In this document: positions 1 to 64,000 of the stretch, one piece after another
Numbering within the stretch: the stretch's first letter is position 1
Layout of the letters: the number at the start of each line of letters is the position of its first letter
Origin: Elusimicrobiales bacterium
GTDB lineage: Bacteria > Elusimicrobiota > Elusimicrobia > Elusimicrobiales > UBA9959
Length of the DNA stretch: 64,000 nt
Assembly: GCA_023701245.1 (NCBI GenBank)
Contig: JAMPXK010000006.1
Coordinates: 3,152-67,151, forward strand
Direction of reading: 5' to 3'
The notes under the pieces: generated by a model
Databases searched by the model: none
What the model saw: the letters and a program-made list of their open reading frames with translations, nothing else
What the model was told of the DNA's origin: nothing
Position numbers and translations under genes: made by a program

Positions 1-33
1 TTCGCGCATGATGTTCTCCTGTTCTTTCCGGGT

Positions 34-1083
34 TCAGGCGTAAAGCTTTTCGTAGGCTTTGCGGATCACCGGGCTTTCCCGCAGTATGTTGATGGTGACC
101 TCGGCGTGGCCCTTGGTGTAGCCGTTGCCGATGATCATGTTGACGTCCTTGCCCACGCCCTCGGCGCCCAGCGCCGACTTGGTGAAGGACGTGGCCATGC
201 TGAAGAAGTACACCGTGCCGTCGTCCTTGCACATCAGGATGGAGGCCATCTCCGTGTTCTGCACGTTCACGCAGTTGATGACCACGTCGGCCAGCTTCCC
301 GTCAGTAAGCGCCGCTATTTTCTCGTAGCAGCCGACGGCGTCGGTGGCGTTGGCCTGTATCGCCTCGTGGAAGAAGCCGTATTCTTTCATCTTGCTGACG
401 CCTTCGGCGGAATATTCGATGCCGATGATCTTGCCGGTCACGCCGGCGCGGCGCCGGGCCTCGTATGCGCACAGGATGCCGGACTTGCCGCCGCCGCCGA
501 TGATGACCACGGTGTTGCCGGGGCGCACCAGTTTGGCGGTCTGGGCCGGGGCGCCGGCCACGTCGAGAATGGCGAGGGCCAGCGTCTCGGGCAGGTCCTT
601 GGGCAGCTTGGCGTAGATGCCGCTCTCGAACAGGATGGCTTTCGCCTTCACGTTCACCTGTTCGGTGCCTTTCTTGATGCCCAGCACTTTCTCTATCTTG
701 AGGGGGGTCAGCGACAGCGAGACGAGGCTGGCTATCTTATCCCCCTCCTTGAGGTCTATCTTGCCCTCCAGGGCCGGGCCGATCTTGGCCACCTTGCCTA
801 TGAACATGCCGCCGGAGCCGGTCACGGGGTTCTGCATCTTGCCGCGCTCGCCGACGATCTTGAGGATGGCGTCCTGGATCTTCATTTCGTCGCCGTTCAC
901 GGAAGCCTTGATCTGGGTGAAGGAGGCGGAGTCTATGTTGAGGGTCTCCACGTCCACCAGGATCTCGTTGTCGTAGATGGCGTCCATGTCGTTGGAAATT
1001 TTGAGCGCCGGCTGGGGCAGCACGCCTTTGGGGTCTATTACCCGGTGCGCGCCGAAGGGATTGCCGTTCTTAAGTATTTTCAT
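34..1083 (-). CDS. kdd: L-erythro-3,5-diaminohexanoate dehydrogenase (lysine fermentation)
   Basis: 349-aa ORF with Rossmann motif IIGGGGKSG. Overall Kdd-like sequence, directly adjacent to a Kce (BKACE) gene and CoA-transferase A/B genes, the classic lysine fermentation arrangement. Confidence 0.75.
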   Translation of the reverse strand: MKILKNGNPFGAHRVIDPKGVLPQPALKISNDMDAIYDNEILVDVETLNIDSASFTQIKASVNGDEMKIQDAILKIVGERGKMQNPVTGSGGMFIGKVAKIGPALEGKIDLKEGDKIASLVSLSLTPLKIEKVLGIKKGTEQVNVKAKAILFESGIYAKLPKDLPETLALAILDVAGAPAQTAKLVRPGNTVVIIGGGGKSGILCAYEARRRAGVTGKIIGIEYSAEGVSKMKEYGFFHEAIQANATDAVGCYEKIAALTDGKLADVVINCVNVQNTEMASILMCKDDGTVYFFSMATSFTKSALGAEGVGKDVNMIIGNGYTKGHAEVTINILRESPVIRKAYEKLYA

Positions 1084-1101
1084 GTTCTGTCTCCTGTTGA
1101 A

Positions 1102-1920
1102 TTAAGCTCCGCGCAGGCCGAAAAGTTTTCTTACGTCTGCTGGGGTGGCGATCTCCAGCTGGGCCTCTTTCGACATCCTTACGGCCCGCTCCACGAACTC
1201 GGCGTTGGACGCGGCCAGCCGGCCCTTGGCGTAGTAGATATTGTCCTCGAAGCCCACGCGGATATAACCGCCGGCCGCTATGGCCAGGCAGATGCCCGGG
1301 ATGTGAGCGCGGCCTATGCCCATCACGGTGAAATGGCTCTCGGCGGGCATCTGGTCCATCATGTAGCCCAGGGTCTTGGGCGTCAGCGACAGCGCCGCCG
1401 GCACCTGCATCACGAAGCCGTAGTGGTAGGGAGGTTTTATGAGGCCTTCCTTGATGAGGATATGGGAGGACTGGACGTGCGAGACGTCGAAGCATTCCAG
1501 TGTGGGATGCACCTTGTGCTTGTTCATCTCGCTGGCGAACTGCCGCATGATGGGCAGCGTGTTCACTATATAGTCGTTGCCGAAATTTACCGTGCCGCAG
1601 TCGAGCGAGGCCATATCCGGCTCCAGCGCCACGGGCGCTATGCGCTCTTCGGGGGTCATGCCCACGGCGCCGCCGGTGGTGATCTCCACCACCACGTCGG
1701 TCTTTTTGCGGATAAGGTCTATGGCCTTCTTAAAAACTTTAACGTCGGCGGTGGGGCCGCCGTCTTCGCCGCGGGCGTGCAGATGCACTATGGCCGCGCC
1801 GGCCCGGCAGCATTCCTCGGCCGAGGCCGCGAGCTCCTCCGGGGTTACCGGCAGGGCCGGGCACTGCTTCTTCGTGGTCTCCGCGCCGGTGAGCGCGCAG
1901 GTTATCACCATTTTGGCCAT
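1102..1920 (-). CDS. kce: 3-keto-5-aminohexanoate cleavage enzyme (BKACE/DUF849 family)
   Basis: 272-aa ORF. N-terminus MAKMVITCALTGAETTK...PVTPEE and VHLHARGEDGGP are typical of BKACE/Kce. Lies between kdd and the CoA-transferase genes. Confidence 0.8.
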   Translation of the reverse strand: MAKMVITCALTGAETTKKQCPALPVTPEELAASAEECCRAGAAIVHLHARGEDGGPTADVKVFKKAIDLIRKKTDVVVEITTGGAVGMTPEERIAPVALEPDMASLDCGTVNFGNDYIVNTLPIMRQFASEMNKHKVHPTLECFDVSHVQSSHILIKEGLIKPPYHYGFVMQVPAALSLTPKTLGYMMDQMPAESHFTVMGIGRAHIPGICLAIAAGGYIRVGFEDNIYYAKGRLAASNAEFVERAVRMSKEAQLEIATPADVRKLFGLRGA

Positions 1921-1929
1921 GATATGTCC

Positions 1930-2589
1930 CTAGAACTTCCCAAGTTTGCCCGCCACGTGCAGCGGGGCCTCGGTGGCCTTTATCACTTCTTCCACCGTGG
2001 TGTCTTCGGCTATCTCCTCCAGCACCAGGCCTTTCTTGGTGACGCGGATGAAGGCCATGTCGGTGACTATCAGGTCCACTTCGCCTTTGGCGGTCAGCGG
2101 GAGGGTGCACTTTTTTAATATCTTGGGGGCGCCGTTCTTGCTGGTGTGTTCCATGGCCACTATCACGTTCTTGGCGCCGGCCACCAGGTCCATGGCGCCG
2201 CCCATGCCGGGCACCATCTTGCCGGGGATCATGTAGTTGGCGAGGTTGCCTTCCATGTCCACTTCCAGGCCGCCGAGCACCGTGTAGTCCACGTGGCCGC
2301 CGCGGATGATGGCGAAGCTCATGGAGGAATCGAAGAAGGCCCCGCCGGGCACGATGGTGACGGGCTGGCCGCCGGCGTTGACCACCCGGGGGTCTTCCTT
2401 GCCTTTCTGGGCCGCCGGGCCCAGGCCGGTGAAGCCGTTCTCGGACTGCAGCAGGATGGTGCGGCCCGCGGGGATATAGTTGGCCACCATGGTGGGCATG
2501 CCTATGCCGAGGTTGACCAGCGCCCCGTCGGGGAATTCCTGCGCTATGCGCTTTACCAGCCTGACTCTTTTAAGTTCTTTGGGGTCCAT
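1930..2589 (-). CDS. atoA: 3-oxoacid/acetoacetate CoA-transferase subunit B
   Basis: 219-aa ORF. LVNLGIGMPT and SENGFTGLGP motifs are characteristic of family I CoA-transferase beta subunits. Confidence 0.85.
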   Translation of the reverse strand: MDPKELKRVRLVKRIAQEFPDGALVNLGIGMPTMVANYIPAGRTILLQSENGFTGLGPAAQKGKEDPRVVNAGGQPVTIVPGGAFFDSSMSFAIIRGGHVDYTVLGGLEVDMEGNLANYMIPGKMVPGMGGAMDLVAGAKNVIVAMEHTSKNGAPKILKKCTLPLTAKGEVDLIVTDMAFIRVTKKGLVLEEIAEDTTVEEVIKATEAPLHVAGKLGKF

Positions 2590-2601
2590 TGAAATTCTCC
2601 T

Positions 2602-3282
2602 TTACGCTTTGAGCTGCAGGTTGGCGGCCGGCAGGGTGGATTTCACTATGGCGGAGACGAAGATGCCGGGGATGGTGACCTTGTCCGGGTCCAGCTCGCC
2701 GGGTTCCACTATCTTCTCGGCTTCCAGGATGACGTGGTCGGCGGCCATGGCCATGACCACGGCCATGTTCTTGGTGGCACCGGGCAGGAAGGCGTTTCCG
2801 TATTTGTCGGCGACCTCGGCCTTGATGAAGGCGAAGTCCGCGCCCAGCGGCAGTTCCAGCAGGTAATCCTTGCCGCCGAGGTTCAGTTTCTGTTTCCCCT
2901 CTTCCACGGCCGTGCCTATGCCGGTGGGGGTCAGCACGCCGCCCAGGCCCGCGCCTTTGGCCCTGATGCGCTCGGCGAAGGTGCCCTGGGGCACCAGCGT
3001 GACCTTCATTTCGCCGGAATTCATCTTAGCCCCGGATACGGGATTGGTGCCGATATGGGAGGCGGTCAGCGTGGCCGCGCGGTTCTGGCAGACCAGCCGA
3101 CCTACGCCCACGTCGGGGTAGGCGGTGTCGCTGGTGATGAGGTTGAGGTTCTTGGCGCCCTTGTTGATGAGAGCGTCTATGAGGGTGAACGCGTTGCCGC
3201 AGCCCATGAAGCCGGCCACCATCAGGGTGGCGCCGTCCTTGATATCCTCTACAGCCTTATCCGCCGTTAAAATTGGTTTCAT
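2602..3282 (-). CDS. atoD: 3-oxoacid/acetoacetate CoA-transferase subunit A
   Basis: 226-aa ORF. GATLMVAGFMGCG N-terminal motif of CoA-transferase alpha subunits. AAGGAG SD sits 6 nt upstream of the ATG. Confidence 0.85.
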   Translation of the reverse strand: MKPILTADKAVEDIKDGATLMVAGFMGCGNAFTLIDALINKGAKNLNLITSDTAYPDVGVGRLVCQNRAATLTASHIGTNPVSGAKMNSGEMKVTLVPQGTFAERIRAKGAGLGGVLTPTGIGTAVEEGKQKLNLGGKDYLLELPLGADFAFIKAEVADKYGNAFLPGATKNMAVVMAMAADHVILEAEKIVEPGELDPDKVTIPGIFVSAIVKSTLPAANLQLKA

Positions 3283-3369
3283 GCCTGACTCCTTAAAGTG
3301 CCGCCGCGATTTTTTATATTTAACAACTTATTATATTATAATGGCAAGACAGCAGGCTGTTAACCAGGA

Positions 3370-3503
3370 GCGGGTGGCGAGGGGGTGCCTTCAGAAGGCC
3401 CTCACGGAGGCCCGAGCTTGCGCAGCGCGAGGGCCGAGTGAGGAGGGGCGGGCACGGTGTGTCCCGACCCCGTGCCTGAGGAAGGCACCCCCTCGCCACC
3501 CGC
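3370..3503. repeat. Type-1 nested-hairpin intergenic element, copy A
   Basis: Perfect 23-bp inverted arms (3370-3392 gcgggtggcgagggggtgccttc / 3481-3503) enclose a core shared with copies at 9896-10023 and 53788-53942. Confidence 0.9.
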
Positions 3504-3532
3504 GAACCTGCAAGCCTGTCGCTGGAGAATTT

Positions 3533-4348
3533 ATGCATAAGGTACATATCGACCACCGGGCGGGCATGATCAAAGAGAACATGGCGCGCATAAAGCGCAA
3601 GATCCTGGTGATGAGCAACAAGGGCGGCGTGGGCAAGAGCACCGTGGCGGTGAACTTCGCGGCCCTGCTGGCCAAAGCCGGCCAGCGCACCGGCCTGCTC
3701 GACATAGACATCCACGGCCCCTCCGCCGCCCGCATGACCGGCATGGAGGGCAAGGCCCACGCCACCGACGGCGCGCTGATAGAGCCGCTGCAGGCCGCCC
3801 CCAACCTCAAAATGATCTCCATGGGCTCGGTGCTGAGCGCCGCCGACACGCCCGTAGTCTGGCGCGGGCCGCTCAAGCTCGGAGTCCTCAAACAGTTCCT
3901 CTCCGACGTGAAATGGGGCGACCTGGACGCGCTTATAATCGACGCCCCCCCCGGCACCGGCGACGAACCGCTGACCATCTGCCAGCTGATCCCCGAAATG
4001 ACCGGCGCCGTGGTGGTCACCACCGGGCAGCAGGTGGCGCTGCTGGATTCCCGCAAGGCGGTAAATTTCCTCAAGACCCTCGGCATCCCGGTACTGGGCA
4101 TCCTGGAGAACATGACGGCTTTCCATTGCCCCCATTGCTCCAAAGAAGTGAACCTCTTCAAGACCGGCGGCGGCGCGCAGGCCGCCCGCGAACTGGGCGT
4201 GCCGTTCCTGGGCTCGGTGCCGTTCGCCCCGGCCATGGTGGACGCCGGCGACGAGGGCCGTTTTTTTGCCGTGGAACGCCCGGAGGCGCCGCCTTCCGCC
4301 GCGCTAGCGCGCGCGCTCGGTAAGACGCTCGAGGGGATATTGAAGTGA
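3533..4348 (+). CDS. apbC: Mrp/ApbC/NBP35-family Fe-S cluster carrier ATPase
   Basis: Deviant Walker A SNKGGVGKST; CPHC motif (AFHCPHCSKE). The ORF-track start at 3125 is rejected because it reads through the repeat element. ATG 3533 is chosen, ATG 3566 is also possible. Confidence 0.8.
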   Translation: MHKVHIDHRAGMIKENMARIKRKILVMSNKGGVGKSTVAVNFAALLAKAGQRTGLLDIDIHGPSAARMTGMEGKAHATDGALIEPLQAAPNLKMISMGSVLSAADTPVVWRGPLKLGVLKQFLSDVKWGDLDALIIDAPPGTGDEPLTICQLIPEMTGAVVVTTGQQVALLDSRKAVNFLKTLGIPVLGILENMTAFHCPHCSKEVNLFKTGGGAQAARELGVPFLGSVPFAPAMVDAGDEGRFFAVERPEAPPSAALARALGKTLEGILK

Positions 4349-5199
4349 CACGGGCAACCTTGCTGCTTTCCGCGCTGCTTTTTTCCGCGCCCGCCGCGGC
4401 CGAATTCGCGCCTTTCGGCGCTCAGGCGCAGGCCGGGGCGCCGGCGCTAAGCTTCTGCGCGCAGGGAAAATTCCTGATCTATACCGGGGAATGCTCCCCC
4501 CTGGCCGCGGCCAAGGATTCCATAAGCGCCAAGGCCTGCGGCGACGTGGCGGCGGTGCTGGGCCAGGCCCTGCCCTCCCTCTATCCTAATGCCCAGGTAG
4601 AGAGCTATTCCGGCCTTACTTCGGAAGAAGTCATGGAAACCATGATGAAGCCCAATGTCCTGGGCTTTTTTTTCATCGGCCGCGGCGACGTCAAAGGCGC
4701 TTTCGTCACCGGGCCCGGGCAGGAGAAGATCTACCCTGATATTTCGGCCTGCCTGTCCAGTTACGATCTTTTCGGGGGGTTTACCTCGCACAGCCGGTTC
4801 TCGCCCGTCTCCCCGGCCCCCGCGGCCATGCGCGGCCGGGTGCTCAGCCGCACCGAGCTCGTCTATGCCGGGGCCGGCGCGGCGCCGGACTCCTGGGCCA
4901 AATTCTGCAAGCCCAAGTGGGGCCTGGTCTACCCGACGCGCACTTTCGCCGGACGCCTGAAAGGCGACGCCATGAAGTTCGTGGCGCTGCTGCAGGAAGA
5001 AAAGCGCAGGCATGTGCTTAAAACGCTGGCCACAATTTGCGACAACTGCCCGGGCCACGTCGCCGCCGGCAGCGAGCTGGCCCGGCTCTGCCCGCCCAAT
5101 TCGGACGTCTGCAAACTGCGCAAGATCACCCCCGGGTCCGAGGGGTTCATCCTTAAGAATTACTGCGCGGCCCTGGCTCCCTCCCCGGTCAAAGATTAA
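4345..5199 (+). CDS. Hypothetical secreted cysteine-rich protein
   Basis: 284-aa ORF with signal peptide (LLLSALLFSAPAAA-EF) and multiple Cys. GTG start overlaps the apbC stop (GTGA), suggesting translational coupling. No family recognised. Confidence 0.5.
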   Translation: MTRATLLLSALLFSAPAAAEFAPFGAQAQAGAPALSFCAQGKFLIYTGECSPLAAAKDSISAKACGDVAAVLGQALPSLYPNAQVESYSGLTSEEVMETMMKPNVLGFFFIGRGDVKGAFVTGPGQEKIYPDISACLSSYDLFGGFTSHSRFSPVSPAPAAMRGRVLSRTELVYAGAGAAPDSWAKFCKPKWGLVYPTRTFAGRLKGDAMKFVALLQEEKRRHVLKTLATICDNCPGHVAAGSELARLCPPNSDVCKLRKITPGSEGFILKNYCAALAPSPVKD

Positions 5200-5217
5200 C
5201 TATAATCTAATACGCAT

Positions 5218-6318
5218 ATGGCGAAGATCCTGCATACGGCCGACCTGCATATAACGGACGGCGAAGAAAAGAACTACTGCTACGGCGTGCTCGACGAGAT
5301 AATAGCCCTGGCCGCCGCGGAGCGGGCGGACGCGCTGGTGCTGGCCGGGGACCTCTTCGATTCTTTCGGGGATTTCGAGGCGCTGCGCAAGGAAGTCTGC
5401 CGCAAGTTCGAGCCGCTGGCCGCCACCGGCTGCCGCGTTATCTATATCCCCGGCAACCACGAAGCCCGCGGGTCCCAGGCGGACCTGTCCGCCTACAACC
5501 TGGACCCGGTCCTGTTCTGCGCCGCGCGGCCATTTTCCCTGGTAGAGGCGGGCGACGCCGAATTCCTCTGCGTGCCGCACGCCGACAGTTACGACGGCTA
5601 CCGGGACTGGAAAGTGCCCCCCAAACAAAGCGGCCTTTGCCGCGTCGCCGTGGTGCACGCCCTCAATTCCTCCATCTACTCCGGGCCGGAGGAAGAAACG
5701 GATTCCAGGACCGGCGTGATGGACGAGGATATCTTCGCGCGCTTCGGCGTGGATTACGCCGCTTTCGGGCACGTGCATTCCGGGCGGCAGCAGACCCTGG
5801 GCGGGGTAGTGGCCTGTTACCCGGGTTCCCCCCGCGTCTGGCGGGCCCACCCGCGTGAAGCCGGTCAGAAATCCGTGTGCCTGGTGGAAACCTCCGGTGC
5901 CGGAGTTTCCGTGCGCGTCCTCCCTCTCAAGGCCGCCGGGGAGTACCGGGAGTATTCTCTGCCGCTGGACCTGGCCGGCGCCCTGGCGCCCGCCGCCGTA
6001 GAAAAGCTGCTGGCCGCGGCCGGCGCGTTGGACCTGGTGGCCGTGTCCCTTACCGGCGTGGTGGAGGACGAGAACGCGGCCAAGGCCTCGGCTGAAAAGC
6101 TGCGGGAGGGCCTGGCCGGCAGATGCCGCCTGGCCCGCGTCACGCTGGACACTGTTGTGGCCGCAGCGCTCTCTTCCAACGCCCTGGCCCGGGCCTTCCT
6201 GGCCGAGATGGACAAGCTGGAGCCGGAGCAGGCTGACGCGGCGGGCTACCGCCGCTGGCTGCTGGCGCGGCAGTACGGGCTGGAAGAACTGGCCGCCCGC
6301 GCCGGGGAGGCCGCGTGA
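5218..6318 (+). CDS. Calcineurin-like metallophosphoesterase, SbcD/Mre11-like (YhaO/SbcF-like)
   Basis: Motifs HTADLH, AGDLFD, GNHE and GHVH in the canonical order of Mre11/SbcD phosphoesterases. Overlaps the downstream ATPase gene by 4 nt. Confidence 0.75.
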   Translation: MAKILHTADLHITDGEEKNYCYGVLDEIIALAAAERADALVLAGDLFDSFGDFEALRKEVCRKFEPLAATGCRVIYIPGNHEARGSQADLSAYNLDPVLFCAARPFSLVEAGDAEFLCVPHADSYDGYRDWKVPPKQSGLCRVAVVHALNSSIYSGPEEETDSRTGVMDEDIFARFGVDYAAFGHVHSGRQQTLGGVVACYPGSPRVWRAHPREAGQKSVCLVETSGAGVSVRVLPLKAAGEYREYSLPLDLAGALAPAAVEKLLAAAGALDLVAVSLTGVVEDENAAKASAEKLREGLAGRCRLARVTLDTVVAAALSSNALARAFLAEMDKLEPEQADAAGYRRWLLARQYGLEELAARAGEAA

Positions 6319-8630
6319 TAAAGCGCCTCGAACTGGAAGATTTCGGCAAGTTCCGCAAAACCTCCCTGGTCTTCGGGCCTTTCACGCTGGTGACCGGCCC
6401 CAACGAGGCAGGCAAGACCACCGTTTTCGACGCGCTCTTCGACGCGCTTTGCGCCGGGTCCAAGCACGAAGGGCGGCCGCTCTGGAAGAACATGGCCGCC
6501 CGTTACGGGGCCATCCGCCGGTCCTCCGTCGTCTGGGAGGACGGTTTCGCTCCGCTGCAATTCGGCGACAACGAGTTCCTTGAGATCTTCGCTATCCGCG
6601 GCGGGGAACTTTCCGTAAAGCACCCCGAGAATAAAGGGGCGTCCTCCTGGGCGGAAGCGGCGGAGAACGCGCTGCTTAATTCCGGGCTCAACCCGGCCCG
6701 GCTGGCCGCCGGTCTCAGGGACAAGGCGGAAAGCGCGCGCAAAGGTTCCATCCAGGCCAGGCTGCACCGTTTGAAAGAGGCCATAACGGACAAGGGGCCC
6801 ATGATAGCGGCGCTCCGGTCGGAGCGCGACGCCGTGCTGGCCGGAGCCCAAACCGCCGCCGGGCTCGCGGCCGAGCGGGAGCGCCGCGCCGCCGCCCTGG
6901 AATTGAAAAATTCCGAACTGGCGCAGTTGGGCGCTAAGGTGGAAGAACTCTCCTCCGCGGCCCGCCTGGCCGCCGCCATAGAGGGCATAAATACGCTGCG
7001 GGACCTGAAGGAAGCCAGGGAGGAGGCGGCCGCCCTGGCGGCCTACGCTTCCAGCGAGCTGCCGGCCTACCGGGCCTTGAAACATACCCAGTCCGAAATG
7101 GAGAAGGCAGAGGCTTCCGCGGCCGCGGCCCTGGCCGAAAAACGCTCCGCGCTCGACGCGGCGCAGAAGGCCGCCGCCGAACTTTCCGCTAAAGCCGGCC
7201 AGCTGCAGCCTCGCGGCGAAATGGCCCTGGTCCTGGCCGACAAACTGGCGGCTTTCGCGGCCGAGCCCGGCAAAGTCACCCGCGTGCTGAATACCCGGCT
7301 CCGTTTCGGCCTCTGGGCGGGCGGCCTGGCGCTTGCGGCGCTGGTGGCGTACTCGGGCGCCGGTGCCGTGGCCTACGCGGCCGCGGCCGCTATCCTGGGC
7401 GCGGCCGGCTGGGCCGGGTTCAAACTCGCTTTTACCCAGACCATGGTTCCCCGCGGTCCGGGTGAGGAAGCCGCTTTCCTGGCCGGCGTGGCCGCCACCT
7501 GGTCCACGGTCTGCGAGGCCCCCCTCCCTAAGCAGGGCGTGGAAGACGCCCGCAACTACCTGGCCCGGGCCAGGGCGGACCAGGAAGCCGCGGCCGAGGC
7601 CGCCGAGGCCAAGGTTTCCGAAGTGGAATTCCTGATAGCTTCGGCCAGTTCGGCGGAGGCCGACCTGGAGGACCGGGCGCGCAGGGCCCGCAAGGCGGCC
7701 GCCGAGGCCGACAAGTGGCTGAAGGCCCGCGCCTGCGCGACCGAGGACGAATACCAGGCGAAGCTGGCCGAGTATAAAGCCCGCGCGGCCCGCTGCGCCG
7801 ATATGGAACAGCGCCTGGCGGTGTTCCTGCGCCGCAACAATTGCTCCGCCGAGAAAGAGCTGAAGGATAAACTGCATACCGAGAAAGAATCCATAGAGCG
7901 GCGCGGGATCGGTCCCGAACAGGCGAACGGGCCCGAACTGGAACGCCTCAAGCACGCGCAGGCCCTGCTGGCGCAGGAAGTCAGGGAACTGGAAGCGGCG
8001 CTCAACAAGGTCGCTTCCGAACTTGAGACGGCCAAGGCCGTTTCCGGGGTGCGCCTCGGCGGCCTGCCGGAAAGAATAAACCTGGCCGAGACGGAACTGG
8101 AAGCGGAGAAGGCGGAACTGGCGGAACTGGAACTGCAGGCGCAGGCCTGCCTGCTCGCCGCCGGGGTTTTCGACCGCCTTGGCGAGAGCTCGCTGCTGGC
8201 TTTCGAGGAACTCGGCAAGGAAGTTTCCTCCGTGCTGCAGGCGGTGCTGCCGGCGGCAAGCGCTGAATTCAGGGTTTTTGAAGCGGCGGGAGCGGCGGTT
8301 ACGGACGCCACCGGCCTGCGCCGGCCCGTGCGGAACCTTTCTTCGGGCACGCGCGACCTTTTTATGCTGGCCGCGCGCCTGGCCATAGCCAGGCGCTCAC
8401 GCCTGGGCCAGGCCGGCCCCGCGCCGGCGCTGCTGCTGCTGGACGAACCTTTTTATACGCTGGACCAGGCGCGGACGCGCCTGGCACTGCTGCTGCTGGC
8501 CGCCTTCCACAAGAACACCGGCTGGCAGATCATAATCCTTACCAAGGACCCTGGCGTCGCCGCCGAAGCCGCCCGCCTGGACGGGGTCAAGGCGACGGAA
8601 GTGGCCCTCGAACCTCCCAAGCCGCTCTAA
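6315..8630 (+). CDS. SMC/Rad50-like AAA ATPase with membrane-spanning apex (YhaN/SbcE-like)
   Basis: Walker A GPNEAGKTT, signature LSSGTRD, Walker B LLLLDEP, and long Ala/Glu-rich coiled coils. Two hydrophobic helices sit mid-protein (LWAGGLALAALVAY...AAGWAGFKLAF) where Rad50 has its hook. Confidence 0.75.
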   Translation: MIKRLELEDFGKFRKTSLVFGPFTLVTGPNEAGKTTVFDALFDALCAGSKHEGRPLWKNMAARYGAIRRSSVVWEDGFAPLQFGDNEFLEIFAIRGGELSVKHPENKGASSWAEAAENALLNSGLNPARLAAGLRDKAESARKGSIQARLHRLKEAITDKGPMIAALRSERDAVLAGAQTAAGLAAERERRAAALELKNSELAQLGAKVEELSSAARLAAAIEGINTLRDLKEAREEAAALAAYASSELPAYRALKHTQSEMEKAEASAAAALAEKRSALDAAQKAAAELSAKAGQLQPRGEMALVLADKLAAFAAEPGKVTRVLNTRLRFGLWAGGLALAALVAYSGAGAVAYAAAAAILGAAGWAGFKLAFTQTMVPRGPGEEAAFLAGVAATWSTVCEAPLPKQGVEDARNYLARARADQEAAAEAAEAKVSEVEFLIASASSAEADLEDRARRARKAAAEADKWLKARACATEDEYQAKLAEYKARAARCADMEQRLAVFLRRNNCSAEKELKDKLHTEKESIERRGIGPEQANGPELERLKHAQALLAQEVRELEAALNKVASELETAKAVSGVRLGGLPERINLAETELEAEKAELAELELQAQACLLAAGVFDRLGESSLLAFEELGKEVSSVLQAVLPAASAEFRVFEAAGAAVTDATGLRRPVRNLSSGTRDLFMLAARLAIARRSRLGQAGPAPALLLLDEPFYTLDQARTRLALLLLAAFHKNTGWQIIILTKDPGVAAEAARLDGVKATEVALEPPKPL

Positions 8631-9877
8631 ACCGCCGCCCGCCGGGCCAGCCGGTAGGCGGCCAGGGCCTCCGGGAACGGCGACAAGACCCGCTCCAGCA
8701 CTCCCTTGCATTCCGAGATCGCGGTGCCGTAATTGGTTATGGGGATCCCGGCCGCCGCGGCCCGGCCCATGCGGTTGAGTATCTCCGCGCGGTTGAGCAT
8801 GCAGCCGCCGCACTGGATGGCCAGCTTGTAATCCCCCAGTCCGCCCGGCAGGTCGTGCCCGGCGAAAGTGTCTATCTTCAACTCCCCCCCGGCGGTTTCC
8901 TTAAGCCAGCGCGGCAGCTTTACTCGGCCGATGTCGTCCTCTATGGCATGGTGGCTGCAGGCTTCCAGGACGGCCACCCGGTCTCCGGGCCGCAGGCCGC
9001 GTATGGCGGCGGCCCCGGCGGCGTAGGCGGACAGGTCCCCTTTAAAACGGGCGAACAGGATGGAAAAAGTGGTGCAGGGCACGCCGGGCGGCGTGTGCTT
9101 GACCATGAAGTCCACCACCTGGGAATCGCAGACCACCAGCGCCGGCGGCTCTTTGAGGGCGTCCAGGGCCCGGAGGTATTCGTGCTCGCGGCAGACCAGC
9201 GGCAGGGCGCCGTGGTCCAGCAGGTCGCGCATGGCCTGGACCTGCGGCAATATTATGCGGCCCTTGGGGGCTTCTTTGTCTATGGGGATGATGAACACCG
9301 CGGTCTGGCCGGGTTTTACCAGGTCTCCCAGTATGACGGCCGGGGCGCCGGCCGGCGGCGCGCCGAGGCGCAGCAGGCGTTCTTTCACGGCGGCCACGGC
9401 GGCCTCACGGCGGGTCTTATCCACGGCGGAGCAGAGGATGGGGGCTATGCCGCGGCCGGCCAGGGCGGCGGAGAGTTCCGGGGCGGGCGCGGCGATATCG
9501 GTCTTGTTGACCAGGACGATAACGGGAATGCGCTTTTCGGCGGCGGCCGCCAGGATCTCCTCTTCGCAGTCGCCCCAGCCGGCGGGTTCGGCTACCAGCA
9601 GGGCCACGTCGGCGCGGTCGAAGATGCGGCGGGCGCGTTCTTTGCGGAGTTCGCCCAGGCGGCTGTTGTCGTCGAGGCCGGCGGTGTCGAGGAAGACCAC
9701 GGGACCGACGGGCAGGAGTTCCATGCTCTTCTCCACCACGTCGGTGGTGGTGCCGGGGACCGGCGAGGTAATGGCTACGTCCTGGCCGGCCAGCATATTG
9801 AGCACGCTGGACTTGCCGACGTTGGTGCGGCCGAAGATGGCGATCTGGAGTCTCATCGATTTAGGCGTGCTGTTCAT
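8627..9877 (-). CDS. hydF: [FeFe] hydrogenase maturase GTPase HydF
   Basis: G1 GRTNVGKSS, G3 DTAG, NKTD. C-terminal EACSHH...QCGGC cluster motif. Start moved to ATG 9877 (MNSTPKS, GGAAAGGA SD); the longer ORF reads through repeat copy B. Confidence 0.88.
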   Translation of the reverse strand: MNSTPKSMRLQIAIFGRTNVGKSSVLNMLAGQDVAITSPVPGTTTDVVEKSMELLPVGPVVFLDTAGLDDNSRLGELRKERARRIFDRADVALLVAEPAGWGDCEEEILAAAAEKRIPVIVLVNKTDIAAPAPELSAALAGRGIAPILCSAVDKTRREAAVAAVKERLLRLGAPPAGAPAVILGDLVKPGQTAVFIIPIDKEAPKGRIILPQVQAMRDLLDHGALPLVCREHEYLRALDALKEPPALVVCDSQVVDFMVKHTPPGVPCTTFSILFARFKGDLSAYAAGAAAIRGLRPGDRVAVLEACSHHAIEDDIGRVKLPRWLKETAGGELKIDTFAGHDLPGGLGDYKLAIQCGGCMLNRAEILNRMGRAAAAGIPITNYGTAISECKGVLERVLSPFPEALAAYRLARRAAV

Positions 9878-9895
9878 AGTAGTCCTTTCCTCGGG

Positions 9896-10023
9896 TCCGG
9901 CGGGGGTATGGGGTCTGAAGGCCCTCTCGGAGGCCGAGGCTTGCGTAAGCGACGAGGCCGAGTGAGGAGCGGCGCGAACGGTGTTCGCGACCGCGTGCCT
10001 GAGGACCCCATACCCCCGCCGGA
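9896..10023. repeat. Type-1 nested-hairpin intergenic element, copy B
   Basis: Perfect 20-bp arms (9896-9915 tccggcgggggtatggggtc / 10004-10023) around the conserved core. Lies between the hydE stop and the hydF start. Confidence 0.9.
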
Positions 10024-10029
10024 ACCCCT

Positions 10030-11022
10030 TTATGCCCGCTTCAAACTGTGGCCGAAACCTTCGGCGCGCTGCCGGCCCAGGGAGGCCAGCATGGCGTCCA
10101 CGCAGCCGGCGCACTGCTCCGGCTGTTCTCCGGTGCAGATCTTGCCGGGGTACAGGCTGTAGTCGGCGCGGTTCTCCATGGGGCTGATGTTGGGCATCAG
10201 CACGTTGGCGCCGCAGCCCAGGGCCTTCTGCCTCCCCCTGGGGTCCAGGGTGCCCATGGCGGTGGTGGCCGGGATATGGGTGTTCTTGGTGACGATGCGG
10301 GTCAGCGCCACCATGCGCAGGGCGGCGTCGAGCGTGCCGCAGTCGGCCCCGGCCATGGGGGTTTCGGGGCTGGCGATGAACGGGCCTATGCCCACCATGT
10401 CCAGGTCCAGCTTCTTGAAGAGGAGGATGTCGTCGGCCATGCTTTCCAGGCTCTGGCCGGGCAGGCCGGCCATTACGCCGGACCCTACCTGGAACCCGGC
10501 ATCCTTGAGGCGCGCCAGACAGGCGAAACGCCTGTCGTAATCCGAGTCCGGCTTGAGCATGCTGAAAAGGCGCCGGTCGGAGGTTTCGAAGCGCAGCAGG
10601 AAACGGTCGGCCCCGGCGGCGCGCAGCAGCCTGTACTCTTCGGCGGAGTACTCCCCTACGGAAAGGGTGATGGCCAGGCCGGTCTCGGTCTTTACTTTTT
10701 CCACTACGGCGGCCAGCTCCCTGGGCCCGTAATGGGGGTCTTCGCCGGACTGCATCACCACGGTTTGGTACTTCAGGCGGACGGCGGTGCGGGCGCAGTC
10801 CAGTATCTGCGCCGGGCTCAGGCGGTAGCGGCGCACTTTGGCGTTGCCGGCCCTTATGCCGCAGTAGTAGCAGCGGCGGCGGCAGTAGTTGGAGAACTCT
10901 ATGAGGCCGCGCAGGTGTACGCCGTCGCCTACCTGCTCGCGGCGCACCTTGTCCGCCAGGGCATAGAGATCCGCCGGATCGCTATCCGGGTTGAGGGCGG
11001 CGATGATCTCATTTTTGTTCAT
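10030..11022 (-). CDS. hydE: [FeFe] hydrogenase maturase HydE (radical SAM)
   Basis: 330-aa ORF. Radical-SAM CRRRCYYCGI (CX3CX2C), BioB-like fold signature, position between hydG and hydF. Confidence 0.88.
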   Translation of the reverse strand: MNKNEIIAALNPDSDPADLYALADKVRREQVGDGVHLRGLIEFSNYCRRRCYYCGIRAGNAKVRRYRLSPAQILDCARTAVRLKYQTVVMQSGEDPHYGPRELAAVVEKVKTETGLAITLSVGEYSAEEYRLLRAAGADRFLLRFETSDRRLFSMLKPDSDYDRRFACLARLKDAGFQVGSGVMAGLPGQSLESMADDILLFKKLDLDMVGIGPFIASPETPMAGADCGTLDAALRMVALTRIVTKNTHIPATTAMGTLDPRGRQKALGCGANVLMPNISPMENRADYSLYPGKICTGEQPEQCAGCVDAMLASLGRQRAEGFGHSLKRA

Positions 11023-11039
11023 ATTTGGCCCGGCCCGGG

Positions 11040-11067
11040 CCCCCCTTCCGCAAAGGGTTCGCGGGGG
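11040..11067. repeat. Partial type-2 element (shares 26 of 27 aligned nt with the 3' part of the 16386-16479 element)
   Basis: cccccc-ttccgcaaagggt-t-cgcggggg here versus ccccccc-ttccgcaaagggt-g-cgcgggg at about 16439-16466. Lies in the 70-nt hydG-hydE gap. Confidence 0.7.
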
Positions 11068-11092
11068 AGCGCCACTGACAGCCCGCTGTTAT

Positions 11093-12571
11093 TCAGAAGC
11101 ATAGGTCCCGCTCGCCGCCTTCTATCCTTTTGTAGTAGGTTTCCAAAAGCTTCAGGGTCTCCGGAGGGAAATGCGCTCCGCGGTCGCGGATCTCGTTGAT
11201 CTCGCGGCGGATCAGCGCTTCGCCTTTGGCCCTGGTGGCTTCGGAGGCGAAGTCGTCGAGCCATTCGCGGTAGGTGAGCACGGCGTTGAGCTTGCAGAAG
11301 CGGCTTTCATGCCCGCTCTTGAGCAGTTTCATGATGTGGTCGCCGGTGCGGCCGCAGCGGTAGCCGGAGGCGCAGAAGGAGGTGATGTGGCCCAGGTCGG
11401 CCAGCTCGCCTATCACCTCGTCGAGGGAGCGGGTGTCGCCCAGGATGAACTGCTGTTTCTCGGCTTCCTGCGCGCCGGCGCGCTCGGAGTAGGCGCCTAT
11501 GCCTATGCGGGTGCTGGCGTCGCGCTGGGTGCACATGCCTATGACCTCGCGGATGGTCTCCGGGCGCTCGCGGGCGGTGACTATCATGCCGGCGTAGGGG
11601 ACGGCCAGGCGCAGTACGGCCACCAGCTTCTTGAAATCGGCGTCGGAAACGTTGCGGAGGCTGGCCTCGGGCAGGCTGGTGCCGTCGGCGTTCTCCAGGC
11701 GCGGGAAAGAGATGGTATGCGGGCCGACGCCGAAGCGCGCTTCCAGTTCGCGCGCGTGCGCTACCAGGCCCAGCACTTCGAATTTCCAGTCGGGGTTGAG
11801 GCCGAAGAGGGCGCCCAGGGCCACGTCGTCTATGCCGGCGGCGAAGGCCCGGTGCATGACGTAGAGGCGCCAGCGGTAGTCGGCTTTGGGGGTGCCGCCG
11901 GGATGAAGTCTGGCGTAGAGCTCCCGGTCGTAGGTTTCCTGGAAGACCTGGTAGGTGCCGAGGCCGGCGGCCTTGAGCAGCTTCAGGTCCTCGACGTTCA
12001 TGGGGGCGGCGTTGACGTTGACGCGGCGTATCTGGCCGAAGCCCTTGCGGGTGGGCACTTTGACGGCGTAGATGGTCTTCATGGCCTCGGCTATGTACTG
12101 CGCGCCGGTGGCGGGATGTTCGCCGGTGACGAAGATGAGGCGCTTATGGCCTATGCGCCCGGCGAGGGCTTCGGCCTCGGACCGGATCTCTTCCATGGAG
12201 AGTTTGCGGCGCACGGCCCCGGCGTTGCCGGTGCGGAAGCCGCAGTAGAGGCAGTTGTTGACGCAGAAGTTGGAGGCGTAGAGCGGGGCGAAGGTGATGA
12301 CGCGGTTGTCGTAGACCTTGCGCTTGACATCGCGGGCGGCCTGGTAGATCTCTTCGAGCAGGCCGGGGTCGGTGACGGCCAGGAGCGCCGCGGCGTCTTC
12401 GGGCGGGAGGGCCTCGGAGACGGCGAGCGAACGGGCGAGGATCTCGCGGACGCGGTCGGCCGAAGGGGCCGGGGCGGCGAGCGCCGCTTTCAGCGCTTTA
12501 TCGTCTATGAAGTCTTTGCCGTCTTTGAGGTAGTCTGCGTAGGTGTCTGCGTTAACGGTCACGGTTTGCAT
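11093..12571 (-). CDS. hydG: [FeFe] hydrogenase maturase HydG (radical SAM tyrosine lyase)
   Basis: Radical-SAM CVNNCLYCGF, ThiH-like body, C-terminal Cys triad. Start moved to ATG 12571 (MQTVTVN, GGAGA SD); the longer ORF reads into repeat element F. Confidence 0.88.
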   Translation of the reverse strand: MQTVTVNADTYADYLKDGKDFIDDKALKAALAAPAPSADRVREILARSLAVSEALPPEDAAALLAVTDPGLLEEIYQAARDVKRKVYDNRVITFAPLYASNFCVNNCLYCGFRTGNAGAVRRKLSMEEIRSEAEALAGRIGHKRLIFVTGEHPATGAQYIAEAMKTIYAVKVPTRKGFGQIRRVNVNAAPMNVEDLKLLKAAGLGTYQVFQETYDRELYARLHPGGTPKADYRWRLYVMHRAFAAGIDDVALGALFGLNPDWKFEVLGLVAHARELEARFGVGPHTISFPRLENADGTSLPEASLRNVSDADFKKLVAVLRLAVPYAGMIVTARERPETIREVIGMCTQRDASTRIGIGAYSERAGAQEAEKQQFILGDTRSLDEVIGELADLGHITSFCASGYRCGRTGDHIMKLLKSGHESRFCKLNAVLTYREWLDDFASEATRAKGEALIRREINEIRDRGAHFPPETLKLLETYYKRIEGGERDLCF

Positions 12572-12597
12572 AAGGTCTCCTTGGTTCGGGGCCGCCA

Positions 12598-12698
12598 GGG
12601 TGTTACCCTGGGCCCCACACCCGGGGAACCGTTGCGCGGTTCCCCCGTCCCTTACGGGACGGGTCCCCCTCCCCAAGTGGGGCGTGCGGGTAACACCC
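12598..12698. repeat. Type-2 nested-hairpin intergenic element (copy F)
   Basis: Outer stems GGGTGTTACCC/GGGTAACACCC and GCCCCAC/GTGGGGC enclose hairpins GGGGAACC[gttgcgc]GGTTCCCC and CGTCCC[ttac]GGGACG. Confidence 0.85.
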
Positions 12699-12720
12699 CG
12701 CCGTCCCCTCCAAACAGCGC

Positions 12721-13896
12721 CTAGTGCACGGCTTCGGTTGCGACCGGCACCGGCGCGTCCTTGAGCGTCAGCTCGAAGGAGGTCCCTTCACCGTACTTGG
12801 ACTGCACTTTTACGTCGCCGCCGTAAAGCTTTACCACTTTCTTGAGTATGGACAGGCCGAGGCCGCTGCCGTCGATGTTGCGGGTGTGCTCGTTCTTCAT
12901 GCGCACGAATTCCCCGAACAGTTTGGCGAGCTCCTGCTCCGTCATGCCTATGCCGGTGTCCGAGCAGCGTATGGCTACGGCGCCGTCCTGGCGGGCCAGT
13001 TCGAGGACCGCCCGGCCGCCTTCGCGGTTGTACTTGACGGCGTTGGTCAGCAGGTTGGACAGGACCATGTCCACTTCGCCCGGGTCGGCCGTCATCAGCA
13101 GCTGCGCCGGGGCTTTGAGCTCCACCGTGACTTTTTTGGCTTCGGCCAGGGCGGCGATGTTCTCCAGTATGAGCCCGGCGGTCTTTACCAGGTCCACCTG
13201 TTCTATGGCGCGCCGTTTTTTGCCGGATTCCAGGCGGGTAAGGTCCAGCAGGTCCATGACGAGTTTTCTCATGCCGCCTATGCGGGTGACGCTGCGGTCC
13301 ACCATGGCGTCGTAGGCGGCCAGCTCGGGGCCTTTCAGGCGCTCTTTCATGAGGTGCATGTAGCCTTCCACCGCGGCCAGCGGGCTCTTGAGCTCGTGCG
13401 CGAGGACCGAGATGAATTCGAAACGCACCTGGCGCTTCTCGTCCTCCAGCTTTTTGGCCTTGCGCTGCAGGTAGACGCTGCGCGCGGCCTTGGAGATGGT
13501 GGCGCGGAGTTCTTCCGGAGTAAAGGGCTTGGCCAGGAAGTCGAAAGCCCCGCGCTTGGTGGCGGTGACCGCCACTTCCAGCGAGGCGAAGGCCGTTATC
13601 ATGATGGTCAGGAAATCCCCCGCCCCCGGGGCGGCTGCCAGCACGTCTATGCCGGTCATGTCCGGCAGTTTATAGTCCAGGAGCAGGATGTCCGGGCTCT
13701 TGGCTTTCAGCGCGGCCAGGGCTTCGTCGCCGGTGGAGGCGCTGCGCACGGCGAAGGTGACGGTCTCGCTGAAGTCGGGCAGGGGCACGCTGAAGCCTTC
13801 CAGGGAGCGTTCCGCCCCCGCGCGCATGCCGGCCTCGTCGTCGACGATGAGTACGTCCAGCTGGTGGACGGGCAGGGGGTCAGGCATGACGCTCAC
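12721..13896 (-). CDS. Hybrid response-regulator receiver / histidine kinase (REC-HisKA-HATPase_c)
   Basis: N-terminal REC (VLIVDDE...LLLDYKLPDMTG), H-box SVLAHELKSPL, and N/G boxes (LTNAVKYN, DTGIGM, GSGLGLS). No transmembrane or DNA-binding region. Confidence 0.85.
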   Translation of the reverse strand: MSVMPDPLPVHQLDVLIVDDEAGMRAGAERSLEGFSVPLPDFSETVTFAVRSASTGDEALAALKAKSPDILLLDYKLPDMTGIDVLAAAPGAGDFLTIMITAFASLEVAVTATKRGAFDFLAKPFTPEELRATISKAARSVYLQRKAKKLEDEKRQVRFEFISVLAHELKSPLAAVEGYMHLMKERLKGPELAAYDAMVDRSVTRIGGMRKLVMDLLDLTRLESGKKRRAIEQVDLVKTAGLILENIAALAEAKKVTVELKAPAQLLMTADPGEVDMVLSNLLTNAVKYNREGGRAVLELARQDGAVAIRCSDTGIGMTEQELAKLFGEFVRMKNEHTRNIDGSGLGLSILKKVVKLYGGDVKVQSKYGEGTSFELTLKDAPVPVATEAVH

Positions 13897-14290
13897 CCGC
13901 GCCCATAAGGCGCTTAAGTTCGCTCTTGAGCTGCTCGAAGCGCAGTTCCTTGTGGATTATGGCGTCGGCCTTTATCCAGGTCTTGGGGTCATGGGCCTTG
14001 TCGAAGTAGAAGCCGGTCTCCTTGGTGACCGAGGTCACGATGACCACCGGGATACTGGGGTCCATCTTCTTTATCTTGTGGCTCAGCACGAAGCCGGAAT
14101 CGGGGTTCTCCATCATCAGGTCCAGGACGGCGGCCTTGAAATTGCCGGGCCGGATGAGAGGCTCGGCCTCTTTCTGGGTGGAGGCGCTGACCACTTCGTA
14201 GTCTTCGCTTTCGAGGTAGATCTTCATCTGTTCCATCATATCCGGGTCGTCTTCCACTACCAGGATCTTTATTTTGTTCTTGTCGGTCAT
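13880..14290 (-). CDS. Single-domain response regulator (REC only)
   Basis: 136-aa ORF with ILVVEDD and AAVLDLMM receiver motifs and no output domain. Overlaps the downstream REC-HK gene by 17 nt. Confidence 0.85.
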   Translation of the reverse strand: MTDKNKIKILVVEDDPDMMEQMKIYLESEDYEVVSASTQKEAEPLIRPGNFKAAVLDLMMENPDSGFVLSHKIKKMDPSIPVVIVTSVTKETGFYFDKAHDPKTWIKADAIIHKELRFEQLKSELKRLMGAGERHA

Positions 14291-14314
14291 AGTATTCTCC
14301 TGTCGCCGCTTAGA

Positions 14315-16348
14315 TCATTTGCCCGCGGTCTCCGCTTTCATCTTGATCGCCCCGGCGTCGCGCGCCACGCGGGGCAGTTTTACCGTAAAGGTGGTGCCCG
14401 TCGGGCCCTTGGCCGGGTCGGAGTTGCTCTCTACCGCGATGCTGCCGCGGTGCACTTTGATGATGCCGTAAGAGACCGCCAGCCCCAGGCCGGTCCCCTT
14501 GCCTATCTGCTTGGTGGTGAAGAAAGGCTCGAAGATCTTCTTGGCATTCTCCGGCTTTATGCCGCAGCCGGTGTCCGAAACGCTGAAGCAGACGCTTTCG
14601 CGCTCGGGGAAGGTGCGGATGGTGAGCGCGCCGGCGCCGCCCATGGCTTCCAGGGCGTTGGTCACCAGGTTGGTAAGCACCTGGATTATCTGGTCGGGGT
14701 CCATCTCGGCCTGCAGGTCCTCGCCGGAGCGGTCCACGGTCAGCTTCAGCGTGGCCGGGACCGACGCCGTCTTGAAATAGTTGTCGATGAGGCGTACCAG
14801 GCTGGTCTGGCGGAAGAACGGCTTGTTCTTGCGGGCGAAGTTGAGCAGCCCGCCCACGATCTTCTTGCAACGGTCGGCCTGCTCGGTTATCATCTTGGCG
14901 TCGGCGAAGACGCGGGTGTCCTTCTGGCACTGTTCGGCCAGCAGGTGGGCGTAGAGCAGCACCACGCCGAGCGGGTTGTTGAGCTCATGGGCCACTCCGG
15001 CGGCCAGCTGGCCCATGCTGGCGAGCTTTTCCGACTGCATCAGGGCCTGCTTGGTCTTGGCCAGCTGGTTGTAGGAGACCGTCAGTTCGTCGGCGGTGGT
15101 CTTGAGCCGGTCTATGGTGTAGGGGAGGCACATTTCGCTTTCGGCTATGCCGCGGATGATGGCCACGGCGTGCTCCACGCAGGTGGGGTAGCCGCAGGCG
15201 CCGCAGTTCAGTTCGTCCTCCGGCCTGGTCTTGCCCATCTTGGCCAGGACGGCCTTGAGCTCCTCGCCGGCCGGCAGTTTCATGCGCCGGTCCTCGGCTT
15301 CGAAGGAGGCGCCGTAGTTCAGGCCGCGGAAGCGGCGCACGCTCTCTTCCCAGTCGTTGAGGCGGATGCTGAAATAGCTTTTGCGGGCGTAGCGGCGCAG
15401 GGCGGCCTCGCGCGCGTGCTTGGAGGACTTTACGCTGATGCCGGGGCCCATGATGCAGCCGTTGCAGCAGAGCAGGTCTATGAAATCGGCGTCGATGTCT
15501 CCGTGCTCCATGTTCTTGAGCACTTCCGGGAAGTTCTCCAGCCCTTCCGAAGAGAGGAAGCGGCCGCTCAGCAGGTCCTCTTCGAGTTCGGCGGAGTTGA
15601 GCAGGCCGCCGCCCATGGGGTAGAGCACGCCCTTGGCGGGATGCGGCGGGTCGAACTGGGCGTCCAGGGCGCTGTTGCGGTCCACGCCGGCGTCCTTGAG
15701 GATGGTGCGCAGCTCCACGAAGGTTATGGATTCCGCTATGTCGGCCAGGTTGCGGGCGGTCTCTTCCTTCTTGGCCACGCACGGCCCGATGAAGACCACT
15801 TTTACTTCGGGACCGTACATGTCGTGTATGACCCGGGCCTCGGCCACCATGGGGGAGACTATGGGCGCGAGGCTGCCCACCAGGGCCGGGTGGTATTTTT
15901 CCACGAAGGAGACCACTGCGGGGCAGGCGGTGCTGATGAATTTTTTGCCGGGGTTCTCGTTGATGAGCTTGCGGTACTGCAGGGAGACCATGTCCGCGCC
16001 GAAGGCCACTTCGCAGACATGTTTGAAGCCGAGGGCCTTTAACATGCCGGCGAACCGCAGGGGGTCTATCCCGCCGAATTCAACGGGGAAACTTGGGGCC
16101 AGGGCGGCGGCGACGGGCGCGCCGCTCTTGAGGAGGGCTTTTACGGCGCGGATGGAGTCCAGGGTCTCTTTGGCGCCGCGGCTGCACATGAGCACGCAGT
16201 TGGCGCAGCCTATGCAGCGCTCCTTTATGACCTCGGCCTGGCCGCCGGAGATGCGGATGGCCTTGGCGGGGCAGCCGCGCACGCAGGTATAGCACGCCTT
16301 GCAGCGTTCTTTGATGGTCCTTACTAGTGGCTCGCTATCGGGTGTCAT
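14315..16348 (-). CDS. Sensory [FeFe]-hydrogenase-like protein fused to a histidine kinase
   Basis: Contains a 2x[4Fe-4S] ferredoxin motif. The H-cluster-domain motifs are altered: STACP, GPCVAKKEE, LLCCNGCIMGPG. A CX2CX4CX16C motif (CGACGYPTC...C) follows, then H-box VAHELNNPL and HATPase_c. Start set to ATG 16348 (MTPDSEP). Confidence 0.85.
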   Translation of the reverse strand: MTPDSEPLVRTIKERCKACYTCVRGCPAKAIRISGGQAEVIKERCIGCANCVLMCSRGAKETLDSIRAVKALLKSGAPVAAALAPSFPVEFGGIDPLRFAGMLKALGFKHVCEVAFGADMVSLQYRKLINENPGKKFISTACPAVVSFVEKYHPALVGSLAPIVSPMVAEARVIHDMYGPEVKVVFIGPCVAKKEETARNLADIAESITFVELRTILKDAGVDRNSALDAQFDPPHPAKGVLYPMGGGLLNSAELEEDLLSGRFLSSEGLENFPEVLKNMEHGDIDADFIDLLCCNGCIMGPGISVKSSKHAREAALRRYARKSYFSIRLNDWEESVRRFRGLNYGASFEAEDRRMKLPAGEELKAVLAKMGKTRPEDELNCGACGYPTCVEHAVAIIRGIAESEMCLPYTIDRLKTTADELTVSYNQLAKTKQALMQSEKLASMGQLAAGVAHELNNPLGVVLLYAHLLAEQCQKDTRVFADAKMITEQADRCKKIVGGLLNFARKNKPFFRQTSLVRLIDNYFKTASVPATLKLTVDRSGEDLQAEMDPDQIIQVLTNLVTNALEAMGGAGALTIRTFPERESVCFSVSDTGCGIKPENAKKIFEPFFTTKQIGKGTGLGLAVSYGIIKVHRGSIAVESNSDPAKGPTGTTFTVKLPRVARDAGAIKMKAETAGK

Positions 16349-16385
16349 AATCGTTGTCTGACTTAAGTCCTGAGCTATTAGTGGC

Positions 16386-16479
16386 GCCCGGGATATTGCC
16401 CCACGCACCCTGGAAGATGGAAACCCTTGCGTCGGTTTCCCCCCCTTCCGCAAAGGGTGCGCGGGGCAATATCCCGGGC
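16386..16479. repeat. Type-2 nested-hairpin intergenic element (copy D)
   Basis: 25-bp arms with one mismatch (16386-16410 / 16455-16479) enclose GGAAACC[cttgcgtc]GGTTTCC and CCCTT[ccgca]AAGGG hairpins. Lies between the hydA stop and the sensor-kinase start. Confidence 0.88.
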
Positions 16480-16492
16480 ACCCTTCTGCTGT

Positions 16493-18217
16493 CTACGTTA
16501 GGTCCGCCGCCTTGCGCCTGGCGTACTTAGTGTGCAGGAGGTGGTGGCTCTTCTCGCCGAGGGGCTTGCCGAGGAAGTCCTTGTAGAGGGCCTGCACGGC
16601 CTTGTTGGCGTGCGAGGTGCGGATCTTCTCGGAGGCGTCGATATTGTACAGGGCGCGCATGCGCTCGGCTACGGCGGCCTTGTTGCGGGCGAAGGGCTGG
16701 CCGCCGCCGTTGATGCAGCCGCCGGGGCAGGTCATGATCTCTATGAAGTGGAGGTCCTTCCTGCCGTTCTTGATCTCTTCCAGCAGTTTGCGGGCGTTGC
16801 CCAGGCCGCTGACGGCCGCTACCCCGGCTTCCAGGGCGCCGATCTTGAGGCGGGCTTCCTTGATGCCGTTCTGGCCGCGCACGGCTTCCACCTTGAGGGT
16901 GCCCAGTTCCTTGCCGGTGAGCAGGTAATGGGCGGTGCGCAGGGCGGCTTCCATGACGCCGCCGGAGGCGCCGAAGATCTTGCCGGCGGTGCTGCGGTCC
17001 CCGAAGGGCATATCCGGCTCTTCGGGCTGCAGGGTCTTAAGGTCTATGCCGTAAATGCGCAGCAGCTGGGCCAGTTCGCGCGTGGTCACCACCGCGTCGA
17101 TGTCGGGGGTGCCGTCGCGGCCCATCTCGGGGCGGGTCACTTCGAATTTCTTGGCGGTGCAGGGCATGACCGAGACGCTGTACATCCTGGCCGGGTCGAG
17201 CCCCTGCTTTTTGGCGTAGTAGGTCTTGATCATGGCTCCCAGCATCTGCTGCGGGCTCTTGCAGGTGGAGAGGTTGGGCAGCAGTTCGGGATAGAAGGTC
17301 TCCACGAACTTTATCCACCCGGGCGAGCAGGAGGTGAACATGGGCAGCGGGCCGCCGGTCTTTATGCGGTGCGCCAGTTCGCTGGCCTCCTCCATGATGG
17401 TCAGGTCGGCCGCGAAGGAGGTGTCGAAGACGGCCTTGAAGCCCATCTTGCGGAAAGCCGCGGTCATGACGCCGTTGACGTCGGTGCCGGCGGGCAGGCC
17501 GAACTCCTCGGCGAGGGACACGGAGATGGACGGGGCGTGCTGCACCACCACGTGCAGTTTCTTGTCGGAGAGGGCTTCCATGACCGCCTGGATGTCGCTC
17601 TTCTCCATCAGGGCGCCGGTGGGGCAGACGTTGATGCACTGCCCGCAGTTGACGCAGGAGGAGACGTTGAGGCTGGAGTCGAAAGCGCAGCCGATGGAGG
17701 TGTCCGAGCCGCGCTTTACGAAGTCTATGCAGGAGACGCCCTGCACCTCCTCGCAGACGCGCACGCACTTGCCGCAGAGAATGCACTTGTCGGGGTCGCG
17801 GGAGATGGAGGGGCTGGAAATATCCAGGGGCTTCTTCTTCTTGGCCACGGGGAAGCGGCGGCCGGTCACGCCGTAGTCGCGGCTGAGGCGGTTAAGCTCG
17901 CAGGTGGGCTGCTTGGCGCAGTAGAGGCAGTCGTCGGGATGAGAACCCAGCAGCAGTTCCACCACGGTCTTGCGGGCGTTTATGACGCGCGGGCTGTTGG
18001 TGAGGATCTTCATCCCCTCGGCCGCCGGGAAAGAGCAGCTGGGCAGGAGGTTGCCCTGGCCTTCCGCTTCTACCACGCAGATGCGGCAGGCGCCGGAGGG
18101 CAGCATGCCTTCCATGTGGCAGAGGGTGGGCACATGCACGCCTTCGCGGCGCAGCACGGTGAGCAGGGTTTCCCCCGCCTGGGCTTCTACGGTCTTTCCG
18201 TTCACGGTGAGTTTCAT
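16493..18217 (-). CDS. hydA: [FeFe] hydrogenase catalytic subunit (HydA/HndD type, multi-cluster N-terminus)
   Basis: N-terminal 2Fe-2S, HX3CX2CX5C and 2x[4Fe-4S] motifs. H-cluster motifs MPCTAKKFE and EIMTCPGGCINGGGQP are canonical, but motif 1 reads TSCSPGW. Confidence 0.88.
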   Translation of the reverse strand: MKLTVNGKTVEAQAGETLLTVLRREGVHVPTLCHMEGMLPSGACRICVVEAEGQGNLLPSCSFPAAEGMKILTNSPRVINARKTVVELLLGSHPDDCLYCAKQPTCELNRLSRDYGVTGRRFPVAKKKKPLDISSPSISRDPDKCILCGKCVRVCEEVQGVSCIDFVKRGSDTSIGCAFDSSLNVSSCVNCGQCINVCPTGALMEKSDIQAVMEALSDKKLHVVVQHAPSISVSLAEEFGLPAGTDVNGVMTAAFRKMGFKAVFDTSFAADLTIMEEASELAHRIKTGGPLPMFTSCSPGWIKFVETFYPELLPNLSTCKSPQQMLGAMIKTYYAKKQGLDPARMYSVSVMPCTAKKFEVTRPEMGRDGTPDIDAVVTTRELAQLLRIYGIDLKTLQPEEPDMPFGDRSTAGKIFGASGGVMEAALRTAHYLLTGKELGTLKVEAVRGQNGIKEARLKIGALEAGVAAVSGLGNARKLLEEIKNGRKDLHFIEIMTCPGGCINGGGQPFARNKAAVAERMRALYNIDASEKIRTSHANKAVQALYKDFLGKPLGEKSHHLLHTKYARRKAADLT

Positions 18218-18227
18218 GGTGGTATCC

Positions 18228-20189
18228 TCAAGCGGCGCTGACGGCCTTGAATTTGCAGACGGTCCTGCAGGAACCGCAGGAAATGCACTTCTCGGCTATG
18301 ATGTAGTGGGGCACTTTGGGCTTGCCCACTATGGCCTGCGTGGGGCAGCCTTTCATGCAGAGCGTGCAGCCTTTGCACTTTTCCGCGTCTATGGAGAATT
18401 CCAGCATCTCGGTGCAGGCGCCGGCGGGGCACTTGCGCTCGAAGATGTGGGCTTCGTATTCGTCGCGGAACCAGCGCAGGGTGCTGAGCACCGGGTTGGG
18501 GGCGCTCTGCCCCAGGCCGCACAGGCTGGTCTCGCGGATGACCTGGCTCAAGTCCTCCAGGTTCATGATGCCTGAGAAGCGGGCCAGGGCGTCGGCGTCC
18601 TTTTCGCCGCGGCGGTGGCGGGTGATGGCTTTCAGGATCTCCAGCATGCGCAGCGTGCCTTCGCGGCAGGGAATGCACTTGCCGCAGCTCTCGCGCTTTA
18701 TGAAGTCCATGAAGTACTTGGCCACGTCCACCATGCAGGTTGTCTCGTCCATGACCACGAGGCCGCCGGACCCCATCATGGCGCCCACGGTCTTGAGGGA
18801 CTCGTAGTCCACCTGGATGGTCATGTGGCTCTGGGGGATGCAGCCGCCCGACGGGCCGCCTATCTGCACGGCCTTGAACCCCAGGCCGTTCTCTATGCCG
18901 CCGCCTATGTCGAAGACGATCTCTTTGAGCGTGGTGCCCATCGGGATCTCCACCAGACCGGTGCGGTTGACCTTGCCGGAGAGGGCGAAGACCTTGGTGC
19001 CTTTGGACCCCTTGGTGCCGATGGCGGCGAAGGCCGCCGGGCCCTGCGAAATTATCTCGGGGACATTGGCGAAGGTCTCCACGTTGTTGATGACGGTGGG
19101 CTTGCCGAACAGCCCCTTTACCGCCGGGTACGGCGGGCGCGGCTTGGGCATGCCCCGCCGGCCTTCTATGCTGTTCATCAGCGCGGTTTCCTCTCCGCAG
19201 ACGAAGGCGCCCGCGCCCATCTTTATGATGACGTCCAGGTCGAAGCCGCTGCCGTAGATGTTCTCTCCCAGCAGGCCGTAGGCCTTGGCGTCCGCTATGG
19301 CTTTTTTCAGGTTCTTGATGGCCAGCGGGTACTCCGCGCGGATATAGATGTACGCCTTGGAGGCGTGGATGGCGTAGGCGCCGATGGCGATGCCTTCCAG
19401 CACGCGGTGCGGGTCGCCCTCTATGACGGAGCGGTCCATGAAGGCGCCGGGGTCCCCCTCGTCGGCGTTGCAGATGATGTATTTCTGGTCGGCGTCGGAG
19501 GAAAGGGCTATCTTCCATTTCTTGCCGGTCGGGAAACCGCCGCCGCCGCGGCCGCGCAGGCCGCTGGCCTCTATCACGTCGCAGGCCTGGATCGGCGTCA
19601 TGGTGTGGATCACCTTCAGGAAAGCCCCGTAGCCGCCTCGGGCGATATGTTCCTGTATGGAGAGCGGGTCCACTATGCCCACGTGCTTGAGCACGAAGCG
19701 CAGCTGTTTGGCGAAAAAGGGATGGTCGCTGAGCAGCGGGACTTTGGGCCACTTCTTGCCCCCGTCCTCGAATTGGCCGAGCAGGTGCTCCTTGAGAGGG
19801 GCCCTGTCCTTGAAGACGGAATCCAGGAGGGCCGGGGTTATGTCGCCGGTGGCGGCCTGGAAGCCTACCCTCGCGTGGCCCGGCAGCTGTACGTCCAGCA
19901 GGGGCTCGGCGGCGCAGAGGCCGATGCAGCCCACCTCCAGGATATCAGCTTCCAGCTTGTTGTCCTTCAGGTATTTCCTGGCCGCTTCCAGGGTCTTTGC
20001 GGCGCCGGCGGCCAGGCCGCAGGTGCCGGCTCCCACGTAGATTATGGCGCGCTCGGCGCTCTCGCGGCGCAGAGCCGCGGCCTTTTGGGCGTAATCCTCC
20101 GAGCCGAAGGCGCGGGTGAGAAAAGCCTTGCGGGCGGAGGCCGGGATCCCGGCGAGATTGTTGTCTATTAAACCGTTATTTTGCGGCAT
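18228..20189 (-). CDS. hydB: NuoF-like flavoprotein subunit of bifurcating-type hydrogenase (HydB/HndC)
   Basis: 653 aa. GLRGRGGGGFPTGKKW (FMN/NADH site), SCGKCIPCREG (N3-type cluster), C-terminal 2x[4Fe-4S] (CKGCTLCMKGCP, CISCGSCRTVC), N-terminal thioredoxin-like Cys pattern. Confidence 0.88.
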   Translation of the reverse strand: MPQNNGLIDNNLAGIPASARKAFLTRAFGSEDYAQKAAALRRESAERAIIYVGAGTCGLAAGAAKTLEAARKYLKDNKLEADILEVGCIGLCAAEPLLDVQLPGHARVGFQAATGDITPALLDSVFKDRAPLKEHLLGQFEDGGKKWPKVPLLSDHPFFAKQLRFVLKHVGIVDPLSIQEHIARGGYGAFLKVIHTMTPIQACDVIEASGLRGRGGGGFPTGKKWKIALSSDADQKYIICNADEGDPGAFMDRSVIEGDPHRVLEGIAIGAYAIHASKAYIYIRAEYPLAIKNLKKAIADAKAYGLLGENIYGSGFDLDVIIKMGAGAFVCGEETALMNSIEGRRGMPKPRPPYPAVKGLFGKPTVINNVETFANVPEIISQGPAAFAAIGTKGSKGTKVFALSGKVNRTGLVEIPMGTTLKEIVFDIGGGIENGLGFKAVQIGGPSGGCIPQSHMTIQVDYESLKTVGAMMGSGGLVVMDETTCMVDVAKYFMDFIKRESCGKCIPCREGTLRMLEILKAITRHRRGEKDADALARFSGIMNLEDLSQVIRETSLCGLGQSAPNPVLSTLRWFRDEYEAHIFERKCPAGACTEMLEFSIDAEKCKGCTLCMKGCPTQAIVGKPKVPHYIIAEKCISCGSCRTVCKFKAVSAA

Positions 20190-20661
20190 TTGAGTTCTCC
20201 GTTTTCCTGATGTCGTCCACTAGTTTGCGGAGTTTGTCGGGGGTGATCTTGGCGTGGAACTCCCCGTTAAGGCTGATGACCGGGGCCAGGCCGCAGGCGC
20301 CTATGCAGGCCACCACTTCTATGCTGAAAAGCCCGTCGCGGGTGGTGTCCCCCGCTTTAATGCCCAGGACCTCTTCGCACATCTTGAGCACGGCCGCCGA
20401 GCCCTTTACGTGGCAGGCGGTGCCGCGGCAGATCATGATGTGGTACCTGCCCACCGGTTTGAACCTGAACTGGTTGTAGAACGTGGCCACCCCGTAAACC
20501 TTGCTGGCGGGGATATTGAGGTGTTTGGCCACCTTCAGCGCGGCGGGCTTGGAGATGTAGCCGTCCGCGGCCTGGACGTCCTGCAGGATCGGTATCAGCT
20601 TGTCCCTCTTGGCGAAGCTGTAGTTTTCCAGGACCTTGTCCACTTTGCTCGGGGCGCTCAT
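20176..20661 (-). CDS. hydC: NuoE-like [2Fe-2S] subunit (HydC/HndA)
   Basis: 161 aa. Thioredoxin-like ferredoxin pattern CRGTACH...ACIGACGLAP. Overlaps hydB by 14 nt. Confidence 0.88.
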   Translation of the reverse strand: MSAPSKVDKVLENYSFAKRDKLIPILQDVQAADGYISKPAALKVAKHLNIPASKVYGVATFYNQFRFKPVGRYHIMICRGTACHVKGSAAVLKMCEEVLGIKAGDTTRDGLFSIEVVACIGACGLAPVISLNGEFHAKITPDKLRKLVDDIRKTENSNAAK

Positions 20662-20665
20662 GGTG

Positions 20666-21298
20666 TTACTCCTTAAGTTTGCTCTTGCGGGCGAAATACG
20701 CCACTTTTTCTATCGAAAGCGTGATGTCCAGCTGTTCCAGGAAAACGCCCGGCGGCAGTTTCAGCTGTACCGGCGCGAAGTTCACAATGCCGCGGACCCC
20801 GGAACGCACCAGGATGTCTGCCGCCTCCTGCGCGGAGGCGGCGGGCACCGTTATGATGCCTACCGCCGCCTTTTCGCGTGAGACGGTCTTTTCCAGCTGG
20901 CCGATATGGTGCACCTGGCAGCCCGAGTAGACCCGGTCGGTCTTTTCCGGGTCCTGGTCGAAAGCCGCCACTATGCTGAGGTTGGGCCTGCGCTTGAGGA
21001 AGTAGGAAAGTATGGCCTTTCCGAGGTTGCCCACCCCCACCAGCACCATCTTGGTAAGCGACGCGGATTCCAGGTGCGAGTAGAGCTCGGTCATGAACTC
21101 CTTTATGGGATAGCCCCGCTGCGGGGTCCCCTTGAGCTTGAAGTTCATCAGGTCTCGCCGGACCTGCTCCGGCGAAACCCCCACCGCTGCCGCCAGTTCA
21201 TGCGAGAAGACATGCTCAGAACCCGCCTCCAGGCGGTTGTGGAGGAACTGACAGTAGCGGAAGAACCGCTCTACGGTGCGCTGGGGTATCCTTGTCAT
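20666..21298 (-). CDS. rex: Redox-sensing transcriptional repressor Rex
   Basis: 210 aa. N-terminal winged helix (IPQRTVERFFRYCQFL) and Rossmann GVGNLG. Typical Rex length, immediately upstream of hydCBA. Confidence 0.88.
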   Translation of the reverse strand: MTRIPQRTVERFFRYCQFLHNRLEAGSEHVFSHELAAAVGVSPEQVRRDLMNFKLKGTPQRGYPIKEFMTELYSHLESASLTKMVLVGVGNLGKAILSYFLKRRPNLSIVAAFDQDPEKTDRVYSGCQVHHIGQLEKTVSREKAAVGIITVPAASAQEAADILVRSGVRGIVNFAPVQLKLPPGVFLEQLDITLSIEKVAYFARKSKLKE

Positions 21299-21306
21299 AT
21301 CGCTCC

Positions 21307-21723
21307 TTACTTGGTGCGGCCTTCCACGTTGACCTGCTCCTTTTTAAGGGCGAGCAGTTCTTTCACCCTGGCCAGGAACTCTTTGGGCTTTATGGGTTTC
21401 TCCATGAAGGCGTCCACCGGCAGGAACTCCCCGTCCTTTTCCCCGAACTTCTGGGGCGAAGTTTCGTTCACGGAGGTGAGCATCATGATGGGCACGTACT
21501 TCAGGGCCTCGGTGCGGCGGAACTTCTGCGCGGTGGTGAAGCCTTCCGTGGAGTCGTCCATCATGACGTCCAGTATTATCAGGTCCGGCTTTGCCTTGGC
21601 GGCCTTCTCGAACCCTTCCTTGCCGTTGATCGCCGTCACAACGGTGTGACCGGCCCCCTGCAGGACCACTTCGCAGGTGTCCAGGATGTCCTTATCGTCG
21701 TCTATGCAGATTATCTTTGCCAT
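21307..21723 (-). CDS. Single-domain response regulator (REC only), first gene of the rex-hyd transcription unit
   Basis: 138 aa. IICIDDD and LIILDVMM receiver motifs, no output domain. GGAGGAAAGT SD before the ATG. Confidence 0.85.
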   Translation of the reverse strand: MAKIICIDDDKDILDTCEVVLQGAGHTVVTAINGKEGFEKAAKAKPDLIILDVMMDDSTEGFTTAQKFRRTEALKYVPIMMLTSVNETSPQKFGEKDGEFLPVDAFMEKPIKPKEFLARVKELLALKKEQVNVEGRTK

Positions 21724-21752
21724 ACTTTCCTCCGGGTCTTAGCGTTTGAAGT

Positions 21753-21806
21753 GTAACGTTTACTGCCGCATCGTTATTTAATAACGTTAATTAAGTAACG
21801 TTGACT
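21753..21806. promoter_or_regulatory. Candidate operator array: three TAACGTT motifs and a 15-nt palindrome in the leader of the REC-rex-hyd operon
   Basis: AACGTT at 21755-60, 21783-88 and 21797-802. Palindrome CGTTATTTAATAACG at 21772-21786. The region is a sharp low-GC island. Confidence 0.35.
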
Positions 21807-21814
21807 ACAGAAAT

Positions 21815-21843
21815 AGTATACGTCATCGTTTGTATTTTGTCAA
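21815..21843 (-). promoter_or_regulatory. Sigma-70-type promoter for the REC-rex-hydCBA unit
   Basis: Minus strand reads TTGACA (21843-21838), 17 nt, TATACT (21820-21815). It lies about 90 nt upstream of ATG 21723. Confidence 0.55.
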
Positions 21844-22009
21844 TACCTATTTTAAAGCGTGGATTTAACGTCGGGAGAGCATCGTTAACGGTCCGTTACA
21901 CAGTGCCGGAAAGACGCGGGCGGAGCTTGGCCGGCGGCCGCGCGCGCCGCCTCCCCCGGCCGGGCTTGGTAACGCTGCCCGCCTTCCCCCCCCAGGGCCC
22001 CGGGGCGGT

Positions 22010-22040
22010 AAAAAAACGGCCCTTCCGCTGGGAAGGGCCG
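22010..22040 (-). terminator. Rho-independent terminator after the 22065-24348 gene pair
   Basis: Minus strand: CGGCCCTTCC-cagc-GGAAGGGCCG followed by TTTTTTT. Confidence 0.75.
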
Positions 22041-22064
22041 TCTATTCTGGCGGTCTGGAGGGCG

Positions 22065-23834
22065 CTACAGTTTGAACTTTGGCAGTTTCAGTTTGCCCGG
22101 GGCGGCCGTCTGTTTCAGTTTTTTCTCCAGGTCGCCGGTAAAGCCTCCCAGGGACTTTTCCCCGGCGCCCAGCTTTTCCTTCAGCTCGGCTTCCTTGCCG
22201 CTCGTCAGGGCGTCCAGTTTCTTCTTGTACGGTTCCAGGGCCGCGTCCACCTTCTTGGCGGCCTCGTCCTGCGCTTTTTTCAGCTCGGCCCCCAGGGCCT
22301 TCGAGAAACCCGCGGAGAGCGCGGCCGCCAGGTCCGTCTCTACCGAGAACTTCGGCTCTCCGACGGTGCCAGAGAGGTCGGACCAGATGGCCGCCGAATT
22401 GAGGCCGCTGAAGGAGCCCAGCAGCGCGGTCCTCACCTGGGGCGTCTTTACGGAATCCGCCCTGGGGGCGAAGGAGGCCCCGGCGATATTAAAAGCCGCG
22501 CGGCCGGAGAGCTTCTCCCCTTGCGTGGCGAATTTTCCGTCGAAGTTGCCGGTCCCGCCGACTGTCACGGAGATGGAACTGTCCGACCCCAGCTTAAGGT
22601 CCTTTACCTGCATCCCGGAATAGACGGCCAGCACCCGCGTCTTTACGGTCTCGCCGGTGGCGTCGGCCAGGGCGTTGACCTCCAGCCTGCGCGGGCCCCT
22701 GGCGCCTTTGATCTCGGCTACCAGCGGCCGCCCGTAGACCTTGGGCTGCGTGGTAATGCCCTCTACGCGGCCGGCGTACTCCAGCGGTTCCTCGAGGCCC
22801 AGCTCCCCGGAGAGCGCCAGCTCCCTTATAAGGAAAGAGGGCCAGGACTTCTCCCTGGGGAAGTGCACCACCCGGCCGCGGGCGGCTTCGCGGGCCAGGG
22901 TTTTGGCCGTGGCGCTCTGGGGCATGTAGCGGCGGGCGATAGCCAGCCACTTCAAACCTTTTTGGGTCTTTTCGGCTATGGCCGGGCCCGCCAGCATCTT
23001 GGCGAGGGACTCTTTGTCCAGGGACGGCAGTTTCATCCTGCCCATCACGGCGGCCGTATCTTTGCGGCGGGCCTCCTCCACGGCTTTCATGCCCGCCCTG
23101 GCTTCCGCCAGTTTGGTTTCCAGCTCGGCCTTATCCTTCTTGAAGTCCGCGGAAAGCTTCTTAAGTTCTTTGCCGGCCGCCGCGTAATCCTTGGCCTGCT
23201 TGGCGAAATTGGTCTCCGCCCTGGCCTTCTCGTAATCCGCCTTCAGGGCGTCCATGCGGGCCTGGTAGCGCTGGAAATCGGCTTTCTCGAAGAGCTTTTT
23301 ATAGTCCTCCTCGTATTTCTTTTCCAGCTCCCGGGCCAGCCTTACGGATTCCAGCGAGTCCGCGTCCACTTTGTAGGCGGCCATCGCGTCGGATTTGACG
23401 TCGGCCGCACGGTCCAGCGCGAAATCCCGGGAAGACGCTTTCATTTCCCTGGTAAAGGCGGACTCTTCTTCCTTGACGAAAGGCAGGCGCGCGGAGGTCT
23501 TGCGCGGGGTGCCGAATTTGAGGCCGGCCAGGGAGGCTTTATCCACCACGATCTTTTTTTCGAGCAGCGGCCGCCCTTCCATCCTGAACTCCAGCAGGGA
23601 GAATTCGCAGAGGTTGGAGAACTCCGCATTGGCGTCGCCCACGCTCACCTCGCGTACGGCCATGGAAGGCGGCAGCAGGGTGGTTTTCACGGAGGCGATC
23701 TCGGCCCTGGCCCCGGCGGCCTTCTCCAGGCCCTTTACCAGGCCCCACTTCAGCAGGGGGTCGAAAGCGAAGAAAAAGAAGGCCCAGACCAGCAGCAGCA
23801 GGACAAGGCGGGGCGCGATGTAGGACCAGCGCAT
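22065..23834 (-). CDS. Membrane-anchored coiled-coil protein, TIGR03545-like (uncharacterised family)
   Basis: 589 aa. N-terminal TM helix (LVLLLLVWAFFFFAF), central Lys/Glu/Ala coiled coil, paired with a DUF2062-like gene. Family assignment is from memory and needs HMM confirmation. Confidence 0.55.
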   Translation of the reverse strand: MRWSYIAPRLVLLLLVWAFFFFAFDPLLKWGLVKGLEKAAGARAEIASVKTTLLPPSMAVREVSVGDANAEFSNLCEFSLLEFRMEGRPLLEKKIVVDKASLAGLKFGTPRKTSARLPFVKEEESAFTREMKASSRDFALDRAADVKSDAMAAYKVDADSLESVRLARELEKKYEEDYKKLFEKADFQRYQARMDALKADYEKARAETNFAKQAKDYAAAGKELKKLSADFKKDKAELETKLAEARAGMKAVEEARRKDTAAVMGRMKLPSLDKESLAKMLAGPAIAEKTQKGLKWLAIARRYMPQSATAKTLAREAARGRVVHFPREKSWPSFLIRELALSGELGLEEPLEYAGRVEGITTQPKVYGRPLVAEIKGARGPRRLEVNALADATGETVKTRVLAVYSGMQVKDLKLGSDSSISVTVGGTGNFDGKFATQGEKLSGRAAFNIAGASFAPRADSVKTPQVRTALLGSFSGLNSAAIWSDLSGTVGEPKFSVETDLAAALSAGFSKALGAELKKAQDEAAKKVDAALEPYKKKLDALTSGKEAELKEKLGAGEKSLGGFTGDLEKKLKQTAAPGKLKLPKFKL

Positions 23835-23835
23835 A

Positions 23836-24348
23836 TTACACCCCCTCCTTGAAGTACCAGTCGAAGAGGAACGAGGCTTTCATGCCTTTCACTACCCTGG
23901 AATTCATGACCTGGTCCCGGAATTTTTCGTTGTAGAAGACCCCGAAACGGCGGCCGGCGAAATAGACCGGGACAAAGAGCGCCGCGCCCGCGGTCAGGCC
24001 TCCCAGCAGTACCGTGTTATTGAAGGCGGTCCAGGGCAGTACCGGCATATTGTAGAGCGCGGTCCACAGCGGGGCCAGAGCGTCGGCCGTCAGCAGTGCG
24101 TAGCCGAGCGGGTCGGTAAGTTTGTCCGCCAGCGGGTTGACGAAGGAGACCAGGAACATGGCGATGAGGCCCATGGGGATGTTCACCTTGAGCGCCATGA
24201 GCAGCACCAGCAGCAGTTGCGCCGTCAGGTTGCCCTTGGGGATGAGGCCTATTACGAAGCCGAGCGCGATGCCCCAGCCTATCTGGGACGGATCGGTATC
24301 GGAGGTGAGGCCTTTGATGAATTGACGCAGGATTCCTAGTGGGTTCAT
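23836..24348 (-). CDS. Small polytopic membrane protein, DUF2062/TIGR03546-like
   Basis: Start set to ATG 24348 (MNPLGILRQF...). Has 3-4 predicted TM helices. The stop abuts the start of the 589-aa gene (1-nt gap). Confidence 0.55.
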   Translation of the reverse strand: MNPLGILRQFIKGLTSDTDPSQIGWGIALGFVIGLIPKGNLTAQLLLVLLMALKVNIPMGLIAMFLVSFVNPLADKLTDPLGYALLTADALAPLWTALYNMPVLPWTAFNNTVLLGGLTAGAALFVPVYFAGRRFGVFYNEKFRDQVMNSRVVKGMKASFLFDWYFKEGV

Positions 24349-24400
24349 CCTTAAAATATATAAAACATCGCCGGCCTCGGCAAGCCGGTTCTGCCGGTTT

Positions 24401-24991
24401 TTGTATAATTTGGGCGTGGCAAACTTGGAACTCCTGCTTATAGCGCTCGGCCTCTCTATGGACGCCTTCGCGGTCGCCGTGGCCAGCGGCGCTACCATGA
24501 AGCGCCTGCACCTGCCTCACGCCCTGAAGATGGGTTTTTTCTTCGGCGCCTTCCAGGCCCTTATGCCGGTGCTGGGCTGGCTGGCCGGGCTGGGGATGCG
24601 GAGCTTTATCTCCGGCGTGGACCATTGGATAGCTTTCGTCCTGCTGACCGGTATAGGCGGGAAGATGCTTTACGAGGCTTTCCGGATAAAGGAAGAGGAA
24701 GACTGCGGCGGGCCCAAGACCTGTCCTTTCGATAACGGGACCCTGACGGTACTGGCCATCGCCACCAGCATAGACGCGCTGGCGGTCGGCATAACTTTCT
24801 CGGTGCTGCAGGTCTCCATAATCTCGCCGGTCCTGGTGATAGGCCTGGTGACCTTCCTGATGTCCGTCGCCGGGGTTAAAATGGGGTCCGCCGGCGGCCA
24901 TTTCTTCGAACATAAAATGGAAGCCGCCGGCGGGTTGATCCTGATCGCAATAGGGCTGAAGATCCTGCTCGGGCACCTCGGGGTCTTTTAA
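24401..24991 (+). CDS. mntP: Manganese efflux pump MntP
   Basis: Duplicated SMDAF / SIDAL(A) motifs (LSMDAFAVAVA, TSIDALAVGIT) and six hydrophobic segments. The start is uncertain: TTG 24401 overlaps a TATAAT box, and GTG 24416 is more likely. Confidence 0.8.
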   Translation: MYNLGVANLELLLIALGLSMDAFAVAVASGATMKRLHLPHALKMGFFFGAFQALMPVLGWLAGLGMRSFISGVDHWIAFVLLTGIGGKMLYEAFRIKEEEDCGGPKTCPFDNGTLTVLAIATSIDALAVGITFSVLQVSIISPVLVIGLVTFLMSVAGVKMGSAGGHFFEHKMEAAGGLILIAIGLKILLGHLGVF

Positions 24992-24994
24992 CCC

Positions 24995-25684
24995 TTACTT
25001 GTCCTTTTCCCTGAACCACTTCTCCTTGCCATAGAGCTTCTGTATGCAGTCCTCGCACAGGCCGTGCGTAAAGCGCGCGTTGGACCGTTCCTCCAGGTAA
25101 ACCTCCACTTTCTGCCAGAAGCCTTTGTCGTCGCGGATCTTCTTGCAGTTGGCGCAGATGGGGATGAGCCCCTGCAGGGTCCGGACTTCCTTCAGGGTAT
25201 CCTCCAACTGGGCGTTCTTGCTGATGATCTGGATGTGACCGGTCACTATCTCGCTGAATTCCTCCATCAGGCGGACGATAGGGCCCTCGAAGTTGTTGGG
25301 TTTTTTGTCGAACAGGCAGATGCTGCCGAAGATGTCCCCGTCGGGATTGAAGATCGGCACGCCGGCGTAGGCGACAAAGCCCGCCCTGGCGCCTTCGCTA
25401 TCCTTCCAGAAATCGCTTTTGGTGGCGTCCGGGATGATGAGCTTTTCCCTGGCCTGGATGACGGCCGCGCAGTAGATGCGCAGGCCCTGGCCCATGTCTA
25501 TTCGGGCGTCTTCCTTGAAGGTGGCGTCATTGCCCTGGCTTGCCCCGATTATGCGCAGGGAATTGTCCTCCACGATATTGATGGTGGCGGCGGGCACCTG
25601 CGCCACCTGGGCCAGCAGGTCCGCGATGTTGCGCCACTTGAGGACGGCTATGTCCGGGATCTGTGCGTGTTTCTTTTCGGGCAT
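24995..25684 (-). CDS. GAF-domain protein with C-terminal Cys/His (zinc-ribbon-like) module
   Basis: 229 aa. GAF-like body (FVAYAGVPIFNPDGDIFGSICLFD) followed by IPICANCKKIRDDKGFWQKVEVYLEERSNARFTHGLCEDC. Last gene of the TonB-receptor/kinase operon. Confidence 0.7.
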   Translation of the reverse strand: MPEKKHAQIPDIAVLKWRNIADLLAQVAQVPAATINIVEDNSLRIIGASQGNDATFKEDARIDMGQGLRIYCAAVIQAREKLIIPDATKSDFWKDSEGARAGFVAYAGVPIFNPDGDIFGSICLFDKKPNNFEGPIVRLMEEFSEIVTGHIQIISKNAQLEDTLKEVRTLQGLIPICANCKKIRDDKGFWQKVEVYLEERSNARFTHGLCEDCIQKLYGKEKWFREKDK

Positions 25685-25693
25685 GGTTGCTTC

Positions 25694-26137
25694 CTAGACC
25701 GGCAGCTTTGAAACCGTGGCCCAGTACATCTCGAAGCGGCGGGCCAGTTCGAGGAATTCCTCCAGGGAGGCGGGCTTGGTGATGTAGGAGGCCGCCCCGT
25801 TCTCGTAGCTGCGCACGATGTCCTCGTGGCGCGAGGAGGTGGTCAGCATGACCACGGGGATGCCGCGCAGGGCGGGGTCGCCCTTCAGGCGCTTGAGCAC
25901 CGTCATCCCGTCCATGAGGGGCAGGGTGATGTCCAGCAGTATCAGCGCCGGCTTGAAGGGTTTTTTTCCCGTATGGCGCCCGGAGGCGGCCAGCAGGTCC
26001 AGCGCTTCCTGGCCGTCACGGGCCACCTGCACGTCGTTGATGACCTTGAATTCCTTGAAGGCGCGCTGCGCTATAAGTACGTCGTCCTCGTTGTCCTCCA
26101 CCAGCAGTATGCTGAGGTTTTCCTGTTCGTTCGCCAT
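25694..26137 (-). CDS. Single-domain response regulator (REC only)
   Basis: 147 aa. ILLVEDNEDD and LILLDITLPLMDG motifs, KP at the expected position, no output domain. Confidence 0.85.
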   Translation of the reverse strand: MANEQENLSILLVEDNEDDVLIAQRAFKEFKVINDVQVARDGQEALDLLAASGRHTGKKPFKPALILLDITLPLMDGMTVLKRLKGDPALRGIPVVMLTTSSRHEDIVRSYENGAASYITKPASLEEFLELARRFEMYWATVSKLPV

Positions 26138-26154
26138 GGGGTGTGCTCTCCTTG

Positions 26155-27996
26155 TTAAGGTCTGTTCCTGAGGTCGGCGGGTATCAGGAAGTAGAATACG
26201 GATCCCGCCCCCTCTTTCGACTCCACCCAGACCTTGCCGCCGTGTTCTTCCACGATCTTTTTGACTATAGCCAGTCCCGCGCCCGTTCCCCCGCCGAACT
26301 CCTGGCGGGAATGCAGGCGCTTGAACATCTTGAAGATCTCCTCGTAGTACTGGGCGGGAATGCCTATGCCGTTGTCGCTTACTGAAAATTTCCAGTAGTA
26401 TTCCCCGAACCTCTCCGCCGCTACCCGCACACTCGGGGCCGTGCTGGTATTGTACTTCAGGGCGTTGGCTATAAGGTTCTGAAAGACCTGGCGCAGTTTG
26501 ACCGGGTCGCCGAAGAGCGTGGGCAGCCCCGGCGCCAGCGTTATCTGCGCCTTCTTCTCCTCTATGGCGCTGGCCAGGCTGGCCTCCGCTTCGGCGGCCA
26601 GGACGGCGGTGGAGGTGTCTTCGTACGGGTTGCGCACCCGCGCCAGGCGCGCGTAGCTCAGCAGGTCGTCTATCAAGCGCCGCATTCTCGAGGAGGCTTT
26701 GGAGATCCTGCCCAGGTAGTCGGCCGCCTGGGGTTCCAGCTTCTTGGCGAAATCGGCCAGCAGGATATTGGAGAACATCTCTATGCCGCGCAGCGGCTCT
26801 TTGAGGTCGTGGGAAACGGTGTGGGCGAAGGCGTCCAGTTCGCTGTTGACCATTTCCACTTCTTTAAGGTACTGCGTGAGTTTTGCTTCCGACTGCTTGT
26901 GCTGGGTGGTGTCCTTGAGTATGATGACCGCTTCGCGGCGGCCCGCCCCCCCGGTGAAGGCGGCCGACAGCATGACCGGGATGCGGCTGCCGTCTCCGGC
27001 CTTGAAAAGCAGGTCCATCTCCTTGGTGTGCCCGGTCCAGGACAGCAGGCTGAAAGGTTCCACGCCGCCGTCGGCCTGCGGTTCCAGGAGGTCCTTGATG
27101 TTCAGCGGGGTCTTGAAGTCGTGCCCCGAGAAGACGTGGGCGGCCATGTTGGCCTTCAGGATCTTACCCTCCTCGTCCGTGATGATAAGGGGGTCCGGCA
27201 TGCTCTCCAGCAGGGAATCCAGGTACTGCTTGGAAACCGTGGTCTCGGCCAGGCCTTTGGCCAGCTTATTGAAACTGATAGCTACGTCGCCGAGTTCGTC
27301 TCCGGAGATGACGGGGATGAGCACGTTGTAGTCCCCGTCGCGTACCTTGCGTATGCCGGTGCGCAGCTGGTTGAGCTGCCCGAGGACTATGCGCACGAAC
27401 AGGGCCGACAGCCCCAGCGCCGCGGCCGCGATAAGGACCGCGATTAGGATCAGCCTGTAGATGATGGAGGTTTCCGCCTTTTTGGCGTGCGTGAGCGGCA
27501 GGCCGGCGTACAGGAAGCCGGCCGGGGCCGCCCCGCCCCCGAGCCCCTCGAAAAGGATATCCTCGTTGGAAGGCTTATCCTTCTTGCGCAGGGGCAGCAG
27601 GATCTCCACCGTTTCTTCCCCGTTGTAATCGGCCCGGCGGAAACGGGCCTTTTCTACCGGAGAGGGCGAGTCGAAAAGCCGGCTTTTAAGGACGGTGCCG
27701 GTAAGGGCCACGTTGGTGTGCGCCACGATGGTCCCGTCCGTGGCGACTACGGCGGCGTAGAGGGCCCCGGTCTTCTGCCCGAACAGGTGCAGGGCCTTTA
27801 TCGCTTCAAGTTCGCTGCGGGCGGCCAGGGCTTTCTGCAGGGGCGCGGAAACGTCGCCGGCGGCCGCCGCGGCGTTATCCGTTATCTGGGCGCTCAGGGC
27901 CTCCGTGACGGCCTTGCCGGAAAAATGGATGTTCACCCACAGCGAGACGCCCACCAGCACGAGGATAAAAGAGAAGATCTTGAAATGGAGTTTCAT
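26155..27996 (-). CDS. Sensor histidine kinase (periplasmic Cache-like domain, HAMP, PAS, HisKA, HATPase_c)
   Basis: Two TM segments flank a periplasmic region of about 170 aa. H-box VSHDLKEPL; N/G boxes LIANALKYN, DNGIGI, GGTGAGLA. Start ATG 27996 overlaps the upstream stop (ATGA). Confidence 0.85.
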   Translation of the reverse strand: MKLHFKIFSFILVLVGVSLWVNIHFSGKAVTEALSAQITDNAAAAAGDVSAPLQKALAARSELEAIKALHLFGQKTGALYAAVVATDGTIVAHTNVALTGTVLKSRLFDSPSPVEKARFRRADYNGEETVEILLPLRKKDKPSNEDILFEGLGGGAAPAGFLYAGLPLTHAKKAETSIIYRLILIAVLIAAAALGLSALFVRIVLGQLNQLRTGIRKVRDGDYNVLIPVISGDELGDVAISFNKLAKGLAETTVSKQYLDSLLESMPDPLIITDEEGKILKANMAAHVFSGHDFKTPLNIKDLLEPQADGGVEPFSLLSWTGHTKEMDLLFKAGDGSRIPVMLSAAFTGGAGRREAVIILKDTTQHKQSEAKLTQYLKEVEMVNSELDAFAHTVSHDLKEPLRGIEMFSNILLADFAKKLEPQAADYLGRISKASSRMRRLIDDLLSYARLARVRNPYEDTSTAVLAAEAEASLASAIEEKKAQITLAPGLPTLFGDPVKLRQVFQNLIANALKYNTSTAPSVRVAAERFGEYYWKFSVSDNGIGIPAQYYEEIFKMFKRLHSRQEFGGGTGAGLAIVKKIVEEHGGKVWVESKEGAGSVFYFLIPADLRNRP

Positions 27997-28865
27997 GGGA
28001 AGAGGTAATTGGCCCGGCGCAGTATCTCGGGGGTGAGCTGCAGCTTGCACTTGCGGGCTGCGGAGGCGTTCAGCGTAAGTTCCACCGCCGGCGGGAAGAT
28101 GATCTCCGGCAGTTTTTCGCCGGCCCTGAGGGCCAGGACGGCCCGCGCCGCCGTTTCCCCCATATCCTTGAAGCTGACGCCGATGGAGGCCGCCGCCCCT
28201 TCGCGGGTCATCCCCTTGGTGGAGCCGTAGAACGGGATGCCGTTGTCCCAGGAGAAGTCCCGCATGATCATCAGATTTTCCGGGGTCAGCAGCAGCGGGT
28301 CGGGAGGGAGCCAGAAGGCGTCGGCCGTTCCCCTGGTCTGCCGCAGCAGCGAAGGCATATCCTCTATCGAAGGCACTTTTACGGCGGTGACGGCTATGCC
28401 GTGCGCGGCGCCTTCCTTTGTCAAATTATCGTCGAAATTCCCGAAGACCGGGGTCATCCAGAAAACGCGCAGGCGCCGTATGCCTGGCTGCAGTTCCTTT
28501 ATCCTTAAAAAAATTTCCGTGAAAGAAGGGATCAGGCTGATCTTCGCGCCCTTGGTCCTGCCCGCCGGGTCGCTGACAAAGATCCCCGGAGCCATGCAGT
28601 AGACCACTTGCAGCGGGGCCGGGTAGGAATAGTTGGCCGCTTTTCCCCCGAAAGCCACCACGATGTCGGCAGCGGGCGGGAAGGAGGGTTTGCCTGCGGC
28701 CAGGTTGGAATAGGGTACCTCGCTGCCGTAAGCGGCCTGGAAAGCGGAAAAAGCTTCCATGTAGGCGCCGCCGTCGGAGGACAGTACGGCCACCGTCTCC
28801 CCGGCGAGAACGGCCGCCGGACAGGCCAGCAGCAGGCAGAGTGCCAGCGGGCGGCTAGAATTCAT
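27993..28865 (-). CDS. Periplasmic ABC-type substrate-binding-like protein (PF04392-like), no cognate permease or ATPase nearby
   Basis: 290 aa. Signal peptide, motifs DAFWLPPDP and NGIPFYG. Clear paralog of 57663-58520. Overlaps the TonB-receptor gene by 11 nt. Confidence 0.65.
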   Translation of the reverse strand: MNSSRPLALCLLLACPAAVLAGETVAVLSSDGGAYMEAFSAFQAAYGSEVPYSNLAAGKPSFPPAADIVVAFGGKAANYSYPAPLQVVYCMAPGIFVSDPAGRTKGAKISLIPSFTEIFLRIKELQPGIRRLRVFWMTPVFGNFDDNLTKEGAAHGIAVTAVKVPSIEDMPSLLRQTRGTADAFWLPPDPLLLTPENLMIMRDFSWDNGIPFYGSTKGMTREGAAASIGVSFKDMGETAARAVLALRAGEKLPEIIFPPAVELTLNASAARKCKLQLTPEILRRANYLFP

Positions 28866-30819
28866 AGGCCGCCTTCAAGAAGATCTCGCGCGAGGCGGCA
28901 GGCAGCGGCGCGTGACCGCCGGTGTAGGGCTGTATATAGGCGTAGTTGGACTTGAAGACGTCCTTTATTCCCAGGTTCAGCGTCAGGCGCGGCAGCAGGC
29001 GGTCTTTCGCCTGGAGGTTAAGGTCCGCTATAACGCGCTCTCCGAAAGACCGCAGGGCCCCGTCCCCGGCGTAGCCGTAGCGGCGGGACAGGTAAATGGC
29101 CGAAGGGTTGGCGCTGAAGCCCTTGCCAAGGGGCAGGGAGGCGCCGGCGACGAACTTATGCCGGGGAAAGCCCAGCAGGCAGCTGCCGTGTGCCGGAACG
29201 CTGTAGACGTCCACCCGGTTGCCGCGGGCGGCGTAGGTCTGGTAGGCCAGGTCGGCGCGGTAAGTGCCGCTCTTGAATTTAACCGCCACGCCCATGCCCC
29301 GCGTGCCGGTCCTGTCGTAATTGCGGTAGGTTTCCGCGTTGTTGACGTAGGTGAAGATTATCGGCCGCTTTATGGTGGTCTGGAAGAGATTGGCGGAGAA
29401 GTACAGCGTTTCCGAGGCCTTATAGCCGGCTTCCAGTTCCGCGGAGGTGGCCTTTTCGGGCTTGATCTCTATCCCGTTGTCCGAGGCCAGGCGGATGTTC
29501 TCTATGGCCGGGGCGCGGAAAGCCTGGCTGTAGATGGCCTTGAAGTTGAAATCGTTGAACAGCCGGGTGACGGCGAAACGCGGCACCAGCGAGGCGCCGT
29601 ACTGGGAGTGTTTGTCGTAGCGGGCGCCGACCACAAAATTGGCGGCGGCGGGATTGAAACTGCCCTGGCCGAAGAAAGCGTAATTGTCGAAGTTCGCCTC
29701 CTCCTTGCCGCTAGCGTACCGGGAGGGCGCGGCGGTGAGCTCGTCCACCTTCACCCCGTCGTGAAAGTACTCGCCGCCGGCCAGCACTTCGGCGCCGGTC
29801 CCGAAGCTCCGGAAGGCCGTGAACGCCGCGGTGACGCGCTGCGTCTTCTTGTCGTAGGCGAAATATTCGTCCTTTTCAAGCCAGGCCATGGTCCTGGCGT
29901 AGCTGAGGCGCGGCTCCAGCTTTACCAGCCAGGGCAGGTACAGGGTGTGCTTGAATTCCGCGAAAACGGAAGGGAACTGCACCTTGGCGGACCCGGTGGA
30001 AAGCACTTCCCCGAAATGGTCCCTCTCCCGAAGGGTGTAGCTGTCGAGGATGAGGCGCAGGGAAGTGTCTTTGCCGGCCGCCTGCAGGTTGAGGCTGCGG
30101 GGGCGCAGGTCGGAGGCGCGGTTCATGCTGTAGGAGGTCCCGGAGAAATCCGTGTAGCGGCGGTCGCTGCGCTGGGCTTCTCCCCAGTGGGCCTTGCCGG
30201 AGATCTCGGTGCCGTTGAAAACCTTGCCGAAGGCGTAGCCGGCGTAATTGCGGGCCCTGGCGCGCTCGCCCTGGCCGTAGGCCGCGTAGGCGAGGCTGCC
30301 GTCCAGCGCCCTGGCCGTGCGGGTGCGGATATTGATCACGGCCAGCTCCGCGAAACCGCCGTAGAGGGCGGAGCCGGGACCTTTTATGATCTCTATCTCT
30401 TCTATCTGGTCCACGGGAAAACGGTCGAACTGTACTGTGGAATAGAGGGGTTCGTTGTAGCTCTGGCCGTCCCACATCAGCAGGACCTTGCCTTCGTTGC
30501 CCCAGTTGCCGCGCACCCCGAGGCCCAGGTTGCCCTGGACGTCCATGCCGAAGTCGAATTCCGGGACCAGTTTCAGGACGTCCGTCAGGTCCCGCGCACC
30601 GAGGGCCTGGATCTCTTCCCTGGTGATAACGGCTACCAGTCCGGGCGTTTCACGCAGGCCCATGGCGCTGCGGCTGGCCACCGAAGTCTTTATATTGAGG
30701 GCCTGCTCCAGGGTTGCCCGTTCGAGGCTGAAGAATTCGTCCTCATCGGTGCGCGCGGGCCACCCGGCCAGGAGCGTGCCCGGCAGCAGCAAAAGAGAGA
30801 GAATTAAAAGGCGTAGCAT
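28855..30819 (-). CDS. TonB-dependent outer-membrane receptor
   Basis: 654 aa. Signal peptide, plug motifs (ETPGLVAVITREEI, IEIIKGPGSALYG), beta-barrel repeats, C-terminal aromatic (..AAYEF). No N-terminal signalling extension. Confidence 0.85.
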   Translation of the reverse strand: MLRLLILSLLLLPGTLLAGWPARTDEDEFFSLERATLEQALNIKTSVASRSAMGLRETPGLVAVITREEIQALGARDLTDVLKLVPEFDFGMDVQGNLGLGVRGNWGNEGKVLLMWDGQSYNEPLYSTVQFDRFPVDQIEEIEIIKGPGSALYGGFAELAVINIRTRTARALDGSLAYAAYGQGERARARNYAGYAFGKVFNGTEISGKAHWGEAQRSDRRYTDFSGTSYSMNRASDLRPRSLNLQAAGKDTSLRLILDSYTLRERDHFGEVLSTGSAKVQFPSVFAEFKHTLYLPWLVKLEPRLSYARTMAWLEKDEYFAYDKKTQRVTAAFTAFRSFGTGAEVLAGGEYFHDGVKVDELTAAPSRYASGKEEANFDNYAFFGQGSFNPAAANFVVGARYDKHSQYGASLVPRFAVTRLFNDFNFKAIYSQAFRAPAIENIRLASDNGIEIKPEKATSAELEAGYKASETLYFSANLFQTTIKRPIIFTYVNNAETYRNYDRTGTRGMGVAVKFKSGTYRADLAYQTYAARGNRVDVYSVPAHGSCLLGFPRHKFVAGASLPLGKGFSANPSAIYLSRRYGYAGDGALRSFGERVIADLNLQAKDRLLPRLTLNLGIKDVFKSNYAYIQPYTGGHAPLPAASREIFLKAAYEF

Positions 30820-30849
30820 GGTCCCCCCACGGGCGGCGTCTCCGGGCGG

Positions 30850-31044
30850 TCAGGGCGCGGGCCGGCGCGGCACGATGATGACGGCGGCCGCGTAGGCTAT
30901 GACGCCCGGGATGATGGCGGTCGCGAGCAGGAGGAATACGAATCCCAGGCGCAGCACCACCGGGTCCACTTCGAAATACTCTCCCAGCCCCCCGAGTATC
31001 CCGGCGAAGACTTTATTGGTGTCGCTTCGGTAAAGACGCTTCAT
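30850..31044 (-). CDS. PspC-domain small membrane protein
   Basis: 64 aa. MKRLYRSDTNKVFAGILGGLGEYFEVDPVVLRLGFV is the PspC domain signature, followed by one TM helix. Confidence 0.8.
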   Translation of the reverse strand: MKRLYRSDTNKVFAGILGGLGEYFEVDPVVLRLGFVFLLLATAIIPGVIAYAAAVIIVPRRPAP

Positions 31045-31127
31045 AGCGGATATTCTAATATATTATCACCGGCAACGCTTGCTTTTTCTGGGCCAAGGCG
31101 GCCGGCAAAATTGTAAGATTACGGGTA

Positions 31128-32555
31128 ATGGTCCGGGACGTCATCATCATAGGGGCCGGTATAAGCGGCGCGGCCATAGCCCGGGAGCTTTCCCGCTACC
31201 GGCTCAAGGTGCTTCTTCTGGAGAAGGAGGCCGAGCCGGCCTTCGGCGTTTCCAAATCCAACAGCGGCATCATCCACGCCGGCACGCAGAACCCGCCGTC
31301 TTCCCTTAAAGGCTGGCTGTGCGTGGAAGGCAACCGCCTGCTGCGCGAGGAACTCGCCGCGGACCTGGGACTCCATTTCGTGCAGTGCGGCCAGCTGATA
31401 GTCGTTTTCGACCTGGCGGACCTGCCGGAACTGGATAAGATCAAGGCCGAAGGCGAGGCCCTGGGCGTAAAAGGCCTGGAAATAGTGGACCGCGCCTGGC
31501 TGGACGCCAGGGAGCCCAATCTCGGCCCCGAAGTAAAGGCGGCGCTCTACGTTCCCAGCGCCGGCATCATAAGCCCCTACCGCTTCGTTTACGCCCTGGT
31601 GGAGAACGCCGTGCGCAACGGTGTCCGCCTGGAAACTTCCTCCAGGGTGACCGCGGTAAGGCGCCGCCCCGAAGGTTTCGAGGTGGTCGCCGGCGGCCAG
31701 GTTTTCCGTTCCAGGTTCGTGGTCAACGCCGCCGGCCTCTACGCGGACGAAGTCTCCGCCATGGCGGGAGCCCCGACCTTTAAGATAACGCCGCGCAAGG
31801 GCGAAGAGTACCTGCTCGATAAGAAGCGCGAGCATATCGCCAACCATATTATTTTCCCCCTGCCTTCGAAGACGTCCAAAGGCATTCTCATAATCAAGAC
31901 CTCGGACGGGAACCCGATGATAGGTCCCACCGCGCACGAGACGCCGGACAAAGAGGACCTGGCCACCACCGACGCGGGGCTGGCCGAGGTGCTGGCCGGC
32001 GCCCGGCGTATGATGCCCTCACTCGACCGGTCCGACATCATCGCCTACTTCGCCGGCCTGCGGCCGGCCTCCGGCAAGGACTTCATCATCCGTCACGAAG
32101 ACGCCGTGCCCGGGCTGGTGAACGTGGCCGGGATCCAATCCCCCGGCCTGACCTCCGCGCCGGCTATCGCGGTGATGGTGGCCGGCCTGCTGAAGGAGCG
32201 CGGCCTGCCCCTGACGCCGAAAGAAGAATTCCACCGCCTGCGCCCGCGCCCCGTGCACCTCTTCCAGGTGCCGTTGGAGGAGACGGCGCGGCTGATAGAG
32301 AAAGATCCCTCCTACGGCGACATAGTCTGCCGCTGCGAACTCGTCTCTGCGCAGGAGGTGCGCGACGCTATCAGGCGCGGCGCCCGCACCCTCGACGGCG
32401 TAAAGTTCCGCACCAGGGCGCAGTCCGGCCGCTGCCACGGCGGATTCTGCACCACGCGCATCATCAAACTCATGCAGGAAGAACTGGGCCTGCCCGTTAC
32501 CGCCGTCTCCAAGCGCGGCCCCGGGTCCGAACTCATAAAGGACGAACGCAAATGA
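31128..32555 (+). CDS. FAD-dependent oxidoreductase, GlpA-like (glycerol-3-phosphate dehydrogenase family) with BFD-like [2Fe-2S] domain
   Basis: Dinucleotide fold VIIIGAGISGAA. C-terminal CRCELVS...GRCHGGFC. Followed by the usual second flavoprotein and a DUF1667 gene. Confidence 0.75.
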   Translation: MVRDVIIIGAGISGAAIARELSRYRLKVLLLEKEAEPAFGVSKSNSGIIHAGTQNPPSSLKGWLCVEGNRLLREELAADLGLHFVQCGQLIVVFDLADLPELDKIKAEGEALGVKGLEIVDRAWLDAREPNLGPEVKAALYVPSAGIISPYRFVYALVENAVRNGVRLETSSRVTAVRRRPEGFEVVAGGQVFRSRFVVNAAGLYADEVSAMAGAPTFKITPRKGEEYLLDKKREHIANHIIFPLPSKTSKGILIIKTSDGNPMIGPTAHETPDKEDLATTDAGLAEVLAGARRMMPSLDRSDIIAYFAGLRPASGKDFIIRHEDAVPGLVNVAGIQSPGLTSAPAIAVMVAGLLKERGLPLTPKEEFHRLRPRPVHLFQVPLEETARLIEKDPSYGDIVCRCELVSAQEVRDAIRRGARTLDGVKFRTRAQSGRCHGGFCTTRIIKLMQEELGLPVTAVSKRGPGSELIKDERK

Positions 32556-32629
32556 ACCCTATCTATCTCCGGCACGGCAGTTCCAGGACCCGCAGGTTCC
32601 TGCGCGGGAACTAGGCGGCGCTTCGCACT

Positions 32630-33610
32630 ATGAAAGAGAGGCAACTGGTGGTGGTAGGAGGCGGCCCGGCGGGCATGGCGGCGGCGCTGGCGGCCAGGGA
32701 GGCCGGCGTCGCCGACGTGCTGCTGCTGGAACGCGACCAGCACCTGGGCGGCATCCTTAACCAGTGCATCCATCCCGGTTTCGGGCTGCATCATTTCAAG
32801 GAAGAGCTTACGGGCCCGGAATACGCGGACCGCTTCGCCGCGCGCGTCCTGGCGGATCCCGGTATAGAGGTCCGCCTTAAGTCTTTCGCCGTAAAGCTTA
32901 CCCCGGACCGCCGGATCTCTTTCCTGCGCCCCGGAGCCCTGGAGGAAGTGCAGGCCGGGGCCGTGGTGCTGGCCACCGGCTGCCGGGAACGCACCCGCGA
33001 GATGATCCCCATCCCGGGTACGCGGCCCGCCGGGGTCTACCCCGCCGGCCTCGCCCAGAAGATGGTGAATATGGAAGGCTGGATCCCGGGCCGCGAGGCG
33101 GTCATCGTGGGGTCGGGGGATATCGGCCTTATAATGGCCCGCCGCATGGCGCTGGAAGGCGTCCTGGTGAAGGCCGTCATCGAGATACAGAAGAGCAGCC
33201 GCGGGCTCGTGCGCAACGTCGTGCAGTGCCTGGAAGATTTCGGGATCCCGCTGTATTTCCAGCACCGTATCTCCATGGTACGCGGCCGGGACCGCGTAGA
33301 GAGCGTGGACGTGGTGCGCGTGGACGACGAGTTCAGGGATATCCCCGGCTCGGACTTTTCCCTCTCCTGCGACACGGTCCTGGTCTCCGTCGGCCTGATC
33401 CCGGAGAACGAACTGCTGGAGATGGCCGGGGCCCTGATAGACCGCAAGACCAACACCCCCGTGGCTCCCGACGTGAACCTTACTTCCCTGCCCGGCATCT
33501 TCGCCTGCGGCAACGCCTGCAAGGTCTATGACCTGGCCGACTGGGTCACCCGCGACAGCCAGCTGGCCGGGCGCATGGCCGCCAGATACCTGGGAGTTGC
33601 CGACCTATGA
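32630..33610 (+). CDS. Pyridine nucleotide-disulfide-type FAD/NAD(P) oxidoreductase
   Basis: VVVGGGPAGMAAA and VIVGSGDIGL dinucleotide motifs. Overlaps the DUF1667 gene start by 4 nt. Confidence 0.75.
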   Translation: MKERQLVVVGGGPAGMAAALAAREAGVADVLLLERDQHLGGILNQCIHPGFGLHHFKEELTGPEYADRFAARVLADPGIEVRLKSFAVKLTPDRRISFLRPGALEEVQAGAVVLATGCRERTREMIPIPGTRPAGVYPAGLAQKMVNMEGWIPGREAVIVGSGDIGLIMARRMALEGVLVKAVIEIQKSSRGLVRNVVQCLEDFGIPLYFQHRISMVRGRDRVESVDVVRVDDEFRDIPGSDFSLSCDTVLVSVGLIPENELLEMAGALIDRKTNTPVAPDVNLTSLPGIFACGNACKVYDLADWVTRDSQLAGRMAARYLGVADL

Positions 33611-33969
33611 AACGCAGAATGACCTGCATAGAGTGTCCCCAGGGCTGCAGTCTCGAAGTGGAGGCCGACGGTTCCCGCTTTATCGGCGTCACCGGCTATA
33701 AGTGCCGGCGCGGCGGCGCCTACGCCAGGCAGGAGACCGAAGCTCCACTGCGCACCCTGACCACCTCGGTGCTGACCAGCGGCCTGGAGCTCAAGATGCT
33801 GCCGGTCCGCACTTCCCGGCCCATTCCGAAGGCCAGGCTGTTCGAGGCGATGGCGGCCGTCAAGCTCATCGTAGTGACTTCTCCGGTCAAGGCAGGCGCC
33901 GTTATCGCGCCCGACTTCCTTGGCCTGGGCGTGGACCTTGTGGCCTGCCGCCCCCTGCTTAAAAAATGA
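33607..33969 (+). CDS. DUF1667-domain protein
   Basis: 120 aa. [12 protein letters not shown]...YKCRRG N-terminal Cys pattern typical of DUF1667 partners of GlpA-like flavoproteins. Confidence 0.7.
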
Positions 33970-34472
33970 GACACCGCCTGGTAATTTTTCTGCTGTCAGG
34001 GTTGGCCGCCTGCGCGCCGGCCCCGGAGGCTCCCATGGACGAAAAACTTAAAAAGCTGACGCCCCTGCAGTACGAGGTGACGCGCAACTGCGGCACGGAG
34101 CCGCCGTTCAAGAACGAATATTGGGATAACCACAGGGCCGGGATCTACGTGGACGTGATCAGCGGCGAGCCGCTCTTCCTGTCCTCGGACAAGTTCGACT
34201 CCGGTTCCGGCTGGCCCAGCTTCACGCGCCCGGTCCCCGGCGCCAAGGTGCAGGAGCGCCGCGACGTCTCGCTGGGAATGGAAAGGACGGAGGTGCGCTC
34301 CGGGTCCAGCGACTCCCACCTGGGTCACGTCTTCCCCGACGGACCCGGCCCCGGCGGGCTGCGCTACTGCGTCAATTCCGCCGCGCTGCGTTTCGTGGCG
34401 CTGGAGGATATGGAGAAAGAAGGCTACGGGCAATACATCCCCCAGGTCAAGGCCGCCAGCCAGGGGAATTAA
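33966..34472 (+). CDS. msrB: Peptide-methionine (R)-S-oxide reductase MsrB, lipoprotein form
   Basis: Lipobox LAAC, GWPSF, HLGHVF and catalytic RYCVNS motifs. The two zinc CxxC pairs are absent. Confidence 0.85.
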
Positions 34473-34642
34473 GTCTCTTCGCGGAACCAGCTTTCCTTGC
34501 CGTAAAGCTCGTGCATGCAGTCCTTGCAAAGCCCGTGCGTAAAGCGCGCGGCCGAATGCTTTTCCAGGTAAGTCTCCACTTTCTGCCAGAACCCCTTGTC
34601 GTCCAGGACGCTTTTACCTCTGGCGCAGAGTTTCGGCGGTCT
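34469..34642 (-). pseudogene. Remnant of a paralog of the C-terminal Cys/His module of 24995-25684
   Basis: Open frame without a start codon encodes ..[54 protein letters not shown]. By eye about three quarters of nt match 24995-25150. An upstream ATG (34679) is in another frame and stops after 21 codons. Confidence 0.7.
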
Positions 34643-34723
34643 TCAGTTCTGCGGCGGCTGGTTTCTTTGCTTTTCGCATGATCCCCTCCCTGCACGACCA
34701 TTTTATATTGATTGCCCGGGTAT

Positions 34724-34752
34724 TTGACACATGCCGCCATATTTTTTACATT
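34724..34752 (+). promoter_or_regulatory. Candidate promoter for the Ehr-type operon
   Basis: TTGACA (34724-29), 17 nt, TACATT (34747-52), within a local low-GC patch about 80 nt upstream of ATG 34832. Confidence 0.35.
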
Positions 34753-34831
34753 ATTGATACCGCTTGTTTTCCCCGCCACGGGAAACTTCAGCGTCGTTCT
34801 TTCGGCGTGGTCGTCAGGGTCTTTGCTATAA

Positions 34832-36799
34832 ATGCCGCTCTTCCTGCTTTCCTTTCTCCTGCTGCTTTGCGGCGCCGCGCTGCCGCTTTTGCTGTGGCGG
34901 CGCCCGCTCGCGGCCCAGCGCTCCGCGGTCTGCTGCGCCGTGGCCGCTTCCGCGGTGGGTCTGGTTCCCGTCCTGCGCGTGCTCTTTACCGGGGTGCCCG
35001 CTTCCTTTTCCTTCCCCTGGTCCGTCCCCCTGGCCTCTTTCTCGCTGCTGCTGGACCCGCTTTCCGCTCTTTTCGCGGTTCCCCTGCTCCTGCTTACCGG
35101 CCTGGCGGCGGTGTACGGCGCCGGGTATCTGGCGGCCTGCGCGGGCAAAAAACCGCTGGCCCTGGCCTGGGCCGCTTTCAACCTCCTTACCGCCTCCATG
35201 CTGCTGGTTTTTTCGGCGGCTAACGCCGTGCTCTTCCTGCTAGGCTGGGAACTCATGGCGGCGGCTTCCTTTCTCTTGGTGCTTTTCGAGCATGAGCGCG
35301 AGCAGGCCCGCAAAGCCGGCTTTATCTACCTGGCGGCGGGCGGTACCGGCGCCCTGCTGCTGCTGGGCCTTTTTCTGCTCCTGGGAGCGGGCGCGCCCTC
35401 CATGGATTTTTCGGATTTCAGGGTTCCCTCCGGCGGCGCGGCGACGGCCGCTTTTCTGCTTGCCCTCGGTGGCTTCGGCCTTAAGGCCGGCTTCATCCCG
35501 CTCCATGTCTGGCTGCCCGAGGCCCACCCGGCCGCCCCCAGTCATGTTTCGGCGGTAATGAGCGGCATCATGATAAAGACGGGGCTCTATGGCATCATCC
35601 GGGTGCTTGGCCTGCTGAAGCCCTGGCCGGAATGGTGGGGCTGGCTGCTGCTCGGTCTCGGCCTGGTTTCCTGCCTTGGCGGCGCCTTGTTCGCCCTGGC
35701 CCAGCACGAACTCAAACGGGTCCTGGCGTATTCCAGCATAGAGAACGTCGGCATTATCCTGCTGGCGCTCGGCCTCGGCGTGGTTGCGGCGGCCTGCGGC
35801 GCGCATCAACTGGCTTCGCTGGCTTTTGCCGGCGCCCTGCTGCACGTTTTCAACCACGCCCTTTTCAAGGGGCTGCTCTTTATGGGCGCCGGGGCCGTCC
35901 TGCACGGCACTGGTACCGGAGAGTTGGAGGCCCTTGGCGGCCTTTCCAAACGCATGCCCGCGGCCGCGGCTTTCTTCATGGCCGGCTCCGCGGCGGCCTG
36001 CGCGCTGCCCCCCCTAAACGGCTTTGCCGGGGAGTTCCTTGTTTACCTGGGAGCTTTGCGGGCGCTCAATTCCCCGGGGTCCGTCGCGCTGGCCGGCGTG
36101 CTGGCCGGGCTGGCCCTGGCGGCCGCCGGCGCCGTGGCCGCGGCCGCTTTCACCCGGGCCGCGGGTACCGCTTTCCTGGGCGAGCCGCGCACCGAGCGCG
36201 CCGCCGGGGCTCACGCGCCGGGGCCGCTCATGGCCGTTCCCATGTTCCTGCTGGCGCTGCTCTGCCTGCTGTCCGGGCTGGCCGCGCCGCTGCTGCTCGG
36301 CCCTCTTTCCGCAGCCGTAAGCGCGGGGTTCGGAGGTTATTACGGTTTTGCGGCCGGCCTGGAAGCCATGGGCCCGTTCCTGTATATTTCCGCGGCCGCT
36401 CTCTGCCTGCTGGGGCTTATAGCTCTGGCCGCGGCCAAGCGCCGGGCTTTCCTGGGCGGGCGGCAGCCGGCTTCAGGGGTGACCTGGGACTGCGGCTATG
36501 CCGCCCCGACGGCGCGAATGCAGTACGGGGCTTCTTCTTTCGCGCAGCCGCTCACGGATTTCTTCCAGCCGCTCCTGCGTAAACTGGGGCAGTACCCGGT
36601 CATTTCCGAATATTTCCCGGCCAAGGCTTCTTTCTCCACCGAGGCCCAGGCGGTTTTTTATAATTCGGTCTATACCCCCGCCGCGGTGCGCCTGCGCGAC
36701 CTGGCCTACAGGTTCAGCTGGCTGCAGCACGGCCGGTTGCAGCTTTACATCATGTATATCGTCGTCACGCTTATAGGGCTCCTGCTATGGAAATTGTAA
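34832..36799 (+). CDS. NuoL/HyfB-like antiporter-type membrane subunit (EhrA-like)
   Basis: 655 aa, highly hydrophobic. Motifs GWELMAAASFLLV, HVWLPEAHPAAPSHVSA and AYSSIENVG are typical of Mrp/NuoL-type subunits. Confidence 0.8.
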   Translation: MPLFLLSFLLLLCGAALPLLLWRRPLAAQRSAVCCAVAASAVGLVPVLRVLFTGVPASFSFPWSVPLASFSLLLDPLSALFAVPLLLLTGLAAVYGAGYLAACAGKKPLALAWAAFNLLTASMLLVFSAANAVLFLLGWELMAAASFLLVLFEHEREQARKAGFIYLAAGGTGALLLLGLFLLLGAGAPSMDFSDFRVPSGGAATAAFLLALGGFGLKAGFIPLHVWLPEAHPAAPSHVSAVMSGIMIKTGLYGIIRVLGLLKPWPEWWGWLLLGLGLVSCLGGALFALAQHELKRVLAYSSIENVGIILLALGLGVVAAACGAHQLASLAFAGALLHVFNHALFKGLLFMGAGAVLHGTGTGELEALGGLSKRMPAAAAFFMAGSAAACALPPLNGFAGEFLVYLGALRALNSPGSVALAGVLAGLALAAAGAVAAAAFTRAAGTAFLGEPRTERAAGAHAPGPLMAVPMFLLALLCLLSGLAAPLLLGPLSAAVSAGFGGYYGFAAGLEAMGPFLYISAAALCLLGLIALAAAKRRAFLGGRQPASGVTWDCGYAAPTARMQYGASSFAQPLTDFFQPLLRKLGQYPVISEYFPAKASFSTEAQAVFYNSVYTPAAVRLRDLAYRFSWLQHGRLQLYIMYIVVTLIGLLLWKL

Positions 36800-37704
36800 A
36801 GCCCTTCTGCCAGTACCTGGCCGCCATGACGCTGGCGCCGCTCCTGCCCGGCATAGTCAACCGGGTGAAGGCCTTTTTCGCCGGCCGCCGCGGCCAGCCC
36901 GTGCTGCAGCTCTACTTCGATCTCTACAAGCTGCTGAATAAGACGCCGGTCTACAGCCGTACCGCCACCTGGGTCTTCCGCGCCGGGCCGGTGGCGGGCG
37001 TCAGTGCCCTGGTCATGGCCCTCCTCCTGCTGCCTTTCGCCGGCCGCCCCTCCTTCCTCTCTTTCGAAGGCGATTTTATTTTCCTGATCTACCTGCTGGG
37101 CCTGGCCAGGTTCGCCACGGTGCTGGCCGCCCTGGATACCGGGTCCGCTTTCGAAGGGATGGGCGCCAGCCGCGAGATGCAGTTCGCCGTCTTCGCGGAG
37201 CCGGCCTTTTTCCTGGGGCTGGCGGCCCTGGTCAGGGTGAGCGGCCAGACCTCGCTGGCCGGCATCTTCGGCGCGCTTACGCCGGAGACGTGGCGTCAGG
37301 CGGCGCCGGTGCTGGCCTTGCTTACGGCTTCTTTTTTTATAGTCCTCCTGGCCGAGAATTCCAGGGTGCCGGCCGACGACCCCAACACGCACCTGGAACT
37401 TACCATGATACACGAGGTGATGGTGCTGGACCACAGCGGGCCGGACCTGGCCTATATCCTTTACGGGGCGGCCCTGAAACTGTGGCTGTTCGCGGCGCTG
37501 ATAGCCTGCATGGTGCTGCCGCGCCACAGCGGGTCCTGGGCCGCAGACGCGGGGCTGTTCCTGCTGGTCATGGCCGGCGTGGCCGCGGCCGTAGGGATAG
37601 TGGAATCTGTGATGGCCAGGCTGAGGCTGACCAAGGTGCCGTATATGCTGATAACGGCTTTCGCGTTCTCGGCGCTGGCGCTGATCTTCCAGATGGGCAG
37701 ATAA
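36787..37704 (+). CDS. NuoH/HycD-like membrane subunit (EhrB-like)
   Basis: 305 aa. N-terminal RVKAFFAGRRGQPVLQ and PADDPNTHLELTMIHEV resemble formate-hydrogenlyase subunit 4/HyfC. Confidence 0.78.
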   Translation: MEIVKPFCQYLAAMTLAPLLPGIVNRVKAFFAGRRGQPVLQLYFDLYKLLNKTPVYSRTATWVFRAGPVAGVSALVMALLLLPFAGRPSFLSFEGDFIFLIYLLGLARFATVLAALDTGSAFEGMGASREMQFAVFAEPAFFLGLAALVRVSGQTSLAGIFGALTPETWRQAAPVLALLTASFFIVLLAENSRVPADDPNTHLELTMIHEVMVLDHSGPDLAYILYGAALKLWLFAALIACMVLPRHSGSWAADAGLFLLVMAGVAAAVGIVESVMARLRLTKVPYMLITAFAFSALALIFQMGR

Positions 37705-37705
37705 T

Positions 37706-38371
37706 ATGCACACTTTCGCCGAACTCATGATCGTTCTGATAATACTGCTGGACATGGCGCTGGCCGTTACGGGCTCGCTTTCGTCCTGTATCCGCCTTGT
37801 GGCGGCCCAGGGCGTGGTGGCGGGCCTGCTGCCGCTGCTGGCCGCCGGCGGCGCGACGCATACCCGGGCGCTGGTCTTTGCCGCCGTCATCATCACGCTC
37901 AAGGGGGTTGTTTTCCCCTGGCTGCTGCTGCGGGCGAGGGACCGGTCGGGGGCGCGCAAGGACGTGGAGCCCCTGATCAGCTACCCCGCCTCCATTCTGC
38001 TCTGCCTGGGCGCGTTCATAGCCTCGTCCTGGCTGGGCTCGCGCCTGCCGCTGCCCGAAAGCGGCGTGGCGTGGACGGTGCCGGCCTCGCTCGCCACGAT
38101 CTTCACCGGGTTCCTGCTCATCACCACGCGCAGCAAAGCCATAACGCAGGTGCTGGGGTACCTGGTCATAGAGAACGGCATCTACATTTTCGGCCTGGCG
38201 CTGTTCGTGGAGCAGCCCATGCTGGTGGAACTGGCCATCCTGCTCGACGTCTTCGTCGCAGTTTTCGTGATGGGCATAGCCATCTTCCACATCAGCCGCG
38301 AATTCGACCACATAGACACGGCGGAGCTTTCCGAACTGAACGACTGGCGCCGCGGGGAGTACGGCAAATGA
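37706..38371 (+). CDS. HyfE-like small membrane subunit (EhrC-like)
   Basis: 221 aa. VLGYLVIENGIYIFGLAL and LLDVFVAVFVMG are typical of HyfE/hydrogenase-4 component E. Confidence 0.75.
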   Translation: MHTFAELMIVLIILLDMALAVTGSLSSCIRLVAAQGVVAGLLPLLAAGGATHTRALVFAAVIITLKGVVFPWLLLRARDRSGARKDVEPLISYPASILLCLGAFIASSWLGSRLPLPESGVAWTVPASLATIFTGFLLITTRSKAITQVLGYLVIENGIYIFGLALFVEQPMLVELAILLDVFVAVFVMGIAIFHISREFDHIDTAELSELNDWRRGEYGK

Positions 38372-39867
38372 TCCTGCCCCTGCTGCTGCTGCCGTTCTGC
38401 GCCGGGCTGCTGGCCTTTATCGTCCGCGAAGACCGCCTGCGCCGCGGCCTCCTGGTCTGGACCTCGCGGATGCATTTCTTTTTCACCGCGCTCCAGGTCT
38501 GGGGACAGCTCTCAGGCATCCATGGTTTCACGCCGCTCCAGGCCCTGCAGGGCGGCGCCGCGCCAGCCTGGTTCGCTTTCGACGCGCTCGGCCTGTTGTT
38601 CCTGGGTATTACGTCGCTGCTGTTCCTGGGCGCCTCCCATTACGCCTCGTATTACCTGGCGGCCGAGAAGCGCGATCCCGGCGAGGACGCCGAAGGGCTG
38701 TTCGTCTTCAACAACGCGCCGGAGGCGGTGTTCACCGGCTGCCTGCTGCTTTTCCTGGCCGCCATGACGGCGGTCACGGCCAGCCGCCACATGGGCCTGT
38801 TGTGGGCCGCCGTGGAGGCCACCACGCTGCTGAGCGCGCCGCTCATCTATTTCCACCGGCATAAACGTTCGCTGGAGGCCACCTGGAAATACCTGCTGAT
38901 CTGCTCCGTGGGGATAGCGCTGGCCCTTATGGGCAACATGTTCCTGGGGGCCGCCGGCCTGAAGGCCGGCGGAGGCCTGGAGCTGGGAGGCCTGCTGGCC
39001 GGCGCGGGCGGCCTGGACAAGCCGCTGCTCAAGGCGGCGTTCCTGTTCCTGTTCGTGGGCTATGGCACCAAGATGGGCCTCTCCCCCTTCCACACCTGGC
39101 TGCCGGACGCGCACAGCGAGGCGCCGGCGGTGGTTTCCGCGCTGCTTTCAGGCGCCCTGCTCAACTGCGCCTTCCTGGGGATACTTCGCGTCAACTCCGT
39201 CTGTGCCGCGGCCGGGCTGGCTGACTTCACCGGCGGGATACTTGCGCTTTTCGGCTTGTTCTCCGTGGTTACGGCCGCGCTGTTCATGCTGGGGCAGCGG
39301 GACTACAAGCGCATGCTGGCCTACTCCAGCATAGAGCATATGGGCATACTTTCTTTAGGCGCCGGCCTGGGCGGCGCGGCCATGTTCGGCGCCCTGCTGG
39401 GCGCCCTCAGCCATTCCCTGGCCAAGGCGGGGCTCTTCTTCACTTCCGGCAACGTGCTGGCCGCGGAGAAGACCAAGCGCATTTCCGAAGTGCGCGGGCT
39501 CTGGCGGCGGGCGCCTCGCACGGCGGCCCTCTGGCTGGCCGGCTTCTTCCTGATAACCGGCCTGCCCCCTTCCGGCGTCTTTCTCTCCAAGTTCCTCATC
39601 CTGAGGGAAACTTTCGAGCGGGGGCAGTACTGGCTCGCCGGGACTTTGCTGTTCTTCCTCGCGGTGCTGTTCGCGGGGATGGCCAAGGTGTTCATTTCCA
39701 TGGTCTTCGGGCCGCGGGAAGAAAAGGAGGGCGGCAAGCCCTTTACGGAGCCGGGCGCCATGCTGCTGCCGGCGCTGCTTTTCTTCCTGCTGGTGATCGG
39801 CCTGGGGCTCTATCTGCCCGCCTGGCTCGGCGGCCTGCTGGACGCGGCTGCGGGAGGCGGCTTATGA
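38368..39867 (+). CDS. NuoM/N/HyfF-like antiporter-type membrane subunit (EhrD-like)
   Basis: Start ATG 38368 overlaps the upstream stop (ATGA). Motifs PFHTWLPDAHSEAPAVVSALLSG and AYSSIEHMG. The longer ORF-track start (38071) is rejected. Confidence 0.8.
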   Translation: MILPLLLLPFCAGLLAFIVREDRLRRGLLVWTSRMHFFFTALQVWGQLSGIHGFTPLQALQGGAAPAWFAFDALGLLFLGITSLLFLGASHYASYYLAAEKRDPGEDAEGLFVFNNAPEAVFTGCLLLFLAAMTAVTASRHMGLLWAAVEATTLLSAPLIYFHRHKRSLEATWKYLLICSVGIALALMGNMFLGAAGLKAGGGLELGGLLAGAGGLDKPLLKAAFLFLFVGYGTKMGLSPFHTWLPDAHSEAPAVVSALLSGALLNCAFLGILRVNSVCAAAGLADFTGGILALFGLFSVVTAALFMLGQRDYKRMLAYSSIEHMGILSLGAGLGGAAMFGALLGALSHSLAKAGLFFTSGNVLAAEKTKRISEVRGLWRRAPRTAALWLAGFFLITGLPPSGVFLSKFLILRETFERGQYWLAGTLLFFLAVLFAGMAKVFISMVFGPREEKEGGKPFTEPGAMLLPALLFFLLVIGLGLYLPAWLGGLLDAAAGGGL

Positions 39868-41315
39868 GGACCGACCCCCTTTCCGCCTTCAATTTCCCGG
39901 CGTCCGACATGGAGCCGGCGCTGTTCTTCGAGACCGCGGCTTCTCGGCTGGCGGCCGGAGGCAGGACGCTGGCCTATTTCGCCCTGCCGGAGGGCGGCGG
40001 GTTCCGCCTGGTGATGGCGATAGGTTTCGACCGGGAGGGCCGCGTGGAGGTGTATTCCTCGCGGGTTTCCGGACCGTTCAGGGCGCTTACCCCCTCTTTC
40101 CCCCAGCTGCATCTTTTCGAAAGGGAGATCTATGAGCAGTCGGGGCTGAAGCCGGAAGGCCATCCCTGGCTTAAACCGATCCGCTTCAATACCCCGGGCG
40201 CGGTGCCCGGCGTAGCCGACTACTTCACCGTGCACGGCAGCCAGGTGCACGAAGTGGCGGTAGGCCCCGTCCACGCCGGGGTCATAGAGCCGGGGCATTT
40301 CCGTTTCCAGTGCCACGGGGAGCGGGTTTTCCACCTTGAGATCATGCTGGGCTACCAGCACCGGGGCGTTGAAAAACGCCTTTCCTCCGGGCCCGACGCG
40401 CGGGCTATCCATTACGCGGAAACTCTGGCCGGCGACACCACGGCCGGGCACGCCTGGGCTTACTGCGGCGCGCTGGAGGCCCTGTGCGGGGTCAACGTGC
40501 CGCCGCGGGCGCAGGTCCTGCGCGGGATAATGCTGGAACTGGAGCGCCTGGCCAACCATACCGGCGACCTGGGCGCCCTTGCCGGCGACGTGGCCTACCT
40601 GCCCACCGCCTCTTTCTGCGGCCGCCTGCGCGGGGATTTCCTGAACATGACGGCCCTGATCTGCGGCAACCGCTTCGGCCGCAACATGTTCCGCCCTGGC
40701 GGCGTTAATTTCGACCTGGACCCGGCGCTGGTGAAGGAGCTTAAGCTGCGCCTCGCCGCCGCCTTCCGCGACGTGGAGCGGGCCGCGGCCCTGCTCTGGG
40801 ACACCGGGTCCGTGGCCGACAGGTTCGAGGGTACCGGCGTGGTCTCAAAAGAAGCGGCGGAAGGCCTGGGCCTGGTGGGACCGGCCGCGCGCGCCTCCGG
40901 CGTCGGGCTGGATACCCGCCGTAATTTTCCCTACGGGCCTTACGAAGGTTTTACCATGAGCGTTTCCGGCAGCGGGGACGTTTATTCCCGCGCCTATGTG
41001 CGCTGGCTGGAGATACAGAAGTCGGCCGAACTGGCAGCCGCCTGGCTGGAGGCCCTGCCGCAGGGCCCCCTGGCCGCCGACTGCGGAGAGCTCAGGCCCG
41101 ACAGCGGCGCGGTCTCCCTGGTGGAGGGCTGGCGCGGCCAGATCTGCCATTTCGCCCTGACCGGCGCCGACGGGCGGCTGCGGCATTACAAGGTGGCCGA
41201 TCCGTCCTTTCATAACTGGCAGGGGCTGGCGATGGCCCTGCGCGGCGCGGAGATCTCCGATTTCCCGCTCTGCAACAAGAGCTTCAACCTTTCCTACTGC
41301 GGGAGGGATTTGTGA
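39864..41315 (+). CDS. NuoC-NuoD/HycE-like large subunit lacking the [NiFe]-binding cysteines (EhrL-like)
   Basis: NuoC-like part (LFEREIYEQSGLKPEGHPWLKP) fused to a NuoD/HycE-like part (GPVHAGVIEPGHFRF). At the position of the N-terminal CxxC motif it reads LAGDTTAGH. The C-terminus is DFPLCNKSFNLSYCGRDL, not DPCxxCxxR. Confidence 0.8.
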   Translation: MRTDPLSAFNFPASDMEPALFFETAASRLAAGGRTLAYFALPEGGGFRLVMAIGFDREGRVEVYSSRVSGPFRALTPSFPQLHLFEREIYEQSGLKPEGHPWLKPIRFNTPGAVPGVADYFTVHGSQVHEVAVGPVHAGVIEPGHFRFQCHGERVFHLEIMLGYQHRGVEKRLSSGPDARAIHYAETLAGDTTAGHAWAYCGALEALCGVNVPPRAQVLRGIMLELERLANHTGDLGALAGDVAYLPTASFCGRLRGDFLNMTALICGNRFGRNMFRPGGVNFDLDPALVKELKLRLAAAFRDVERAAALLWDTGSVADRFEGTGVVSKEAAEGLGLVGPAARASGVGLDTRRNFPYGPYEGFTMSVSGSGDVYSRAYVRWLEIQKSAELAAAWLEALPQGPLAADCGELRPDSGAVSLVEGWRGQICHFALTGADGRLRHYKVADPSFHNWQGLAMALRGAEISDFPLCNKSFNLSYCGRDL

Positions 41316-42049
41316 TCAAGGCATTGTTCGCCCGCCTCAGGCAGGGCTACCGCACGGCGCCTTTCCCCTCACCGGAGCCGAAGCTGCCCCCGCGCTACCT
41401 GGGCCGCCCGGAACTGAGGTCCCCGAAGCTGGAAAAAGCGGCCGCGGCCTGCCCGTACGGCGCCATCGCCGCCGGAGAGGCGCCTTCGCTGGACCTGGGG
41501 CGCTGCGTTTTCTGCGGGCAATGCGCCGCGGCGGCGCCGGAGGCCGTTGTGTTCACCCGCGACTATAAACTTTGCGCCTCAAACCGCCAGGCGCTCGTTA
41601 TAAGCGGCCGGGACCTGGCCCGCGCGCAGGCGCTGGGCGCCCGGCTGCGCGGCCTGTTCGGGCGCTCGCTGCGCCTGCGCCAGGTGAGCGCCGGCGGCTG
41701 CGGCGCCTGCGAGGCGGACTGCAATGTCCTGGGCACCCTGGCTTTCGATATGGGGCGCTTCGGCATCCAGTTCGTGGCTTCGCCGCGCCACGCCGACGGG
41801 ATCCTGGTGACGGGGCCCGTGACGAAGAACATGGAACTCGCCCTGCGCAAGACTTACGACGCGGTGTCCTCCCCCAAAGTGGTCATAGCCTGCGGCTCCT
41901 GCGCCATCGCCGGCGGGCCTTACGCCGGGCACGAAGAATGCGCGGGCATCCCGGCCGACATCCCCGTGGACCTCTACCTGCCCGGCTGTCCTCCCCACCC
42001 CCTTACCATCCTCGACGGGCTCCTGCGCCTGCTCGGCCGCATAGCTTAG
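41312..42049 (+). CDS. NuoB/HycG-like small subunit with N-terminal one-cluster ferredoxin-like segment (EhrS-like)
   Basis: GGCGACEADC, GSCAIAGGPY and LPGCPPHP are the NuoB [4Fe-4S] ligand motifs. The N-terminal part has ..ACPYGAI.. and CVFCGQCAAAAP. Confidence 0.8.
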   Translation: MIKALFARLRQGYRTAPFPSPEPKLPPRYLGRPELRSPKLEKAAAACPYGAIAAGEAPSLDLGRCVFCGQCAAAAPEAVVFTRDYKLCASNRQALVISGRDLARAQALGARLRGLFGRSLRLRQVSAGGCGACEADCNVLGTLAFDMGRFGIQFVASPRHADGILVTGPVTKNMELALRKTYDAVSSPKVVIACGSCAIAGGPYAGHEECAGIPADIPVDLYLPGCPPHPLTILDGLLRLLGRIA

Positions 42050-42088
42050 TACCCCCGCCTCTGCCGGCTGCCGGGGCGGCGGCGCCTG

Positions 42089-42116
42089 TTGATTTTGGCG
42101 GATGAAGTTGTATAAT
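42089..42116 (+). promoter_or_regulatory. Sigma-70-type promoter for 42147-43079
   Basis: TTGATT (42089-94), 16 nt, TATAAT (42111-16), with the local TTGTATAATTGGG context seen at two other promoters. Confidence 0.55.
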
Positions 42117-42146
42117 TGGGGTAGAGCGCGAGTTGAGCGAAATCAA

Positions 42147-43079
42147 ATGATCAAACTGCTTTTCACCCTGCTGCTGGCCGCGGTTACGGCCCGGGCCGCC
42201 GAACCTTTCAGCCTTAACGCCCTTGGCGCGCCGGACCTGGCCGAACTTCAGCTGCCTGCCCCCCCCGCCGTGCTTGTGCCGCTGCGCGCCGAGCCCGAAC
42301 CCCAGCCGGCGCAGAAGTATTTCAACGCCTACGTTCTCAAGGCCATAGACTACCTTTACAAGAACTACGGCCTCAAGGGTTACGACATCAACTCCATCCT
42401 GACGCACGACATCGACTACAACGGCGGCGTTATCAAGGCCCGCCGCCCCCCGCTGACCATGTGCGTGGCCGCGCAGATGGAGATCCTCCTTACCGCTTTC
42501 GCCGTGTACCTCTCGGAGACCGGTGACAGCTCGCCGTACTATTACCTGCCCAAGCGCAGCTACGAGGGCCTGGCCGTCACCGATCTCAAGGGCCATATCT
42601 GGGTCAATTCCGAGTTCAACGCCAACGGCACCGCCGACGCGCTGATCAATTTCGGCATGGGCGAGCGCCGGCCTTTCGAGAACCTGACCCCCGGCGATTT
42701 CGTGAACATCAACCGCACCAACCGCACCGGCCACGCGGTGACCTTCCTTGGTTATATCGATAAGACCGGCAGGGTACTGCCCAGGTACGATGCCTCGGTG
42801 GTGGGCTTCAAGTATTTCTCCTCGCAAGGCAGGCTGGAGGTCGGCCAGGGCGGCCTGGATTACCGCTACGCCGTGTTCAGCAAGTTCGGCTGTCCCGAGA
42901 TGCCCTATAAGCGAGACTGCGAGGTCATCTATTCCGCGGACCAGAGGATGCTGAACACCGGCACTATGCTGGCGCCCAAATTCTGGACCGGCGTTAAACC
43001 GGAGGCTTCCGCGGCCGTCCCCGGCGCGCAGACCGTGCTCAACCGCTCCTACTTCCTCGGGCTGACCACCGACGACTGA
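42147..43079 (+). CDS. Secreted hypothetical protein, possible Cys-His hydrolase
   Basis: Start ATG 42147 (MIKLLFTLLLAAVTARA-AEP signal peptide). Candidate nucleophile in PLTMCVAAQME and His in RTGHAVTFLGY. No family recognised with confidence. Confidence 0.5.
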   Translation: MIKLLFTLLLAAVTARAAEPFSLNALGAPDLAELQLPAPPAVLVPLRAEPEPQPAQKYFNAYVLKAIDYLYKNYGLKGYDINSILTHDIDYNGGVIKARRPPLTMCVAAQMEILLTAFAVYLSETGDSSPYYYLPKRSYEGLAVTDLKGHIWVNSEFNANGTADALINFGMGERRPFENLTPGDFVNINRTNRTGHAVTFLGYIDKTGRVLPRYDASVVGFKYFSSQGRLEVGQGGLDYRYAVFSKFGCPEMPYKRDCEVIYSADQRMLNTGTMLAPKFWTGVKPEASAAVPGAQTVLNRSYFLGLTTDD

Positions 43080-43097
43080 CGCCCGGCGCCAAGGCGC

Positions 43098-43130
43098 AAA
43101 AAAGCCCCGGGACCTCCCGGGGCTTTTTTT
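43098..43130. terminator. Bidirectional Rho-independent terminator
   Basis: AAAAAA-GCCCCGGG-acct-CCCGGGGC-TTTTTTT between convergent genes ending at 43079 (+) and 43144 (-). Confidence 0.8.
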
Positions 43131-43143
43131 GGGCTCGGGCGGC

Positions 43144-44964
43144 TTAAGCGGGCGTCTTTACGGCGTCCAGCAGCTTCTTGTATTCCGCCAGCGGACCGGC
43201 CAGGCCCTTTATGGCCGTCTCCCAGAATTCCGGCTTGCCTATGTCGGCGCCCAGGCTGCGCCGGGCCACCCCTTCGGCCGTGTCGGAACCGGTCAGCCGC
43301 AGGAAGGCCTCGTACTTGGGCAGGAAGGCCGGCCCCTCCGCCTTGAATTTCCTGAACAGGGTAGCCGCCATCAGGAAGCCGAACGTGTACGGGTAGTTAT
43401 AGAAGGAGACCCCGGACATGTAGAAATGCAGCTTGGAAGCCCAGAACAGCTGGTCCTCGCCGCCCTCGGTCAGCGCGTCGCCGAACACCTGCCGCTGCGC
43501 CTGCGCCATCAGCTCCCTGAGCCGCGCCGGGGAGACTTCCCCTCGCTGGCGCTCCTCGTGGAACGCCTTTTCGAAGCGGAAGCGCACGGTGATGTCGAGG
43601 ATGGTGACCGCCGCGCCGGTAAGATATTCGTCGAGCATTATCAGCTTCTGCGCCTGGGGCACGGCCGGGTCGCCCTGGATGCCTTCCGCCAGCAGGTGTT
43701 CTCCGAAGATGGAAGCGGTCTCTGCCAGGGTCATGGGATACTCGGTGGCCCAGGCCCGCATCTCCTTCATCAGGTGGCCGTGCCAGGCGTGACCCATCTC
43801 GTGGGCCAGGGTGTTGACGTCGCCCAGGGTCCCGTTGAACGTCATGAAGACGCGGCCCTCGCCTGTGAGGTGAGAGCCGGTGCAGAAAGCGCCGGGGCGC
43901 TTGCCGCCGCGGGCCTCGCTCTCCAGCCAGCCTTTGCGCACGAAATCCTTGTAGAACGCCCCCAGCCCGGGGTAAACGCGGCTGAAGGCGGCCTCTACCT
44001 TGGCCGACCCGTCCTCCCAGGAATAGGTCTTGCTGTCCTTGAGCGGCAGAGGGGCTTCGCGTTCGTAGAAAGCGATGCCCTTGCGCCCCATGGCCGCCGC
44101 CTTTACGCGGAGGATCTCCCGGACAGGTTCCAGGTTGCGCTCCACGGCGGCGTACATGGCGTCCAGGGTGGAGCGCTTTATGCCGGCGCCGAAAAGCGAT
44201 TGATCCAGGAAATGCTTTATCCCGCGGCGCCTGTAAAGCGTAAGGCGGGTGCCGGCCATGGCGTTAAGCGCGGCGGCGCAGGAGTCTTCTATGGAGGCCC
44301 AGGCCTTGTTGCCGCCCTCGAAGGCGGCGCGGCCGACGGCGCGGTCCGGGTCTGACATCAGGGCGCGCCAGCGTGAGATGGGAAGAGTTTCCACGCGGCC
44401 GTCGGGCCAGCACATCTCGAAGGAAAGCTTGCTGGAGATCTTGTTGTAGAGCCGGTTCCACGACTGGAAGCCGTCCACGGACAGGTCGGCAGCCAGCTTT
44501 TCCTCGGCGGGGCTCATGGTGCGGCGGGCCTGCTCGCGCACGCGCTTGAGCGAGTAGGCAACGTCCCTGAGCTTTTCGCGCCTGATAAAGGCGGCGAAGG
44601 TCTTTTCCGGCACGTCCTTGAAGGCCCGCAGCATGTCCACGCCGAACTTGGAGTATTCCGCGCCCAGCGAGGAAAGCGCGGCTTCCTCGGCCGCGTACGC
44701 CTCGTTTTCGGCGTGGGCGGCGCCCAGGCAGCCGACATAGGCGAAGATGTGGCCCAGGCGGGTTTCGGCGTTCTCGGCCGCCAGCAGGAGTTTTTCCCAG
44801 GCATTCGCCGTCTTAGGGGAGAGCGGGGCCAGCGCGGCCGCCTTTTTCTGCAGAACCGCTATGTCCGCCCCGAGCTTTTTCTTGAAAGCCCGCATTTCCG
44901 GACCGTCGAAAGCCGGAAAAAAACTTTTCAGGTCCCACTGGACGCCTTTCTTGTCGCTTTTCAT
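43144..44964 (-). CDS. pepF: Oligoendopeptidase F family (M3B) metallopeptidase
   Basis: 606 aa. HEMGHAWH zinc motif; overall PepF-like length and sequence. GGAGGG SD and a TATAAT box at 44990-44995 (minus). Confidence 0.82.
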
Positions 44965-45086
44965 ATTCCCTCCGTTGGCTGACCTCCCAATTATACAATT
45001 TCGCCATTTTCAATTTGACCGGGTGGCGCCAAAGAGTTAACATCACAAGTGGGGGTTCTCTCTCTCATTGTCCACAGGAGGAAATC

Positions 45087-45707
45087 ATGAAAATACTATT
45101 GGTTTATTACTCTATGTACGGCCATATCCACGAAATGGTCAAAGCCGCCGCGGAAGGCGCAAAAAGCGCCGGGGCGGAAGTGGTGATAAAGCGCGTGCCC
45201 GAAACACTGACGGAAACGGGGCTGGCCAAAATGGGCGCCCTGGAGGCCCAGAAAGCCCAGGCCGGCGTGCCGGTCTGTTCGCCTGAGGACCTGGCGGCCG
45301 CAGACGGCATCATCTTCGCCACCCCTACCCGCTTCGGCAATATGTGCGCCCAGATGCGGCAGTTCCTGGATTCCACCGGCGGGCTTTGGCTGAAAGGCGC
45401 CCTGGTGGGGAAGGTGGGCAGCGTCATGACCAGTTCCGCCACACAGCACGGCGGGCAGGAGTCCACCCTGCTGACCTTCCACACCAACCTGCTGCACCAC
45501 GGCATGGTGATAGCCGGCCTGCCTTATTCTTTCCAGGGGCAGATGGGCGTGACCGAACTTACGGGCTGCTCCCCTTACGGCGCCTCCACCATCGCCGGGG
45601 GACAGGGCGAACGCATGCCCAGCGCCAACGAACTGGCCGGGGCCCGGTTCCAGGGTAGATATGTAGCGCAGCTGGCTGGCAAACTTGCCGGGCTGAAGCT
45701 GGGTTAA
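45087..45707 (+). CDS. wrbA: NAD(P)H:quinone oxidoreductase, WrbA-type flavodoxin-like protein
   Basis: [45 protein letters not shown] 5 nt upstream of ATG 45087; the longer ORF start is rejected. Confidence 0.85.
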
Positions 45708-45786
45708 GGCCGGCGCTTTAGCTGGACGCCGCGGGCGGTCCCGCGGCGTTCTTATTTTCTCCGTCGGCAAATGGTAAAATAAAAGT

Positions 45787-46314
45787 ATGGAATGCTACCT
45801 GGCCCTGGTAAAGACCCACCCTATCCTTTCCGCTATGGCCCAATTCGCCCTGCTCGGCACCCTGGGTGAAGTTTTCTCCAAGTGGCTGGCGCAGCGCCGG
45901 GTCTTCTCCCCCTTCGGAACGCGTGGAACGCTGCTGCGGATGGCCGCCTGGGCGCTGCTCGCGGTCTGTATAAAATACGCGTTCACCGGTTTTGTCGCCT
46001 TCGTGGAAGGGCTTGCCGGCCATGGGCTGCTGCCGCAGCTCGGCGCTTTCGGCAGGGCGTTTGCCGTGTCCCTGGCCATGAATCTGCAGTTCGGCCCTTT
46101 CCTGGTAATCGTCCACCGGCTCCTGGATAACGCCATAGACGGCCGCCCTAACTGGGCCAACCTAGACAAGAGCCTGCTTTCGCTGCTCTGGTTCTGGGTG
46201 CCGGCGCATACCGTCACCTTCCTGCTGCCCCCGGACTTCCGCATAGGCCTGGCCGCGCTCTGGTCGCTGGCGCTGGGCCTGCTGCTCGGCTTCTACAGCC
46301 GTCCCGCCAAATAA
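45787..46314 (+). CDS. Hypothetical integral membrane protein
   Basis: 175 aa with four hydrophobic segments. No family recognised. Confidence 0.5.
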   Translation: MECYLALVKTHPILSAMAQFALLGTLGEVFSKWLAQRRVFSPFGTRGTLLRMAAWALLAVCIKYAFTGFVAFVEGLAGHGLLPQLGAFGRAFAVSLAMNLQFGPFLVIVHRLLDNAIDGRPNWANLDKSLLSLLWFWVPAHTVTFLLPPDFRIGLAALWSLALGLLLGFYSRPAK

Positions 46315-46315
46315 A

Positions 46316-46338
46316 GAAGCCGCGCCCGGCGCGGCTTC
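46316..46338 (-). terminator. Terminator hairpin downstream of the multi-PAS kinase
   Basis: GAAGCCGCGC-ccg-GCGCGGCTTC, a perfect 10-bp stem. On the minus strand it is followed by TTTATTT. Confidence 0.6.
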
Positions 46339-46360
46339 CTGCGCTGCTTTCGCGCCGTCG

Positions 46361-48358
46361 TCAGACGGCGCGGGGCAGGTAGATCTTGAAGGTGGTGCCG
46401 CGTCCCGGCGAGCTTTCCACGCAGATGCCCCCGCCGGCCCGGTTCACTATCCCGTAGACCGTAGAGAGGCCGAGGCCGGTGCCCTGACCCGGTTTTTTGG
46501 TGGTAAAGAAAGGCTCGAAAAGGTGCTCCATGGTCTCCGGGGTCATGCCGGTGCCGGAGTCGGTCACCGTGAGCTCCCCGTAGGCGCCGGGAGGCGGGGC
46601 CAGGCGGCAGCCCGCCGCTTCCGTGCCCAGGTCCGCGTTGCGCGTGGCAAGCGTTATCCTGCCGCCATCGGGCATGGCGTCGCGCGCGTTGATGACCAGA
46701 TTCACTATCACCTGGGCTATCTGGGTAGGGTCCGCCCTGACCGGCAGCAGGCCTTCGTCCAGGCGGGTCTCCAGGTGCATATTGGAGCCTATCAGGCGCT
46801 TGAGCATCTTTTCGCTGCCTGCCGCGATGGCGTTGAGACTGACCACCTCCGGTTTCGGCTCCTGCCTGGCGCTGAAGGTCAATAACTGGCGCGTAAGGGC
46901 GGCGCCGCGCTCCGTCTCCAGCAGTATTTCGGCCAGGTCGGCCTTGGCCGGCGCGCCTTCCGGCATGGTGTCGGAAAGGATCTCCGCGTAGCCGCTGATA
47001 GAGACCAGGATGTTGTTGAAGTCGTGGGCAATGCCGCCGGCCAGGCGGCCGACCGCCTCCAGCTTCTGCGATTGGAGCAGCTGCTCCTGGAGTTTGTCCT
47101 TGGCCTGCTCGGCCTTGAGGCGCTGGGAGATCTGGGCCGTCAGCTCCTCGTTGGCCCGGGTCAGCTCCGCGGTGCGTTCCTTCACCCGCTGTTCCAGGTT
47201 CTGGTTGAGGTTGAGCACCTGCGCTTCGGTGTGCCGGCGCGCGCTGATGTCCCGGCACAAAGTCAGGATCTGCGGCACGCCCGCGCGGGTGACCACGTTG
47301 GCGTTTATCTCTACAGGAGTGAACTTGCCGGAGGGCGCGGCGTACTCTACTTCGAAATTGCAGATATAGCCGTCCCTGGCGCACCTGGCCACGGCTTCGG
47401 CGTTGCGCTCCTTCTCATGAGGCGCGGTCCACTCCAGCACGGTGCGGCCTATGACCTCCTTGAGGTCCTTGCGGCCGGTCAGGCGGACGTATTCGGTATT
47501 GGCGTCCATCACCCGGCCTTCCTTGTTTATTATGACGTAGCCGGTCCTGGTGGCTTCCACCAGGCCCCTGTAGCGGCTCTCGCTCTCGCGCAGGGCGCGC
47601 TCGGCGTTCGCCCTCTCCGTGATGTCGTCGAACATGACGAAAACCTTGTTGGCGGCTATCACCCCGAAGATAAAACAGATCTTTACCGAACCGTCCTTGC
47701 AGGTGGCCCGGTATTCTCCGCCCTCTATGGCCGTTTTCTCTGCGAAAGCCTTGTGGACCTTTCCCATCCAGCGGGCCACGACCTCCTGGCGGTATTTCGG
47801 GTCCGGGTAAGCCAGCTGCCACCAGCGGTCCATGTTGGGGATCTCGCTGTGCGGGTAGCCGAAAGTCTTTACGGCCTGCTGGTTGATGTAGACAATGGTG
47901 CCGTCCAGCTCGACGATGGCCATGGCCATCGGGGCCTGGTCGAGGATCTTGCGCAGGGTGGTTTCGCTCTCCAGCAGGGCCTGCTCGGTAAGCTTGCGCG
48001 CCGTTATGTCGGAGCCGGAGGCTATGTAGATATCTTTCTGCGGGCAGGGTATCAGGCGCCAGAGTATCCATTTACTGGTGCCGTCCTTGCAGAGGCAGCG
48101 GCTTTCATGCGAGGAGGCTGCGGCGTCCTGCAGTACCTTCCGCTCGGCTTCCTGCGCCCTGGGCCTGTCTTCGGGGTGTACCAGGTCCAGGGAGGCGCGG
48201 CCTTCGATCTCGGCAGGGGTAAAGCCGGTGGCCGCGGTCCAGGCCGGGTTGGCCTTCAGTACGCGGCCTTCCTTGTCGACCACTGAAAAGAGTTCCGCTG
48301 TGGTGTGAAAAAAATACTCGCACAGTGAAAGTTCTTCGGTTGTCAGTCGGTCCCCCAT
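46361..48358 (-). CDS. Cytoplasmic multi-PAS sensor histidine kinase
   Basis: 665 aa. At least three PAS-like repeats, H-box IAHDFNNIL, N/G boxes (NLVINARDAM, DSGTGM, GTGLGLS), no TM segment. Confidence 0.85.
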   Translation of the reverse strand: MGDRLTTEELSLCEYFFHTTAELFSVVDKEGRVLKANPAWTAATGFTPAEIEGRASLDLVHPEDRPRAQEAERKVLQDAAASSHESRCLCKDGTSKWILWRLIPCPQKDIYIASGSDITARKLTEQALLESETTLRKILDQAPMAMAIVELDGTIVYINQQAVKTFGYPHSEIPNMDRWWQLAYPDPKYRQEVVARWMGKVHKAFAEKTAIEGGEYRATCKDGSVKICFIFGVIAANKVFVMFDDITERANAERALRESESRYRGLVEATRTGYVIINKEGRVMDANTEYVRLTGRKDLKEVIGRTVLEWTAPHEKERNAEAVARCARDGYICNFEVEYAAPSGKFTPVEINANVVTRAGVPQILTLCRDISARRHTEAQVLNLNQNLEQRVKERTAELTRANEELTAQISQRLKAEQAKDKLQEQLLQSQKLEAVGRLAGGIAHDFNNILVSISGYAEILSDTMPEGAPAKADLAEILLETERGAALTRQLLTFSARQEPKPEVVSLNAIAAGSEKMLKRLIGSNMHLETRLDEGLLPVRADPTQIAQVIVNLVINARDAMPDGGRITLATRNADLGTEAAGCRLAPPPGAYGELTVTDSGTGMTPETMEHLFEPFFTTKKPGQGTGLGLSTVYGIVNRAGGGICVESSPGRGTTFKIYLPRAV

Positions 48359-48392
48359 AGAGATGAATATACAAAAAAAAGGCGCGTCCAGG

Positions 48393-48421
48393 AAAAAAGG
48401 CCCCCGCCGGCGGCGGGGGCC
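48393..48421 (-). terminator. Rho-independent terminator after DEAD-box helicase 1
   Basis: Minus strand: GGCCCCCGCC-gcc-GGCGGGGGCC followed by TTTTTT. Confidence 0.8.
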
Positions 48422-48426
48422 CTGGT

Positions 48427-50028
48427 CTACTCCGATTTGTAATCGGATTTTTTCTTTTTAAGGAACCTGGTGAACCAGTTCCCGCCGGGGGCGGCCTTCT
48501 GGGGCGGCGCCTGGCGGCTGTCCGGCCTCTGTTGGCGTCGGCCTTCGTAACGGCGCGGTTCCTCGAAATACGGGGACAGGCTTACGATGCCGCCTTTCCG
48601 GGACGGGTCGGCCCCGTAGCGGTTGGGACGGCCGTGGGCGCTTGCCTGCTGGGGCCTGCCGCCGACGGGGCCCCTGGCCGGGCGGCGCGAGTCGTCGCGG
48701 CGGCCTCCCGGGCGGGCGGAGGCGGGTCTGTTGTCGCGGCGCGGGCGGCCGCCGTGCTCCTGCTGCGGCCGGTCCGACTGCGGCGGGCGGGCCTGGCGGG
48801 GGCCCTGCGGGCGCGGCTGGCGCTGGCGCTGTTCGGGCGGCCTGCGGGCCGGTGCTCCCTGGGGCGCGGCCTCTGGCGCGCCGAAGTCCGCGGAAGCCAC
48901 GTCCGGCATCTGGACGCGCGTCAGCGGCATGCGGATAAGCCGCTCTATGTTGCGGACGTCCCGGCCCTGGTCCGGGGCGGCGAAGGTGATGGCGCGGCCG
49001 GGCTGGCCGGCGCGGCCGGTGCGGCCTATGCGGTGCACGTAATTGCCGTCCTCGTCGGGCAGGTCGTAGTTGATGACCAGTTCTATCCCGGTCACGTCTA
49101 TGCCGCGGGCGGCGATGTCGGTGGCCACCAGGACCCGGTACTTCCCCGACTTGAACCCGTCGAGGGCGTCCCGGCGCTGGGCCAGAGAACGGTTGGAATG
49201 GATCTCGGCCGCGCTGTGCGGCATTTCCCGTATGGCGCGGGCTATCTTCTTGGCGTTATGCTTGGTGCGCACGAAGAGCAGCACGCTGCCCCAGTACTTG
49301 TCCAGCAGTTTGGCCAGGAGGGCGTTCTTCTCGCTGCGGTCCACTATGAAAAGTTCCTGCTCCACCTTTTCGGCCGCCGTGCCGGGACGGGCCACTTCCA
49401 CGCGCATGGGCAGTTTCATATGACGGCTGGCCAGGCGCATGATGTCGTCGGGCATGGTGGCAGAGAAGAGCATGGTCTGCCTGTCTCCGGGGACCGCCGC
49501 TATGATCTTTTCTATCTGCGGGGCGAAACCCATGTCGAACATGCGGTCCGCTTCGTCGAGCACCAGTACCCGCACGTCCGCCAGGCTGACGGTGCGCTGC
49601 TGGAGGTGGTCTATCAAACGCCCGGGGGTGGCGATTATTATCCGCGGGCCCCGGCGCAGTTCCTGGGTCTGGCGGTTCATGCTTTCCCCGCCTATCACCA
49701 CGGCGCAGCCCATCCCCATCAGCGGGGAGAACTGGCGTACCACGTCGGCGACCTGCAGCGCGAGTTCCCTGGTCGGGACTATCACGAGGCCTTTGCCCTG
49801 GCCGGCCGCCGCGAGACGCTGGATCATGGGAACGGCGAAAGCGATGGTCTTGCCGGTGCCGGTCTGGGCTATGCCCACCATGTCGCCGCCGCCGGCGGCC
49901 ACCGGGATGGCTTTCTGCTGGATGGGAGTGGGGACTTTGAACTTCAGTTTATCTAAAGCTTCAAGGAGTTTGGGGGCTATGCCCAGGCCGTAAAAGCCGG
50001 GCGAGGTGTCGGTTTTTGTTTCAGTCAT
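48427..50028 (-). CDS. DEAD-box ATP-dependent RNA helicase with Arg/Pro/Gln-rich C-terminal tail
   Basis: Q-motif, AQTGTGKT, DEAD, SAT and HRIGRTGRAG motifs. ATG 50028 is preferred over the TTG 50034 of the ORF track, which overlaps a GATAAT box. Confidence 0.88.
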   Translation of the reverse strand: MTETKTDTSPGFYGLGIAPKLLEALDKLKFKVPTPIQQKAIPVAAGGGDMVGIAQTGTGKTIAFAVPMIQRLAAAGQGKGLVIVPTRELALQVADVVRQFSPLMGMGCAVVIGGESMNRQTQELRRGPRIIIATPGRLIDHLQQRTVSLADVRVLVLDEADRMFDMGFAPQIEKIIAAVPGDRQTMLFSATMPDDIMRLASRHMKLPMRVEVARPGTAAEKVEQELFIVDRSEKNALLAKLLDKYWGSVLLFVRTKHNAKKIARAIREMPHSAAEIHSNRSLAQRRDALDGFKSGKYRVLVATDIAARGIDVTGIELVINYDLPDEDGNYVHRIGRTGRAGQPGRAITFAAPDQGRDVRNIERLIRMPLTRVQMPDVASADFGAPEAAPQGAPARRPPEQRQRQPRPQGPRQARPPQSDRPQQEHGGRPRRDNRPASARPGGRRDDSRRPARGPVGGRPQQASAHGRPNRYGADPSRKGGIVSLSPYFEEPRRYEGRRQQRPDSRQAPPQKAAPGGNWFTRFLKKKKSDYKSE

Positions 50029-50105
50029 ACTCAATTATCCCATATACGGGGTCCCTATTGATATAGGGCGCCCCGCCGGCGGGCCGTTTTTTATATAATA
50101 ACGGC

Positions 50106-50600
50106 GTGAAGAAACTCCTGCTGGTCCTCGCTCTCGCCTGCCCCTGCGGCGCCGCCGCGCAGGAGCCGCAGGAAAAGCGCCTTAACGGGCTTGAGCGGCG
50201 CGTTACCAGCGTGGAAAAGCGCGTTACCAGGCTGGAAGGGTCGCCTCCCTCCTCCCGCGAGGTCAAAGCCTCGCCCGAGACCGCCGCGCCGCTGGCCGCC
50301 GTCTTCATTAAGAAAAAACAGGTGGTAGGCAAAAAGATCGGCTTCATGCTGTACCTGGAGCTGGAGAACGTTTCCCGCCGGCGGTTCTACGCCTTCAACG
50401 GGGTCCTGGTTTTTCGCGACGAGACCGGGGCCGCGATCTGGTCCAAACCTTACGCCTACGGCGAACCCCTGCTGCCCGGCGAGGTGATAGAGGTCTCTCT
50501 GGGCATCTCCAGCGAGCAGACCAGGGAATACCTTAAATTCCTCAAGGCCAAGTCGGTGACGGTGGCGCTGGAAAAGCAGGAGGTCTACGGCGCTGAGTAG
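50106..50600 (+). CDS. Hypothetical secreted protein
   Basis: 164 aa. Signal peptide MKKLLLVLALACPCGAAAQ. GTG start 6 nt after a TATAAT box. No family recognised. Confidence 0.5.
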   Translation: MKKLLLVLALACPCGAAAQEPQEKRLNGLERRVTSVEKRVTRLEGSPPSSREVKASPETAAPLAAVFIKKKQVVGKKIGFMLYLELENVSRRRFYAFNGVLVFRDETGAAIWSKPYAYGEPLLPGEVIEVSLGISSEQTREYLKFLKAKSVTVALEKQEVYGAE

Positions 50601-50642
50601 TCCGTCTGCGCCGCGCTGCGGGGCCCGCCTGGCGGGCCTTTT

Positions 50643-51107
50643 TTATTCCAGGATCTTGTCGAGGGCCGGGGTTATGGCGAGTTTGTACCAATGGGCGGTA
50701 GCCGCGGTGCAGCGGTGCTTGTCCGGGCAGACCTTTACAAAACCGAAGCGCAGATGGCAGCAGATGGTGACCAGGTTCCCGTCTTCGCAGGAGTACCAGA
50801 CCTCGCCGGCGCCCTGCGCGATGGCGTAGCGCAGGCGGGCCGACGTGAGGCGCTTCGCCACGCCCATTTCCCTGAACTCGGGCCTGACCAGCAGGGCGTC
50901 CATTATCCAGCGGCCTTTTTCGAAATAGATGACGCTGAGGCCGGCCAGTTCTTCCCCGGCGTAGGCCGCGAAGTAGGCGTGGGGCTGCCTGCCCAGGCGC
51001 TTTACGGCGCGGCCCTGGTAGAAGTCCTCGAAGCGGGCCTTCCAGGCCTTATCCTCGCGCTCCACTTTGCGTACCGTGATCTTGAGTGCGGTCATCATAC
51101 CTGTCAA
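50643..51107 (-). CDS. GNAT-family N-acetyltransferase
   Basis: 154 aa. The segment LLVRPEFREMGVAKRL resembles the acetyl-CoA-binding motif A of GNATs. Confidence 0.6.
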   Translation of the reverse strand: MTGMMTALKITVRKVEREDKAWKARFEDFYQGRAVKRLGRQPHAYFAAYAGEELAGLSVIYFEKGRWIMDALLVRPEFREMGVAKRLTSARLRYAIAQGAGEVWYSCEDGNLVTICCHLRFGFVKVCPDKHRCTAATAHWYKLAITPALDKILE

Positions 51108-51252
51108 TTATAGCGAAAGACCGCAGCGGGCGCATCGGCCATAAGCCCCAGCCGGCAGTGGGCCGAATAGCGCCGCCGCTCTGGGGCTAAAGCCTCTTCA
51201 GCGGGCGGAGGCATTCTTATAGTATATAACGGTACCGCCTATAGGAGGCCGC

Positions 51253-52401
51253 TTGAAGACTATTTTAACAGTACTGCTGCTGCTTGTTCCCGCGCTGCCG
51301 GCGTTCACCGCCGGGGCCGCCGCGCCGCAAAGCGCCGCTCTCGGCGCCCTGCCACGCGAACTTCCGTCCCTTCCTCCCTCCCTGCTCGCCCCGCTCCCGG
51401 AAAGGGCCGGGTACGACTGGGCGGGTCTGCCGGCGTATATCTTTACCGAGACCGAACGCCTGGCGCCTCCATTGGTGGACGCCATCGGGCGTACCAGGCG
51501 GACCCTGGACGTGGCCTTGTACAATCTGCAGATAGACGATACCGTGGCCGCGCTGGTGCGGGCCAAGGAACGCGGGGTAAAGGTGCGCGTGCTCTTTGAC
51601 GGCGCGCATGTTTACCCGGAGGCGGGCCGCCAGATAAAGGCCATCATAGATTCCGGCATAGAGACCCGGGTGATGAACGGGCGCGGCGGTACCGGCGCCA
51701 TGCACTGCAAGTACGCCGTGTTCGACGGGACGCTGCTGCAGACCGGGTCGGCCAACTGGAGCGGCTTCGCCGAAAGCTTCAGCTATGAGAACATCATGTT
51801 CGTCTCCGACGCGGACGTAGTGGCCGGCTATGAGAGGAATTTCGACTGGATGTGGCGGCAGGCCCGTCCCGCCGGCCAGCCGACCGCGCCCGCCGAGAAA
51901 CCCACCCCCCCGCCTTCCGACCCCACCCCCGACGTGAATTTTAACGGGACGCTCCTGCCGGATTATGTGTTCTCCCCCCGGGGCGGCACCGAGGCGGCCA
52001 TCGTCAGGGCCATAGACGCCGCCCGCGCCGAGGCTGACGTGGCCATGTTCACCTTTACTTCCGCAAATATCATGGACGCCCTTAAGCGGGCGGCGGCCCG
52101 CGGCGTCCGGGTGAAGCTGATGCTGTTCGCAGGGCAGAAATTTCCTTTCCTGCAGGAGGCCAAGGCCAACCGCATGGAACTCCGCTTCAAGGAAGGCCGG
52201 CTGGAAAAAGGCCAGATGCACAATAAATTCGCCGTGCTGGACGGGCGCCTGCTCATAAACGGGTCCTTCAACTGGACCGCCACGGCGGAGAACAGCAATA
52301 CCGAGAACACCATCTTCACCACGGCCCCGGAATACGTGGCCCCCTACAAGGCGGAATTTGACAAGCTCTACCGGCAAGCTTTCGGCCCTAAAGCCGACTA
52401 G
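51253..52401 (+). CDS. Secreted phospholipase-D-superfamily protein with two HKD motifs (Nuc-like nuclease or phospholipase)
   Basis: Signal peptide. HCKYAVFDGTLLQTGSANWS and HNKFAVLDGRLLINGSFNWT. TTG start 4 nt after an AGGAGG SD. Confidence 0.78.
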   Translation: MKTILTVLLLLVPALPAFTAGAAAPQSAALGALPRELPSLPPSLLAPLPERAGYDWAGLPAYIFTETERLAPPLVDAIGRTRRTLDVALYNLQIDDTVAALVRAKERGVKVRVLFDGAHVYPEAGRQIKAIIDSGIETRVMNGRGGTGAMHCKYAVFDGTLLQTGSANWSGFAESFSYENIMFVSDADVVAGYERNFDWMWRQARPAGQPTAPAEKPTPPPSDPTPDVNFNGTLLPDYVFSPRGGTEAAIVRAIDAARAEADVAMFTFTSANIMDALKRAAARGVRVKLMLFAGQKFPFLQEAKANRMELRFKEGRLEKGQMHNKFAVLDGRLLINGSFNWTATAENSNTENTIFTTAPEYVAPYKAEFDKLYRQAFGPKAD

Positions 52402-52413
52402 ACTTCCCTGCGT

Positions 52414-52452
52414 TAAAAAGAAAAGGCCGCCAGTCAGGCGGCCTTTTCTTTT
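52414..52452. terminator. Bidirectional Rho-independent terminator
   Basis: AAAAGGCCGCC-agtca-GGCGGCCTTTT with A-rich and T-rich flanks, between convergent genes ending at 52401 (+) and 52467 (-). Confidence 0.8.
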
Positions 52453-52466
52453 GCTGCGGGAAGGCG

Positions 52467-53738
52467 TCAGCGGCGGCGGCGGCCCCCGCCTCCGGCGGGT
52501 CTGCGCGCGGAGCGCTGGTTCCAGCCGCGGCCGGCGGCCGCGTGATTGTAGCCCCACAGGGTCTCGGCCGGGATCTCCGGGTGGGTGACCTGGTTCATGG
52601 GGATGCCGGTGAGGGTCTCTATACTGCGCACGTCCCCGCCCTGCTCGGGCATGGCGAAGGTGATGGCGCGGCCTGGCTGGCCGGCGCGGCCGGTGCGGCC
52701 TATGCGGTGCACGTAAGCGTCGTCCTCGGCGGGCATCTCGTAGTTTATCACCACTTCTATGCCGGTCACGTCTATGCCGCGGGCGGCGATGTCGGTGGCC
52801 ACGAGGATGCGGTACTTGCCGGACTTGAAGCCTTCCATCGCGTCCTTGCGCTGGCCCATGGTGCGGTCGGAGTGGATCTCGGCCACGGGGTGGCCCATGT
52901 AGTCCAGTATCTGCGCCACCTTGGCGGCGTCGTAGCGGGTCTCCACGAAAATGAGCACGGTGCCGGTGTACTTCTCCAGGAGCTTGGAGAGCAGCAGGGG
53001 CTTCATGCCGCTGCGCACCACGTAGAGTTCCTGGATCACGTTGGCGGCGGCGGTGCCGGACTTGGCCACTTCTATGCGGATCGGCAGCTTCATGTGCTGG
53101 CTGGCCAGTTTCATCACCTCGTCGGGAATGGTGGCGGAGAAGAGCATGGTCTGCCGTTCCTTGGGCAGCTCGCGGATGATGCGGTTGATCTGCGGGGCGA
53201 AACCCATGTCGAACATGCGGTCGGCCTCGTCGAGCACCAGGATGCGGGCGTCGTGCACTTTGGCGGCGCCGCGCTCGATATGGTCGTAGACGCGGCCCGG
53301 GGTGCCTATGAGGATCCTGGCCTTGCGGTTGAGGTCGCGCAGCTGGGATTCTTTGCCTTCGCCGCCTATGAGGCAGGCGACGCCCATGTTGAAGGCGGGC
53401 GCGAAATCGCGGCAGACTTCTGCCACCTGGATGGCGAGTTCGCGGGTGGGCAGCAGCACCAGGGCCTTGCCCGGGCCGGCGGCCAGGCGCTGGATCATGG
53501 GCAGCGAGAAAGCGATGGTCTTGCCGGTGCCGGTCTGCGCTATGCCCACCATGTCCTTGCCTTCGGTGGCGATGGGGATGGATTTCTGCTGGATGGGCGT
53601 GGGGGTGACGAAGCCCTTCTTGTCGAGGATGTCCATGAGCTTCGGGGCGATGCCGAGCCCGTAGAAGCCGGAGGCCTTTTTCTTCAAGCCCAGGGTGCGC
53701 AGGGCTTTGAGGCCTATGTTCTTGAGTAGCTTTTTCAT
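52467..53738 (-). CDS. DEAD-box ATP-dependent RNA helicase (second paralog)
   Basis: AQTGTGKT, DEAD, SAT and HRIGRTGRAG motifs. Short Gly/Arg tail. TATAAT box 11 nt upstream of the ATG. Confidence 0.88.
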   Translation of the reverse strand: MKKLLKNIGLKALRTLGLKKKASGFYGLGIAPKLMDILDKKGFVTPTPIQQKSIPIATEGKDMVGIAQTGTGKTIAFSLPMIQRLAAGPGKALVLLPTRELAIQVAEVCRDFAPAFNMGVACLIGGEGKESQLRDLNRKARILIGTPGRVYDHIERGAAKVHDARILVLDEADRMFDMGFAPQINRIIRELPKERQTMLFSATIPDEVMKLASQHMKLPIRIEVAKSGTAAANVIQELYVVRSGMKPLLLSKLLEKYTGTVLIFVETRYDAAKVAQILDYMGHPVAEIHSDRTMGQRKDAMEGFKSGKYRILVATDIAARGIDVTGIEVVINYEMPAEDDAYVHRIGRTGRAGQPGRAITFAMPEQGGDVRSIETLTGIPMNQVTHPEIPAETLWGYNHAAAGRGWNQRSARRPAGGGGRRRR

Positions 53739-53787
53739 ATGGTATCTATATTATAGTCTTTTTCCCCCCGCACCCGCGATTGATACT

Positions 53788-53942
53788 GGGCCGGCATGGA
53801 TATGGCTCGGTCGGGCCTTCGCGCAGGCCTGAGCTTGCGTAAGCGCGAAGGCCGGGTGGAGCGAAGCGACACCGCAGTGTGAGGAGCGGCGGCCACGGTG
53901 TGGCCGACCGCGTGCCCGACCGAGCCATATCCATGCCGGCCC
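53788..53942. repeat. Type-1 nested-hairpin intergenic element, copy C
   Basis: Perfect 29-bp arms (53788-53816 gggccggcatggatatggctcggtcgggc / 53914-53942) around the conserved core, with an extra insert of about 24 nt. Confidence 0.9.
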
Positions 53943-53969
53943 TTACTATGAACTGTGGCGAACTGTGGG

Positions 53970-55373
53970 CTAGTTGAGTTCGAATTCTTCGCCGGGGGCG
54001 GGGCTTTTGACGTTCTTTATGCCTTCCCTGCCCAGGGCTTCTGTCAGGGCCGCGCGGGCTTCGGGTTCGCCGTGCACCAGGAAGACGCCGCGCCGCGGGG
54101 CGCAGGCCTTCACGAAAGAGACGATGTCGTTATTGTCCGCGTGGGAAGAGAAAACGTGCATGGTCTCTATGGAGGCCGCCACCTCGTGCTCCATGCCGAA
54201 GATCTTCACCAGTTTCTGCCCGTCCTGCAGGCGCCGCCCCAGCGTGCCCTGCGCCTGGTAGCCCACCAGCAGCACTATGTTCTCCGGCCCGGAGATGTTG
54301 TTGCGCAGGTGGTGCAGCACGCGGCCGCCTTCGCACATGCCCGAGGCCGAGATTATCAGCATCGGCCCCTTCTTGTTGTTGAGCGCCTGCGACTCTTCCT
54401 TGGTGCGCAGGTAGCGGATATAGTCGAAGCCGAACGGGTCGCCGTCCATGCGCGCGTAGGCCTGGAACTTGTCGTCGAAGGAGAAGTCGTCGCGGAACTT
54501 GCTGAAGATCTCGGTCAGGCTGACGGCCATGGGGCTGTCCACGTAGACGGGGATCTCGGGCGCGGCTTTTTCCCTGAACAGGCGGTCCAGGATAAAGACT
54601 ATCTCCTGCGTGCGCTCCAGGGCGAAACTGGGGATGATCACCTTGGCCCGGGTCGCTACCGCGCGCCGGATGACTTCCGCCAGTTTTTCCCCGGCGTCGG
54701 CCAGCTTCTCGTGCAGCCGCCCGCCGTAGGTGCTTTCCACCACCAGGTAGTCCACGCCCTCCGGGGCCACCGGGCTTTCCATCAGCAGGCCTTCCTGGCG
54801 GCCCAGGTCGCCGGTATAGAGCAGGCGGCGCCGCCCGCCTTCGGTGTCCAGGTCCAGCTGGCACATGGCCGAACCCATCACGTGGCCGGCGTTGAGAAAG
54901 CGCGCCTCTACGCCCGGCAGCGGGGCAAAGGCGGTATTGTAGGCCGTGGGTTTGAGGTGGGCCAGGGCCTTCTTCGCGTCTTCCTCGTCGTAAAGCGGTT
55001 CTATGGTAAGTTTTTCCGCGGCATGGATCTTGTTGTAGAACCGGGCGTCGCCCACCTGCAGGCGCGCCGAATCCGCCAGCATTATGCCGGCTATTTCCGC
55101 CGTGCCGGCGGTGGCGTACAGCGGGCCGTCGCAGCCGTCGCGGTAAAGCGAAGGCAGCAGGCCGCAGTGGTCTATATGCGCGTGCGAGAGCAGCACCGCG
55201 TCCACCGAGGCGGGCGGGAAGGCGAAGGAGCGGTTCTTCTTCTGCGCGTCGTTGCGGTGCCCCTGGAACATGCCGCAGTCCAGGAGCAGTGAGCCCGCCG
55301 GCGTCTCCAGCAGGTGGCGCGAGCCGGTCACTTCCCCCGCCGCGCCGTGGAACGAGATCTTGGTTTTTGACAT
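53970..55373 (-). CDS. Metallo-beta-lactamase / beta-CASP family ribonuclease
   Basis: 467 aa. LLDCGMFQG, HAHIDHCG (HxHxDH), a beta-CASP-like middle region, C-terminal VHGE. Confidence 0.8.
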   Translation of the reverse strand: MSKTKISFHGAAGEVTGSRHLLETPAGSLLLDCGMFQGHRNDAQKKNRSFAFPPASVDAVLLSHAHIDHCGLLPSLYRDGCDGPLYATAGTAEIAGIMLADSARLQVGDARFYNKIHAAEKLTIEPLYDEEDAKKALAHLKPTAYNTAFAPLPGVEARFLNAGHVMGSAMCQLDLDTEGGRRRLLYTGDLGRQEGLLMESPVAPEGVDYLVVESTYGGRLHEKLADAGEKLAEVIRRAVATRAKVIIPSFALERTQEIVFILDRLFREKAAPEIPVYVDSPMAVSLTEIFSKFRDDFSFDDKFQAYARMDGDPFGFDYIRYLRTKEESQALNNKKGPMLIISASGMCEGGRVLHHLRNNISGPENIVLLVGYQAQGTLGRRLQDGQKLVKIFGMEHEVAASIETMHVFSSHADNNDIVSFVKACAPRRGVFLVHGEPEARAALTEALGREGIKNVKSPAPGEEFELN

Positions 55374-55374
55374 G

Positions 55375-55851
55375 CTAGTTTCTCCGTGGCGCGAAATCCC
55401 GCAGCGGCCCGAGGGTCTTGCGCATCAGTATTTCGTCGCTGCCCTTCCTGAAAAAGTCCTTCAACACCCCCGCTTTTTTGTAGCCGAGGCGCCTGTAGAA
55501 GCGGAGGGCTCCTTTATTAAAGGAAGAGACGCACAGGAAGACATTGGGCGAGCGGGCGAAGATCTTCTTCTCCGCGAAGCGCATCAGCGCTTCCCCCAGC
55601 CCCCGCCCCCGGAAGCCCGGCGCGGTGAACAGGGACTGGATATACCCGCGGAAGGTGCCGTACATGGTGATGGTCACCAGCCCGGCCAGGGCGCCGCCTT
55701 CCTTTATCATATAGGTCTCGCGGAAAGGTACGCTGAAAGTGGCAAGGCAATGCGCCGGGCCCAGGCCCAGGGCGCGCCAGGGGTCCGAAGCGGCCATCAG
55801 CGCGGCCGCGGCCTTTTTGTCCTTACCGGAAGCCAGGCGGGTTACCTTCAC
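55375..55851 (-). CDS. GNAT-family N-acetyltransferase
   Basis: 158 aa. FTAPGFRGRGLGEALM (motif A, R-G-x-G). GTG start. The stop lies 1 nt from the beta-CASP start. Confidence 0.7.
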   Translation of the reverse strand: MKVTRLASGKDKKAAAALMAASDPWRALGLGPAHCLATFSVPFRETYMIKEGGALAGLVTITMYGTFRGYIQSLFTAPGFRGRGLGEALMRFAEKKIFARSPNVFLCVSSFNKGALRFYRRLGYKKAGVLKDFFRKGSDEILMRKTLGPLRDFAPRRN

Positions 55852-55905
55852 GCTCTAGATAATACTAAATTCGCGCCGGCGGGCATAAAATGGGATAATA
55901 TTCCC

Positions 55906-56550
55906 ATGCTGCACGACTTTCTGGATTACGCGGCCTTCGCTTTCCTGGCTTTGTTCCCCATCCTCAATCCCCCGGCCATGTCGCCTATCTTCCTGGATAT
56001 GACCGACGCCCTGGCCGATGAGGACCGGCATAAACTGGCCTGGCTGATAGGCAAATATACCTTTATGCTGCTGTTCGCGGTGCTGGTGGCCGGCGGCTGG
56101 CTGCTCAAGATCTTCGGCATCTCGGTCCCCGTCATCCGGGTGGCCGGCGGCCTGCTGCTCTTCAACACGGCCTGGAAGATGCTCAATAACGAACCTAAAT
56201 TCTCGCCCGAGGAGCATGAGGAGCTAAAAGGCCGTGTTTCTTCCCGCGCGTTCTTCCCTATGACCATGCCGGTTACCGCCGGCCCCGGTTCCATAGCCGT
56301 TACGCTTACCCTGGTGCCGGCCGGCTCGCTGCTGGCCTCCGGGACCTGGGTTAAGTTCGCCGGGGACGCGGCGGGGATAGCCCTGGCCGCTCTTAGCGTT
56401 TTTCTTTTCTACCGTTATTCGGAGAACCTGCTGCGCCGGCTGGGCCGCGCCGGGGCGCAGACCATTTCCAAGATCTCCGCTTTTATCCTGCTGGCCATCG
56501 GCGTGCAGATAATCTGGCAGGGGCTGCGCGGGCTTATGGCCGCCGGTTAA
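55906..56550 (+). CDS. MarC/UPF0056-family integral membrane protein
   Basis: 214 aa from ATG 55906. FLALFPILNPPAMSPIFL and FFPMTMPVTAGPGSIA are typical MarC motifs. The longer ORF-track start is rejected. Confidence 0.78.
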   Translation: MLHDFLDYAAFAFLALFPILNPPAMSPIFLDMTDALADEDRHKLAWLIGKYTFMLLFAVLVAGGWLLKIFGISVPVIRVAGGLLLFNTAWKMLNNEPKFSPEEHEELKGRVSSRAFFPMTMPVTAGPGSIAVTLTLVPAGSLLASGTWVKFAGDAAGIALAALSVFLFYRYSENLLRRLGRAGAQTISKISAFILLAIGVQIIWQGLRGLMAAG

Positions 56551-56570
56551 GAAGTCCCGCTTGCTTTCGA

Positions 56571-56595
56571 GGGGCGCTGTCGCGCCCCTTTTTTT
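56571..56595 (+). terminator. Rho-independent terminator after the MarC-family gene
   Basis: GGGGCGC-tgtc-GCGCCCC followed by TTTTTTT. Confidence 0.8.
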
Positions 56596-56725
56596 ATCCC
56601 AATATTTGACCGGGGGCCAAAGGACCTATGCCGCATATAGGCCTTTTGGCCCTTGCGGAATAGGCCGTATGGCTTAAACTATGTTTGATTTAAGTCATTG
56701 ACCAGTGTCAAGCAGCGGAGGAAAG

Positions 56726-57607
56726 TTGAAACTCAACGGTGTACTGCTCGCGGCTGTTCTTACGGTCCTTCCCTTTTCCCGCCTGGCGGCGCAAGCCCCG
56801 GCTTTCGAGGCCCTCAGGGTTTCGGCGGCCGGGGTCGATCTTTCCGCACTGCCCCAGCCCGAGGCGCGCCTCTTTAACGCCCCCCTTCCCGGCCACCGCG
56901 CCCTTTCCGGCAAGGCGCTCTTCGATTACCTGCATCAGGCCACCGTGCCCGCTCCCCGCAAAGCGTTCCCTTCCTACGACGGCTCGCGGGCTTTCATGTA
57001 TTCCAAGGCCGATAATGCCGGCTGCAACGGCGCCCCCGGCATCATAACCCTGTATTCCCGCGTCTGCGTGAACGGCTCCAGCGACAGCGGCAACGCCTAC
57101 CGCGAGACCGGGGATATGAACAAGGACGGCGTCGTGGACAACTTCATCAACGCCGAGCATATCTGGCCGCAGAGCTATTTCAACAGCGCCCTGCCCATGG
57201 TGGCGGACCTCCACCACCTCGCCCCCACTTTCCCTACGCCCAACGGCCGCCGGGGCAACCTCCGGTTCGCGCGCGTCTCCAAGCCCATCTACAGCACCTC
57301 GTCCGGCTCTATGCTCGGTAAAGAAGGTTTCGAGCCGGCCGACGAGGCCAAAGGCAATGTCGCCCGCGCCATCTTCTACTTCGTGGTGCGCTACCATGAC
57401 CGCAATATCCGGCAGGGAATGGATTATACGGGTTTCTGGATCAACAATGTGCAGATGCTGCTGGAGTGGAACCGGCAGGACCCGCCCGACGCCGCTGAAC
57501 TGCGCCGCAACGCGCTCGTAGAGGAATTCCAGGGCAACCGCAATCCTTTCATAGACGAGCCGGCCCTGGCCGAGCAGATAGGCGCCGACGTTTTCAGGGC
57601 TCATTAA
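56726..57607 (+). CDS. Extracellular endonuclease I family (EndA/Dns-like), paralog 1
   Basis: NAEHIWPQSYF, DLHHLAPTF, KGNVARAIFYF, GNRNPFID. TTG 56726 (4 nt after GGAGG) is preferred over GTG 56705 and gives signal peptide MKLNGVLLAAVLTVLPF. Confidence 0.82.
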   Translation: MKLNGVLLAAVLTVLPFSRLAAQAPAFEALRVSAAGVDLSALPQPEARLFNAPLPGHRALSGKALFDYLHQATVPAPRKAFPSYDGSRAFMYSKADNAGCNGAPGIITLYSRVCVNGSSDSGNAYRETGDMNKDGVVDNFINAEHIWPQSYFNSALPMVADLHHLAPTFPTPNGRRGNLRFARVSKPIYSTSSGSMLGKEGFEPADEAKGNVARAIFYFVVRYHDRNIRQGMDYTGFWINNVQMLLEWNRQDPPDAAELRRNALVEEFQGNRNPFIDEPALAEQIGADVFRAH

Positions 57608-57627
57608 AGCCCGGCGCCGGTCAGCAG

Positions 57628-57657
57628 GAAGGCCCCTTCCGGGGCCTTCTTTTTTTT
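57628..57657 (+). terminator. Rho-independent terminator after endonuclease I paralog 1
   Basis: GAAGGCCCC-ttcc-GGGGCCTTC followed by TTTTTTTT. Confidence 0.85.
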
Positions 57658-57662
57658 ATCGG

Positions 57663-58520
57663 TTATCTGGCCGCCACAGGCCAGCGGCATTTTTCGGGCA
57701 GAACTTTGTTGACCCGCAGGCGGACGTCCTCTACGTAAGTCACCTGCGGCAGCCGGTCGCCCTTATGCAGGGTCCTCAGGGCGCGCGCGGCGGCGGCCCC
57801 CGCCTGGGCGAACTCCGGGGCGTAGGAAGCCGTAGCCCCGCTCCCCACTAGGGCGGAGGTAGGGGCGTAGAAGGGAATGCCGTTGGCGCAGGAAAAACTG
57901 GCCAGGAGCATGATGCTGGACTGGGTGATCAGGGCGGGGTCCGGCATGAGCCAGAAGGCGTCCATCTTTCCCATCAGCCGGCGCAGGCGCTCCGGGAAAG
58001 CTTCCGGATTCTTCAATTTGGAGGAGATCACCTCTATGCCGGCGGCTTTGCCCGCCTCCCGCAGGTCCGAAATGTAGTCTTCACCGGGATAGGCCGTCCA
58101 GAAAACGGCCAGGCGCCGCAGGCCCGGCTGAAAGGCCTTGTAAGCGGCCAGGGCGGGGCCGGGGGCGGGTACCATGGAGATCTCGTGAAAGCCGCGGCCC
58201 CGGAGGGCCACCGGGGCCAGCGCGTAGACTATATGCGCGCCCTGCGGGTAATCAAGGGCGGCGGCCTTCGCCCCGAAAGCCGCGGTATGCCTGGTTTCGT
58301 CAGTTGGAACCTCTCCTGGTTGGGAAAGGTCGAACAGGGTGAAAGGTTCCCCCATCTCGGCTTTGAACTCCAGATACGCCTCGGCGTAGGGGCCGGTGTT
58401 GACGGAGAGTACGGCGGTCAGGTCACCGGCCAGGCAGGCCGAGGGCAACAGCAGCAGCGCGCCGGCCGCCAGCCAGGGCGGCGGTCTCAGTCGTTTGTTC
58501 CTGTCTCTGTTCTCCGTCAT
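57663..58520 (-). CDS. Periplasmic ABC-type substrate-binding-like protein (PF04392-like), paralog 2
   Basis: 285 aa. Signal peptide; DAFWLMPDP and NGIPFYAP match paralog 27993-28865. Immediately downstream of a TonB-dependent receptor. Confidence 0.65.
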   Translation of the reverse strand: MTENRDRNKRLRPPPWLAAGALLLLPSACLAGDLTAVLSVNTGPYAEAYLEFKAEMGEPFTLFDLSQPGEVPTDETRHTAAFGAKAAALDYPQGAHIVYALAPVALRGRGFHEISMVPAPGPALAAYKAFQPGLRRLAVFWTAYPGEDYISDLREAGKAAGIEVISSKLKNPEAFPERLRRLMGKMDAFWLMPDPALITQSSIMLLASFSCANGIPFYAPTSALVGSGATASYAPEFAQAGAAAARALRTLHKGDRLPQVTYVEDVRLRVNKVLPEKCRWPVAAR

Positions 58521-58528
58521 TTCACCCT

Positions 58529-60718
58529 TTAAAATTTATAGGTCAGGCCGGCCGTCGCCTCGAAAGGATTTTGCGGCGCCCCGGCCATGGTGTCCGGCCC
58601 TGCACCGTAGGCTGCATTGTAGTAACGGCGGTCAAAAATATTCTTAAACTGCAGATAGGCCGTGAGGCCGGCCAGTTTGGCGCAGGCGTAGCGTATGAGC
58701 AGGTCCGCTACGGCAAAGGGCGCCACTCTTCCCCCGTCCTGATTGCGGCTATAGGAGCGGTAGAGCAGTTTTGGCGTTACGGACAATCTGCCGCGCAGCA
58801 CGGACAGGCCCGCCAGGAGCGTGTGTCTGGAGTTGAACGGCATCGGGGCGCCGTCCTGTCTGGCTTCCGAAAGTGTATATGACGCCCAAGGTTCCAGGCT
58901 GCAGCGGCCGGCACGCCATACGGCGTCGGCGCGTAAAGTGGTGCCGAAGGTCTCCGCGGTTCCGGTGTTGATGGGTTGTTCCAGTGTGTCAACTTCCACG
59001 CCCTTGAACAGACCGGGGCCTATGGAGACGTCCTGGATAAGGTCATAGACTTTGGTGTAATACGGATTCAGGGAGACCCTGAGGGAACTCCCGAAAGAAT
59101 GGGTCAAAGAGGCTTCCGCGGAGCGCAGCTTTTCCGGGGCCAGGCCCTCGTTGGGAATATGGAAGAAGTAACTATGATAGCCGCTGGCCGCCGTCGGCGA
59201 TGAAACAAAAGAACCGAAATGCCTGTGCGTGTCGCTCGGAGAGGGCGAGAGGAAGGCTTCTCCGTAGAGAAGCTTGACCACTGTGTCCTCACTGGCGCCC
59301 GGCTTCCAGACAAGCCCCGCCCGCGGGTTCCAGGTCTCGCCATAAGTGCTGTTGCGGTCGTAGCGCAATGCCAGTGACAGGGAAACGTTCCCCAGCTGGC
59401 TGGCCTGGAGCCTTATGAAAGCCCCGGTATTGGAGTACACCAGGGAATAGAAATCCACCGGGATGTCGGAGCCGGTGTAGGTAAAGCCCTGGGAGACCGG
59501 GCTTTTCGAAGTGTCGAACTTGCGGGAAAGGTCCGCGGTGTAGGGCAGTACCGTGCTCTGCTGGTAGGTCAGTCCCAACAGTACGGGGTATCCTTGAGCC
59601 GGCTCGAACGACAATAACTCATGGATGGACGTGGTCTGCGCCGAAGCGTATTTATAAGCGGGCTGATAGGAAGAAAAAGAGTTGAGGAACTTGGTCTCGG
59701 GTGAAAGTTCGTAATCGTAATAGGAGGCCAGGCTGGTAAGGGTCCACGCCTCGTCGGGAGAAGTATACGAGTGCCTGCCGTAGACGGTCCAATAGCCGGT
59801 GGCGAAACGGGCGTCCTTCACGTACTGTGAGAATTCCGGCTTTACGCCTATGGAAGAGGAATGGGACTCTCCCATGCGGATGAACCCCATGTCTACATTT
59901 CCAAGGGTCACGCGGGAATTCATGTAGGAGGATACTTCCCTGGCGTCATACGGGCGCGGCGCCACGGTAGCCGTTGCCGTGCTTCCCACTGTCTTCATAA
60001 GGCCCTGCTGGTACTCGCCGTTGTGCCAGGCATAGTCTGTTTTGTAGAAGGCCGGAAGTTCCGGCCCTTCCGAACTGGCCGCGGCGTACGTAAGGGAAGC
60101 GGAGGGCAGCCGGGCACCGGGGACGTTGCTGCTCAGCCGGGATCCGGCGGATGCGTCCGCGTTCTTCGAATCGAATCTGCCGTACGCCGCGGACACGCGG
60201 CTGTGGTTGTCGGAGCGGGTTACCACGTTTATGACCCCGCTGAACGCGTCCGCCCCATATAGGGAAGACATCGGGCCGAGTACCACCTCCACCCTTTGGG
60301 CGTCCGCCAGCGACAACTGCTGCGCTATCGCGAACATATCTCCTGTAGGCGGGGTAATGCGCACCCCGTCGTACATCACGAGCAGGCGCTCATTATCATG
60401 AATGCCCCGGACGCTTATCACATTCAATCTCCCCTCGTCGGAATTGCGCTGCACCTGGAATTGGGGAGTGTCGTTGAGCAGGTCCGCCAGGGACCTGTAA
60501 CCGCGTTTTTCCAGGGTCTCGGCAGTAATGACATAAGCGGTGGCGGCCGTGTCGGAAGGGCGTTCTTCGGCGTAGGAAGCCGCCAGCAGCGGCGTGTCCA
60601 TGATGTCGCCCAGCGTGGACTGGAAAAAGTCCACATCCGAGCCCTCCGGCTGGGCGCAGCTTGTGGCGGCGTAAAAGAACAGGCCGCATGCTGCGGCTAA
60701 AAACGCTTTCTGTCTCAT
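58529..60718 (-). CDS. TonB-dependent outer-membrane receptor (second)
   Basis: 729 aa. Signal peptide, plug (AYVITAETLEKRGY, VEVVLGPMSSLYGADAF), barrel, C-terminal ..GLTYKF. Confidence 0.85.
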   Translation of the reverse strand: MRQKAFLAAACGLFFYAATSCAQPEGSDVDFFQSTLGDIMDTPLLAASYAEERPSDTAATAYVITAETLEKRGYRSLADLLNDTPQFQVQRNSDEGRLNVISVRGIHDNERLLVMYDGVRITPPTGDMFAIAQQLSLADAQRVEVVLGPMSSLYGADAFSGVINVVTRSDNHSRVSAAYGRFDSKNADASAGSRLSSNVPGARLPSASLTYAAASSEGPELPAFYKTDYAWHNGEYQQGLMKTVGSTATATVAPRPYDAREVSSYMNSRVTLGNVDMGFIRMGESHSSSIGVKPEFSQYVKDARFATGYWTVYGRHSYTSPDEAWTLTSLASYYDYELSPETKFLNSFSSYQPAYKYASAQTTSIHELLSFEPAQGYPVLLGLTYQQSTVLPYTADLSRKFDTSKSPVSQGFTYTGSDIPVDFYSLVYSNTGAFIRLQASQLGNVSLSLALRYDRNSTYGETWNPRAGLVWKPGASEDTVVKLLYGEAFLSPSPSDTHRHFGSFVSSPTAASGYHSYFFHIPNEGLAPEKLRSAEASLTHSFGSSLRVSLNPYYTKVYDLIQDVSIGPGLFKGVEVDTLEQPINTGTAETFGTTLRADAVWRAGRCSLEPWASYTLSEARQDGAPMPFNSRHTLLAGLSVLRGRLSVTPKLLYRSYSRNQDGGRVAPFAVADLLIRYACAKLAGLTAYLQFKNIFDRRYYNAAYGAGPDTMAGAPQNPFEATAGLTYKF

Positions 60719-60751
60719 TGCTCTATCCCCCCTCGAAAAAACGCGGTCAGG

Positions 60752-62035
60752 CTACTGCGCCAGCTTGTATGGGTCTTCGGTAACGCTGAGCATGTACATG
60801 GCTGCCTTGACGTTCCTGGGGACGGCCTTGCCTATCATGGCCGCGCCCGGGTAAAAAGTTGTCCCTTCCAGTTCCGTGGTGAACGCGAAGACGCCGCGCT
60901 TCTCATAGGCCCAGTCCATGGTGTCGCCCGTGGCCACGTAAAGGTCGCTGGCCTGCTGGGGCCTGTAGCCGGTGGCGGCGGCCATGGCCTTGGCCATGGT
61001 CTCGAAAACCTTGCGGTCGCGGGCGCTCTCTACCGGAGTGCTTTTGCCCGCCCAGGGGTACAGCAGGAGGCTGGAGTAGGAATGATAGCTCATCAGCGTC
61101 CGTAACCCGGGCCTGGTTTCTATAAAGGCCTTTACCGCCAGAGTTTCGGGTTCGGAGAAAGCGTAGGGCCCGCAATAGGTGTCGGCGCCGGGCGAATGGG
61201 AGGCGCCGGCCTGGCACCAGCGGGAGTCGTAGTTGCGGTTCAGGTCCACCCCTATGCTCTTGTCCGGGTTGACGCGCGCGTTCTTGCGGTGCCAGCGGTA
61301 TTTCCCGGTCTGGAGGTCGTATTCCGCGCCGTCGGGGTTGGTCATCGGGGCGACGTAGATGTCCAGGGTGTCGAGGTACCTGCGTATCTCGGGATCGGTC
61401 TTGCGCTCGAGCAGGTAGGCGGCCACGCCCAGAGCTACTTCGTTGGAAAGGTGCTCGCGGCCGTGGTGGTTGCCCATAAAGAACGCGGCCGGCCTGGCCG
61501 ACGGGGCTTCCCCCTTCTCGGCCGGGTTTATGCGCAGGCACCAGATGTCCCGGCCCTGCACGGTTTTGCCCAGGGAGAAGAGCGAGGTTTCCGCCGGGTT
61601 GGCGGCCGCCAGGGCCCGCAGTTCCTCCAGCGTCTCGGCGTAATTGTGATAGGGCGCGTCGGCCGCCGGGAAATCCTTGAGGTGGTTTTTGGCGTAGTCC
61701 CGGATGGGCTGGCGGCTTTTGACGAAAAAGCCTTTCGCGGCCAGTTGCTCCATGGCCGTTTTCTCTATAAGGCCTGAAACGAAGCCTTCGCGGATCTCCG
61801 CGATATCCAGCCCGGCCGCGAGCAGCGCGGTGCGGTCGAATTTGTCCTCGGCGGCTACCGTGACCCAGTAGCGCGTGTCCGCCGCCAGGTGATCGAACGC
61901 TCCCGGCAGCCGCGGTTCAGGCGCGGGCGCGGCGGCCCGGGGGCCCGCGGCCTGCTCCAGCTGGGCATACGGGCCAAGGCAGAAAGCGAGAGGCGCGTTA
62001 AAGGCGAGGGCGGCGGCAAGGAGGTTTTTTTTCAT
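60752..62035 (-). CDS. M14-family zinc carboxypeptidase, secreted
   Basis: Start ATG 62035 (MKKNLLAAALAF signal peptide). HHGREH zinc motif, YHSYSSLLLYPW, TTELEG. Confidence 0.8.
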   Translation of the reverse strand: MKKNLLAAALAFNAPLAFCLGPYAQLEQAAGPRAAAPAPEPRLPGAFDHLAADTRYWVTVAAEDKFDRTALLAAGLDIAEIREGFVSGLIEKTAMEQLAAKGFFVKSRQPIRDYAKNHLKDFPAADAPYHNYAETLEELRALAAANPAETSLFSLGKTVQGRDIWCLRINPAEKGEAPSARPAAFFMGNHHGREHLSNEVALGVAAYLLERKTDPEIRRYLDTLDIYVAPMTNPDGAEYDLQTGKYRWHRKNARVNPDKSIGVDLNRNYDSRWCQAGASHSPGADTYCGPYAFSEPETLAVKAFIETRPGLRTLMSYHSYSSLLLYPWAGKSTPVESARDRKVFETMAKAMAAATGYRPQQASDLYVATGDTMDWAYEKRGVFAFTTELEGTTFYPGAAMIGKAVPRNVKAAMYMLSVTEDPYKLAQ

Positions 62036-62133
62036 TGAGGACCTGTTATGGAAATATAGCAAAACCGAGGGCTTGCGGGCCATGTTTTTAAGGTATAATA
62101 TCCGTGGCGTACTAAGACGAACTTGGAGGCATT

Positions 62134-63021
62134 TTGAAACGCAACTTGCTGTTCGCCGTACTTGCCCTGACCGCCGCAGGTTTCTGGTTCCCTTCTTCCG
62201 CGCAGGACCTGCCGAGCCTCGAACAATTCTACTCCGCCCTTCCCGGGCAGGAAGCGCCGCCTTCCCCCGCCATTCCCTTCCGCGCCGCAGCCTATCTGGC
62301 CGGCGCGGTTTCTGTTAACGGCGAGAAACTTTTTCAGTACCTGCACGAGGCCACCGAGTATCCCGTACTTGGGACCGGCACGGATTACCTTAAAGCCAAG
62401 AAGTACATGTTCTCCGTCGCCGACAATACCGGGTGCGGCGGGCGCCCGGGCGTTACCTGCGCTTATTCCCTGATCTGCGTCCCCGGGGCCAGCGAGCACG
62501 GCGCCGACTACAAGGAGCCGGGCGACGCCAACGGCGACGGCATCCAGGACAGGGACGGGATGAACGCGGAACATGTCTGGCCGCAGGGGTTCTTCGACGA
62601 AGCCAAGCCCATGAAGTCCGACCTGCATCACATTTTCCCCACCTTCATTACCGTCAACAACATGCGGGGCAGCCAGCCTTTCGGTGAAGTCTCCAGCCCC
62701 GTCTACGGCACCAACAGCGGCTCGCAGTTGGGCGATGACGGCTTCGAACCGGCCGACGCCGTCAAGGGCGACGTGGCCCGCGCCATGCTCTATTTCGTAC
62801 TGCGCTACCACGACCGCTCTATTCGCGACGGCGTGGATTACGCCGATTTCTGGAAGAACCGCGTCCCGCTGTTCATGAAATGGCACCTCCAGGACCCACC
62901 CGACGCCGCCGAGCGCCGCCGCAACGACCTGATAGATTCCTACCAGGGCAACCGCAATCCCTTCGTGGACGATCCCCGGCTTGTGGAAAAGATAGGCCTG
63001 AAGGTTTTCCAGGCGCATTGA
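62134..63021 (+). CDS. Extracellular endonuclease I family, paralog 2
   Basis: NAEHVWPQGFF, DLHHIFPTF, KGDVARAMLYF, GNRNPFVD. TTG start 4 nt after GGAGG. Signal peptide. TATAAT at 62094-62099. Confidence 0.82.
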   Translation: MKRNLLFAVLALTAAGFWFPSSAQDLPSLEQFYSALPGQEAPPSPAIPFRAAAYLAGAVSVNGEKLFQYLHEATEYPVLGTGTDYLKAKKYMFSVADNTGCGGRPGVTCAYSLICVPGASEHGADYKEPGDANGDGIQDRDGMNAEHVWPQGFFDEAKPMKSDLHHIFPTFITVNNMRGSQPFGEVSSPVYGTNSGSQLGDDGFEPADAVKGDVARAMLYFVLRYHDRSIRDGVDYADFWKNRVPLFMKWHLQDPPDAAERRRNDLIDSYQGNRNPFVDDPRLVEKIGLKVFQAH

Positions 63022-63047
63022 CCGGCCGGGCAGGAGCCCGCCGCGCG

Positions 63048-63076
63048 AGCCCCGCTTTTCGCGGGGCTTTTTATTT
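63048..63076 (+). terminator. Rho-independent terminator after endonuclease I paralog 2
   Basis: AGCCCCGC-ttttc-GCGGGGCT followed by TTTTATTT. The T-tract overlaps the stop codon of the convergent M28 gene. Confidence 0.8.
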
Positions 63077-64000
63077 GGGTAAAGGCGTAAGGCGGACTTT
63101 GCCGGCGACTACCGCCAGGTTGAGCCGCACCAGTTGGGCGGCATAGTCCCAGGAAAGGGACTCCAGCTTGTCGCAGGCTTTGTGGTAGCAGGGGTTGTGG
63201 TCGTCCCAGTGCTCTATGGACAGGTACGTGGGGATGCCGGCTTCCAGGAAAGGGACATGGTCGCTGCCCCAAGCCGGCATGGCGATGTAAGGCTGCAGTT
63301 TGGTGTAGGTCCTGGCGAGCGACCCCACCCAGTCGGCGTGGGCCGAAAATTCCTTATTGGTCTCTATCTCCAGGATCCCGTCGCGGTTCCAGGCGATCAT
63401 GTCCATGTTCACGGCCCAGGCGATCCGGGAAAGCTCGCCGGATTCCTTCAGCTTTTTAACGCAGGCGTAGCCGCCGGCTATGCCGGTCTCCTCGCCGTTG
63501 GCCGCCACGAAGATAAGGTCGTGGTCCGCCTTGTAATTGGAAAGGACCTTGGCCATCTCCAGCACCCCGGCCGAACCGGAGGCGTTGTCGTCGGCACCGG
63601 CGTTCTCATGTCCCACGGAATCCATGTGGCCTATGACCAGAAAGGCCTTAGCCCCCGCGGGGCCCGCTTTGCGGCGCGCTAGGATGTTGCATTCCTTGTC
63701 CGCCTTGCGGTTCTTGTAGCACTGGCGTTCCACGGCGTAGCCCATGCCCGCGAACTGCGCGGCGATGTAGTCCATGGCGGCCCTGTTGCCGGAAGCCGCG
63801 GACAGGTCCAGGGAGCCGGCGCTGCGCTTGCCCGTCATGGTGATGGCCTCGGCGTAGCCCATGAGCCGGCGGCTGTCTATCCCGTCCAGCAGGGAGAGTA
63901 CCGCCGGGTCGGCGGCTTTTTCCTCGCCCTTTGGCGCGGGGCCGTTGTACACTTCTCCCGGCGAGACCAGGCGCAGGCGCGCGGCCAGGGCCGGCGGCAG
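63071..64000 (-). CDS. M28-family zinc aminopeptidase (5' end probably beyond the window)
   Basis: GHMDSVG...GADDNASG...NGEETG...HWDDH... metal-ligand pattern of M28 peptidases. The frame stays open from the GTG at 63952 up to the window edge. Confidence 0.78.
   Translation of the reverse strand: MPPALAARLRLVSPGEVYNGPAPKGEEKAADPAVLSLLDGIDSRRLMGYAEAITMTGKRSAGSLDLSAASGNRAAMDYIAAQFAGMGYAVERQCYKNRKADKECNILARRKAGPAGAKAFLVIGHMDSVGHENAGADDNASGSAGVLEMAKVLSNYKADHDLIFVAANGEETGIAGGYACVKKLKESGELSRIAWAVNMDMIAWNRDGILEIETNKEFSAHADWVGSLARTYTKLQPYIAMPAWGSDHVPFLEAGIPTYLSIEHWDDHNPCYHKACDKLESLSWDYAAQLVRLNLAVVAGKVRLTPLPK

Follow-up and report, generated by a model that had tools for sequence, protein, structure and literature searches.

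Relation to described systems

Group C [FeFe] hydrogenases carrying a histidine kinase domain have been described next to an A3 hydrogenase in lineage V of the groundwater Elusimicrobia, with Rex nearby (bioRxiv 10.1101/765248), in the Cabys_3675-3679 operon of Caldithrix abyssi (PMC5317091) and in Ca. Lernaella (PMC9324843). In Hydrogenedentota the protein appears as 'sub-type V BfuT', in a cluster organisation represented by C. abyssi DSM 13497 (PMC11406978). The hydrogenase-kinase fusion found in the window, the whole 64-kb stretch of Elusimicrobiales DNA analysed here, is thus not new, having been reported in exactly this lineage (bioRxiv 10.1101/765248). This protein, hydS-HK, belongs to the same family as those reported, with the same fusion, a position directly after hydCBA, and Rex with a Rex box at the operon head. 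The reports describe neither conserved REC and REC-HK partners nor biochemistry, and the text of one of them contains 'response regulator' and 'Rex' 0 times each (PMC11406978). New in this analysis is that both partners, REC and REC-HK, and the Rex box are conserved across phyla. The initial annotation assigned the fusion to a 'histidine-kinase-linked group', a label corresponding to HydDB C1 and at odds with two papers in which HydDB classed HK-domain hydrogenases beside A3 enzymes as C3 (PMC11406978, PMC9324843).

Among the characterised relatives, TmHydS and TamHydS are sensory enzymes that carry an H-cluster and show slow H2 turnover (PMC8163306, PMC10055695). TmHydS resembles hydS-HK in its N-terminal 2x[4Fe-4S] module, its C-terminal Cx2Cx4Cx16C cluster, its genomic link to a bifurcating hydrogenase and the presence of Ala at C299 (A131 versus A141) and Gly at M353 (G177 versus G188), the latter in line with the M353 substitution as a sensory feature (PMC10055695). 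However, TmHydS ends in a PAS domain where hydS-HK continues directly from the cluster into a DHp-CA kinase, and the residue at M497 is Ser267 in TmHydS but Leu293 in hydS-HK, whose P3 motif has CxxC rather than CxxxC spacing; in the alignment a PAS-type HydS from Elusimicrobia served as proxy for TmHydS. TamHydS, like hydS-HK, has the C-terminal cluster, Leu at M497, no PAS domain and no proton pathway, but its histidine-kinase-like ATPase is encoded next door as a separate protein, and group D, to which it belongs, has Ser or Thr at M353 in contrast to the invariant Gly of the hydS-HK family.

In Cupriavidus necator, the [NiFe] HoxBC-HoxJ-HoxA system (HydDB group 2b) is alike in concept, a slow hydrogenase acting through a histidine kinase on hydrogenase expression, although its metal site and fold are unrelated and the Hox sensor and kinase are separate proteins. 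Its output is reportedly the NtrC-type DNA-binding regulator HoxA, a type of regulator that the hydS-HK locus does not have. A soluble kinase with a single-domain receiver devoid of an output domain, as in hydS-HK and the adjoining REC1, is also seen in ThkA-TrrA of T. maritima (3a0r), and ThkA (1.4e-22) is among the closest solved relatives of the hydS-HK kinase (HK1). The HK1 core additionally matches LvrB of Leptospira, called a hybrid histidine kinase/response regulator by NCBIfam and of the same REC-then-kinase order as REC-HK; LvrB is phosphorylated by LvrA, the two forming a multi-kinase relay. Both ThkA-TrrA and LvrA/LvrB differ from hydS-HK in having unrelated input domains and no hydrogenase.

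Organization of the operon

The operon comprises, in order, a promoter with a palindromic operator, REC, rex, hydCBA, hydS-HK, REC, REC-HK and hydGEF:

21815..21843, minus strand: sigma-70-type promoter TTGACA-17-TATACT at the operon head, 11/12 positions matching
21783..21802, unstranded: 20-bp perfect palindrome AACGTTA-N6-TAACGTT immediately after the -10 box, candidate (variant) Rex operator
21741..21760, unstranded: second, imperfect palindrome copy (2 mismatches), between promoter and first gene
21307..21723, minus strand: REC2, first operon gene, a single-domain receiver of 138 aa (Pfam Response_reg only, 1.7e-16)
20666..21298, minus strand: rex, NADH/NAD+-sensing transcriptional repressor (NCBIfam NF003995, 189.5 bits, cutoff 126; Pfam Put_DNA-bind_N and CoA_binding)
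20176..20661, minus strand: hydC, NuoE-like 2Fe-2S subunit (Pfam 2Fe-2S_thioredx, 2.7e-51)
18228..20189, minus strand: hydB, NuoF-like FMN/NAD subunit (Pfam Complex1_51K, NADH_4Fe-4S)
16493..18217, minus strand: hydA, catalytic group A [FeFe] hydrogenase of the trimeric bifurcating type (NCBIfam NF040763, 820 bits, cutoff 765)
16382..16483, minus strand: very stable RNA hairpin between hydA and hydS-HK (MFE -91.5 kcal/mol, z -10.2)
14315..16348, minus strand: hydS-HK, sensory-type [FeFe] hydrogenase fused to a histidine kinase, 677 aa
13880..14290, minus strand: REC1, TrrA-like single-domain receiver, 136 aa (Pfam Response_reg only)
12721..13896, minus strand: REC-HK, Response_reg, HisKA and HATPase_c hybrid, 388-391 aa (Pfam)
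11093..12571, minus strand: hydG, H-cluster maturase (phmmer orthologues downstream in many related loci)
10030..11022, minus strand: hydE, H-cluster maturase (phmmer orthologues in related loci)
8627..9877, minus strand: hydF, H-cluster maturase GTPase (phmmer orthologues in related loci)

The names hydG, hydE and hydF were given by sequence reading rather than family search, with the window ORFs as phmmer queries. The three neighbouring reading frames of the initial annotation (hydS-HK, REC1 and REC-HK) proved to be correctly placed on the minus strand and to contain every motif quoted. A single strong promoter, the best promoter-like site within 8000-24000, and gene gaps that are mostly small or overlapping establish hydS-HK as a member of the operon; the REC-HK start overlaps the REC1 stop by 8 nt, with an ATG at 13887. 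A terminator-like hairpin lies at 22015-22029, upstream of the promoter. The hairpin between hydA and hydS-HK, for which Rfam gave no significant match, is lineage-specific: most orthologous loci lack it, the two genes there being -8 to about 30 nt apart. The hydA product matches T. kivui HydA1 (8a6t) with 5e-179.

The perfect palindrome is the sole such copy in the 64 kb, and palindromes occupy the equivalent position in the related Elusimicrobia loci L002, L004 and L005, which are also the only loci besides that of the window (L001) with a REC upstream of rex. Its core, GTTAC-TTAA-TTAAC, resembles the Rex variant GTTAA-N4-TTAAC. In 22 loci a predicted Rex box (at most 2 mismatches) precedes rex by 36-140 bp, where about 0.002 per locus would be expected. 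The same Rex box has been reported for Caldithrix abyssi (PMC5317091).

Architecture of hydS-HK and its receiver partners

Pfam domains agree with the architecture proposed in the initial annotation, a 2x[4Fe-4S] ferredoxin followed by an [FeFe]-hydrogenase H-domain, a CX2CX4CX16C cluster, HisKA and HATPase_c:

16172..16318, minus strand: 2x[4Fe-4S] ferredoxin module with 8 Cys, residues 11-59 (Pfam Fer4 dicluster)
15443..16117, minus strand: H-domain, residues 78-302 (Pfam PF02906 Fe_hyd_lg_C, 5e-43)
15122..15211, minus strand: C-terminal CX2CX4CX16C [4Fe-4S] motif, residues 380-409 (PF04060 FeS)
14825..15016, minus strand: HisKA/DHp with phospho-acceptor His454, residues 445-508 (Pfam)
14369..14701, minus strand: HATPase_c catalytic domain, residues 550-660 (Pfam, 1.9e-25)

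A string search places STACP at 139, GPCVAKKEE at 188 and LLCCNGCIMGPG at 292, and the pattern C..C....C.{16}C has one match, formed by C382, C385, C390 and C407. The kinase resembles AtoS/ZraS/NtrB and ThkA in NCBIfam and PDB searches, the top PDB match of HATPase_c being the ZraS cytoplasmic domain (9jfj, 1.6e-32). The AF2 model (pLDDT 85.9) is similar to solved structures of [FeFe] hydrogenases in its N-terminal part and to ZraS in its C-terminal part, and contains an uninterrupted helix, 408-473, that begins directly after Cys407. No segment reaching transmembrane level was found in hydS-HK or the three REC proteins (highest 19-residue Kyte-Doolittle mean 1.72), and all four are therefore predicted to be soluble.

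Both kinases and the receivers of the module retain all phosphorylation and catalytic residues. A set of 76 sequences conserves the acidic pocket, phospho-Asp, Thr and Lys of REC1, whose top PDB hit is TrrA of T. maritima (3a0r_B, 3.4e-10), the partner of ThkA. REC-HK conserves its catalytic motifs and receiver Asp in 69 sequences; its receiver resembles those of NtrC and LuxO and its kinase (HK2) is PhoR/WalK-like. The closest NCBIfam receivers of REC2 are of the OmpR/PhoB class.

A putative sensory H-domain

Alignment with the window HydA shows that hydS-HK has the H-cluster ligands Cys 142, 190, 295 and 298 and retains K193 and E196, with A141 in place of the relay Cys, G188 in place of M353 and L293 in place of M497. 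None of the five residues of the group-A proton pathway is retained, each being substituted or deleted (C299 to A141, E279 to a gap, E282 to Q124, R286 to L128 and S319 to A161; alignment A1), which bears out the earlier proposal of a sensory-type domain. None of 80 orthologues has Cys at the relay position, which is filled by T, S, A, N or P; G188, L293, the four H-cluster Cys and His454 do not vary among them. The Cys of the C-terminal cluster are kept in 79-80 of the 80; the CX2CX4CX16C motif, rightly proposed as a sensory feature, is common to M2e and M2f enzymes (PMC8163306). In the ferredoxin module Cys 16, 19, 22, 45, 48, 51 and 55 are invariant, with Cys26 in at least 90% of a 73-sequence alignment (A3). 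A PAS-type HydS from another Elusimicrobia MAG shares 39% identity with residues 1-409 (2e-87), and since the similarity stops exactly at C407-L-P the kinase occupies the place of the PAS domain. These comparisons support a putative H-domain of the sensory kind, not of catalytic group A. The Leu at M497 and the CxxC spacing of P3 count against the hydrogen-sensing relay proposed below; the M497L variant of CpI does not integrate [2Fe]H properly (PMC10055695).

Conservation of the locus

Relatives of hydS-HK occur in at least 584 species-level genomes, and hydS-HK shares 92% identity with one from Elusimicrobia bacterium GWC2_63_65. Locus comparison covered 80 loci with about 20 taxon labels from many phyla, Hydrogenedentota and Calditrichota MAGs among them. 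The downstream partners first noticed in the window are conserved: REC-HK follows the fusion in 68/69 loci and a single-domain REC adjoins it in 58/69. Of the 55 loci whose upstream sequence reaches far enough, 50 have HydA ahead of the fusion and 45 have Rex. The same gene order in 80 independent loci from many phyla is far beyond chance.

A proposed relay and its alternatives

We consider it probable, at roughly 60%, that hydS-HK is a cytoplasmic sensor kinase with a slow sensory-type [FeFe] hydrogenase as input, co-transcribed with HydABC, the maturases and Rex, and acting through the full relay set out here. H2 would bind and be oxidised at the H-cluster without a fast proton pathway, which would shift the H-domain and accessory clusters to another redox or conformational state. 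This change would travel through the C-terminal cluster domain, whose last ligand, Cys407, caps the continuous helix into the DHp bundle with His454, and would alter autophosphorylation of hydS-HK. In TamHydS, H2 at 1 atm leaves the C-terminal cluster unreduced, and mutating this cluster hardly alters the enzyme (PMC13104023); thus a simple redox relay via the cluster cannot be assumed. The phosphoryl group would pass to the co-encoded REC-HK, where a receiver of the NtrC class would control a second kinase, of the PhoR/HK853 class, in what may be a two-tier order, and may reach the single-domain REC that resembles TrrA as well; no pairing of kinase and receiver showed a signal in a covariation test. 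The final output would be a single-domain receiver acting by protein-protein contact or a DNA-binding regulator encoded elsewhere, and Rex would separately couple transcription of the whole operon to NADH/NAD+.

A lesser but tangible possibility is that of an ordinary two-component pathway, in which an orphan DNA-binding response regulator elsewhere is the target and REC1 and REC2 are mere phosphate sinks or modulators. The AtoS/ZraS/NtrB-like HK1 and PhoR/WalK-like HK2 belong to classes that normally feed DNA-binding regulators, and 11/69 loci have no adjacent single-domain REC, so that at least in those genomes the target must be elsewhere. However, no conserved DNA-binding response regulator or output domain was found within +/-10 kb of the 80 loci, nor a DNA-binding regulator for the module in the 64-kb window, and sigma-54 promoters were not above chance. 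As the initial annotation had it, none of the REC proteins carries a DNA-binding domain, and the module's sole HTH protein is Rex (Pfam, window and locus searches). This alternative is compatible with the hydrogen-sensing relay and differs in the last step alone.

It is unlikely that hydS-HK senses the redox state or ferredoxin pool instead of H2, the kinase following reduction of the N- or C-terminal [4Fe-4S] clusters by ferredoxin or HydABC and the H-domain being a vestigial scaffold. The three accessory clusters are strictly conserved, the Leu at M497, CxxC spacing and missing proton pathway could compromise catalysis, and H2 sensing by the group C1 hydrogenases of Hydrogenedentota has been doubted because canonical motifs were hard to find (PMC11406978). 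Nevertheless, about 20 taxon labels show no variation in the four H-cluster Cys, the P2-motif Lys/Glu or the APS motif, which would be unexpected in a vestigial site, the hydGEF maturases share the operon, and the sensory relatives TmHydS and TamHydS bind active H-clusters.

Very unlikely, finally, is an accessory 'T' subunit (BfuT) that docks on HydABC and tunes its activity directly, with kinase and receivers secondary: the tight coupling to hydA in most lineages, the absence of a conserved DNA-binding output and its naming as BfuT within sub-type V BfuABC clusters (PMC11406978) favour it, but the complete, catalytically intact kinase and its two conserved receiver partners suggest phosphoryl signalling, HydA is not directly upstream in 5/55 loci with the fusion and REC-HK, and the solved HydABC complexes 8a6t, 7q4v and 7p5h are described with only HydA, HydB and HydC (PDB searches).

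Implications

The statement in the initial annotation that the signalling output of this group has not been worked out stands, as the literature searched, up to 2026, yielded no experimental work on it. The Hydrogenedentota study hardly found canonical P1-P3 signatures in its HATPase_C-bearing group C1 hydrogenases and left their sensing ability open (PMC11406978). For the hydrogen-sensing relay preferred here, the kinase activity of hydS-HK offers a direct handle for testing hydrogen sensing by such fusions.

Operon organization

HydS-HK, a 677-aa putative sensory-type [FeFe] hydrogenase fused to a histidine kinase (HK1), is encoded in a single minus-strand gene array that occupies 8.6-21.8 kb of the window in the order REC2-rex-hydCBA-hydS-HK-REC1-REC-HK-hydGEF.

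Genes of the array, in array order (window positions)
21307-21723, minus strand: REC2, single-domain receiver (138 aa)
20666-21298, minus strand: rex
20176-20661, minus strand: hydC, bifurcating hydrogenase
18228-20189, minus strand: hydB, bifurcating hydrogenase
16493-18217, minus strand: hydA, bifurcating hydrogenase
14315-16348, minus strand: hydS-HK, hydrogenase/histidine kinase fusion
13880-14290, minus strand: REC1, single-domain receiver (136 aa)
12721-13896, minus strand: REC-HK, receiver-HisKA-HATPase_c hybrid, its kinase termed HK2
11093-12571, minus strand: hydG, maturase (named by sequence reading)
10030-11022, minus strand: hydE, maturase (likewise)
8627-9877, minus strand: hydF, maturase (likewise)

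Intergenic distances within the array lie between -14 and +152 nt, with an 8-nt overlap of REC1 and REC-HK. The sole strong sigma-70-like site in 16 kb, TTGACA-17-TATACT at 21843-21815, directly follows the terminator-like hairpin at the end of the upstream gene; sigma-54 promoters, conceivable for an NtrB-like kinase, gave matches at chance level only and none inside the operon. All four signalling proteins are devoid of membrane segments. The identical HydS-HK protein is also present on a 22-kb Logan contig, and its best named relative belongs to Elusimicrobia bacterium GWC2_63_65 (92% identity). The initial annotation had described a hydrogenase-like domain joined to a histidine kinase and followed by REC and REC-HK proteins; that observation is confirmed, a string search placing each of its quoted motifs where it had them.

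A near-perfect hairpin of ~45 bp lies between hydA and hydS-HK (16382-16483; -91.5 kcal/mol and z -10.2 for the minus-strand RNA). It is followed by no U-tract, and hydS-HK, unlike most neighbouring genes, has no obvious Shine-Dalgarno sequence; the hairpin might lower or gate expression of the sensor. An Rfam scan of 8-24 kb returned one non-significant match, to a miRNA model and situated on the hairpin, and no Rfam family. As a conserved regulatory element the hairpin was rejected, since in most orthologous loci hardly any sequence separates the two genes; it is not conserved in other lineages. The catalytic HydA (16493-18217) has TSCSPGW as its P1 motif, with Ser at the position of the CpI ligand Cys300; A. 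woodii HydA1 (7q4v) presents an identical P1 in the alignment, and a P1 Ser variant has been noted in Melainabacteria (PMC3787301).

The hydrogenase module and its fusion to the kinase

The H-domain fold is identified by a match to PF02906 (Fe_hyd_lg_C; 5.1e-43) and by an AF2 model of HydS-HK (mean pLDDT 85.9), in which the N-terminal region aligns structurally with solved [FeFe] hydrogenases (TMt 0.63-0.68 against the DdH and CpI structures) and the C-terminal region with the ZraS kinase core; the PDB search matches included no solved group C or group D structure. Alignment to the CpI-like group A HydA encoded in the window indicates that the H-cluster ligand cysteines are retained as C142, C190, C295 and C298 (C300, C355, C499 and C503 in CpI numbering), all of them in 80/80 orthologues, as are K193 and E196 of the P2 motif, invariant in a 13-sequence alignment. 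From the kept ligands HydS-HK is predicted to bind an H-cluster. The residues that characterize the catalytic group A are absent: the proton pathway is wholly lost (C299 to A141, E279 to a gap, E282 to Q124, R286 to L128 and S319 to A161), and the equivalents of M353 and M497 are Gly188 and Leu293. Among the 80 orthologues the relay position is occupied by T (31), S (31), A (11), N (six) or P (one) and never by Cys. G188 and L293 occur in every one of them, the glycine departing from the Ser or Thr at M353 which, where PAS is lacking, defines group D (M2e, TamHydS-type; PMC8163306). The P3 motif reads L-L-C-C-x-G-C, its second Cys invariant and its first present in only 54/80 orthologues, and has CxxC spacing in contrast to the CxxxC of group A and PAS-type HydS.

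HydS-HK combines an N-terminal 2x[4Fe-4S] module, an H-domain free of the relay Cys and a C-terminal Cx2Cx4Cx16C cluster, the cysteines of which are each found in 79/80 or 80/80 orthologues; these sequence features assign its hydrogenase module to the sensory type. Comparison with the characterized putative sensory enzymes TmHydS and TamHydS was made through published residue identities, with a PAS-type HydS from Elusimicrobia as proxy. A141 and G188 are paralleled by A131 and G177 of TmHydS (PMC10055695), and the Cx2Cx4Cx16C motif is common to HydS-HK and the M2e/M2f classes (PMC8163306).

No Pfam match to a PAS domain was obtained in HydS-HK. The PAS-type HydS encoded at L004, a locus from another Elusimicrobia MAG, is 39% identical to HydS-HK over residues 1-409, the similarity ending exactly at C407-L-P, and the kinase therefore occupies the place of the PAS domain in the classical enzymes. 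In the AF2 model one helix, residues 408-473, runs from the last cluster ligand into the DHp bundle and bears His454. The kinase is matched by HisKA (5.4e-12) and HATPase_c (1.9e-25), and conserves the HisKA-class motifs H454 (80/80 orthologues), N560/N564, DxGxG and GxGLGL; its boxes place HydS-HK among the HisKA-class sensor histidine kinases, with predicted activity.

Conservation of the signalling partners

When one genome per species was scanned by pattern, at least 584 relatives were confirmed. The best 80 of these, all MAGs and bearing ~20 taxon labels, were used for locus comparison; they include Elusimicrobiota, Planctomycetota, Hydrogenedentota, Calditrichota, Fermentibacterota and Myxococcota, as well as Acidobacteriota, Bacteroidota, Lentisphaerae, Krumholzibacteriia and Sumerlaeota. 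Six-frame ORFs of the 80 loci were searched with the window proteins, the denominators (69 or 55) being the loci with room for the gene in question. A REC-HisKA-HATPase protein lies directly downstream of the fusion in 68/69 loci, and a single-domain REC adjoins it in 58/69 (downstream in 54, directly upstream in six); a Pfam check of a Planctomycetes locus gave identical REC and REC-HK architectures. In 50 of 55 loci HydA directly precedes the fusion, Rex is present in 45 of 55, and hydE, hydG and hydF commonly follow the fusion module in the 80-locus set. Clustering of the unassigned ORFs flanking the 80 loci yielded no family in more than 10 loci, and thus the conserved set contains no DNA-binding response regulator. 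The window's remaining two-component genes likewise yielded no receiver that carries an output domain.

These other genes include a soluble histidine kinase (46361-48358, minus strand); its N-terminal half gives several PAS-family matches, and its kinase core is the closest paralogue within the window of that of HydS-HK (7.7e-32). Its five flanking ORFs, a DEAD-box helicase, an M3 peptidase, an FMN reductase-like protein and two without a Pfam match, comprise no response regulator. A second two-component cluster, upstream of the operon at ~24.9-28.1 kb on the minus strand, contains a HAMP-PAS histidine kinase (26155-28050), a single-domain REC (25694-26137) and a GAF protein, with no DNA-binding output seen.

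Variation among the loci takes several forms. At six (L022, L034, L035, L041, L046 and L049) the single-domain REC lies between hydA and hydS-HK, not after, and HydB is ~1085-1110 aa long with a GltD-like Fer4_20 plus Pyr_redox_2 extension (Pfam run on L046 only). An aspartase/fumarase-class lyase (Lyase_1 plus FumaraseC_C) is found between hydG and hydF at L055 (16570-18006) and ~8 more loci. A second HydS-like gene is present in the same locus in some genomes (L004, L058, L072, L075 and L080). That of L004 (523-2232) is the PAS-type HydS and adjoins another HydA; the Bacteroidales example (L058, 3349-5199) is a divergently transcribed protein of ~616 aa comprising Fer4, H-domain, FeS and a coiled-coil-like tail, and the Bacteroidales second copies agree with the report of 'two bfuT' clusters in cultured Bacteroidota (PMC11406978).

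Rex and its candidate operators

A Rex box, TTGTGAA-N4-TTCACAA with up to two mismatches, precedes rex by 36-140 bp in 22 orthologous loci, against a chance expectation of ~0.002 per locus, and has likewise been noted at Caldithrix abyssi Cabys_3675-3679 (PMC5317091). The window has no match to this canonical box at up to three mismatches. It presents a perfect palindrome, AACGTTA-N6-TAACGTT, at 21783-21802, approximately +6 to +25 relative to the inferred start of transcription; another copy, with two mismatches, lies at 21741-21760, and these two are the only such sites in the 64 kb. Palindromes stand at the matching position in other Elusimicrobia loci, and we infer that the window palindrome is a candidate lineage variant of the Rex operator. 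At 21886-21898, ahead of the -35 box, is an extra perfect 13-bp palindrome, TAACGGACCGTTA. ACGTTA/TAACG half-sites recur throughout the leader, which suggests an operator array.

Receivers and possible phosphotransfer order

REC1 orthologues retain the acidic pocket, phospho-Asp, Thr and Lys, and REC-HK orthologues retain the receiver residues together with the H-box, N, G1, F and G2 boxes; REC2 is judged a receiver from its Pfam match and the window sequence only. HK1 resembles the AtoS/ZraS/ThkA class and the REC-HK receiver the NtrC/LuxO class. REC1 comes closest to TrrA, a single-domain protein that partners ThkA; HK2 resembles the PhoR/WalK/HK853 class, and REC2 is closest to OmpR/PhoB-class receivers. 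Putative interface positions are highly conserved in both HK1 and the REC-HK receiver and mixed in HK2 and REC1, a match which as a pairing clue is only suggestive. Normalized mutual information, calculated in 56 triplets for receiver helix alpha-1 against the DHp of each kinase, gave nothing above control columns, and therefore no kinase-receiver pairing is assignable and the order of phosphotransfer stays hypothetical. Class resemblance and interface conservation together point tentatively to a relay that would run from HK1 to REC-HK and thence to REC1 or REC2.

Discussion

The hydrogenase-kinase fusion belongs to a kind that has already been reported and is uncharacterized, and its occurrence here is unsurprising to a specialist. 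It was described in Hydrogenedentota under the name 'sub-type V BfuT', with a His-kinase domain and in clusters organized as in Caldithrix, in a study that also reported cultured Bacteroidota carrying a second bfuT copy (PMC11406978), and again in Ca. Lernaella (PMC9324843). The initial annotation had interpreted the module as a putative H2-sensing phosphorelay of the histidine kinase-linked group. The sensory-type H-domain, the REC and REC-HK partners and the absence of a DNA-binding output bear out part of this interpretation; the C1 ('histidine kinase-linked') label is doubtful, because the published HydDB runs of both studies place such A3-adjacent, HK-domain hydrogenases in C3 and not C1 (PMC11406978; PMC9324843). 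HydDB itself defines C1 to C3 as putative classes only, and the major reviews describe group C as PAS-fused with kinase fusions unmentioned. Biochemical or genetic work on the output of the kinase was absent from the literature searched up to 2026. What the present analysis adds is the cross-phylum conservation of REC and REC-HK with no conserved DNA-binding output, the conserved Rex box and, in the AF2 model, a predicted direct helix from cluster to DHp.

[quoted passage not shown] In this scheme the single-domain receiver, once phosphorylated, would act on Rex directly, affecting operator binding, or on HydABC, switching it between H2 production and uptake. We regard this as an unlikely proposal, with a probability of roughly 15%. 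If true, H2 partial pressure would feed back on the bifurcating hydrogenase through protein-protein contact in at least 15 phyla.

H2 sensing by group C and D [FeFe] hydrogenases is still termed 'putative' in papers of 2022-2026, in part because TmHydS and TamHydS have no measurable signalling output. Here the hydrogenase module is fused to a kinase and has two receiver partners in the operon, an arrangement that would therefore allow a direct yes-or-no assay with H2. For the question of H2 sensing by 'sensory' [FeFe] hydrogenases this fusion family is the most tractable route, and experimental work is feasible because the literature names cultured carriers such as Caldithrix abyssi and several Bacteroidota. 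The family is widespread, in at least 584 species-level genomes, mostly of uncultured anaerobes, and is nearly always accompanied by a bifurcating hydrogenase and Rex. Its output probably governs the response of many fermenters to the build-up of H2.

Follow-up and report, generated by a model that had tools for sequence, protein, structure and literature searches.

The hairpin that separates the hydrogenase gene hydA from a sensor-kinase gene in an Elusimicrobiales genome, here called element A, is probably a copy of a non-autonomous structured intergenic repeat family that has spread through the high-GC chromosomes of one clade of uncultured Elusimicrobia. Element A belongs to what we term the type-2 hairpins, a previously undescribed family of structured repeats of 100–150 bases that are scattered between genes in an uncultured Elusimicrobia group. 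The best-supported description is a family of the general REP/BIME/ERIC/BOX kind, newly seen in Elusimicrobia. The family has spread, is polymorphic, decays and is under structural constraint. Its apical part (a purine tract, a hairpin termed P3 and a linker) is conserved in sequence, and its outer stem is conserved in pairing only.

We analysed a stretch of 64,000 nucleotides, referred to throughout as the window. A sequence-only reading of this DNA had named the genes that flank the hairpins as hydA, a sensor kinase, hydG and hydE, and these names agree with Pfam and with the translations. The genes of the hyd cluster, all of which lie on the minus strand, are the following, each assigned from its translation and Pfam:

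8,627–9,877, minus strand: hydF
10,030–11,022, minus strand: hydE
11,093–12,571, minus strand: hydG
12,721–13,896, minus strand: response-regulator/kinase gene
13,880–14,290, minus strand: response regulator
14,315–16,348, minus strand: histidine kinase with an [FeFe]-hydrogenase domain
16,493–18,217, minus strand: hydA

The closest relatives of the kinase, at 83–92% identity, belong to uncultured Elusimicrobia from groundwater, for example GWC2_63_65, GWA2_64_40 and GWC2_64_44. The only record of this exact HydA sequence is a single assembly contig from a public sequencing run. Element A starts 10 nt past the hydA stop codon and ends 34 nt ahead of the kinase start codon.

An inverted-repeat search of the window placed element A among the four strongest inverted repeats, with arms of 29 nt (16,383–16,411 and 16,454–16,482) that are 93% complementary and lie 42 nt apart. 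The 25-bp arms with one mismatch described from the sequence alone fall inside these longer arms. That mismatch is A·C on the plus strand and G·U on the minus (gene-sense) strand, and folding is accordingly more favorable for RNA of minus sense, at −85.5 kcal/mol (z −10.2), than for RNA of plus sense, at −75.3 kcal/mol (z −8.9). On neither strand did any of 200 shuffles reach this stability. Folding in the minus sense had been proposed at the outset, and both the covariance model and the wobble bias described below likewise assign the polarity of the element to the minus strand. In element sense, we assign its parts as follows:

16,383–16,482, minus strand: element A, a complete type-2 member of the GAAACC subfamily without P2 (inverted repeat, fold energies, covariance model R1, consensus)
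16,454–16,482, minus strand: 5′ arm of the outer stem P1 (inverted repeat, fold, covariation)
16,440–16,454, minus strand: J1/2, the conserved purine tract, sense TTTGCGGAAGGGGGG (invariant or nearly invariant columns in alignments A3 and A4)
16,419–16,440, minus strand: P3, the conserved hairpin GGAAACC-GACGCAAG-GGTTTCC (compensatory pair, columns 92/109 of A4)
16,411–16,418, minus strand: J3/1, the linker, sense ATCTTCCA (diagnostic of the subfamily of element A)
16,383–16,411, minus strand: 3′ arm of the outer stem P1 (inverted repeat, fold, covariation)

Both of the inner repeats noted earlier, GGAAACC/GGTTTCC (16,419–16,440) and CCCTT/AAGGG, are present in the sequence as described, and only one of the two hairpins drawn from them holds as a conserved feature. 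The first is P3, which shows a compensatory G-C to A-U change between subfamilies. The second is not conserved: CCCTT/AAGGG overlaps the end of the outer stem and sits in the invariant purine tract, where there is no covariation for or against it, and the minimum-energy fold of element A instead pairs GGAAG (16,445–16,449) with CTTCC (16,412–16,416; CUUCC in the RNA). A helix between the purine tract and J3/1 was considered as a universal feature and rejected, since it is found only in subfamilies with a CTTCC linker and not in those with CTGCAGTCC. No terminator-like site was found on either strand of 16,383–16,482. The sense sequence past the stem is GCCACUAAUAGC, and the lack of a U tract after the hairpin rules out an intrinsic (Rho-independent) terminator at element A.

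Read on the minus strand of the window, the family follows the order P1, purine tract, optional P2, P3, linker and returning arm. P1 is a base-paired outer stem of 25–30 bp whose sequence varies. The purine tract reads TTTG(G/C)GGAAGGGGGG, that is, TTTG(G/C)GGA(A/G)GGGGG, in the family and (G/T)TTGGGGA(A/G)GGGGG in the main family. P2 is a hairpin that not all copies possess; its sequence and length vary, and inserts of about 110 nt are tolerated. P3 has the form GG(G/A)AACC, a loop of 7 or 8 nt, and GGTT(C/T)CC, which in the main family becomes GGGAACC-GCGCAAC-GGTTCCC. The linker is, depending on the subfamily, C, TGC, CTGCAGTCC, CCTCTGCCCA or CATCTTCCA, and by inspection about one-fifth of copies carry the 3′ tail CCCCGACTnnGCATCTCGCGG. 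Element A, whose purine tract and P3 hairpin are enclosed by a stem of at least 25 bp, falls within this definition. The family also has further representatives in the window, where a second type of hairpin (type 1) occurs as well:

12,588–12,708, minus strand: element B, located between the response-regulator/kinase gene and hydG; a complete type-2 copy that belongs to the main subfamily and has CCCGTCCCGTAAGGGACGGG as its P2
11,040–11,084, minus strand: fragment C, the 5′ arm and purine tract of a type-2 copy without the 3′ half, in the hydG–hydE gap
9,893–10,026, minus strand: type-1 module copy between hydE and hydF, with a core unlike that of type 2 and a similar outer stem
3,370–3,503, minus strand: type-1 module copy in a divergent intergenic region
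53,788–53,942, minus strand: type-1 module copy with an extra inner insert

To survey the family, we scanned a one-genome-per-species collection with a 19-mer from element B, GGAACCGCGCAACGGTTCC, and found at least 119 matching stretches, nearly all of them in about 25 species of Elusimicrobia known from metagenome-assembled genomes (MAGs); minimum counts per genome include at least 22, at least 14 and at least 13. Six matches outside the phylum were examined, and these are without the flanking architecture and look like chance. The 19-mer specific to element A, ACCCTTTGCGGAAGGGGGG, which represents its variant of the purine tract, recurs exactly in 36 metagenome stretches. The consensus of the metagenome copies of this A subfamily is TTTGCGGAAGGGGGG, P2, GGAAACC-GACGCAAG-GGTTTCC and ATCTTCCA, and element A agrees with this GAAACC-subfamily consensus save for the absent P2. 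Element A had at first looked like a degenerate member, before these 36 stretches showed a complete subfamily to which it belongs. The two sets of stretches confirm the early claim that the nested-hairpin unit is itself repeated. In all, the family comprises hundreds of copies in many Elusimicrobia genomes, which is more than a local duplication within this cluster.

We built the covariance model R1 from 62 copies, with element A left out and element B included. Element A scored 61.4 bits (E 7e-10) on the minus strand over 16,374–16,490, compared with 32.5 bits on the plus strand. Element B, which is itself in the seed alignment, scored 94.6 bits (E 3e-16) over 12,581–12,714, and fragment C gave a weak match over 10,960–11,090 (17 bits, E 0.2). 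Type-1 copies matched weakly, at 21–22 bits, and the copy at 9,893–10,026 did so through its stem only. In Rfam 15, no gathering-level match was found in the window or in seven loci with composite units; in E-value mode, element A returned only a chance match to a microRNA hairpin model, at 26 bits against a gathering score of 53. A literature search on Elusimicrobia repeats returned nothing relevant. Neither the type-1 nor the type-2 core was found in viral contigs, and a phage origin was rejected on this ground.

The outer stem varies in sequence while its pairing is maintained. RNAalifold on the 62 copies gave 27 pairs, 15 of them with compensatory changes, a result that none of 500 shuffles reached; at one stem position, for example, 30 copies have U-A, 14 have G-C and 7 have C-G. 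In A4, the alignment of the A subfamily, 22 of the 29 P1 pairs have changed on both sides, and 92.4% of cells are in standard pairs compared with 81% after shuffling (0 of 500 shuffles reach the observed value). When the partner is slid by one column, pairing falls to about 55%. The compensatory pair of P3 in this alignment is A-U 18 times and G-C 3 times. From copy to copy, the arms have in common only the outermost GGAGGGG..CCCCGAC, at the base of the stem, and a few base pairs at their inner end. In addition, tandem A·G/G·A mismatches, of which we count 168, occur at two recurring positions in the stem. UUCG or GNRA tetraloops in P2 were considered as an RNA-specific signature and set aside, as by inspection the loops fit poorly.

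The outer stem had been taken to be specific to each copy, a claim that does not hold: it is variable but inherited. In the related lineage L166, we observe almost the outer stem of element A at an unrelated site. Neither hydA nor the kinase is nearby, which rules out that the L166 copy is an orthologue of element A, and the presence of a near-identical stem elsewhere indicates that the whole hairpin is the copied unit.

To compare the strands, we reverse-complemented the 3′ arm of every copy and aligned it with the 5′ arm, under a scoring in which both transition mismatches count equally. Mismatches of the G·T type outnumber those of the A·C type by 141 to 57 and, once mismatches with shared local context are removed, by 108 to 52 (p 1e-5, an indicative value given that the copies are related). 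Counted per copy, 54 have more G·T and 16 have more A·C, again among copies that are not independent of one another. Split by orientation, the bias toward G·T over A·C comes to 34:10 for copies that run antisense to their operon and to 44:26 for those in sense. The fact that the bias is kept in antisense copies indicates that it follows the polarity of the element and not host transcription.

All 94 main-family copies and all 31 A-subfamily copies analysed are intergenic. Gene orientation comes from our own caller, which uses codon log-odds and was trained on genes called in three relatives; on the window, this caller recovers hydA, the kinase, hydG and hydE, misses hydF and clips the start of the kinase. 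By these calls, main-family copies are sense to both neighbours (+E+) in 29 cases, antisense (−E−) in 27, between convergent genes in 21 and between divergent genes in 6. The A subfamily leans toward the sense orientation (18 sense versus 7 antisense). Many copies are only 5–30 nt from neighbouring genes within operons, and about half of these are antisense to the operon. Truncated and internally deleted copies are common. Element A, element B and fragment C are all in gene sense, and because the family as a whole occurs in both orientations, these three copies reflect no rule.

Occupancy of individual sites was compared at the four intergenic sites of the hyd cluster in eight lineages with the same gene order, namely the window and seven relatives:

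hydA–kinase site: type 2 in the window, L002 and L167; type-1-like in L169; empty in L168, L005, L008 and L170 (36–71 nt)
kinase–hydG site: type 2 in the window, L002, L168, L169 and L008; empty in L167, L005 and L170 (19–20 nt)
hydG–hydE site: full type 2 in L167; fragment in the window; empty in L002, L005, L008 and L169 (6–7 nt); a 268-nt type-1-like insert in L170; an unrelated 77 nt in L168
hydE–hydF site: type 2 in L167, L169 and L008; an internally deleted copy in L002; type 1 in the window; empty in L168, L005 and L170

Filled and empty sites thus form a patchwork among these lineages, whose sensor-kinase proteins share 83–92% identity, and copies have been gained, lost and internally deleted at shared sites. 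At all four sites, L005 and L170 are free of type-2 copies, and the gaps in L005 measure only 6–37 nt. Relatives with the same gene order that do without it indicate that element A is dispensable for the hyd cluster. At a single site, the copies found in different lineages can be of different subfamilies. The orthologous kinase–hydG copies in the window and L002 share the same outer stem and differ in P2, with either P2 matching further copies of the genome that carries it, a pattern that points to exchange between copies.

Fragment C illustrates the decay of such a copy. A partial copy of element A had been recognized ahead of hydE on the strength of a shared 27-mer, which occurs exactly twice in the window (11,040–11,066 and 16,440–16,466) with 0.00 occurrences expected in shuffles. 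The fragment and its 27-mer are there as claimed; its derivation from element A is not upheld. The lone difference between the 27-mers of element A and fragment C falls at a dimorphic covarying pair (A-U 12, C-G 10), and the 5′ arm of fragment C, GGGCTGTCAGTGGCGCTCCCCCGCGAACCC, resembles the arm GGGGTGTCAGGGATATTCCCCTGCGAACCC of the full L167 copy at the same hydG–hydE site. On the basis of this resemblance, we take fragment C to be a decayed orthologue of the L167 copy that has lost the 3′ half, as opposed to a local duplicate of element A. The hydG–hydE gap that contains it measures 70 nt in the window and 6–7 nt in four of the seven relatives (L002, L005, L008 and L169).

The likeness between type 1 and type 2 suspected from the sequence is real at the level of build: the two have a similar architecture and a related outer stem, and they occur fused in composites. 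It does not extend to their cores. On the minus strand, the type-1 core consists of a hairpin with the tip CACACCGTG and a hairpin GCTTACGCAAGC, neither of which is related to the type-2 core. The CTTGCGT loop that had been proposed as common to both types applies, within type 2, to the A-subfamily loop only, that of the main family being GCGCAAC. Several relatives carry a type-1 core immediately upstream of a type-2 unit, both with one polarity, and the resulting composites of 283–426 nt usually end in the 3′ tail CCCCGACTnnGCATCTCGCGG. Composites of 340 nt at unrelated loci of one genome are about 90–94% identical. We searched for an autonomous long version, in which the 5′ end and the 3′ tail of a composite would be more than 600 nt apart, and found none; all measure 283–426 nt, and no long version that contains a coding region turned up. 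Both types are modules within a single mosaic system rather than one sequence superfamily.

If element A is a copy of a mobile repeat, as we favor, the unit is probably copied in trans by an enzyme through a single-stranded intermediate in which the minus strand of the window folds. An intermediate with one folding strand is suggested by the fact that G·T is tolerated about twice as often as A·C, independently of host transcription. Movement as single-stranded DNA, in the manner of IS200/IS605 or REP/RAYT elements, would be compatible with this. The enzyme would then recognize the conserved apical junction, and the outer stem would matter only for being paired. A tblastn search with Escherichia coli RayT against the window and the loci (about 1 Mb, a small part of each genome) gave nothing better than an E value of about 1, a search by which a distant Y1 enzyme could be missed. 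A candidate RAYT between two inverted copies in L091 was rejected as a small, low-GC, hydrophobic ORF. At the stem boundaries, we found no sharply defined unit ends and no convincing target-site duplication, with direct repeats of 0–2 nt in 88 of 94 copies. None of the insertions seen was recent enough to set an occupied site against an unoccupied one nucleotide by nucleotide. The GGA...GAC that recurs at the base of the stem may be the tandem G·A motif, which fits as well as a duplication. In the hyd transcript, the copy would place a very stable hairpin just past hydA, the effect of which is most likely incidental; the predicted local consequence is a barrier to 3′ exonucleases or a target for a double-strand RNase, either of which would uncouple the hydCBA message from the downstream sensor genes.

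The position of element A could instead suggest a dedicated cis-regulatory RNA of the hyd cluster, an attenuator, stabilizer or processing site that sets the ratio of hydCBA to the sensor and maturase genes. Element A, element B, fragment C and a type-1 copy lie exactly at the boundaries of functional modules, the three type-2 copies are all in gene sense, the hairpin 10 nt past the hydA stop is very stable, and the hydA–kinase site is filled in L002 and L167 as well. The distribution largely refutes such a role, which we regard as very improbable: L005 and L170 keep the gene order without type-2 copies, the gaps in L005 are only 6–37 nt, one site carries different subfamilies in different lineages, and the family occurs in both orientations beside unrelated genes. 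There is also neither a U tract nor an Rfam match. A hyd-specific riboswitch or attenuator is rejected on the empty orthologous sites together with the genome-wide spread. A site that acts as DNA, such as a BIME/REP-like site for gyrase, IHF or Pol I that organizes the chromosome or manages supercoils and is spread by gene conversion, would account for palindromes that are intergenic, independent of orientation and enriched between convergent and co-directional genes, as well as for the exchange of P2 modules between orthologous copies, which conversion predicts, and for a search in which neither a transposase (RayT tblastn, about 1 Mb) nor a target duplication was found. Gene conversion cannot fill empty sites, however, and yet occupancy is patchy with different subfamilies per site; moreover, a double-stranded binding site gives no reason for arms that remain complementary or for a wobble bias specific to one strand. 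We therefore consider this explanation improbable.

The main rival is a functional structured noncoding RNA present in many copies, such as a self-cleaving ribozyme, a protein sponge or a guide-like RNA, in which case the DNA copies would be its genes. The near-invariant purine tract and P3 loop, the wobble bias and the variable-length P2 are features also expected of a functional RNA, and they form a counterpoint to the repeat reading. The extreme conservation of the junction and the P3 loop, the covarying stems, a G·U-type bias that tracks the polarity of the element and not host transcription, a P2 that behaves like a variable expansion segment with tolerated inserts of about 110 nt, the two conserved tandem G·A motifs in the stem and the intrinsic terminators that follow some copies in sense all speak for it. 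Several observations speak against it: no conserved promoter-like sequence lies upstream and the flanks are unrelated between copies, many copies are 5–30 nt from genes inside operons with about half antisense, truncated and internally deleted copies are common, and neither single nor composite units match Rfam. Folded single-stranded DNA also predicts the tolerance of G·T equally well. Such an RNA seems to us rather unlikely. Somewhat broader, and in our judgment unlikely, is the proposal that the family represents a new class of polarity-specific element with an undescribed mechanism, be it a structured RNA with a function of its own or a mobile unit that replicates by way of a folded single strand. 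The RNA might then be, for example, a new ribozyme or a guide-like RNA to which the variable paired stem gives specificity. A mobile unit might resynthesize its 3′ arm on the hairpin as a template, which would explain why the stems drift yet stay paired.

Among known systems, the ERIC or IRU sequences of enterobacteria are one of the closest comparisons. These are imperfect intergenic palindromes of about 127 bp that form a long imperfect hairpin, are strictly extragenic and are often found within operon transcripts in both orientations. Their presence or absence differs between related species, longer variants arise by internal insertion, and their RNA hairpins can alter the stability of flanking mRNA. 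The type-2 family resembles ERIC in its similar size, long hairpin, extragenic location, both orientations and polymorphism of sites. In ERIC, however, the whole unit is conserved, whereas here only the apical junction is and the stem drifts with compensation. The type-2 family also differs in having no sequence similarity to ERIC, in its occurrence in another phylum, in its strand-specific wobble bias and in its fusion with a second repeat type.

REP sequences, with the BIMEs and REPINs mobilized by RAYT (a Y1 HUH enzyme), are high-copy intergenic palindromes that are rarer in divergent promoter regions and mosaic in organization. Their hairpin is recognized on one DNA strand and acts as an exonuclease barrier in mRNA. 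A RAYT gene is typically flanked by REP repeats. Type-2 units share with REP the intergenic palindromes, the scarcity between divergent genes and the mosaicism, and REP-like recognition of a hairpin on one strand would explain the strand-specific tolerance of G·T. REP sequences, though, are 20–40 nt long with a conserved 5′ tetranucleotide of the GTAG type and a stem that is itself the conserved sequence, whereas the type-2 unit is 100–150 nt, conserves its apical or loop part, varies in the stem and has no GTAG at its foot. BOX in Streptococcus pneumoniae and RIME in rhizobia are modular intergenic elements with stable secondary structure, BOX consisting of boxA, a variable number of boxB and boxC; to our knowledge, no transposase has been identified for either. 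Interchangeable modules, stable structures and intergenic placement are common to these and to the type-2 family. The sequences and organization of the modules differ, and BOX has no long covarying outer stem around its modules.

Correia elements of Neisseria and other MITEs, a group that takes in miniature elements derived from Tn3, are non-autonomous units of 100–150 bp with terminal inverted repeats, and RNase III cleaves the long RNA duplexes they form within operon transcripts; the terminal inverted repeats are conserved and accompanied by a target-site duplication (TA for Correia). The type-2 family is similar in length, non-autonomous and capable of a long RNA duplex, but its arms vary between copies, it lacks conserved terminal inverted repeats and no duplication was found. 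PATEs derived from IS200/IS605 have neither terminal inverted repeats nor a target duplication and move as single-stranded DNA of one polarity in which hairpins are recognized. Each end of such an element has its own subterminal hairpin, and insertion takes place beside a specific tetra- or pentanucleotide. The polarity-specific excess of G·T over A·C and the lack of a target duplication are compatible with such elements; in the type-2 family, however, one hairpin spans the unit, and we identified neither separate end hairpins nor a target motif or TnpA. Integron attC sites have conserved R″/L″ and L′/R′ end boxes around a variable center, lie in one orientation and have an adjacent integrase. 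The type-2 family differs in that the center is conserved and the arms vary, with copies in both orientations scattered among housekeeping genes.

For annotation, these results mean that the three type-2 hairpins of the hyd cluster and the type-1 hairpins are copies of genome-wide repeats and not hydrogenase-specific regulators. At the same time, the hairpin of −85 kcal/mol that lies 10 nt past hydA may shape the relative expression of the bifurcating hydrogenase and the sensor kinase. The family also provides a natural experiment, with hundreds of copies of a 25–30-bp stem that drifts yet stays paired around an apical junction that is almost invariant across species. Our literature search found no repeat system described for this phylum, and discovery of the copying machinery or of an RNA function would supply one. 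The family breaks assemblies and marks lineage-specific insertions, and a covariance model for it would aid binning, scaffolding and strain typing. Consistent with repeats breaking assemblies, many of the copies adjoin contig ends.

In the window, three nested hairpins share the type-1 core GTGAGGAGnGGCGnnnACGGTGT, and both their inner and their outer stems covary. We also found this core, which is unrelated to that of the type-2 repeat, in at least 10 loci fetched from relatives, and type 1 is therefore a second dispersed repeat family. The two modules additionally occur fused, as composite repeats of 283–426 nt in which the type-1 core is followed by a linker, a type-2 unit and the tail CCCCGACTnnGCATCTCGCGG. 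The type-1 hairpins of the window and the composites of the fetched loci (L-numbers; mostly from uncultured Elusimicrobia) are:

Window 3370-3503, core read on the plus strand: type-1 nested hairpin
Window 9893-10026, core read on the plus strand: type-1 nested hairpin
Window 53788-53942, core read on the plus strand: type-1 nested hairpin
L013 5784-6100, minus strand: composite
L022 3180-3502: composite
L031 864-1182: composite
L084, L085, L113, L114, L133, L144, L145: composites

The composites have a defined 5′ end, which begins at GGCGGCCTACCGC, and copies at unrelated loci within one genome are ~90–94% identical. An Rfam search of the composite repeats returned no match. In some copies (L085, L113), the opening ~28 nt of the composite, GCGCTCGTGGTTGGCGGCCTACCGCG, form a tandem array of two or three units upstream of its 5′ end.

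The outer stem of most type-2 copies carries two tandem A.G/G.A mismatch sites that are kept across subfamilies, as in GGAGGGG...CCCCGAC and CGAGC...GAGCG, with a total of 168 such mismatches across 94 copies. At seven loci (L139, L142, L153, L154, L157, L162 and L165), the tip of the P2 hairpin holds an AT-rich insert of ~110 nt with short inverted ends of its own, CACTGCGGATTT...AAATCCACAGTG, apparently a third small element, embedded in the type-2 repeat. Other copies bear an insert in the P3 loop or, directly after the purine tract, an optional module made up of a variable hairpin and C(C/T)GCAGTGC; one is internally deleted:

L002 9850-9890; L017 and L058 ~150-200; L121 ~690-730: optional hairpin module
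L169 11656-11794: type-2 copy with insert within the P3 loop
L002 16262-16338: type-2 copy whose purine tract abuts the terminal CCCCGAC

The C(C/T)GCAGTGC motif resembles the CTGCAGTCC linker 3′ of P3. The deletion in L002 apparently arose between two CCCCG direct repeats and shows one route by which type-2 elements decay. Contig ends truncate type-2 copies in many MAGs (L011, L016, L023, L026, L030, L066, L075, L088, L093, L096, L101, L102), and assemblies of these genomes evidently often break at the repeat. At one locus, two inverted type-2 copies flank a low-GC ORF (L091 4691-5044); checked as a possible transposase, its 117-aa, strongly hydrophobic product does not resemble one.

The type-2 copy just downstream of hydA is followed by a kinase gene:

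Window 14315-16348, minus strand: hydrogenase-like sensor histidine kinase

Its product fuses an [FeFe]-hydrogenase large-subunit-like domain to HisKA/HATPase_c. Two response-regulator genes come next, and the kinase gene lies between hydCBA and the genes for the maturases, hydG, hydE and hydF. Homologues of the kinase number in the thousands across phyla (7876 matches at E<=1e-50).

Follow-up and report, generated by a model that had tools for sequence, protein, structure and literature searches.

A PF04392-type binding protein encoded between a TonB-dependent receptor and a histidine kinase in Elusimicrobiales: a candidate three-tier envelope sensing system

We found that a 64-kb window (the whole stretch of DNA that was analysed, 64,000 nucleotides) from an Elusimicrobiales MAG carries six co-oriented genes on its minus strand, at 24995-31044, encoding in order a PspC-domain protein, a TonB-dependent receptor (TBDR1), a PF04392-type binding protein (SBP1), a histidine kinase, a receiver (REC) and a GAF protein with a Cys/His tail (Table 1). 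With moderate confidence, we read this cluster as a three-tier envelope sensing system in which the signal would run from TBDR1 through SBP1 to the kinase, and from there to the receiver and the GAF protein with its tail. In its domains and junctions, the cluster matched the initial annotation, which had described six packed or overlapping genes on one strand: the PspC and TBDR1 genes are 30 nt apart, those of TBDR1 and SBP1 overlap by 11 nt, those of SBP1 and the kinase share an ATGA overlap, and gaps of 17 and 9 nt follow the kinase and receiver genes, respectively. The longest non-coding gap within or bordering the cluster is the 83-nt region that likely serves as its promoter region. A consensus scan of the cluster for promoters and terminators gave no convincing internal one and did no better than on shuffled sequence, and the six genes are presumably co-transcribed. 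Most orthologous loci in Elusimicrobiales have the PspC gene ahead of the TBDR gene, whereas distant loci lack it.

Table 1. Features of the sensing cluster and of the second receptor/binding-protein pair in the window
Feature	Position	Strand	Length	Domains and scores
PspC-domain small membrane protein, first gene of the cluster	30850..31044	-	64 aa	PF04024, E 7e-20
TBDR1, TonB-dependent receptor without N-terminal STN signalling domain	28855..30819	-	654 aa	Plug PF07715, E 5.5e-18
SBP1, periplasmic PF04392-type binding protein	27993..28865	-	290 aa	PF04392, 53.3 bits (cut-off 25.9)
Membrane histidine kinase	26155..27996 (from ATG)	-	613 aa	TM1, periplasmic sCache-like domain, TM2, HAMP, PAS, HisKA, HATPase_c
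Stand-alone receiver protein	25694..26137	-	147 aa	PF00072, E 2e-19
GAF protein with C-terminal Cys/His tail	24995..25684	-	229 aa	GAF PF01590 and PF13185, residues 18-148
Cys/His tail core	25019..25177	-		Residues 170-222: IPICANCKKIRDD.G.W...E.Y...F.HG.C..C
Intergenic region shared with divergent DAO/BFD oxidoreductase gene	31045..31127	.	83 nt	Likely promoter region of the cluster
TBDR2, second TonB-dependent receptor	58529..60718	-	729 aa	Plug, E 1.5e-21
SBP2, second PF04392-like binding protein	57663..58520	-	285 aa	PF04392, 25.7 bits, just below cut-off

TBDR1 has the features of a TonB-dependent receptor, namely a plug, a predicted 22-strand barrel, a conserved TonB-box-like sequence (NIKTSVAS) and an aromatic C-terminal residue (Phe), in addition to a signal peptide. 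Its residues 62-532 align to BtuB, and CirA was also matched by phmmer; Pfam gave the Plug domain alone, with no match to its barrel model. Ahead of the plug the mature protein has only about 30 residues, whereas an STN domain takes up ~80 aa, so that the receptor indeed lacks the N-terminal signalling extension; this short N-terminus carries a D-E-F-F motif common to other SBP-linked TBDRs. Pfam detected no STN domain in the TBDR, and neither ECF sigma nor anti-sigma genes were present among the called genes within ~10 kb of the cluster or in the orthologous loci. Classical TonB-dependent cell-surface signalling, already discounted in the initial annotation, is therefore rejected for a receptor without STN in a locus without a sigma/anti-sigma pair.

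SBP1 scores above the gathering threshold of PF04392, and its AF2 model (pLDDT 89.8) predicts a two-lobe PBP fold of type I. The best PDB fold matches of the model were 3lkv, 3lft and 6hnj, all with aromatic amino acids as ligands (Foldseek E-values against PF04392 structures, 1e-13 to 1e-17), and the SBP profile matched 3lft with an E-value of 2e-15. The conserved motif W-L-P-P-D-P in the cleft region has W-V-P-I-D-N as its counterpart in the Trp-binding 3lft. Thus SBP1 has the same fold as TrpX (3lft) and the proteins of V. cholerae (3lkv) and C. difficile (CD0873, 6hni), although its identity to them is only 13-16%. Unlike these ABC_sub_bind proteins, however, the SBP1 clade has TBDRs and sensors as its genomic neighbours. 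As had been claimed, no ABC permease or ATPase gene lies among the called genes within ~10 kb of the cluster; the ABC signature motif is absent from all ORFs of at least 150 aa across the window, and no ABC transporter gene was found in any annotated SBP context of our survey (below), so that the permease and ATPase expected to adjoin a PF04392 protein are lacking there. The signal peptide contains a Cys, which might indicate a lipoprotein, but this residue is not conserved among the homologues and SBP1 is therefore treated as soluble. We found no signalling role described for PF04392 in the literature.

In the kinase, HAMP, HisKA (E 2e-14, H-box SHDLKEP) and HATPase_c (E 7.5e-29) were above the Pfam cut-offs, with PAS slightly under. 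The periplasmic sCache-like domain of ~150 aa reached 16.6 bits with sCache_3_2, under the cut-off of 28.4; homologues score above this cut-off, and the domain aligns with sCache_3_2-positive sensors found after distant SBP homologues. The receiver, which follows the kinase in all orthologous loci, has the acidic pocket, D69 (in LLDITLP), T99 and K121, as judged by eye. With an H-box in HisKA, a HATPase_c domain and a phospho-acceptor Asp in the receiver, the two proteins are predicted to form a two-component pair. Pfam found no output domain on this receiver, the only one of the locus; some distant loci carry OmpR-type or HTH-REC regulators.

Beyond the gene content, overlaps and folds of this cluster, the adjacency is conserved across paralogues and phyla. 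The six-gene order, which the initial annotation expected to find in relatives, is retained in about 30 related Elusimicrobiales species, and co-occurrence was counted in a sample of 82 homologous SBP genes from 80 genome loci. In 69 of the 76 places with enough upstream sequence, the gene directly upstream of the SBP encodes a TBDR; an sCache/HAMP sensor is found directly downstream in 47/82. In other Elusimicrobiota, in a Latescibacterota genome and in Acidobacteriota, SBP homologues with 26-38% identity have a sensor immediately downstream, the two genes overlapping by 4 nt or abutting with zero gap in L046, L050, L055, L064, L075, L084 and L087. These distant sensors share a homologous sCache_3_2/HAMP N-terminus and differ in their outputs, which are HisKA, HisKA_2, a hybrid kinase (REC and Hpt) or an MCP; in Acidobacteriota, for example, the SBP gene is located between CheW and MCP genes within che operons. 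An apparent SBP-MCP fusion in L082 was rejected, since the long ORF lay in the wrong frame, an effect of the high GC content, and the locus contains two genes. Recurrence in dozens of species, in paralogous loci and in distant ones indicates that the arrangement is not due to chance.

An SBP gene beside a membrane sensor with a periplasmic domain is thus found across lineages, as in binding-protein-dependent sensors, and this pairing in several phyla suggests that the SBP is probably a signalling co-receptor. Judging from the adjacencies of the survey and the variety of sensor outputs, the conserved core consists of the SBP and the periplasmic sensor domain, to which a TBDR is often added upstream as an input. 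The proposal that the binding protein works with the periplasmic domain of the kinase is consistent with both the adjacency and the shared N-terminus across phyla. That the TBDR provides the input holds in part: its usual place directly upstream points to such a role, but SBP-sensor pairs also exist without a TBDR (L049, L050 and che clusters), so that the SBP-sensor unit does not inherently depend on import by a TBDR. Conversely, 28 TBDR-SBP pairs have no adjacent sensor, implying that the SBP must also work alone or signal in trans. In a mirror-tree analysis (Mantel) of 25 loci, the SBP correlated equally with the periplasmic and cytoplasmic domains of the kinase (r = 0.60 and 0.62, respectively, with small partial correlations), giving no specific signal between SBP and periplasmic domain above the shared phylogeny; in these data the periplasmic parts diverge ~1.7x faster.

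The GAF protein is conserved in all orthologous loci, and its tail contains the pattern C177-x2-C180 ... H207-G-x-C210-x2-C213 (CxxC...HGxCxxC). Neither Pfam nor NCBIfam has a model for this tail, its sequence has no match in the PDB, and a fold search of its model (pLDDT 68, of moderate confidence) against the PDB gave no match (best E 4); nor did we find it described in the literature. It matches 21,248 representative clusters at 50% identity. Seven residues (Pro, two Cys, Trp, His and two more Cys) are invariant in 117 diverse proteins, where the N-terminal partner is PAS in 41 and REC in 15, with SBP_bac_3, GAF, HAMP and Cache also represented. Occurring behind PAS, REC, GAF and Cache in so many clusters, the tail looks like an unnamed output domain, and it probably binds metal. 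An output through the receiver and the GAF/Cys-His protein had been suggested for this cluster; the constancy of both genes and the direct fusion of REC to the same tail in other organisms are in line with it, the link between the two proteins being a candidate drawn from adjacency and fusions. Tens of thousands of proteins with PAS, GAF, REC or Cache domains carry this tail and at present have no annotated output; identifying its target would annotate a sizeable share of the signal-transduction proteins named only by their sensor domain.

From these features, we infer the following path. TBDR1 would carry a ligand over the outer membrane, and SBP1, produced in step with both neighbours by way of the overlapping reading frames, would take it up in the periplasm as a soluble two-lobe protein with no ABC transporter of its own. 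The partner of SBP1 may be the small sCache-type domain of the kinase encoded directly downstream; contact with SBP1, either ligand-loaded or ligand-free, would switch the kinase via HAMP and PAS, leading to phosphorylation of the receiver. The receiver would most likely act on the adjacent GAF protein, whose Cys/His module may be the output. At the same genomic site in relatives, we observed swaps of TBDR class as well as tandem TBDR-SBP-TBDR-SBP-kinase loci, so that a different TBDR class or two tandem cassettes precede the same kinase-receiver-GAF module; SBP subclades roughly track TBDR class, and TBDR-SBP pairs are inherited as units. Such pairs may therefore represent exchangeable input cassettes ahead of one signalling module. 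More tentatively, this PF04392 clade may have left transport and may now serve sCache sensors exclusively as their periplasmic co-receptor, linked gene by gene to TBDRs in Elusimicrobiota and relatives, with TBDR-SBP cassettes that can be exchanged and stacked and a pathway ending in an unnamed, probably metal-binding Cys/His domain.

The pairs without a sensor would also suit nutrient uptake, in which TBDR and SBP would take in amino acids, peptides or similar compounds, an MFS or ABC transporter encoded elsewhere would act at the inner membrane, and the kinase would sense the imported compound or something else directly, regulating uptake or being co-regulated with it. Genes for peptidases (M14, M29), nucleases, an MFS transporter and amino-acid enzymes adjoin such pairs, and the PF04392 proteins with solved structures work for ABC importers, with Trp, Tyr or Phe as their ligands. 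We consider this account unlikely, however, given that the ABC permease and ATPase are absent from all contexts inspected, that the locus has no DNA-binding regulator able to control uptake genes, and that SBP-sensor adjacency, often with overlapping codons, persists without a TBDR and beside a chemoreceptor in a che operon, where a pure transport role makes little sense.

The close linkage of TBDR and SBP, whose genes overlap by 4 nt even in distant loci, might instead mean that the SBP, rather than capturing free ligand, docks on the TBDR at its periplasmic face or N-terminus and signals to the kinase whether the receptor is loaded or energised, replacing STN and anti-sigma. The joint inheritance of the pairs would fit such docking, as would the short N-terminal motif D-x-F-x-F-F that stands ahead of the TonB box in SBP-linked TBDRs of different phyla. 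We regard it as decidedly improbable, since the SBP retains a complete two-lobe fold and the conserved cleft-region motif, and is paired with sensors at sites that have no TBDR at all. Synteny in close relatives extends to the flanking DAO oxidoreductase, MntP, DUF2062 and DUF748 genes, as it might if transport and signalling genes were merely inherited side by side with no functional link; yet both adjacencies recur in paralogous loci and other phyla with entirely different flanks and sensor outputs, which leaves hardly any room for this explanation.

The sensing system that we favour is a variant of co-sensing of the LuxP/LuxQ and TorT/TorS type and of import-dependent sensing of the PfeA/PfeS type. 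Binding-protein-dependent sensors, for example LuxP/LuxQ, TorT/TorS, HptA/HptS, CBP/ChiS and MBP/Tar, have been reviewed, with no mention of TonB or the outer membrane (PMC8050422). As in LuxP/LuxQ and TorT/TorS, a soluble, extracytoplasmic two-lobe binding protein is encoded beside a membrane sensor whose periplasmic domain is small, the locus has no dedicated transporter, and one binding-protein family serves both kinases and chemoreceptors; here, however, the binding protein belongs to PF04392, its partner domain is a single sCache_3_2-type module, and a TBDR gene lies immediately upstream, overlapping the binding-protein gene. Periplasmic kinase sensing of a TBDR-imported ligand is not new, since TBDR import precedes such sensing in PfeA/PfeS/PfeR and PirA/PirS/PirR of Pseudomonas aeruginosa (PMC8001512). 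The Pfe system likewise links a TBDR without a signalling extension to two-component genes, but it has no binding-protein intermediary, and its TBDR gene is induced by a DNA-binding response regulator, whereas our locus interposes an SBP and has, in place of a DNA-binding response regulator, a receiver without output domain and a GAF/Cys-His protein. FecA/FecR/FecI also couples a TonB-dependent receptor to gene-adjacent signal transduction; here STN, anti-sigma and ECF sigma are absent, and a periplasmic binding protein and phosphotransfer would be the expected route. In Bacteroidota, SusC/SusD loci with hybrid two-component sensors similarly have a TonB-imported ligand fragment sensed in the periplasm by a kinase of the same locus, but the sensor itself binds the ligand, SusD is a lipoprotein on the cell surface, and the regulator has a DNA-binding domain. 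We did not find a triad of TBDR, SBP and kinase or cyclase described in the literature.

If our reading is correct, TonB-dependent import would have a third coupling to signalling, with a periplasmic binding protein as adaptor, in addition to the two known ones, cell-surface signalling through anti-sigma/ECF and the direct sensing by a kinase seen with PfeS, and TBDR-SBP cassettes would let one kinase sense compounds unable to cross the outer membrane unaided. A large transporter-less clade routinely annotated as ABC transporter substrate-binding proteins would acquire a signalling role, a reassignment of consequence when the metabolism of uncultured phyla is reconstructed, and the Cys/His domain (~21,000 clusters at 50% identity) would rank among the commoner unannotated output modules of bacterial signal transduction. 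The system is defined and testable, offering three expressible domains that are soluble or periplasmic.

The window contains one of the sensor-less pairs. As the initial annotation had it, no signalling gene adjoins this second pair (57663-60718), and a sensor is never adjacent to the SBP2 orthologues. TBDR2 and TBDR1 share 30% identity in the plug region, and SBP2, which ends without the last ~16 residues of SBP1, is 37% identical to it.

The initial annotation had described six co-oriented genes, running from a PspC-domain gene through a TonB-dependent receptor (TBDR1), a PF04392 binding protein (SBP1), a Cache/HAMP/PAS histidine kinase and a stand-alone receiver to a GAF protein, and both domain matches and positions proved exactly as described, all six lying on the minus strand (see the table), with the kinase's PAS match borderline and its sCache_3_2 score (16.6 bits) under the Pfam cut-off. 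The gene coordinates also reproduced the 11-nt overlap claimed for TBDR1 and SBP1 and the ATGA overlap of SBP1 and the kinase; the remaining gaps measure 30 nt (PspC-TBDR1), 17 nt (kinase-receiver) and 9 nt (receiver-GAF). The sole sizeable non-coding stretch, of 83 nt, is common to the cluster and a divergent DAO/BFD oxidoreductase gene, and a scan of the cluster for promoter and terminator consensus sequences found nothing beyond the shuffled-sequence level. Judging by the sequence, transcription of the cluster as one unit is plausible. Only 3 nt separate the end of the convergent gene mntP from the GAF gene's stop codon (window 24991-24995), leaving no space for a conventional terminator between the two genes, and this convergent arrangement is kept in relatives.

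Positions of the features in the window
Feature	Position	Strand	Remarks
mntP	24401-24991	+	
GAF protein	24995-25684	-	C-terminal C177-x2-C180 ... H207-G-x-C210-x2-C213
Cys/His tail of GAF protein	24998-25222, core 25019-25177	-	PICxxCKKIRDDxGxW...ExY...FxHGxCxxC
Receiver-only protein	25694-26137	-	
Histidine kinase	26155-27996 (from ATG)	-	HAMP, HisKA, HATPase_c above cut-offs
PF04392 binding protein SBP1	27993-28865	-	53.3 bits vs cut-off 25.9
TonB-dependent receptor TBDR1	28855-30819	-	Plug, E 5.5e-18
PspC-domain protein	30850-31044	-	PF04024, E 7e-20
Second tail gene	34447-35313	-	tail at 34475-34630
Secreted Endonuclease_1	56705-57607	+	flanks TBDR2-SBP2
SBP2 of second pair	57663-58520	-	no signalling neighbour
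TBDR2 of second pair	58529-60718	-	
M14 carboxypeptidase	60752-62083	-	directly upstream of TBDR2-SBP2
Secreted Endonuclease_1	about 62134-63021	+	flanks TBDR2-SBP2

TBDR1 has a signal peptide, a TonB-box-like NIKTSVAS and a C-terminal Phe, and its residues 62-532 align with BtuB. In the mature protein, the stretch before the plug is only about 30 residues long, leaving no space for an STN signalling domain, as expected from the earlier claim that the receptor has no N-terminal signalling extension. The accompanying claims that neither an ABC permease or ATPase nor an ECF sigma/anti-sigma pair lies nearby held as well: no ABC component, ECF sigma or anti-sigma factor was found among the called genes within about 10 kb of the cluster, and the ABC signature motif was absent from every ORF of at least 150 aa across the whole 64-kb window.

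SBP1 has an identical counterpart in an Elusimicrobiales metagenome-assembled genome, and its family is strongly expanded in Elusimicrobia. About 30 Elusimicrobiales species share the complete order PspC-TBDR-SBP-kinase-REC-GAF together with its flanking genes. Since an order kept among these species could be inherited synteny, we compared paralogous and distant loci in a survey of one genome per species, comprising 80 loci and 82 SBP genes. The co-occurrence of TBDR, PF04392 protein and histidine kinase that the initial annotation had wanted measured came out as follows: a TBDR lies directly upstream of the SBP in 69 of the 76 places with enough upstream sequence, and a sensor whose N-terminus matches that of the kinase lies directly downstream in 47 of 82. 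SBP homologues at 26-38% identity were found in other Elusimicrobiota, in a Latescibacterota genome, in Acidobacteriota and on an unassigned metagenomic contig (L089). The gene downstream of these homologues always begins with TM, sCache_3_2, TM and HAMP, the sCache_3_2 of these distant sensors passing the Pfam cut-off with as much as 51 bits, and in many distant loci the SBP and sensor genes abut or overlap by 4 nt. These distant loci contradict mere synteny, which we consider a very improbable explanation.

The output joined to this sensor was found to be a HisKA kinase (L043, L046, L047, L050), a HisKA_2 kinase (L052, L089), a hybrid kinase with REC, with or without Hpt (L049, L055, L062, L078), or a methyl-accepting chemotaxis protein (MCP; L082, L084). 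In Acidobacteriota (L084, L087, L088), the SBP gene is inside che operons of the order CheY-CheA-CheW-SBP-MCP-MCP-CheR-CheB, with no TBDR, and the next gene encodes an MCP whose periplasmic domain is small and Cache-like. The kinase periplasmic domains align and have invariant residues in common; the MCP periplasmic domain matched the kinase periplasmic profile weakly (hhalign probability 64%, E 6e-5). Functional input pairs are classically recognised by a partner that does not change when one output replaces another, and by this sign the constant SBP-sensor pair argues for such a pair; coupling of the two is, we believe, probable. In a mirror-tree test on 25 orthologous loci, the SBP-sensor interaction signal was inseparable from shared phylogeny. 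Divergence across these loci is about 1.7-fold faster in the periplasmic parts than in the cytoplasmic ones (mean distances: SBP 0.48, kinase sensor domain 0.46, kinase core 0.26, REC 0.22 and GAF 0.29). PF04392 homologues also occur in two Myxococcota loci (L079, L080); in L080, a CheA-type kinase gene precedes the SBP gene at a distance of about 1 kb.

A second TBDR/binding-protein pair without signalling genes had been noted in the window, and we found the pair (TBDR2 and SBP2) present and its neighbours not signalling. It sits in a conserved scavenging context (window 56705-63021) kept in about 20 Elusimicrobia species (loci L053-L076). At one and the same genomic site, relatives have a TBDR1-type receptor before the kinase-REC-GAF module, a quite different TBDR (23-35% identity) before one such module, or two tandem TBDR-SBP pairs before a single module (L003/L011, L012, L017, L022). 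A neighbour-joining tree of the SBPs, which carries no support values, contained three clades: one in which distant SBPs are linked to sensors, the SBP2/TBDR2 clade, none of whose members has a linked sensor, and the SBP1 clade, whose subclades roughly track the class of the adjacent TBDR and in which six sensor-less TBDR-SBP pairs (L034-L038, L041) are nested. These six pairs, and likewise the leading pair at each tandem locus, could act in trans as inputs to the same kinase.

The AlphaFold model of SBP1 (pLDDT 89.8) has the two-lobe type-I binding-protein fold, and the nearest solved folds (Foldseek E 1e-13 to 1e-17) are those of the PF04392 proteins 3lkv, 3lft and 6hnj/6hni, at 13-16% identity, whose ligands are Phe, Trp and Tyr. 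With this fold, and with the family motif W-L-P-P-D-P aligning with W-V-P-I-D-N of 3lft, SBP1 looks like a genuine ligand binder and not a degenerate scaffold. Sensor-less relatives adjoin M14 or M29 peptidases, secreted Endonuclease_1 genes, an MFS transporter and amino-acid enzymes, a weak hint that the ligand class may be amino-acid-, peptide- or nucleoside-like. Next to the six nested pairs are an MFS transporter, an M29 aminopeptidase, an agmatine-deiminase-like PAD_porph and an argininosuccinate-lyase-like gene, which hint at amino-acid or peptide ligands.

The receiver retains an intact acidic pocket and residues D69, T99 and K121, has no output domain and is followed by the GAF protein in all orthologous loci. 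The last 60 or so residues of the latter, the tail (model of moderate confidence, pLDDT 68), matched no Pfam or NCBIfam model, PDB sequence or PDB fold. A 75-residue phmmer query with the tail matched 21,248 clusters at 50% identity among 1.84 billion representatives, and 15,423 of these clusters reach E 1e-10 or better; in most of the best 150 matches the tail lies at the C-terminus or close to it, and two matched stretches, some internal, are seen in many top matches. Seven residues (Pro, two Cys, Trp, His and two more Cys) are invariant in 117 diverse carriers, whose N-terminal partners include PAS (41), REC (15), SBP_bac_3 (6), GAF (5) and HAMP (5), besides Cache domains, PocR and MASE6, that is, sensor or receiver modules. 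Source annotations name these proteins after their N-terminal domains only, and the motif string was in no paper found in the literature searched, which was largely outside subscription journals. Placed behind sensor or receiver modules, the tail occupies the position of an output domain, and it seems to be a widespread signalling output domain that still lacks a name. Simple REC-tail proteins (P0313, P0360) also exist, and on Rosetta-stone reasoning such fusions support the view that the receiver and the GAF-tail protein are functionally linked. The second tail gene in the window encodes a tail 69% identical to that of the GAF protein over 52 residues and corresponds to PAS-PAS-tail proteins of relatives (e.g. 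L003:1211-2179).

From the observed gene content, fold and conserved adjacency, we infer a mechanism in which ligand would cross the outer membrane via TBDR1, be bound in the periplasm by SBP1, and cause SBP1 to dock at the sCache domain of the kinase, switching it via HAMP and PAS; the kinase would phosphorylate the receiver, which would modulate the GAF-tail protein, where the GAF domain may add a cytoplasmic small-molecule signal. We lean towards the TBDR as ligand supplier, and put forward the receiver-to-GAF/tail step only tentatively. Alternatively, the TBDR-SBP pair may be mainly an uptake module with its transporter elsewhere in the genome, the kinase sensing independently; sensor-less pairs do occur beside peptidase genes, but no ABC transporter gene was found in any annotated locus context. 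We judge this reading unlikely, and more unlikely still one in which the SBP, instead of binding free ligand, senses what state the TBDR is in, the SBPs of the che operons being adjacent to a sensor with no TBDR.

Kinases and chemoreceptors that depend on binding proteins are known, such as LuxP/LuxQ, TorT/TorS, HptA/HptS, CBP/ChiS and MBP/Tar, in a review that mentions neither TonB nor the outer membrane (PMC8050422). The described roles that we found for PF04392 were those of aromatic amino-acid transport proteins only, and no earlier description of a TBDR/SBP/sensor triad was found in a literature search that took in few subscription journals. Import-dependent periplasmic sensing by a kinase adjoining a TBDR is established for PfeA/PfeS/PfeR (PMC8001512), which, however, has no binding protein and a DNA-binding regulator, whereas here an SBP is present and the receiver is without an output domain. 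The present system joins binding-protein co-sensing with import-dependent sensing and adds an unusual output, and is not a new category.

An extra kinase-like gene, with 27-28% identity to the kinase core, is present between the GAF-tail gene and mntP in L008, L014, L019 and L051. In SBP-linked TBDRs of different phyla, a short N-terminal motif, D-x-F-x-F-F, precedes the TonB box (window 30700-30760 and 60600-60650, both minus strand; also L052, L055 and L089); it is followed by a strand with a TonB-box-like V/I-x-T-A-S-R and could be a docking site.
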